Position numbers and translations under genes: made by a program. The notes below the pieces were generated by a model. It saw nothing but the letters and a program-made list of their open reading frames with translations. It searched no databases and was not told where the DNA came from. 32,000 bases of DNA, taken from assembly GCA_054661495.1 (NCBI GenBank), contig BAAFSQ010000041.1:24131-56130 (forward strand), in the 5' to 3' direction. Each line of letters starts with the position of its first letter. Positions within the stretch are counted from its first letter, which is position 1. The stretch is from Zygophlyctis sp. KS116 (Eukaryota; Fungi; Chytridiomycota). This document shows positions 1-32,000 of the stretch, in pieces.

Positions 1-1167
1 ATCAAAAGACCACTTGCCACAGTTTTTGCGAACATTCTTCCAAAGTGTTGATAAACCTTTAGTAATGGTGTCAACAGCATTCTTGCATTCGGTTATACGA
101 GTGGAATTTCTTGAAATGTATGATGGGTTACATAGTGCAGCCTGAGCATTCAAACAATCTTGATACGGATTACCCAATGCATCATTGTTGCAAGTGAACT
201 TGAAATCTCCAATGTTTTGGAAAATATTTGAATTCTTTTCGCCAAAGGTGTAGCTGGTCCAGTAGAAAGACAAGCTAGGGAAGTCCCTGCAGGAGGGAAA
301 AGAACAGCAGGAGTTACAGTGGATGCACATCCACAACTTATCACTTGAGTACTAGCGATATCTCTATTTATCAAAACTTGAAATTATTACATGATCATTC
401 CACATCTTGGATTAAAAGTGCCATTCAGACGAGTATTTCTGTCAATTTTACTGACATTTAAATTTAGAAAATAATTACAGATCTCTTAAATTGATCAAAT
501 TTCCAATCGACGCAGGAATTGAACCAGAGAGTTTATTGTAGTTGAGCCATCTTTAAGTTGAATTAAGAAAATAATTACAATCTCCCCAAATCTTTCATTT
601 TTCCAATTTCTGCAGGGATTGGGCCATTGAGTTGATTCTTCTCAAGCTTACTTGAATTTTAATTTAAGCAACTACTTACAAAACTTTCAAATTTATCAGA
701 TTTCCTAATTCTGGAGGAATAGTCCCATTGAGTCTATTGGAGCCAAGAGCACTTACATTTTAAATTTAGAAAATAGTTACAAAAAGGTCAAACTTGTTAA
801 ATTTCCAATCGAAGCAGGGATAGATCCATTGAGTTGATTTTGGCTTAGATCACTTACATAATTACAGCCGTTGAAAATTTATCAAATTTCCCAGTTCTGA
901 TGGAATAGAGCCTGAAAGGCTTAAAGGTACCCAGGTTATCTGAGTAACCTTGGTTTTCGTAGAATCGCAAGTAACACCAGCCATTGGTAAAGTGCAGCAG
1001 CTGCTATCAGTTGATGATATATTCGTTGGAATAAGTTTCCCCATCAATTGCCATGATCGGACAACCCAACAGCAATCAGGAGAAGTTGAGGTGCAAGTAG
1101 AAATCTGAGACTCTACCCGTAAAATAAAGGCAGCTAAAGTCAATGCCAAGATCTTGTTGTTTAGCAT
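1..1167 (-). CDS. Secreted plant-type LRR protein (signal peptide, Cys-rich N-cap, about 6 LRRs, Cys-rich C-terminal region); runs off the left edge; probably damaged
   Basis: ATG at 1167, signal peptide MLNNKILALTLAAFILRVES, cap DCCWVVRSWQLMGK..CC..GVTC. Phase-2 introns at 853-865 (13 nt), 752-780, 651-679, 551-578, 451-478 and 364-390. The four 72-nt exons encode LxLxxNxLxGxIPxxIGNL repeats (e.g. LDLSQNQLNGSIPASIGNLTSL). An apparent 1-nt frameshift near 214-218 is followed by a Cys-rich frame (IGDFKFTCNND..CLNAQAALCNP..CKNAVD..CGKWSFD) open to position 1. Confidence 0.85.
451..852 (-). repeat. Tandem array of four 100-101 bp units (72-nt LRR exon plus 28-29 nt homologous intron)
   Basis: Exons 781-852, 680-751, 579-650 and 479-550 are each exactly 72 nt. 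The introns resemble each other (consensus about GTAAtTATTTTCTAAATTTAAAATGTAAG). Confidence 0.9.
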
Positions 1168-1335
1168 TTGTTTTATTTTTTTGAAAGAGAATAGTGGATC
1201 GGACGCCCTCTTACAGTTATATTTGGGGGTGGAAAGTCTCGTGAAGAGGCGCTCGAGATCTTTTGAATCGATGCATTAATGATTGTATCGGATCAGATGA
1301 TATTTCAAAAAATCTCATAATTATGAATTTTGTCT

Positions 1336-4300
1336 TTATTCTCTATATCGAATCACAATAACTTGTCCGAATCCTGCGATGTAAATCAATGAGTCGTTTA
1401 CAGGGAGATCCAGTGATGAGAGTGAGAGATGAGAAGGTATTGGAAAAATGCCAGTCAATGTTGGATTTTCTATCAATCTACCAGCTTCCCTTAATTTCCA
1501 TACTCGTAATAAATTATCCGCAGTTAATGTTACTAAATTTAGCCCATTGTGTGATATTTTCCAGAATCTTATTATTGAGCCTTCATGCGGTAATGAGCAG
1601 AGACGTTTTCTAGTGGGAGATAAAGCAAGTATATTTATGAAGCCGTTTTTTACATCAATCATACGTTCGCTTAAATGATCTATTGCACTCCTTGTAGTAC
1701 TTCCATCGTAAAAAAGATACTGAGTTTCCTTATCTATCCAAAAACTACTCAAGTTTTCGGCAGACTTAAAACCAACTTTAGATGACCAATACATGTTATC
1801 AACTATAATAGAATCTGATAAGAGCAGCGCACAGGATATTTTACTATTTCGTTCAAAGATTAGCATATCTTGTAGTGCGTCCCTCTTACTATCATGTAAA
1901 AATAACTCTCTTCCAGTCCAGCAGTTTAAGACAACAGCAGACTTGTCAATTCTAATACAAACTCTTTCAAAATCGGTAAATATTGGGTTTCGGGGTATAA
2001 ATGAAACTTGTGCCTTTGAATATAGCTCAGTCAGTTCCCATGTTCCATTAGCGTTTGTAAATTTCCAACATGTAAACATATCGTCCGAAATCGCACCAAG
2101 CCAATAGAGTTTTCGTGCCTTACAATACTGTATCCATATCTGACTATATACGTTTGAATCTGGGTTTTTCAAAAGAATCTTTTGCAAGTATAAAGAGTAC
2201 ACTACCAAGTTTGAATCAGAAATCCCAAAAATAATCGCTTCATTTGGATCAAAAGCACAAATATCAAATTTGAATTCCAAAGACAGAGATTGTGTTACTT
2301 CTCCCCCCTTCCACAATACAATATTCCCTTTCTCGTCCAATGACAGTGCATCATATATTGTAGAATCATCCTTTAAAATTCTGGTCGAATTACAGTATAG
2401 TAATATAATATTTGATCCATTATGAGGATTGACTGAATGCTTCTTGTTCTTTTTAGCCATAATTGATGAATTTATATCACACATCATAATTGTTGTTTCG
2501 GCCGCTAAGAAAATTCTTTCTTTGCCCCTTGAGCTTGCAGTACATATTGAACTCAATTTTTGGCCCATTGAAGCGGTTGGAATCTTGTCGATAAGTCTTC
2601 CGCTATGAATATGAAATACATATATTTCTCCATTTAGAGACGTGCAGTAAAGCATGGATTCATCAATGGAGAATGAAATATCCTCAAAATGCAGGCCATC
2701 TGTTTTGATCAAGGAAATCCGCGAATGATTGTCGATTTTCCAAATCATAATATTCAAATCAGCCAAACTAGCAGCAAACATATCCTTGCTGACGGAAAAA
2801 CAGGCTGTGGAATTTTCTTTCAGATCATTGCATTTAAAACGACAAATTTCGGACATTGTGAAAGCGCCGAGGATAATCGCACCACCAAAACTCTCGGAAA
2901 GAATCGCAACTTTGATACCATCATTTGATTTAGCCAAAATCCGATCGCATCTATGAAGCCTTTGAAATGTTTTTGATGAGCCTATTGACTTGTTTTCCTT
3001 TTCAGTGAATCCAGAAAAGGAGACAAACTCTAGAGCCTTATTGTCGAGGTTATTTCTCCAAAGTCCGGATTTATCATTTGAAAAAAATATATCGGATACG
3101 AATCCTGAACCCGGGATTCTTACAATAAGCTTTTTGGATAAGAGAGAAAAGATTGTTATTTCACCCGATGCACTGGAGTACGCAATCTTGTCAGAAGGAG
3201 GCAAATTAAATGCGCAATGTGCTATTTCACCTACAGGAAATTGAGACCCCAGGATCACATCAATTTTATGGTATGAATCAATATCCCACGCATTCACAGA
3301 TCCATCATCTGAAACGGATATACAGCATTTACCCAAGGCTCTTAATGGCAACGCTGTTACAAAGATGATTCTGGAAGAATGATTTCCCATAGTTAGCCTA
3401 TCAGGAGTATCGGATTGCAAAGATGTAGTAATGATTGAAGAGGTAATGATGTCTGTATGCCTTTGAAACTCCATTGCATATTCTTTAACTAAAGAACATG
3501 AACTATCCGGCAAACTGATTGCTAGACAAAACGATAGATCAGGAAAACGGCGAAAAATATCATAGTTTCTTTCGACAAATAAAGAAAAATGATTGAGTCG
3601 GTTTCGAGATATTTCATCAGCTTGTATGGCAGCGATCTTTCTTGATTGTGAAAAGAAAAACTTGAGATAGCTTCCAGAACCATTTTTAAACATCAACTGA
3701 ATAAACGACAAAGAGCATAAGACTTGAGTAAGTGTGCTAGCTTTGACTTCAGTATCTAGAAAATGAAATAATATGTCTTGAGCGCGATTTAAGTCCGATC
3801 CATTCCACACATCTAGTTTACTTGGATCACATTGACCCCAAAAAAAGTTTGCTATTCGTTCATTGAACCGTTTAGCTAAATGATCTTCCATCAAGTAGCG
3901 GTTTTTGATGTACTCAGCAAGCACGTTACTGAACAATACGAGCCTTCCAGATGGCTTGCGAATCAGCAAATATTCAATTTTGTGATATATAAAGATCCAT
4001 TCCATCTGATCAATCTTGAGTATATTCACGATTTCGCTTTCTAGAGTACCATTTTTTGAAAAATAAATAAGAAGAAATATTTCGCTCAAAATTTTGTTAA
4101 AGCGGCAAGATATACCACTTATGCAGTAATCTAAAAGTCCAAAAGTTGTGTCTGGTAGAGAATCAACAATTTCAGCAATATCAGACGAGCTCTTTGCTGC
4201 CAATATAGCTGCAGATAGTTTTAAAAACAATATTTGATCCCCCTGCTTATTTGAAACAATTCTGGAAAGTTGGGTTTCCTCAGCTTGCGGAACCTTTGTT

Positions 4301-7300
4301 GACAAAAATTCCATACTTTCCTGTCTATTTAAACTTTGAATGGGCATAAATATGGAGTTTTCAAATCGTGCTTCCATATCCCGATAAAATGCTTCTTTGG
4401 AACTAGATGAGACAACAAAGCATATATTTTTCCAAGTTTCACTATTGAGATCTCTGACCTGTGGGATCCATGAGTAAATGGGTCCTTCAATACATTGTAA
4501 TTTGTGAATATCATCGATAATTATCAGTATCCTAAAGCCCAAAAATGAAACTTTTTCTAAAAGATGTAAATAGTCATCCCAATAATTATTTCCCATTTTT
4601 CCAAAATGTATTTGCCGATCTTGCAGGTTCTGTAATAGTTGATAACAAAAAGTTTGCGCAATCCCCGAAACATCATTAGAATCATATGAAGCATCCATTA
4701 AATTATTCAACACAATGTACTTTCCAGAATATTTTTGAATAAGAGTTTTCAAAATTGTCGTTTTGCCTTTCCCAATCTCTTCGCTAAACAAACAAAATAT
4801 CTTTGATGGATTGGGATGGTGATGGTATTCTTGGGAGTCCAAAAAGTCATCGATTTGTTCCAGAATTTTTTTAGAAGATGGCAAACAAACGATAGAGGAA
4901 TCTTCGACCATTTTACATTTTGAATTCAATTGCATCCACTGTCTTAATTCATTCATAAGTTTAGTCCCAAATGCATCCATTTTGTTTAGGATCACTTTAT
5001 TATCTTCAATATGGGAAAAACTGCATGTATATTGAATATTCTTGAAAGACAAAGCCCGGACTTCATTTTTGAGAACTAAAAGATTTCTATCTTCGATTTC
5101 ATCAGTATTTTCAAAAACCCATTGATAAGCCTTTGGCACTGAACGAAGAAATGAATTATCACGTATAAACACTAGTGGCTGCACATTCATATTTTCCAAG
5201 GTTTGAATTAATCTTCTCCATAGTAACAGACTATTCTTATCGTTTTTCTCCAACACGCCGCCAAAAATTAATATATGTAAATTAGAGCGCCGAATAAGAT
5301 TGTCCAGAGTGGAGTGAATATCTTCGTCATCCAAGGCTGTAAGTTTTTCAAATGAGATTTCATATAACTGAGCACTTATACCCCGCTCTTCTAATTCCGT
5401 CCTTAATTTAGGGAACTCCAACATAATCCAATTTTTCTCATTATAAGTGTCAATCGTAGAAAACACTGTTATAGTGAAAAATGTAGATATTCCTTGCGAA
5501 GAATTATTCTGCTTTTGAGCAGTAACGTTTTGTGAAATACCCAAGATATTTTTGGGGGATAATCTTAATCCCATCTCGACTGCAGAATCAATTGAGGCTG
5601 CTGGTACTTCAATTCGAGACATAGAATCATCAGTGATAGAATTGCCAAAAACAATTTCTCGGATATTCTGGTAAGTGTCCGAAGTGGAAAATCGAACATT
5701 CTCTCCATTCACTGATGTTTTAAGATTTGTAGGCTTGAAATAAATGAACACAGATGGTATATTTAGAGATGGAATCAGACCATTTCCAAGTACCATATTC
5801 CTTATCTCTAGAATAGTTTTATTCCTATCAAATGATTGTGTATAAAAGCATTGAATCGAATCTGCCGAAATCTTATGCTGTAGTACATTATCAATTTGCG
5901 AACAGTGCAAAAGCGTTTTAAAATCGAATAGTCCCGCATCAAAGGACTTACAAAGGCGAGAATCGGTGCATAAGAATAACTCTAAAGATTGTAGATTTTT
6001 CGAATCAGTGAAGTAGTGATCAGCCCTTAATGGATGCAGCATTCCTAGTATTTCTTGCCGTTTTGTTTTATTTTGAAGTGTTAATAACCCAAGCCAATAT
6101 TCGCATGACACTTTATTCATTAATATAGACCAAAAGTAATCAGATAAAATGATTTCGTCTTCTTTTAAATGCCGAGCGTCTACATATTGCAATTCTTTAA
6201 TGAGTGTTAAATATGTAGAGAAGGGTATTTTATAATCTGATCTACAGCTAGCGGCCCAATTTTCCTGCGGGATAGCTGATGACCGTAGATGAAGTTTTAG
6301 TGTATTTTTCCAGAGATCCAAATATGTGGTCTTTGTAATTCTGTCAGCCGAAATGTTTAAATTTTGCAAGGTGTTAATAAATTTTTTCCAGTTACTTTCG
6401 AATACAGCATCTATTTCTTCTTCAATCAAGGAGTTGCTTATTTGACGAGTATAAATTCCGGAAATGATCATTTTTTTAATGTGTGGGAACGTGAGCTTCT
6501 TTTTACTACACTCTACGTATAATCGATGAACCAAAGATAAATCAAATTCATCATAGCTTATATTCCCTTCAGAAATTTTGAGCATAGAAGACAAAATATC
6601 AAAATGGGATTTTAAAATGACCCCAAAAAATAAAGCATTTCCTTCCTTCGCCTCTGGTGAGTTAGATAACTGCTCAAGATGCTTTTCGTAATTGTCACTA
6701 GTATTTAGAGTATAATAAATTACGTTTCCATATCCTCAAGAAAATCATTTGAGCATATAATATTAGCAAATATGTCATTTGAAAGTAGATACTGCATTTG
6801 ATATGGGCATATAAACCAAATTTTACATTGACCGCTGATATTTCGAAACCTTCGTACTAGAGTGGGAATTATATTAATCCATTGGCTATCTACCAAGACA
6901 TATACCCAATCACCACTCACTATAGCAGATTCAATTTTTTCAATCCATTTCCCTAAAGAATTATTTAATTTAATTACCATGCTTGTCTTCATCAGTTAAG
7001 CTGATCAGCATAACGTGATCTTCCTCTTTCATTTTAAAAACAGCATTTAAAAATGAAATAATCCCCATCGGCCTAAAAGTAACTATTAATATAATGCTTT
7101 GAGAACGATCTGATAAAAACTGCATCCAGCTTTCAACAGTACCCCGCTTTACCAAAGAATTTGATATTAAATCAGATACATGATTAAAAGACTTTTGATC
7201 ACACTTTCCCATCGAAAAAAATTGAAATAATGCTTTTTCAAAATTAGTAAATTTACGATTGAGCTTTTCAATCGCAGTAGCATATTTTTTAGGATTTTCC

Positions 7301-10300
7301 AAATATAATTTCAGTGCAAGAATAAGAGGGAACTCCTGATGCTTATTAGGTAGGCATTTTAAAATCTGAGATTTAAAAATTAAGAGAGCTCACCTGAGCG
7401 TATTCTTCTTTAGGCGTATTGGTTCGACGCCTTAGGACTGTTAATAGAGCACCTTCGTAATCTGTTGTTATAAAACCATCAAACAAAAGTTTTCGTATCC
7501 CAATCACCAGCGAAATATATTGAAAATCAAAAGAAGTAAACCTATTAACCAGTTCCTTTAAAATAATAGCGAGGGATTCAAGGAGAATATTATCGATATT
7601 TTGATCTATTGTAGTCAGTGATTTTTGTAAAGATTCATCAAAAATCTTTAGTAAATACCCAATTTGTATCTGATTTAGTTTTTTTAGGTCCTTCATATCA
7701 CTTATATCCCTAAAAACAGATGCAAAGAATTTTGTTAATTTAATGAAAGAATCATGCATATATTTGCTTTCCACCTCCAGATTTACAAGAGTCGACAGTT
7801 GACTATCTTTCTGAAATGTCCTTCTGTTTAAACGAATAATTTCATGACGCAATTCATCCTTTATATTTTGAGTTAAAGACAGATTTAAAAGATGGTCCAT
7901 AATTTTTTCAAATAGTTTTCCTCTTTTCTCGACTGATAAATTGAGCAATATTGCTGGTAAATTTAATCATTAAAATAATTACTTTGTTCTTTTTTCAGCT
8001 TATAGTAATTTCCTCCTTTAGTAAAAAATAAATAGTCGAAAATAACAGCTTCTAAAAGATCATTATCATTTGAAAAATTAAAAATTGTTAATGGAACATT
8101 TGAAATTTTAGAAATATGACAATGATTTGTAATCAAAATCAATCCAACTTTTCCATCATCTATACTTTGAAAAGATGAATGGTTGAGCGTCTCTAACATC
8201 ATACTTTCGTCACAAATTTGAATCACCTGTATTTCCTGATTTAATAAGTTCAGTAAGTTAGTATGGGGCATAGAATAGCCAGCGCATTTCATTAAATGGA
8301 TAAAAATGTTATCAGGATCTATAAATATCTGTTTTTGATTATGTAATAGAATCTGATCAAAGTGATAAACTTTCACAAGCTCTAGACTTTGTGATATTTG
8401 GCTAGAGTTTTCTTTGATGTCAAATTGATCAGAAAAACTATTTGACATGGGATATATAGCTTTGACTTTATCACATATTAAAGAAACTAGAGAAGTCCTA
8501 TCAGAATGTTGGAAACATTTGAGAGCGGTCTTGAATAAAGATTGCATAAATATATCACCAATGAAGCAGCTGCTCTGACACCTGAGCTCCTCTATTCTAT
8601 GAAGAACCGAATCCTTAAGAGCCCAGAGAGACTTAAATGCAATCACATCAAATTGAACCTTCTTTCCCATAAGTATCCCATACTCATAGGATGATATCAG
8701 CTTCACCAAATTCGCCAAACTTAAAATCAGGGAGTTCTTGGAGTAATCCGCAGTGGAAGGCTTACACTTTTTAATAGAGTAAATTTCCGCATTCTCGACC
8801 AATTGTAAACGCAAATCTATTTCCAGTACCTCAGATAAACGACCATGACGAGTTTGTTTTCTCATCTTATCCACAAGCGGATTTATACACCCCTTCCTAT
8901 GAGCTTTTTCAACGAGTATTTCATGTACGTGTTTCAGGCATAGTAATTCTTTTGAGGTAGTAGTACAAGTGATAGACATAATCCGAAGCCTTAAAGATGC
9001 ATTTTTACCCATTAATCGCTTGGCAGTATCTTGGCGATGTCCGGCAGCTAAAGCTTCCCGTTCTTGAAATTCTGAAAGAAATCTTTCAATTTGTAGGAAA
9101 ATATAATTAGAAAGTTCAAAGTTGACAAGTTCTTCCAGTGAAGGATTATCGTGCCGCTCCAAGCGAATGTATTCTGGAATTTTTCTTAAAAAAATATTAT
9201 GACGTTTGTACACTCTAAACGATTAAAAATAAAATAATACTGAAGCCCTTCATATTCCATCAATTCTTTCAGATATGCAGCTTTGATCGGCGTGAAATCT
9301 AAATGAGAAGCTACAACCATTTGTTGATAAAATCCTCTCCAGTCAAAATTTCTATCTTTTGGGAGAAAAACAAGCCCCCAACCTTTTCTGTACGCCATAT
9401 ATTTCCAAAAAAGTTGATTATTTATCATATTATTCCATTTTTTACAAGTTTGCATCGCCCTTACAAGTACTTTATAATCAAGATAACATAGAACTCTCAT
9501 AGTTAGTTCATAAGGTAAGCATCCCAAGATATCAACATATAAGCAAAGATATTCATTTTCAACCTGCCTCACAAATTGGTCAAGATCATATCCTAACTCC
9601 TGCTTAATAATTCCAGATGCTCGTTCATCTCCAAATTCAATTTTTGATATTTCTTCGCACATTTTTTTCGGATCAGATAAAATAAATGCCAAAGGATTTT
9701 CTGCATGAGTTGTAGATCCAATAATCATTGAAGAAACTTTTAAAATTTTCATGATGTTTGGTCCATGGAACTTAGCTGATAGTTCATCTTGAATCTTTTC
9801 GACACTTATAGATGGAATCTGTTTTTTTAAATACTTTTGTTAGTTTTTTAAATTACCTTGAAAGTATCTATAATATACTCAAACGACCAAAATTCCGGAA
9901 AACTGTCAAAGTTTGATATCCATGCAGTATCATATAATGATTTTTTTTGTCTTGAATTCTTATATGCTTCATCTTTTTGAGTACGAATTTGTGATGAAAG
10001 TCTGGAAATTTCTCTTATTATGATGATGGCATCCTTGATAAGATACGCAGCTCTACAGCCTTGATACGGAGCCAGTGCAGACGCTGCAACCATTCTGTTA
10101 TCTACATAAAGTTACGGTCTGTATTATTACCATAAAACGCAGAGCGTTGGAACAAATTGGGATAGTTTTCATCTTTCAGGCTGGATCCGAAGTCAACATT
10201 TTTAATTTTTTTCCAATCTGTATTGACAATCTTTAAATTAAAGATTAAATCCTACCACATCATAAATATTTGGAACAGCCATAGTCTGGTTAATTCTGAA

Positions 10301-13300
10301 TAGAATGTGTAGGATGGACTTTGCCTCGTTATTGATGGGATTATCTTCTGAGATTCTAAGCAAAGTCTGCAAATCATCCATTTTAAGCGTCATGAATAAT
10401 AACCTTACATTCTCTAACAAGTTATCAACTTTTTTTTCCTTTTCAAATAATTTCTTCTTCACATCTTCAAAATGAGAAATGCTTTTCTGATATTCCAAGT
10501 AAGAATCATTCATTTGAACATCTTCGAAAGAAAAATCTTCAGACCCGATATAAAAAGCTCGCTGAAACCACTGCCGATAATACAGTTCATCTTGCTGATT
10601 ATCAATCTGGTTGAATATGCTATCTTCTTTAAGAGCTTCATCAATTATCCTTAATTTACCAACTTTAAATTTCTTCTGGTTGACAAAGGATAATATTTTA
10701 ATTTCCAATTCCCTACTTTTCTTCTGTAAAATATCTAGTTGGATTTTTTCTTCTGTTTTTTTAGTTTTAGCCATACAAATCCGTCGAATTTTTGCGGTAA
10801 TTTGAGCATTCGAGCTCATATGCAGCTTCAGCCATCGATATTGAACTGCAGAACTTATCCATTGGCTAAGACCCTTCGCTGCTACACTTAAATTCACCAT
10901 ACGATCAGTACAAAAGTTGGGCTGCTCCGTGTATTTCTGCAAACGTTCAACTTTACTTTTTGTAAGAATACTTTCATCAAAATTAGCAATCTTTTGAATG
11001 AAAGTGTTATTAATTATAATTTTTTTAGCTTCATGCCATGTTGGATTTTTATCGAAGATTATACAAATAGCATCGGCTATCTGCCCAATCATAGGAGGAG
11101 GAATATTGTAGCTTTTTAGCTCGTCCATATCGCACTTCCTAATCGTATGCAAGAATTGAGCACTCGCCTCAAACTGCTCCTTAGCGGTATTGATAGCAGC
11201 TTTAAGAGCAGTTTCTTCCTTTTCATATACACTATCGAAGAATTCTTGTTCTCGATCGGACAAATAAGTCGCTATTCTTTCCCTTTCTATATTTATAGAG
11301 TTAAGCTGAATTTTCATATTCCTAATTTCGTTCATAATGTGATCGATTTGTTTGGGCAATACTTCAGACTCAGACCTCCATTCATTGCGCATCTTTTCAA
11401 ATTCGAAAAGCTCATTATTTATCATTTCCAGATTTGATTCTAAATGCATAATTTGATTAGTGACTGCATAATGAGTTTGCTTGAGATCTTTAGAAAGGAT
11501 AAACAGAAAATCTTCAAATAAATGCCGTGAAAGCAGCTCTTTTGGTAACCTTTTTTTATCACGAAATGATATTGCAGAGCAAAAGACTGTGGCACAAAGC
11601 TTTGAAAGAGCATTTGAATCAATCCAGTCATAATTCATCTTTTCTTGAAAATACGATAATCCAGCTTTAAAAAGGTCATTTTCATCATATTCCTTAACTT
11701 GATAGATATAAAAATATATAGGGATACGATTAAAAAAGGCTAAAATTTAGATAAATAGGTTGATTACATATTTGGCTGATGGAATCGCAATTTCTTTTGT
11801 CCAGCGCTATTACAATATTTAAGTTTTTCGAAATGCGATCCTTGTAATGAATGATTAAATCCTGATCAGGAATTAACGCCAGTTCAGGTTGTTCTTTTTT
11901 CATCTCGCTTTTCATTTTCCCCAATAATTCTTCTAGCTCATTATCAGTCCATAATTCCTGAAATCGGATCCCATTTACAAAGGTCTGTAGAATTCCCCAA
12001 AATTGTAATGTAGTCTTATCGAATTGACAAATGAGTATATGAGCCAAGAGTTCTTGGTTGTAAATTACAGCGTCGATAATCAGTCGTTTCAAAAATGCAT
12101 TCCATTTGGCAATATCAAATGATTCTGCGCTTAATAAAAATTTGCGGATTTTCATGCCTAGATCAGCTGCTGCAATCTGAGTTACTTCGTTAGAAATATC
12201 CAGATTTGGATATCCATAAATCATTGCAAAACCATTTCTAGAAAGTAATGTTCTTTTAAGTCTTAAAATCTGATCCTTTATGTCCAGAAAGTGCCAGATA
12301 TTAGATTTAATGTTTTGGGATGCTCTTGATAATAGGCCTCTACTTTCAAGATACTGAAGATGCGATTTCGACTTTGGATATTCTGTTTGAAGAAATCGGG
12401 AACAAATACCATTCATGATAGTGTCAAAAGATAAATGATCATTTTCACTTATGCGGTCTCTAAATATTCTTTCTGATTCGAATATCCAAATATTTATCAA
12501 GTCCGAATTAGATGTAGACGATACATTCAGAACCTGTAATCGCTTGACAAGTATTCGTAGTAAGTTAGGACTAAATAGCTTTAATGGACAAGAAGATGAA
12601 GCAGCTATCTGTAAAATATACTTTTGACACAATTCTTTGGATGCTTCCATTAGGTTTCTTAGGATTTGATTGGTTCCAGGATGTTTCAGAATTAAGTCGG
12701 TTTGAGCAGAACTAAGCATTTCCTGGAAATTTCTATCGTCTGCATTTAAGAATATCGGAGTACAGAAATGGAGGAGCCTAGAAAGAACCGGTATGTCGCA
12801 ACTTTTAAATGTGTCAGCTCCTAAAAATAGTGAAAAGTTAGAGACTTCCCGAAAACTTACAGATGAGCTCCAATAGCCCTGCCTGTCGACCAAACTATAG
12901 AGAAATTCCCCAAGCATACTTTCGGTACTATTAAAGGAAAATTGTATATCATCAACGAAAACAATGAGTTTTTTTTCAAATGAAGGAATATATCGGCCAT
13001 TCTTTTCATTTAGTACCAACACTTTGTTCAAAAACCTCTGAATATATTGACCTGAGGATGCTGGAGAATCTGCAGTCGACACATTAATAAAAGAATCACC
13101 AAGACTATCAAGGGATTTGAGAGTAATATGACTTTTCCCCGTGCCTATTGGACCAACCAAAACTATATTCCGATTATTTTGCAAAAATGATGTTGAATGA
13201 AACAGAACTTTGGCTTCAATTGAATTGTTCAAAATATTTGCTTGCCAGCGGTTCGTTTCGAATGTGTAATCAACTTCGAATAAGTCCAGAGAATTTTGAG

Positions 13301-16300
13301 AATTTAGAAGTATAAATAGACTAGAATTATAATTAATTGATCCGATTAGATTCAAAAATTTATATCGAAATGAAGCTCGATCATTCATAAATACTGCTGG
13401 ATAAATAGCCCATAAAATACAATATTGAATGACGTTTTCTAATACTTCTGAAACATTACACTGTATTCGATGAATTGATTGCTTTAAATATGTAGATAAA
13501 TAAGAGAATAAAGATCTTATCAAGTTCTTCTCTTTCAAAACAGTCTTTGTATCAACAAGAAGAATATTTATTCCTTGCAGATAAGATTTGAGTAGGGGCA
13601 TAATTGAAGGTATGAATTTCATATTAGCGAAATTATCATTCTCTAAACTTGAGCGCCAAATGAATAATTCTTTACTCCAGGACCAGTCATACTGAAAATG
13701 TACCAAATTGAAAAAGCCAACTGTAGACGGAGATAAAACTTGTATGTCTTCCATTTCCAAAATAATTCTGGTGTTTTCCCCAACACTCAACTGTTTACCA
13801 CCAAGTGAAATCAGACCTCCATCCAAAAGAGAGTTGATCATCTCAAAAACCCAGGAATGAAAATTTCCATCGAAAACTGCGATAGAAATTTGAGATTGAT
13901 CGGCTAAAACCGTTTCTAGCAAGCTAGGAAAATATTTCCCGTGATCAAAATCTCCAACTAATGCCGCTGGGCCTAAGCCAGAAGGATTTAGATAAAACGT
14001 CTTTGCACGAATTACTGCAGAAATTTTCTGGATATTATGCGTCTTCCCAGCTCCTTGCTCGCCATAAAAAAGCAAATTCTGGCCTGATTTCAGTAAAAAT
14101 GATAGATTTTCGACAATTGAATCATCTATAGACCCAGATATTTCTTCAGGAATTTTGAAGGCAGGAAAAATAGATCTGAGAGCTAAATTAAACGCATCTT
14201 TGTCTGACTCTAATAATCTTGGAATGTACATAAAGCATAGCGCCCGAACAATTATGTCAATTTCACTGAAATTAGAGTTGATTCGTAATCGGCCTGCCAA
14301 TCGAATAACAGATTTTAGTGACCGCGAGGTAAAATCATAGAACACAGTACTCGGCAATACATTCTGAAGGCGAGTAAAAAGCTGGCCGAGTTGATTCCCA
14401 AGATCTGAAAAATGTACAAAATTATCCATAAGTAGAAAAATGCTTGCTAATGCAAAAATATTTGGTTTTGAGAGCATGATTTTCCTCATATTTGAATCAA
14501 ATAATATCTGTAAGTCTCTATTTTGAGTCTTATTTGAAAGTGTAATAAAACAGGGGAATTTTACTCCGTCAGTCAGACGCATATTTCTTCCCAAAAAAGG
14601 TACATTTAACCCTTTTTTACAACGGAGAATCTCTTTCAAAGACTTGAGACTTTGAAAAATGGCGTCGATACATTCTTTGGTTAAAAGATCGAGATTTTGA
14701 AATCTTATATAGCATCCGCTCATTGCTAAACCAATCATAATCCTGTTTAGTACTTTGGCGGTAATATTAGCACCGCAGGGAACCGAGATAAGAAAGTTTC
14801 CTGTCATTATGCTGAATGCTTGAAAGCTTTGCCATGCAAAAGCATTATCCGTACATTGAAGGTATAGATTATGTTTACCTTCAGATGCTAACCAAATATT
14901 CTGAGATAATTTAGATGGGCAAAAAATTCGAGAAGAATATATTTGTTCACCTTGATATTCAAAATTATAGCAGCATTTGTGCAGAAATTGTCGTACTAAA
15001 AGAACAGAGCTATTTCGATCAAATTCATATTTTGGAAAACTTATCCATAAAAAGTCTTTTAAGCTAGAGACCGATTCTTTAATCAATAATTGTTCAAAAT
15101 CTCTGCATTCAAGTTCGTAAAGCAGAAAATATTTGATTGCATTTTTTTCAGCGTCATTATCTGAATTTAACTGTTCCGAAAGCATGGCCACTGTTTGCAT
15201 AGTTTGTTGCATGAATAATCTTATCGCTCTGGGATTTTTTATAATGATAGTTTCGAGAAGTTTTGTCCGAATAGTTTGTGCTATAAGAAGGCAGATTTGC
15301 TTTGGTAAATATTTTGATAATTTACGGTATATTTCAGCCCATAAGATATTTGAGCTGAATTCCTTTTCATTTATATATTCAAGGTTTGAGATGAACATAG
15401 ACTTCAAGCTGGATTTTAGCTCTGAATCGAGAGCTGCCAACCATGTTTCCGCACTTGTACTTTTTGTGCTGATCGGGTTATCAAGCTTAACCACTTCATT
15501 ATTAGTCCCGATAACTGCCATAATAGCAGTTGTTTCTGTCGATTGAACATTGACATTATTGAAATTGAAAATACTATAGATAAAACATACTTAAGATTTA
15601 CCGCAGAAAATAAGGTTGCAGCTTTCTTGGTTCTTTGGCTACAGATACGATATCTATCAGTTCCTCGTCCGAAACAAAGAACAGCCGAGGAAAAACTAGT
15701 CGTTTATTATCAAGCCACCCTTGAAGATTGGCTGTGACCATTCTTAAACTTTGCAGCATATCCATAAGGGACGATTCTAAATCTGGTGCTACTTCAATCA
15801 TCATAGACAATTTTTTATGTGTCTGAGCGCTAAGTATAATCGACTTAAATGCGGTTTCAATTCTTTCGTATCTTCGTAGTTCACCTGATAACTGGATCCT
15901 CACTTCTCCACAGAGGAAAAATCTACATACGCTGATAATGGTAGCCTGAACAGCCTCCCAGTTCTTCAAAACCCTTTTGGCCATTTCAAGTTTATCTTCG
16001 AGATCCTTGAAAAGAGCTTGAAACTTTTCTAATCCCATCGTGCCTTGCATATTGTTTACAGCTAATAGATCTGATTCGAGCACACTCAGATTTCGTTCAA
16101 ATGACCTTACAACGCTAAACTTTGATGCATCTTTAAAGATTTCTACAACAAGATTTGAATATCGATTAGAAATTTCTGATAATGATATTATAATATCTCT
16201 TTCCTTATTTGCTGCGCCCTCGACTTCTTGAATAGCTGACTGAAGCTGAAAAAAATCTTTATAGGTGGTAGACCTGACTACAAGAATATATCCGTGAATA

Positions 16301-19222
16301 TCCGGCTTAAACTTAACACCGATGCTTTTACAAATAGACACCCAGTGCCACTCCTTTAAAGTAAAAAATGCGAAGTATTTACCTGCAAAATCGGATTTTT
16401 GAGCGATTTTATGATGGGTAGGTCCCGTCCTAGAAAAGATTCAAGAGTTTCCTTTGAACTACTAACTAGCCAGCAGTCGCATAAATCGGACTGGTCGAAA
16501 ATACTAATAAATTTTGCCCCTTCTTTTTCAATTTCATCGACATCAATAGAGTAGAGGGGCTTCTCCATCCAATCACGCAATTTATTCCGTGACACCATTA
16601 ATACCTGCACTAGAATGTTACGAGATTTCATCAGTGTCCATATTCGACGCATTTCTTCTGTTCCAGGAACATTCTCGAGAAGGTCAACTTTTTTGGATAT
16701 TATATTTGCAATGTCTGCAGCGTTTGAAATATGCTTTATGATATAGTTGAGAGAAGTAACAATCTGCTCTTCAGACAAAAAATCAGATTGATGCTTTACA
16801 ACTTCCACTGGACCCCCAATCAGAATTGTGGGAATTTTTGGCTTAGGAGAACTAAATAATTTGTTCATAGCAGTCTCGACATTTGTCCAAAGATTCATAA
16901 ACATTTGAATTTCTCTTCCTATACCCTGGCGTAACTTTTCAAGAGAGTCAATAACCTGCTTCTTTTTCAAATCCATGAATGTATAGAGTTTCGAAAGTCC
17001 AGTACAACTCGAATAAAATTTTTCAACTTCAGTATCCTCCAAAGACCACAATTTGGAATCTAAATACGCCTTTATCAAAATATTGTCCTTGATTTGATCT
17101 ATAATGTTAGGAATTGACCTTTCCAAATCTTTCACCATATAAGATGCCTTTTTAGTTTGTTCAAATTTGTTTGGCTCTACTATACTAAAAAATCGATCGT
17201 ATGAGCTCAGAAGATTCCGCACTCTGAGATTTAAATAATCCTTTGTCCGTATTTCTTGAAGATTCCGCGATTTTGCTATAGCAAAATCAATCGAATTAGA
17301 AACATGCGATATGTTGACCATAAATATCCCCCTGTTGGTGTTGATAAGCTTTATTCGAAAACCACTACCAATTTTTTTAAGCTCCTCAAATTGAGAATCA
17401 CAGAAATCAAAGTATTCTTGAGCTACCAATCCCTCATTGGGCGTTTTGTAGCATATTTCTAAAGTTGGGAGTACAGTCGCATTAAGTTTTAACAAATATG
17501 CATCCAAATTAGATAAATTTTCGCTAATCATTTCAGTATAAAGGGCCTCAATGCAACGAAAGTCAGCCGGTTGACATTCAAAGACCTTATCTGGTAATAC
17601 GCATTCCATTGGCTGAGTCCATCTTTTCAAGTTCTTTAAAAGTTGCGCACCTAATAAATGCAGATTTTGCTTAAAAATGATTTTATAATCTCCCTGTAAG
17701 GTTGTTGCAAGATCATCGAATTCAAACTCTGCGCCATCTTTTATCAATACACAATCTATTTGGATTTTGAGTTTTTGAGTGATGAATAAACGATAAAAAT
17801 GCATTATGCTTTCATTAATGAGAGGTGAAAGCAAAGACTTTGAAACAATTGACAAAAGTATTCCAGTTCGTAGAAATACTTCGCGACACTTTTTTGATTC
17901 ATGTCCCTCAGTAGATATCAATTTAGCCCTTTGTTTTAGCGTAAGATTGGTATTTTCCGTATTCTCTTTAATCCCAAAATATGATAAAATTTTGGCAAAT
18001 GTCTCTTCCACATTCGTTCTAATCATTTTTGTAATATTTGACTGGAAACGGTCATATTCAGAGTTAGCCTCTTTTAATATTCCCATTGGATCAAATGATC
18101 TCTCTTTATCAAGAACTTTTGTTTGTTGAAATATTTGCTGAAATTGTTGTTTAAGTTCCAAAATACAAGTTTGAATAACGCTATTAATGTAAAATCTATT
18201 GCCTTCAAACTGTTTGACAATAATTTTAAACCTTTCACATTTTTGGACATTAATACACCCCTTTATCGATATTATATTTGATGTCATAGATTTTGAAATG
18301 CCAGATAAGTCACTTATTACAGACAAAAACCTATTTTTAGTGTGTGTAGTTGTACATTTTAAAACTATTACTTGAAAGTATCCAAGCCTTTGTCTGAGAA
18401 TATATATACTGCTGCTCCAAATCCTGTAATAGTTCATTTAAAATATTTTCTGAAACTGCAAACTTCACTCGTAACATGATTCTATTCATTAAATCACTTG
18501 ATATTCTGGTCATTTCCCCTAATATAACACTTGAAACTCTTACAATCAGAATCCTTCATCATTCTCCTAACTAACTGATGTAACACAGAATTATATTCAA
18601 ATTCATTCCTTAGATTTTCAGCAATTTGTAACCTTGAACGATATATTTTATCGTCTTCAGAAGTCAATTTTACCAATGATATCCTTTTAATGATTTTTGT
18701 TGATCCACTTTTAATCAATACAGTTGAATCATCATTAAAAATCTGCTCCACTACTCCGTTCAAACCATTTAAGCAATTTTCGAAAGGCAAATCATTATAG
18801 AAAATAACATTTTTAGATTTTGATAAGAACTCGGCATCAATGAATCCATCAATATCAAAAATAAAACAAGATTGCTGCTCTTCATTTTCCAACTTTGCAA
18901 TTGATTCTTCCATATATTCATTTTCTGTGCGATTCTCTTCTTTTGGCGCATTAAACGACGTGACGATTGGAGCAACTTGACAGGGAATCGGCGTCAACCG
19001 TTTTAGATTATTGAATGCGGGAACCTTATATTTCCTATATATTTCTCTAGTTGATATTTTGCCTGCTTTATCCAAAACCGGAATTTCAACTTTAAATATC
19101 GGCCCACTTATATCCTTCTTCTCTGCTATTAACGGCACGGGCGTAATTTGGCGTTTCTTGTATATATGTATATTCTTTGAAATAATTTTATCTAGTCTGT
19201 CATTCGCTTCTTCCCATTTCAT
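1336..19222 (-). CDS. Giant (about 5,846 aa) dynein-heavy-chain-like fusion: DHC tail/linker, AAA1-4, stalk/MTBD, F-box insert, AAA5/6, TEP1-like DUF4062-NACHT-WD40
   Basis: 13 GT-AG introns (18519-18543, 18331-18355, 16354-16382, 15574-15601, 11740-11767, 10231-10255, 10102-10130, 9834-9856, 9215-9240, 7954-7982, 7366-7393, 6953-6977, 6698-6723; 346 nt total) each restore frame; 17887-346=17541=5847 codons. Dynein motifs: NPILQEWHW, WLDNKRLVFPRLFFVSDEELIDI, GEQGAGKT, GPIGTGKS, DELKSYNIPPP..PTWHEAKK..SVAAKGLSQWI, AIVSGDWVYV. F-box: DILGCLPYELTMRVLCYLD..TCKKW..FW. TEP1-like FIRDNSFLRSVP, NACHT Walker A/B GKGKTT / IIIDDI, WD40s such as SVSDDGSVNAWD. Further stop-free in-frame introns could be hidden. 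Confidence 0.85.
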
Positions 19223-19288
19223 ATTAGAGTATGTACTGCAAAAAGCTATCGGATCTTTAATAATTTCCGTCTAAATCGGATCTTTAAG
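19223..19288. promoter_or_regulatory. 66-bp divergent intergenic region with a 13-bp direct repeat
   Basis: ATCGGATCTTTAA at 19248-19260 and 19275-19287, between the ATGs at 19222 (-) and 19289 (+). A regulatory role is inferred from position only. Confidence 0.5.
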
Positions 19289-20085
19289 ATGTGTTTCCCA
19301 AAGCTGATTGATACAGATGGCATTATTTTACTCTTGATCGGATTAGATTCTGCAGGAAAATCATCTTTTTTAATGCGGCTTCGGAATGGATCTGGAATTC
19401 CACCCAAATCAGGTTGGGGATTCTCCGTAGATATGGTCCAGTACCAACCACCCCAGACTCACAACTCTTGGTGGAGAACGAAAGGGAAAAGGAAAATGAT
19501 AAAAATATATGATTTAGGAGGAGATCAAAAGATTAGAGGAATATGGAAAAACTATTTGGCGGAAGTATGTAGTATTTTAATTCATACTAATAGGTACATG
19601 GATGTATTTATGTTGTTGATGGGGAGAACAAAAATAGATTAGCAGAGTCAAAAGATGCGCTAATTGATATTTATCAAAATGCAAAACTATTAGGAAAACC
19701 TCTTTTGTTGTACTTGGATTATATTCTAATCTATTATAGAGCTGTAAATCACAAAGGCGATATCAATACTCAAGAGATTTTCAATGAAATGAATCTAAGC
19801 TCTATATTTACACATGAATCAATTATAGAAAAATCTCTAAGAATTCAACCTTGTGATGTAAGTTTCTATCCTCGGACGGAACCACATATTGATCCAAGGA
19901 TCAGGGAGGGATTTAAGTGGATTGTAGACTCGGTTCAGCAACAGTCAAAAATTCTTGACTTAAGGAGAAAGGCAGATATCAAACAAGAACTCAAAGAGAA
20001 ACTAGATAGGAAAAGAACAATAATGCCTATTATTGATAAAAACCTGAGAAGACATAGATCTAAAGTAGTACCAGAACTAATATAA
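19289..20085 (+). CDS. ARL13: ARL13-like ciliary Arf-family GTPase, short and with atypical G motifs
   Basis: GLDSAGKS P-loop; [27 protein letters not shown] matches the ARL13 signature (IRGIWKNY); EGFKWIV followed by a coiled coil. Introns at 19565-19593 and 19710-19739. Confidence 0.75.
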
Positions 20086-20097
20086 TATCATATTCTT

Positions 20098-22677
20098 TTA
20101 TACTGATGATGCAAGCTGACTTGCATCTATTCCTAGTCCAAGGGCTGTCAAAAATAAATCAACGTTAGCAAGAGCTTTGGCATCTGTGCTCATTTTTGCA
20201 GTAGCAATAATATTATCTCGAACTTCAGATACAAGCACTGTTTGCTGATCTACATTGGTCGCACAAACTGCTAATGAAGCCAAGAATTGCCAAATATAAA
20301 TCTCTCCCGGAAGGGATTCTTTATCAGATTTTTGTGCAGGAAATAGTGATGAGAAACTTCCCTGGATGGAAGAAAACAAGAAGTTGTATATATCATTCCT
20401 AATAAATAAGTAAAAATATCGTACCAAAGAGTTAAATCATTTTCATTAGGTCCTTCGGCCCCTTTTTGGAAGGCTCCTTGCCTTAATAATTCAGCTCGTG
20501 AAAGAAAGGCAGTCAAAAATGCAAGACCAATCTTGCTTGTGGCAACCCAAACCATATTGTGCCGCTCCAAAATTGTTTTCATTAGAGAATTGACCGAATC
20601 AAGACCTATTTCAGATACATAATCAACAAATGGAGGTATAACATATGCCATAAAGGTATCAATCTTTTCAATTAATGCATTTGCTGTCCTACCTCCAACT
20701 TTTCAGTACTGACGGGCAAATTAGCAATTTCAACACACTCTAAGCGACACATTAAAGTGCTAAAAAGTTTAAATTGCTGGTCAGGATTGAGATATTTTAA
20801 AACCCGCGGAATGATCCTTATACCCTTTGAATACTTCAAAAAAAATCCAAAAGCGTGAGGAAGACTGGCAAATGAACTCTTTCAATAAATACCTCAATGA
20901 AACTGGACGTGAAAGCCCCAAATTTACCCACAGTTCTTTCAATTTTTCATCAAACTTTTCATGCCAGGGAGTTAAATAAATAATAAACTTACCACTCTAA
21001 ATTTTCTTCATTTTCTTTTTCACTTCTTTTTAATGATTCCAACTCTAGAATATTATCATAAACTCTTTCAATTGAATTTAAAACACTTTTGGGCGACAGA
21101 GAGAATTCCACTTTTGATTTTTCCTATTTTCTTTACACTCTTTAATATACCTTTGAAGAAGAGAATCCAGTATCCAAAGACAATACCTGTCTTGGATTTC
21201 TTGAAGACAATACAGAAATTTTCCCGAGAGCTCCTTCCAATGACACTATTTTCTTAAAACATAATAAATTACTTGGTCCCTTAACTTCTGTAATTTTTGA
21301 CTTTCTCTTTTCAATCAGTCTTGTCATTTGCTGTTGAATTTTATTAACCCCCGAGGCCCGCTTTTTACTTTTACCAGACTCTTTAACTGGCGCCTCTTCT
21401 GGCTTTTTTGAAAAACTCGAATAAATTTCATAATAAAAATCATCCTTCATTGGATCATTCGATATCAATTGCGAAATCTGAATTTTTGCTATTAATTCCT
21501 TTTCCCATTTTGTAATAAAGACATCCTTTTTTCTTGCACTTCTCCCATCCGATTCCTTTTTATAAAAGAAACCCTGCAAATTCTTATTTTTTGACTTATC
21601 CATTCTTCTTTCTGCCTGTGAAGCTCTTTGAATTTTTTCTAAATGTACTCTATTCTTTTTCTCTTTAACATTTGTCAAATTCTCCCTAGAGTCTTTCTTG
21701 GAGTCTACTTTAATTTCCTTTGGAATCTCTTTCTGAATTTCCTTTTGATTCACTGCAGTTTCTTTAAGAGCTTCTTGAACGTTTGGCGTTACTTCCACTT
21801 TACGAATTTCTTCCACCTTTCTCTGACTTTTTAGAAGATTTTCTACATCTTCCATTGTCATCATATTTTCAATCTTTACTTGCCGCTGACCCATTGGAGC
21901 ATGTCCCATTCCTGGCATTGACATTTGCATGGAAATATGTTGTGGCATTGCCATTTGCATAGAAATAGGCGCTTGATTTGGCATTGATAGTCCAACTTGC
22001 CCCATTTGCATTTGTCCGATCGGCATTCCTCCCATTGTAATTCCTCCCATTCCCAATGGAATTTGTCCATTGTGTATTCCTCCTGCAGACAGAGACATTG
22101 GCATCCCAACAGGAGGTGCCATAGTTGCATGTTGAATATGTCCTGGATGCATCCCAGTCCAAGACTGAAGCTGCTCATGAGGTAAAAGTGTTGGTGGAAT
22201 AGATTGTGAGGCTGGCAGGTCTAAAGACAAATCCCCAAAGGTTTCATCTAAATTTTCATTTCCAGATTCTAATTCTAGTATCATAGAAATAGGCGCTTGA
22301 TTTGGCATTGATAGTCCAACTTGCCCCATTTGCATTTGTCCGATCGGCATTCCTCCCATTGTAATTCCTCCCATTCCCAATGGAATTTGTCCATTGTGTA
22401 TTCCTCCTGCAGACAGAGACATTGGCATCCCAACAGGAGGTGCCATAGTTGCATGTTGAATATGTCCTGGATGCATCCCAGTCCAAGACTGAAGCTGCTC
22501 ATGAGGTAAAAGTGTTGGTGGAATAGATTGTGAGGCTGGCAGGTCTAAAGACAAATCCCCAAAGGTTTCATCTAAATTTTCATTTCCAGATTCTAATTCT
22601 TGTATCTGATCTTCCAAGTCATTCTCATATCTAGACTCCAAAAGTGCGTCTAAATCGTCCAATTCCTCCAAATTCAT
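20098..22677 (-). CDS. PAT1: Pat1 mRNA decapping activator / P-body scaffold
   Basis: N-terminal ENLDETFG; Pro/Met/Gln-rich region; EKELIAKIQISQL..DPMKDDFYYEIY; SLEGALGKIS..RNPRQVL; IERVYDNILELE; KGIRIIPR; YIWQFLASLA..QQTVLVSEVRD..NVDLFLTALGL. Introns at 21246-21272 (27 nt, in-frame), 21124-21150, 20965-20992 (ends TG), 20865-20892, 20664-20692 and 20399-20424. Start taken as the ATG at 22677. Confidence 0.9.
21958..22605. repeat. 324-bp in-frame tandem duplication within PAT1
   Basis: 21958-22281 and 22282-22605 are identical as read, except one base near the junction (22277 a vs 22601 t); 108 aa are duplicated. Confidence 0.95.
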
Positions 22678-22752
22678 AACTTTTATTAGGAAATAAAATG
22701 CGAATAAATATGGAATAAGAAACACGCTCTTAGTTAGACGCGAAATTTTAAA

Positions 22753-24641
22753 ATGTCGCGATTACGATTGGATATGGAACAAGTCGACTCAACTCGGCTA
22801 TCAAGTAATGAAATATTAGATACTGCCACTGTAGAAGAATTCATGGCAGAAATAGAAAGTGACTCTGGATCACAGGAGATTGTTCCAAATCAGGAAAATT
22901 CAGAAAAATTAATCATGTCCGAAAAAGTATCAGCAAAGAGTACTCATGATCTCGTACAACAGCAGCCCCAAGAACAGTCAAAAAATAATAACGATGAAAT
23001 TTTAGATGCGCCTGATCAAAGATTGGACGAATCGGAGACTAAAAAAGATGAGATCAGGACAAATGAGATTAAGGACGATGATTTAAATTTGTTTTTTAAA
23101 AAAGTATCTCTAGGACAAATACATTTATCAGATAAAGACATCAACGATATTAAAGATACTAGAATTATGGAAAATGATGATAATATAAATAAGGATCAAC
23201 CGAATAATATTAAAATTGACTTTGGCGTACAAGAAGTAGTAGAGGAAATTAAAGGTGAACTATATGGAGAGAATTTGGAAGATTTCTTTCAAAAGGTTCA
23301 AATAGATCAGCAATTATATGACGAGTATGGTAATCTATTGACAAAACCAAAGTCTATCTTTACTACACTTGATAGATTTTATACGAGACCCCTATCATAT
23401 TTAAAGTTGGATATTGTAAATTCAGCAGAATATACCAGACAAAGTCGAGCTTTGGATTCAGCATTGAATTTTCTTAATTCAAGAAAATGTAAAGACTTAT
23501 TGGAAGAAGGTTTTCATTATATAGATCTAATATTTAAGAAGAGCCACCAGAGAGCTTAGGACTATTAACAGTAAATGTAAAAGATCCTGCAATCAATTAT
23601 TCAATTGTTCCTCCAAAATCGAGAAAAGAATACAAGGAATCTCGATACAATAGGTGAGTTTAAAGTTGTAACATGGTCAGGCCTTGGTTTATGTGGAGTA
23701 TGACATTTATACAGGCCATTCTAGTGATCGTGTCATTTGTAATGAATTTTAATAATACGGGTGGAGTTATACAGACCGTTCCATTCAATCCTATGATTGG
23801 GCCAAATCCTGGAGTAAGTAAAATACAAAATATAACTCTTTAGATATTGATTACATTAGGCGCACGATATATGCCCTGTATGAGAAACGAGTCAGGGAAT
23901 TGGAGTAGTATAATTTGTCCGGCAGGCGTTCTCGTAAAGCCTGCTGCTAATACTACATGCGGTTTGAAGGACATTTGTAAATCTAATACTGAAAAGGATC
24001 AAAATCAATACTGGAGATTTATTACGCCAATGTTTCTTCATTCTGGAATTATCCATTTTATTTTAAATGCTGCCTTTCAGTTACGGGTGGCTTCGACTTT
24101 TGAACGAGAAATTGGATCATGGAAATTGGCCGCCATTTTTTTTGTTTCTGGGGTGGGTGGATTTATATTTGGAGCATCATTTAGTACTTCTGCAAAAAGT
24201 ACACCGTCAGTTGGATCATCAGGTGGGCTTTTTGGAATAATTGCTTGCCTGACCTTGGATCTATTCATGAATTGGTCGCTCCTGAAAAGTCCGAAAGTCG
24301 AAGGCTTTAAAACAGTTCTTAATATAGTAATCGCTTTTATTATGGGCTGGCTTCCAGGAGTTGACAATTTTTCTCATATTGGTGGATACATCTTTGGGCT
24401 TTTCATGGGATTCCTTTTAATGCCAAAAATTTACTTTTCAAAAGAAGATCGGATTAGGAAAACTATAATACAGTATCTATCACTTCCAATTCTCATTTCA
24501 TTATTGGCTGTATGCACATTTGGATTTTTGAAGAATAATGTTCAATGTCCATATTGTCAGTACCTCAACTGTGTGCCTGGTCTTCCGTGGTATCCTTTAT
24601 TTGTAATCTTATTAAATAGGTGTGAACAAAAAGGGTTGTAA
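22753..24641 (+). CDS. Rhomboid intramembrane serine protease with a long acidic N-terminal extension
   Basis: NPMIGP..LGARYMPCM, QYWRFITPMFLHSGIIH, catalytic SVGSSG and SHIGG, Cys-rich C-terminus. Introns at 23510-23538, 23654-23680, 23814-23843 and 24590-24619 join the ORFs in frame. Confidence 0.88.
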
Positions 24642-24664
24642 ACTTGAATTTATTTTAATCAAAT

Positions 24665-26217
24665 CTATTTTTTGCCCATCATACTGAAAGAATTCTTTGA
24701 TTTTGAATGAGCTTGTCTCTCAATTTCCTTGACATATTTATCTGGAACTCCCAATCCACGAAGCTCTTGAATTTTCCTTTCCTTAATACTATCAATCTTT
24801 TTCTTTTGTTCCAGTCGTTTTTGGGCCAAATGAACTCCTTCTGCAAAGAAATCCTCACGTTCACGGCGACGAACAACCTCTTTTTCACGGATTTGGGCCT
24901 AGAATTAATTGAGACTTTTAATACCTTGACTTCCAGTGCATATTTCTTATTCCTTTCAGCAGCTTCGATTTCTTCCTTTTTTAATTTTTCTTCTAGAGCT
25001 TTTTGACGAGCCAAATTCTCATAAAACTCTTGACGCATTTTATGTGCTTCAACAGCGATCGCATATTCTCTAGCTTCCTGTTGCTTAATTCTTTCTTCAC
25101 GAAGTTCTTTTTCTTGTGAAGCATGTTTTTCAGCAGCGTCCTTCTCTTTTCTTCTCCATTCTCTTTCATACGCCTCGTAAGCTCTTTGAACTCGAAGAGC
25201 ATTTTGTTGAGCATTCTTATCAGTCATCTAAAACAATAAGTTTATTTTAAAATACCTTTTTTTGAGCAATTCTTAGACGAGCAAGCTCCTTTTCACGATC
25301 TTCCTTTTTCTGTTTTGCCAACTGATCAAGTTCTTCTTCTCTCTTTTCCTTGTCTAAAATATATTGTAAAACTTTTCGATCTTCCTCTTCTTCTGTCAAT
25401 TTTTGTAATTTTTTTCTTTCAATCAGTTCTTGATTTGCTACGACTACCGCTTCCATTAAAGACTTTTGAGCGCTTATTTTATTCATTTTCTCCCTAACTT
25501 CTGCTTCTGCAGTGTCTTGCAATGCCTTTAACATAATTTTGGTTTCCTGATCTTTTTTATCCTGCTCTAATAACAATAGTTCCTGTCTTTCCGTAATCTG
25601 TTGTCTAATTTTAGCGGCACCATTTTTCAATTCTTGCATTCTCACCTTTTCCTTTTCTTCAATTTTCTTTAATTCATTCACTCTTTCTAGCTCTGCCATT
25701 GCATCCAACCTTGCATCTTCATCCTTTTTCTCTTTTTGAATAAATTTCTTTTCTGCAACCTGTAGATCTCTTATAGAAACGCATTTCGCGTACAACATGA
25801 GTTCATTTAAATGTTTAATTTCATCTTCTTGCTCTTCCAATTGTAATTGAGCTTTTGCTAATAAATAATTTGATTTATCCTTTGCTTCTTGTTCTAATTC
25901 AGAGAGTTTAGCATTAGCAGTTCTCTCATGATCATAAAGTTCCATTTTTTCCTTTCGTACTTTAGCAGCTTCTGATAACTTTGATCTTTCAACTGCATTA
26001 TCTTCAGACTGTTTTCTTAATTCAGAAGAGTTCATATAAACCGATGCATTCTATTTTTCTTAATATTTTAGATTACCTTGATCTTTAAAAGATCATCAGA
26101 ATTTATAATTGCACTTGTAGTTTTTTTAAATTTAGACTGCGAATGTGGCACTAAAGTTCTAATATTATCTCTAGTAATAACAGTTATAGGTTTATCTCTT
26201 TTAAGAGTCTTTGACAT
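24665..26217 (-). CDS. CFAP45: Cilia- and flagella-associated protein 45 (trichohyalin-plectin homology coiled coil)
   Basis: ITVITRDNIRTLVP, EEQEDEIKHLNELMLYAKCVSIRDLQVAEK, EKELARLR, AYEAYEREWRRKEK, LRGLGVPDKY. Introns at 26051-26076, 25228-25255 and 24899-24924; ATG at 26217, TAG at 24665. Confidence 0.9.
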
Positions 26218-26442
26218 TTTAGATGACGTAGATCGGAAGATTTTATCTTGTACTTATGAATTTGTGAATACTCTACTGATAACACAAGAGACTGAAAGAG
26301 AAATTATAAGCTTTAAGTCTAATAAAATCCTTATAGTGTTATAAAATCCTTACACCTAGTGGAACCATGCACTATGCACTAGGAGGGTTTAAAGTTGAAA
26401 AAATAAAAGGGCAAGGTTGTATTATCCGATAAGTCAAGTTCA

Positions 26443-26871
26443 ATGGTTGTAAAGATCAGATTATCTCGTTGGGGCTCATCACATAATCCATTTTATAAAA
26501 TAGTTGCTATCCATGCCAAAAAAGCAAGAGATGGCACATATTTTGAAGATCTTGGGACTTATAATCCGATTGCTGATTTAAAAGGAGTTAAACACATTTC
26601 TCTTAATATTGAAAGAATTAAATATTGGATCGGAGTTGGCGCTCAACCAAGTGATCGTGTGCATTGGTTACTTTCTAAAATTAATTTACTACCTCAACAT
26701 CCAAAATACTTGCAAGGAACTGGAAACTTATCTTTAACTGATCCAAAAACTTGGTCTTTAAAAGTGTCCGATAATGGGAAAATGATCAAAATGATTTCAC
26801 CACAAGACGCTATAGAACAATTTGCAGATATAGAAATTAAAAAACCTATAAAATATATTTCAAAAAGGTAA
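26443..26871 (+). CDS. MRPS16: Mitochondrial ribosomal protein bS16m
   Basis: MVVKIRLSRWG..PFYKIV..RDG..EDLGTYNP..NIERIKYWIGVGAQPSDRV is the S16 family signature. Confidence 0.93.
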   Translation: MVVKIRLSRWGSSHNPFYKIVAIHAKKARDGTYFEDLGTYNPIADLKGVKHISLNIERIKYWIGVGAQPSDRVHWLLSKINLLPQHPKYLQGTGNLSLTDPKTWSLKVSDNGKMIKMISPQDAIEQFADIEIKKPIKYISKR

Positions 26872-27317
26872 ATCAGGTTTAGACTCTTGTTTTTCCTTCT
26901 TTTTTCCCTAGAAACAATTATAGAATTAGAAATTACCGCTTTCCATTCTGCAATCCTTTGATCCATTTTCTCCATATTTTGAGCTATTTTTTGTTGTCTT
27001 TTGAATTTTTCCAATTCATGGCCTTTACCGACTGGAAGGAAAACAGTCTCTGGAAGAGATTTATAGAGATCTAATGGTGATTCCTCTTTAGCAAGTCCGA
27101 TAGAAGATGGATCAATGTCTGCCATAAGACATGCTTCTCGGATTCTTTTTTGCATTCCAAATGAAATCTTTGGAGGGATATTGATTCCATTTCTTTTACA
27201 AGGAAGAAAATGTTGAGGCGGCGGAGGTGAAATAATGTAGCGGAGGACAGTGTCTGCAGGCATTCCTTTAGGGAATCTGATCCCATTGAAATTTGTAAGT
27301 TTCTGATAAGAATTCAT
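26860..27317 (-). CDS. MRPL25: Mitochondrial ribosomal protein mL59 (fungal MrpL25-like)
   Basis: FLP..PPKIS..QKRI, KGHELEK..RQQKIAQNMEKMDQRIAEWK. Intron 26908-26936 gives the C-terminus GKKKEKQESKPDLPF, with TGA at 26860-26862. Confidence 0.72.
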
Positions 27318-27440
27318 TCAAACCGTTAATAATAGGCCTAGGAATTTACTCTTTTTATGTTTAACAGCAAGGTCTTGCACTATAAACTTTTATAGGTCTT
27401 TAAGTCAGAAACGGATTAAAATCATTTATTTAATAGAGAT

Positions 27441-30125
27441 CTATTTCTTTCCATCGGGTAAAAGAGATTTATCAATTCTAAACTTTCGCAAAACTAATAG
27501 CGCCGCTGAGCTAGGATTTCTATTGTAAATTTGAATACCAGTCGGACCAAGTACTTTTTCTAAAAGTGAGCAGGTAAAAGATTTGGAAATGGGTTGGTTC
27601 ATAGAGTCTCGGTCTATATTAGAAGAAAGTGAAGATATAGTGGCTTGAATCTTTGAAAGTGACCAAACAGTCCCATTATTTTGCTCTTCAGAACTTTCAT
27701 CTTGATTCTCTTCAGACATCATTACAGACCAAAATGGTCCAAAATGACCAACAATAACTAATGAATAATTCTTCTTTTCAAGATTTGTTAGTATTAGATC
27801 ATAAGGTTTGTCTGATTTTGCTTTTTCATATGTAACAAGACATTGTCCAAACCCGTCTTTTTTAGAAATGGATTGAATGTATTCAATCATTTTAGAATCT
27901 TCCAAATCCATATCTCCTTGGCTTGAATTGGGTTTGTTTTGAGAATCAATGAGTGTAATGTGTAATATGTGAATATTTGCATTACGCAAGGATCCAATTC
28001 GAAGTGCAAAAAGTATAGATTCTCGATCATCAATTCCGCCAAAAAATGGAATAAGAATGTTGAGTGAGTTTAAGGATTGTTTTTGAACTCCAGGGTCAAC
28101 TAAAACAGCAACTTTAACACGGCATTTTCGAATAAGCTGATCAGTGATCATATTTAGATGTGAAACAATAGAGTCTTCAACAATTTTGGGTCTTGATGAT
28201 TCACCCAAACTGAGCCATGCAGATACAGATGTTGGTTCTGGTTCCTTACTAATTACCGTTGCCGGTTGGAGAGGGATGACTACAAGTTCAGATTGATTAG
28301 CATATGCAAGCTGAGCCAAATCCTTTGGGAATTCACTGATTCGTGACACAAGAAGGTGAGGTACAACAGAAATATGTTTAAGATCACCAAAGGCTTTAAA
28401 TATATTTAGAGCAGGATCACGCATAATTGTAGCTTGTTCATTTGAAGCCAGTAGAATGGTAGACATACGTTCATTGATTTGTAAAAACCTTGCAGCATGA
28501 ACCACTACTTTTGCACGATAAGTATCATCCCTTGAAACCATATCCGTAGGCCCCTGAACATACTGCATGAAATTCATTGTGGAAGGTACAAGACTACAGA
28601 TTTAATCAATTATAACTCTTACCTTAAGCTAGGAATTCCAATTACCATATTGAGGTCTTTTTCTAAAGCAGATGCAAAACCTTTCTCATCAAGAATTTTA
28701 GTTTCCTCTGATAATGGAGGAGACAAATCAATTTGTGGAAATAGAACATCAATCAAAGGAGAAGTCATCAAAGTCGTACAAATTGCAAATAGCACCATAA
28801 TTGCAAACATTTGAGTCGTGAGAATTCTGTTATCAAGTCCAATATTCAAAATAATTATTTCTACTAATCCTTTTGTATTCATTGCGCACCCAATAGCAAG
28901 CGATTCACGCCATCCTAATCCAGAAAGTTTAGCCGCAGATCCACAACCACCAATTTTGCCAATTGCAGCCACCACAAATACCAGGAAGAAACATCCCCAG
29001 GCTATCCCTGAATCCAAAGAGCCAATATCTGTTTTCAATCCAGAAGCAGTAAAATACTACACTTTAAGTTTGGTAAAATTACTAGAGGCAAAAGAATAAT
29101 CGACACAAAATCTTCAATCCGATGAGTCAAAGCAACTGCAAAACCTTGAAATTAAAATTGGAACTTTTACCATTTTCTCTTGGTAAGATAATCCCCGTTA
29201 AAAAACCTCCAAATCTAAAAAATTAGAAAATACAATGGAGTTACATTGTGTGAATACCAATAGCATTTGTTACAAATGAAGACACCAACGTTAACAAGAA
29301 TGCAGCCACAACCAATGGTTGAGAAATACTAGGAACACCATCAGCATATGAAACCTGATTTCCTTGATCAAAATGAATTTGTAATTTACGAATCAGCGGT
29401 GCCACAATAAAAAACATGATACCAGCAAATACCAATGTCGCTAGAAAAATATAAAGAGAGACTATAGGTTGCGAAGATCCTAACAATGCAATCACTAATG
29501 CTAAAAGAATCCAACAAGTTGCGTCATCAACTGCAGCAGCAGCTAAAATAATAATACCCATTCGAGAATGCGACAACTTTTTTTCAGTCAGAATCCTTGC
29601 TAATACTGGCAAAGCAGTTACAGACATTGCCACTCCAATAAAGAGTAGAAATTTGTAAAATTCAGGCTTTTCAATCCCTGAAAATTCCAAATTATTGTAC
29701 ATGAAATATGAAACAGCAACACTTGAAGCAAAAGGAAATGCAAATCCCCATATTGAAATCGTAAATGAAGTCTTTAGATTATTTAAAACTATTTTCATGT
29801 CCAATTCAAGTCCAATCAGCAACATGAATAAAATCAGACCGATATCTGCCAAGGCCTGTAATGGTTTCATTGATCCATCCGGAAAGAATGTAGATCTAAA
29901 CCAAGGCCATCGTCCAAGAGCCGTCGGACCAAGTAATATCCCACCGATAACTTCTGCAATAACAATCGGTTGATGAAGATAAGAAAATGGAAGAGAAATC
30001 ATTCTACAAGTAAACAGAATAATCATAATTTGCATTAGTAATAATGATAGCTTTCCAGGATCATTAAATGCATTCCCTGTACTTATAAAGCCTTGAGCGA
30101 AATTATAACTTGGAAGTAAATCCAT
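27441..30125 (-). CDS. KHA1: CPA2-family K+/H+ antiporter (fungal Kha1 / plant CHX type)
   Basis: QPIVIAEVIGGILLGPTALG, AMSVTALPVLARILTE, AAAVDD, LPLYFTASGLKTD, MNTKGLVEIIILNIG, PFFGGIDDR. Introns at 29215-29244, 29145-29170, 29057-29082 and 28594-28622. Probable ATG at 30125. Confidence 0.92.
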
Positions 30126-30164
30126 TAAACAAACGCCACTCAAAATGACGCTATAAGTACTAAA

Positions 30165-30986
30165 TTATATTTTCCCTCCATTCTTTTCTAATAAAAGACT
30201 CTTTATCCAATCACTTCTTTCTAATGAATTTTCACAAGATACTATAATTTCTAAACCAGTAGAATCAATAATCTTGAAACAATATTGATGAGTTTTTGAT
30301 GATGGATCAATTTCTAGAATTCCAACCGCTAATTTTAAATCTAGTACTGTTTGAGCCACATATTCTGTTGAATTTTTATAAATTGTTAATAAATTTTTAC
30401 GAAGAACAAACCATCTCTTTTTGAATGGTTTTCCTAAAGAATTTGATTGTTTCTTTAGATAACCACTTTTGACGACTGATTCTATTGAATTTTCCAATTG
30501 TTCTTGTACTGGACTAGATAATTCTAAATCAGAGTCTGAAGATTCTAGAGAAGAAATTTCCAAATTTAAACAATTTCTTAGAGATTCCATCCAATGATTA
30601 AAATGTGAATCATCGGGGGCCTGAAGGTAAAAAGTTTTAGTTTTAGTGACTAGAGCAAATACAAAATCACGCCTCCGCACAACTTTAGAAAGAGAGACAA
30701 CATCTTTAAATTCTATAATTCCTAATAATTCATATTCCTTTTCATCCTTGTAATATAATAGTCTGTTTGATTGTAAGATTATCCATCGTCTCTTCCACTT
30801 GAATTTTCCTTTTTTCATGAGAAATCCAGAGAAAATTGGAGTTTCAGGACCAATAAAGATTTCTTGAAGAAATTCAGAGCCGTCAGAGTCTTGTTCTTCC
30901 TGTGGAGAATCATGAGCACAAGTTTCCGTATCAATAGTATCAATATTAACAGGACTAACAGGATTATTAGTTTTTACGTTTTGCAT
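30165..30986 (-). CDS. Tandem PH-domain protein (Opy1-like architecture)
   Basis: Two PH domains: SGFLMKKG..WKRRWIIL..LLYYKDE..FYLQA..W and KSGYLKKQ..FKKRWFVLR..W. Single exon. Confidence 0.88.
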   Translation of the reverse strand: MQNVKTNNPVSPVNIDTIDTETCAHDSPQEEQDSDGSEFLQEIFIGPETPIFSGFLMKKGKFKWKRRWIILQSNRLLYYKDEKEYELLGIIEFKDVVSLSKVVRRRDFVFALVTKTKTFYLQAPDDSHFNHWMESLRNCLNLEISSLESSDSDLELSSPVQEQLENSIESVVKSGYLKKQSNSLGKPFKKRWFVLRKNLLTIYKNSTEYVAQTVLDLKLAVGILEIDPSSKTHQYCFKIIDSTGLEIIVSCENSLERSDWIKSLLLEKNGGKI

Positions 30987-31189
30987 TTTGAGGCAGTCGA
31001 CCCTTGGCTTTCGGTCTCTTGGCTCTCTTTGCCGGTGGCCAATGTATGTTTTTTCTTTATTTACTCATGTTTATTGTTGGAATCTAATATTATCAAACGA
31101 TCGTTCTAGAAGTGCCACTGATGCCACTCCACGGTTCAATCCACCCCCAATTAGCTGATCCACTATTCTCTTCCAAAAAAATAAAACAA

Positions 31190-31698
31190 ATGCTTAACAA
31201 TAAGATCTTGGCATTGACTCTTTCTGCCTTAATTTTAGGAGTAAAAAGACTCTCAGGCGACTTCCCTAGCTACCTGTGATTCAACTTCTCCTCAATGGTG
31301 TTGGGTTGTCCGATCATGGCAATTGATGGGGAAACTCATTCCAATAGGAATTAAATCTACTGATAACAGTTGCTGCACTTTACCAATGACTGGAGTAACT
31401 TGTGATTCTACGAAAACCAAGGTTACTAGGATAGGTTGGAATGAAAACTTGCTTTTTCTGTAAATGATCTTCAAATTTATATTAGTGACCTTTACGGCAA
31501 TGCTCTATCAGGTTCTATTTCTGAATCGATTGGAAATTTAACAAGTTTGTTTTGTAACATTTGTCTAAATTTAAAATTTCAGGGCTTTTAACGCTAATAA
31601 GCTCACCGGATCAATTCCTTCAACGATTGGAAATTTGATAAATTTACAAGATTTGTAATATTTTTAAAATTCACATTTAGCCGTCTCGATGGAAATCT
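31190..31698 (+). pseudogene. Pseudogenised paralogue of the LRR gene at 1-1167, in inverted orientation
   Basis: The start ATGCTTAACAATAAGATCTTGGCATTGACT and cap region closely match the reverse complement of 940-1167. A 4-nt A insertion near 31243 leads to TGA at 31277-31279; most of the first LRR is deleted; exon 31486-31553 is 68 nt instead of 72; introns at 31460-31485, 31554-31582 and 31655-31680; homology ends near 31698. Confidence 0.88.
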
Positions 31699-31744
31699 TT
31701 GGGCTGTCATAGCGTGAATTCAAATCATTTCATCATGAACCATT

Positions 31745-31825
31745 ACAAAAAACTATAAAATCTCTAAAAAACAAAAAAAACTATAAAACTCTATAAAAAC
31801 AACAAAAAAACTCAAAAGAAAACAG
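31745..31825 (+). repeat. A-rich low-complexity tract with two imperfect copies of AAAAAACTATAAAA(T)CTCT(A)..AAAAACAA
   Basis: Seen directly, shortly after the LRR pseudogene truncation point. Confidence 0.6.
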
Positions 31826-31954
31826 AAATGTTGAATCAAACATTGATATCGTCGACAAAAATAAAAATGGTTTATGAAACTAAGTACCTTGTTTGATCAT
31901 GGATCCTTGGCAGTTATGACACCGGTGAGACAAACCTTGACCAGAGCGGTGAAA

Positions 31955-32000
31955 ATGTCTGACTGGGAAGAAGATGATGCTCCAATTGCTCTTCCCACAA
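31955..32000 (+). CDS. 5' end of a gene running off the right edge (MSDWEEDDAPIALPT...), possibly eIF3j/Hcr1-like
   Basis: AAAATG context as in other genes here; an acidic DWEE start resembles eIF3j N-termini, but only 15 codons are visible. Confidence 0.35.
   Translation, partial: MSDWEEDDAPIALPT

Follow-up and report, generated by a model that had tools for sequence, protein, structure and literature searches.

The minus strand of a 32,000-nucleotide stretch of DNA from the chytrid Zygophlyctis sp. KS116 (the window) carries, from position 19222 down to 1336, what is almost certainly a single gene for one class-10 dynein heavy chain. Parts of this class that previously had no explanation can now be read as an F-box and as a switch module resembling TEP1 and Apaf-1. 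The best explanation overall combines class-10 identity, the anatomy described below and a scaffold mechanism, and is considered moderately likely.

Class-10 dynein heavy chains (DHC10) are known from the work of Kollmar (2016, Mol Biol Evol 33:3249, PMC5100056), who found them confined to Chytridiomycota and Neocallimastigomycota; they have a "unique region" where AAA5 would usually be and end in a 1,500-aa WD40 tail. The window gene agrees with this description feature by feature. Both are restricted to chytrids; both have a dynein tail, linker, AAA1-4 and stalk, then a long unalignable stretch at the place of AAA5 and a WD40 tail of about 1,500 aa; and in both the C-terminal part of the motor and the tail lie within one exon. 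They differ in exon structure: in the window gene four tiny introns separate the AAA5 position from the C-sequence, whereas Kollmar's class 10 has one exon from AAA5 to the C-terminus. A tree of AAA1 modules places the window gene, on a branch of 3.13 substitutions per site, in one group with four giant chytrid proteins (support 97/93), and the canonical dyneins of the same genome stand apart.

The first-pass annotation knew of no described protein that combines these parts. The backbone of dynein and WD40 tail does belong to a described family, and Kollmar had already used the single exon to argue for their fusion (PMC5100056). What stays new relative to the literature found is the conserved F-box within the unique region and the reading of the tail as a TEP1-like module with STAND and TIR-like domains. 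The main text of Kollmar 2016 (PMC5100056) contains neither "F-box" nor "NACHT", and literature searches beyond it returned no description of a class-10 F-box or of the STAND/TIR-like reading. Full-length class-10-like chytrid models are present in GenBank, labelled as hypothetical proteins.

Long open blocks abut one another on the minus strand from 19270 down to 1339. Wherever the frame changes, a GT..AG intron of 23-29 nt that preserves the frame is present (13 of 13). Joining the 14 exons gives a stop-free frame of 5,846 codons, or 17,538 nt of coding sequence, followed by a stop codon at 1336-1338. Introns 1 to 5 lie at 18543-18519, 18355-18331, 16382-16354, 15601-15574 and 11767-11740; introns 6 to 9 at 10255-10231, 10130-10102, 9856-9834 and 9240-9215; and introns 10 to 13 at 7982-7954, 7393-7366, 6977-6953 and 6723-6698. 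Their A+T content is 68-88%. All codons split by introns are sense codons, and there are no internal stops. The splice chain was tested one exon at a time, and the introns and single frame given by the first-pass annotation were reproduced exactly. A few junctions also have an in-frame alternative splice site, such as 9856-9819 (38 nt).

Evidence for a single gene is provided by related species. Four chytrid proteins of 6,161-6,579 aa, each an independently annotated model, are collinear with the window gene all the way from tail to final WD40 blade (window 18047 to 1450). They come from four orders, represented by Gorgonomyces, Spizellomyces, Phlyctochytrium and Borealophlyctis, and share 22-25% identity with the window gene, whose N-terminal tail is shorter than theirs. 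Both introns around the exon with the F-box are crossed by contiguous ortholog residues: Phlyctochytrium residues 2872-3454, 3450-3650 and 3646-3953 correspond to window positions 11644-9845, 9836-9234 and 9222-8305. Two metagenomic relatives, L012 and L013, have the same exon order and intron positions with differing intron sequences. The claim of one gene is upheld by these comparisons; for Zygophlyctis sp. KS116 itself, sequence and comparison point to splicing into one continuous transcript. In L013, an exon homologous to one of the window gene is interrupted by an in-frame stop (1188-1190).

The dynein part begins with an N-terminal tail (exons 1-3, 16383..19222), in which 18047-16383 aligns to ortholog residues of about 566-1374; Pfam and PDB sequence searches with this tail gave no match. 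The linker (DHC_N2) occupies exon 4 (15602..16353; Pfam PF08393, 1.3e-37). It is followed by an AAA1 module at 14103..14858 (AAA_6, 3.1e-29) that appears catalytically dead. AAA2, an AAA lid, AAA3 and a DYN_lid lie at 12438..14078 (AAA_5, Dynein_AAA_lid, AAA_7 at 2.1e-17, DYN_lid), and P-loops are kept in AAA2 (Walker A GEQGAGKT, 14040-14063) and AAA3 (Walker A GPIGTGKS, 13131-13154). The stalk coiled coil and microtubule-binding domain are found at 10817..11311 (MT, 2.1e-9), with the binding domain proper at about 10817-11185. Matches in the PDB include inner-arm I1-beta (8.1e-15), DNAH2 (1.2e-14) and isolated microtubule-binding-domain structures, and by its sequence this domain is well conserved in the window copy.

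The AAA1 motifs were aligned among the window copy, the four orthologs and one canonical dynein from the same genome. In the window copy the Walker A site reads QCTDNAFAWQ (14829-14858) and the Walker B site RFQNLDLL (14682-14705). None of the five family members compared has kept Walker B, and the window copy, unlike the orthologs, has lost Walker A too. The proposal of a degenerate dynein is borne out by these losses. Because of them, AAA1 should be incapable of ATP hydrolysis, and the class-10 protein would not be a motor. The genome also has its complement of canonical dynein heavy chains, about 12 in all, and therefore a flagellum is built. A comparable case can be found in DNAHX/DNHD1: the abstract of a preprint (Chai et al., bioRxiv 2025, PMC11785096) proposes a non-motile role for this heavy chain, whose insertions are lineage-specific and whose AAA1 ATPase motifs are poorly conserved. 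Unlike the window gene, the protein described there has insertions only, without an F-box or a STAND-WD40 tail, and no evidence was found that it is orthologous to the class-10 gene.

The F-box lies inside exon 9 (9241-9833), at 9396..9524 on the minus strand. It matches Pfam F-box-like (6.6e-12) and F-box (1.6e-10), clears the cut-off of 24 bits with a score of 45, and is conserved in three of the four orthologs, which represent three orders; the Borealophlyctis model is without the second half. The domain reported earlier is thus confirmed. It was modelled in complex with a chytrid Skp1 sharing 88% identity with the Zygophlyctis genome's own Skp1 exon. The ipSAE was 0.78 in all three runs, against 0.02 for the best of three controls, with a partner pLDDT of at least 68 and a run-to-run contact agreement of at least 84%, and the model places the F-box on the C-terminal helices of Skp1. 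Of 78 solved complexes 51 reach the docking mark, as do 2 of 108 mismatched pairs, and since F-box/Skp1 complexes have already been solved, a pass expresses likeness to them and not binding. All told, the class-10 F-box probably binds Skp1.

After the F-box exon, the class-specific unique region continues through exons 10-12 (6978..9214). It is conserved in the orthologs and in L012 and L013, had no Pfam, PDB or Atlas match, and is modelled by AF2 with a pLDDT of 39.7. Sequence comparison shows that the insert at the AAA5 position starts with the conserved F-box.

The first-pass annotation placed dynein domains on both sides of the F-box. Before it, Pfam finds them from DHC_N2 to MT, though with no match for AAA4. 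After it, they are not detectable in the window copy alone: Pfam gave no AAA6 or Dynein_C match on this copy and was empty for 7984-9213, 7394-7951 and 4801-6696, and the Dynein_C profile had no match on the window's contig. They can be recognized through orthologs and a family profile. Exon 13 (6724..6952) holds an AAA6 remnant, which aligns to Spizellomyces residues 4456-4515 and so overlaps, at 4456-4501, the Dynein_heavy D6 match of that protein (4416-4501). The introns on either side of exon 13 are conserved in position in L012 and L013. The start of the last exon (approximately 5500..6697) holds a remnant of the dynein C-sequence: a family profile (A2) with the window copy as first row matches the C-terminal domain of DNAH1 at residues 4019-4151 (E 5.6e-6). 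At the collinear place Dynein_C is found in Gorgonomyces (1.8e-9), Phlyctochytrium and B. dendrobatidis (8.9e-24).

The same exon, 6697-1336, continues in a single open frame through the rest of the protein, as had been claimed. The C-sequence remnant is followed by a DUF4062 (TIR-like) domain at 4927..5475, which in the window copy alone matches the TEP1 structure 11gz at E 0.0076 and as a family profile at 1.5e-27 and 2.6e-23. Next comes a STAND NTPase at 3487..4926, made up of a NACHT-like domain with helical and winged-helix domains. Its Pfam matches, AAA_22 and ATPase_2, are both weak. Its motifs are intact (Walker A GKGKT, 4759-4773; Walker B IIIDD, 4510-4524), and the AF2 pLDDT is 84.8. 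When the predicted structure of 3487-5256 was searched with Foldseek, the best match was ADP-bound Apaf-1 (1.3e-9, TM 0.54/0.55, 496 columns); a profile match to the Apaf-1 helical domain ahead of the propellers reached 1.2e-9. NLRC4, plant NLRs and bacterial Avs3 are also among the fold and profile matches. A WD40 beta-propeller region of about 680 aa (1339..3381) ends the protein. It matches many WD40/beta-propeller Pfam families (best 7e-10), including the second propeller of TEP1, and is collinear with the ortholog C-termini.

These results show the tail to be a DUF4062 domain, an Apaf-1-like STAND NTPase and WD40 propellers, and specify the DUF4062-NACHT-WD40 end noticed earlier as TEP1-like. 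The closest non-dynein sequence relatives of the module are TEP1-like proteins from amoebae, and NPHP3_N and NPHP3 are among the Pfam matches of the orthologs. The order DUF4062, NACHT, Apaf-1-like helical domain, WD40 is shared with TEP1, NWD1, NWD2 and NPHP3. Unlike TEP1, the window gene has no TROVE or vWA domain, and dynein and F-box take their place. Apaf-1 likewise has a STAND NTPase followed by WD40 propellers; its identity to the window gene is 13-14%, and the window gene has a TIR-like domain instead of a CARD.

DUF4062 is reported to be a TIR-like NADase that is active in human TEP1, with E1008 as catalytic residue, and also occurs in phage defence (bioRxiv 10.64898/2026.05.01.722283). 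Human NWD1, NWD2 and NPHP3 carry it and are inactive in vitro (same source), so its presence does not imply activity. The equivalent of E1008 is kept in five named orthologs and is not clearly kept in the window copy. Since orthologs keep this Glu, the class-10 family may cleave NAD+.

In the proposed mechanism, the class-10 protein would be a static scaffold docked to microtubules or to the axoneme, and through its F-box it would recruit Skp1 and hence an SCF ubiquitin ligase. By likeness to Apaf-1 and TEP1, the STAND-WD40 end could be a switch gated by a ligand or nucleotide and double as a substrate or sensor surface, and the TIR-like domain may add NAD+ cleavage in the family. SCF receptors of the FBXW type (e.g. 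Cdc4/Fbw7) similarly have a canonical F-box and, C-terminal to it, WD40 propellers, which bind substrate; in the window gene such binding is only proposed. Unlike in these receptors, the F-box lies midway in a 5,846-aa dynein, with about 2,300 aa, including the STAND NTPase, between it and the WD40 region. Taken as a whole, this microtubule-docked, switch-gated scaffold or SCF adaptor is a tentative proposal. The first-pass annotation had suggested that such an adaptor might serve axoneme turnover, an idea to which the in-silico docking on Skp1 adds the one new piece of support.

The protein could alternatively be a structural variant of an axonemal dynein, held at an inner-arm-like site by its tail as a passive strut or regulator. 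The WD40 end would then provide docking from within the same chain, in the manner of an intermediate chain, and the F-box would be vestigial or bind Skp1 without degradation. The top PDB matches of the motor and microtubule-binding domain are indeed axonemal inner-arm chains (DNAH2, I1-beta), the full set of canonical heavy chains indicates a flagellum-building organism, and non-motile axonemal heavy chains are known, an example being DNAHX (PMC11785096). Kollmar reads the tails of the new classes as pointing to the axoneme and was first reminded of a fusion between heavy and intermediate chain, but could not detect homology of the WD40 region to intermediate chains (PMC5100056). Moreover, that region is part of a STAND module with intact P-loop motifs, which suggests a switch and not a strut, and the F-box is conserved in three orders and docks on Skp1 in silico. 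This role is accordingly judged unlikely. Less probable by far is a decaying relic, in which the family works elsewhere and the window copy drifts to loss without a role of its own. It would account for the Walker A loss and the unclear catalytic Glu of this copy, its very long branch, its dynein C-terminal domains that no longer score, and the stop in the homologous exon of L013. Yet in a compact 12.7-Mb genome chance would not keep 17.5 kb of coding sequence open over 14 exons and leave all 13 splice sites intact, and the F-box, microtubule-binding domain, AAA2/AAA3 P-loops and both STAND Walker motifs are undamaged.

Two further readings have very little probability each. In one, the TIR-like-STAND-WD40 end is an immune or cell-death sensor of the NLR, Avs or SARM1-type NADase kind, directed for instance at viruses or hyperparasites, with the dynein for microtubule placement only and the F-box for the sensor's own turnover. 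The matches to Apaf-1, NLRC4, plant NLRs and Avs3, the role of DUF4062 in phage defence and TEP1, and the catalytic Glu of the orthologs fit such a sensor, although the window copy may be without that residue. The gene is also single-copy, without paralogs in its compact genome, and its orthologs are collinear and 1:1 across orders. Fungal NLR-like genes, in contrast, typically form expanded repertoires with fast turnover. In the other reading, the locus gives rise to several products through an internal promoter or poly(A) site, namely an F-box-STAND-WD40 protein starting at the ATG at 9752 and a truncated dynein-like protein, and the single frame is merely potential read-through. The genome is compact enough for short intergenic spacers, the ATG of a divergent neighbour gene being 66 nt from that of the window gene, and annotations of B. 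dendrobatidis break the locus into several models. However, 9752 is the only internal ATG, and coding conservation reaches upstream of it; ortholog residues run through both junctions beside the F-box, each junction has its frame-preserving canonical intron, four other chytrids have full-length single models, and Kollmar's manual annotation has a single gene (PMC5100056).

The minus strand of the window from 19270 to 1339 is a succession of long open blocks whose ends almost abut. Each change of frame is bridged by a frame-keeping GT..AG intron of 23-29 nt, with an A+T content of 68-88% and mostly of the form GTAA...(T/A)AG. Joined through these introns, the blocks form a predicted gene for a dynein heavy chain with 14 exons and 13 introns. 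Its 17,538 nt (5,846 codons) run from an ATG at 19222 to a stop at 1336-1338, with no internal stops. The first-pass annotation had proposed this 5,846-aa frame, and an exon-by-exon frame check, in which each exon was read in its own phase and split codons were checked singly, gives the identical model. All searches were made with single exons.

Relatives were sought in a database of 1.84 billion representatives, the query being the initial 1,070 aa encoded by the last exon (6697-1336). The search returned four proteins of 6,161-6,579 aa, which match near residue 5,000, together with split models from B. dendrobatidis and two metagenomic fragments. All four giant proteins are models deposited in GenBank, one each for Gorgonomyces haynaldii, Spizellomyces sp. 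'palustris', Phlyctochytrium arcticum, and Borealophlyctis nickersoniae, which represent four orders of Chytridiomycetes. Among the 1.84 billion representatives, the full-length matches are all from Chytridiomycetes, in four orders.

Each of the four giant orthologs is collinear with the window from 18047 to about 1450. The order is the same throughout: tail, linker, ring, stalk, F-box exon (exon 9, 9241-9833), unique region, exon 13 (6724-6952), and the entire last exon. Closer relatives lie on L012 and L013, contigs of a single metagenome. Exons 10 to 14 follow each other there in the same order, with introns of 21-33 nt that lie at the same codon positions and have unrelated sequence.

A locus of many abutting blocks might instead hold separate adjacent genes, or give rise to separate transcripts. 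The F-box exon does contain an internal ATG, its only one, and sequence conservation reaches upstream of it. The ortholog residues run without a gap over both introns bordering the F-box exon, and the orthologs are full-length. Separate genes and separate transcripts are both given low probability. Because the frame is intact, the orthologs are collinear, intron positions are shared, and conservation extends past the internal ATG, the locus is best read, by a wide margin, as a single gene.

[quoted passage not shown] Kollmar argued from exon structure that the class-10 fusion is not an annotation artefact (PMC5100056). Both features can be found in the window. The unique region, about 920 aa at 6978-9833, lies between the stalk and an AAA6 remnant and matches no dynein family. 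Beyond a C-sequence remnant, a tail of about 1,380 aa consists of DUF4062, a STAND NTPase, and WD40 repeats (1339-3381). In a tree of the AAA1 module, the window gene clusters with the four giant orthologs at a support of 97/93, apart from six dyneins of the same genome. The B. dendrobatidis locus of the same architecture serves in place of Kollmar's named sequences. The branch of the window gene is very long (3.13). Judged by its sequence, the gene is a new, unusually degenerate and very diverged class-10 dynein heavy chain.

Since the window gene shows every class-10 feature that Kollmar lists, the backbone of the supposedly hidden and undescribed fusion was already known: the class dates from 2016, and full-length models are public. 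The claim of novelty holds for the F-box and the TEP1-like module, for which no description was found. The main text of Kollmar 2016 mentions neither an F-box nor NACHT (PMC5100056). A search of the published literature for dynein with an F-box, NACHT or DUF4062, or in chytrids, also found nothing relevant. The reading of class-10 proteins as carrying an F-box and a TEP1-like TIR-STAND module thus appears to be undescribed so far.

Different annotations of B. dendrobatidis divide the class-10 locus among several 'hypothetical proteins', 394 to 3,611 aa long (P0003, P0075, P0080, P0081, and P0082). One further B. dendrobatidis model of 1,160 aa falls in the same 90% cluster and has no match to the window. 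In UniRef it bears the name of a PRORP pentatricopeptide-region protein, which may be an artefact of clustering or naming.

The dynein part of the window gene is recognizable from single exons. Pfam finds DHC_N2, AAA_6, AAA_5, an AAA lid, AAA_7, DYN_lid, and the MT stalk in the usual order. AAA_8, which corresponds to AAA4, is not detected in the window copy and is found in Gorgonomyces. The microtubule-binding domain is well preserved, with a PDB match to the Chlamydomonas I1-beta heavy chain (8e-15) and to structures of isolated microtubule-binding domains. For the ring, the PDB search ranks axonemal heavy chains highest, DNAH2 among them.

The first AAA module has lost its catalytic motifs. 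In the window copy, QCTDNAFAWQ takes the place of the canonical Walker A GPAGTGKT, a loss unique to this copy among the five class-10 sequences (the window copy and the four giant orthologs). The acidic pair (DE) of the AAA1 Walker B is missing in all five. Because of these losses, the class-10 ring is predicted not to be a motor. The P-loops of AAA2 and AAA3 are retained, and a dead AAA1 combined with these P-loops is consistent with a static nucleotide-binding scaffold. Such a scaffold would be comparable in principle to DNAHX, a dynein heavy chain proposed to be non-motile.

Dynein domains had also been proposed past the F-box. Standard searches of the window copy alone do not find them. 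No dynein family is matched by the exons past the F-box in Pfam up to an E-value of 10, and no dynein by 7984-9213 or 4801-6696 in a PDB sequence search, which also gave no dynein match for the N-terminal tail at 16383-18329. Likewise, a scan of this genome with the Dynein_C profile gives no match on the window contig. The domains do emerge through the orthologs and the family profile. Dynein_heavy D6 matches the Spizellomyces ortholog, and Dynein_C is found in the orthologs from Gorgonomyces (1.8e-9), Phlyctochytrium (1.2e-4), and B. dendrobatidis (8.9e-24). A family profile headed by the window copy matches the C-terminal domain of DNAH1 (5.6e-6).

The F-box claimed in the first-pass annotation is well supported. 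Exon 9 scores 45.4 bits for Pfam F-box-like (cut-off 24.3) and 40.9 bits for F-box (cut-off 20.5), and the pattern LPxEL...W is common to the window, Gorgonomyces, Spizellomyces, and Phlyctochytrium. Pfam places the F-box of these three orthologs at the same position (7e-5, 2.3e-6, and 1.2e-3, respectively). The domain lies about 430 aa past the microtubule-binding domain and beyond the stalk, where the AAA5-position insert begins, which rules out an insertion inside the stalk. The class-10 unique region is therefore read as opening with a conserved F-box. The Borealophlyctis model (P0008, KAJ3292987.1) has a gap of about 34 residues near 3760-3800, where the F-box of the others has its second half. 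The gap reflects a true loss or else an intron mis-called by the annotation.

At 88% identity, the Skp1 exon of the genome is closest to chytrid Skp1, including that of Powellomyces, as expected for a chytrid genome. In complex models of residues 90-197 of exon 9 with a chytrid Skp1, the ipSAE is 0.78 in all three runs, compared to 0.02 for the best of three controls. The partner pLDDT is at least 68, and at least 84% of contacts are common to the runs. The modelled interface sets the F-box helices against the C-terminal helices of Skp1. Of 78 solved complexes, 51 attain the mark used for docking, as do 2 of 108 mismatched pairs. Because F-box/Skp1 complexes have already been solved, the model speaks for likeness rather than binding, and the class-10 F-box may be called Skp1-compatible in silico.

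Conservation of the unique region is limited to the chytrid giants. Exons 10 to 12 (6978-9214) have no match in Pfam or in a PDB sequence search. An AF2 model of the exon at 7984-9213, built on a 5-row alignment, is unusable (pLDDT 39.7), and no usable match to this exon was found in the ESM Atlas. A scan of JGI metagenomes with the F-box exon returned generic F-box loci only, from which dynein flanks are absent. No paralogs of 7984-9213 or 5101-6696 were found in the genome, whose assembly comprises 12.7 Mb in 1,175 contigs.

The C-terminal end had been described as a NACHT-WD40 module, and motifs, profiles, and a fold model all bear this out. Taken alone, the last exon gives a weak P-loop match and many matches to WD40 propellers in Pfam. 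The window contains the STAND NTPase motifs, Walker A GKGKT and Walker B IIIDD, and helical and winged-helix domains come after the P-loop domain. Pfam NACHT stays below threshold there (AAA_22 and ATPase_2 only, both weak) and passes in Borealophlyctis and in P0001, a metagenomic relative. A profile of 36 rows matches TEP1 (2.6e-23), Apaf-1 (1.2e-9), and NLRC4. For 3487-5256, AF2 gives a confident model (pLDDT 84.8, pTM 0.76). The structure that it matches best is that of ADP-bound Apaf-1 (1.3e-9, TM 0.54/0.55), followed by MalT, Avs3, and NLRs.

Upstream of the NTPase, the DUF4062/TIR-like domain of the window copy alone matches the TEP1 structure 11gz weakly (E 0.0076). The family profile with the window copy as first row matches the TIR-like domain of TEP1 at 1.5e-27, and the alignments cover its first and its second half. 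Of all the copies, just the B. dendrobatidis ortholog is recognised by Pfam DUF4062 directly (1.7e-4), and NACHT and WD40 follow downstream in the orthologs. The nearest non-dynein relatives of the module are TEP1-like proteins of amoebae. The class-10 "WD40 tail" is a STAND module of the TEP1/Apaf-1 type with a TIR-like domain. As no exon matches TROVE or vWA domains, it is a TEP1-like module and not a TEP1 ortholog.

The sequence nearest to the last exon lies on L013 (ena:ERZ27280207:k141_1408815), at 38-53% identity. It has a lone in-frame stop at 1188-1190, and the alignment continues on both sides. The stop could be an assembly error, a polymorphism, or gene decay in that lineage.

DUF4062 was reported in 2026 to be a TIR-like NADase, active in human TEP1 via E1008; NWD1, NWD2, and NPHP3 were inactive in vitro (bioRxiv 10.64898/2026.05.01.722283). 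The same paper mentions neither dynein nor fungi (bioRxiv 10.64898/2026.05.01.722283). A glutamate matching E1008, in an E-x-E motif, is present in Gorgonomyces, Spizellomyces, Phlyctochytrium, Borealophlyctis, and B. dendrobatidis; P0001 has an aspartate. At this position in the window the alignments disagree, one giving LLLWRRL and the other QTLE. The helix register of the AF2 model suggests that the catalytic glutamate has been lost in the window copy.

Together, these parts point to a possible mechanism. The class-10 protein would dock on microtubules, probably axonemal ones, a proposal made because of its axonemal affinities and Kollmar's argument about the tail. The F-box would recruit Skp1/SCF, and the STAND-WD40 end would act as a gated sensor or as a substrate-binding surface. 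NAD+ cleavage may be possible too, in the orthologs of other chytrids. As a whole, the mechanism of docking, SCF recruitment, and gated switching is put forward tentatively. A possible link to flagellar breakdown at encystment is attractive and would go a step further. The most specific version, with the activation of TIR-like NADases in TEP1 and SARM1 as its model by analogy, is improbable. The dead dynein would anchor the protein to microtubules or the axoneme, and a STAND switch sensing through WD40 would oligomerise, bringing TIR-like NADase and F-box/SCF activity to the retraction or breakdown of the flagellum when the zoospore encysts. It is similarly a long shot that the window copy is a derived version that keeps anchor, F-box, and switch, and perhaps not the NADase centre.

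Other explanations draw on the same observations. A purely structural axonemal variant is an alternative that would share the axonemal affinities and the static ring, leaving the F-box and the STAND motifs to be explained. An NLR-like immune sensor, another alternative, would share the Apaf-1-like fold and the NLR matches. The long branch and lost motifs might also mark a decaying copy, and the frame is free of internal stops. Decay is given low probability, and a pseudogene likewise ranks low.

Because the class was described in 2016, finding the hidden fusion is not itself new. What appears new is the reading of two unexplained class-10 parts, the unique region with its F-box and the WD40 tail as a TIR-STAND switch. 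It turns an orphan pseudo-dynein into a source of testable hypotheses: Skp1 binding, microtubule docking free of motility, oligomerisation gated by nucleotide, and NAD+ cleavage. Such hypotheses are open to test in chytrids that can be transformed, for instance Spizellomyces punctatus, and bear on how the zoospore flagellum is dismantled and on the reuse of dynein rings as scaffolds.

Besides about a dozen canonical dynein heavy chains, the genome has two divergent ones. The dozen canonical chains indicate that the organism is flagellated. The second divergent chain lies on the minus strand of contig C213 (1-10000, L008), in ORFs at 2679-5783, 5780-7417, and 7555-8946. Its domains are DHC_N2 (7e-60), AAA_6 with a score of just 105 bits, a lid, and AAA_7, and its branch matches that of the window gene in length. 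It may belong to the other chytrid-specific class, class 17 of Kollmar.

Several genes lie upstream of the dynein gene in the window. An Arf/Arl-like small GTPase gene (19289-20085, plus strand; Arf 2.5e-12) runs opposite to the dynein gene, and its start is only 66 nt away from the dynein ATG, so the divergent promoter region is extremely short. A PAT1 homologue on the minus strand (20101-22725) is split into several ORFs (20101-20427, 20274-20651, and 21145-22725), presumably by similar tiny introns. Finally, two adjoining ORFs with TPH (trichohyalin-plectin-homology) domains (24682-26035, minus strand; 1.3e-36 and 1.8e-11) are probably one gene.
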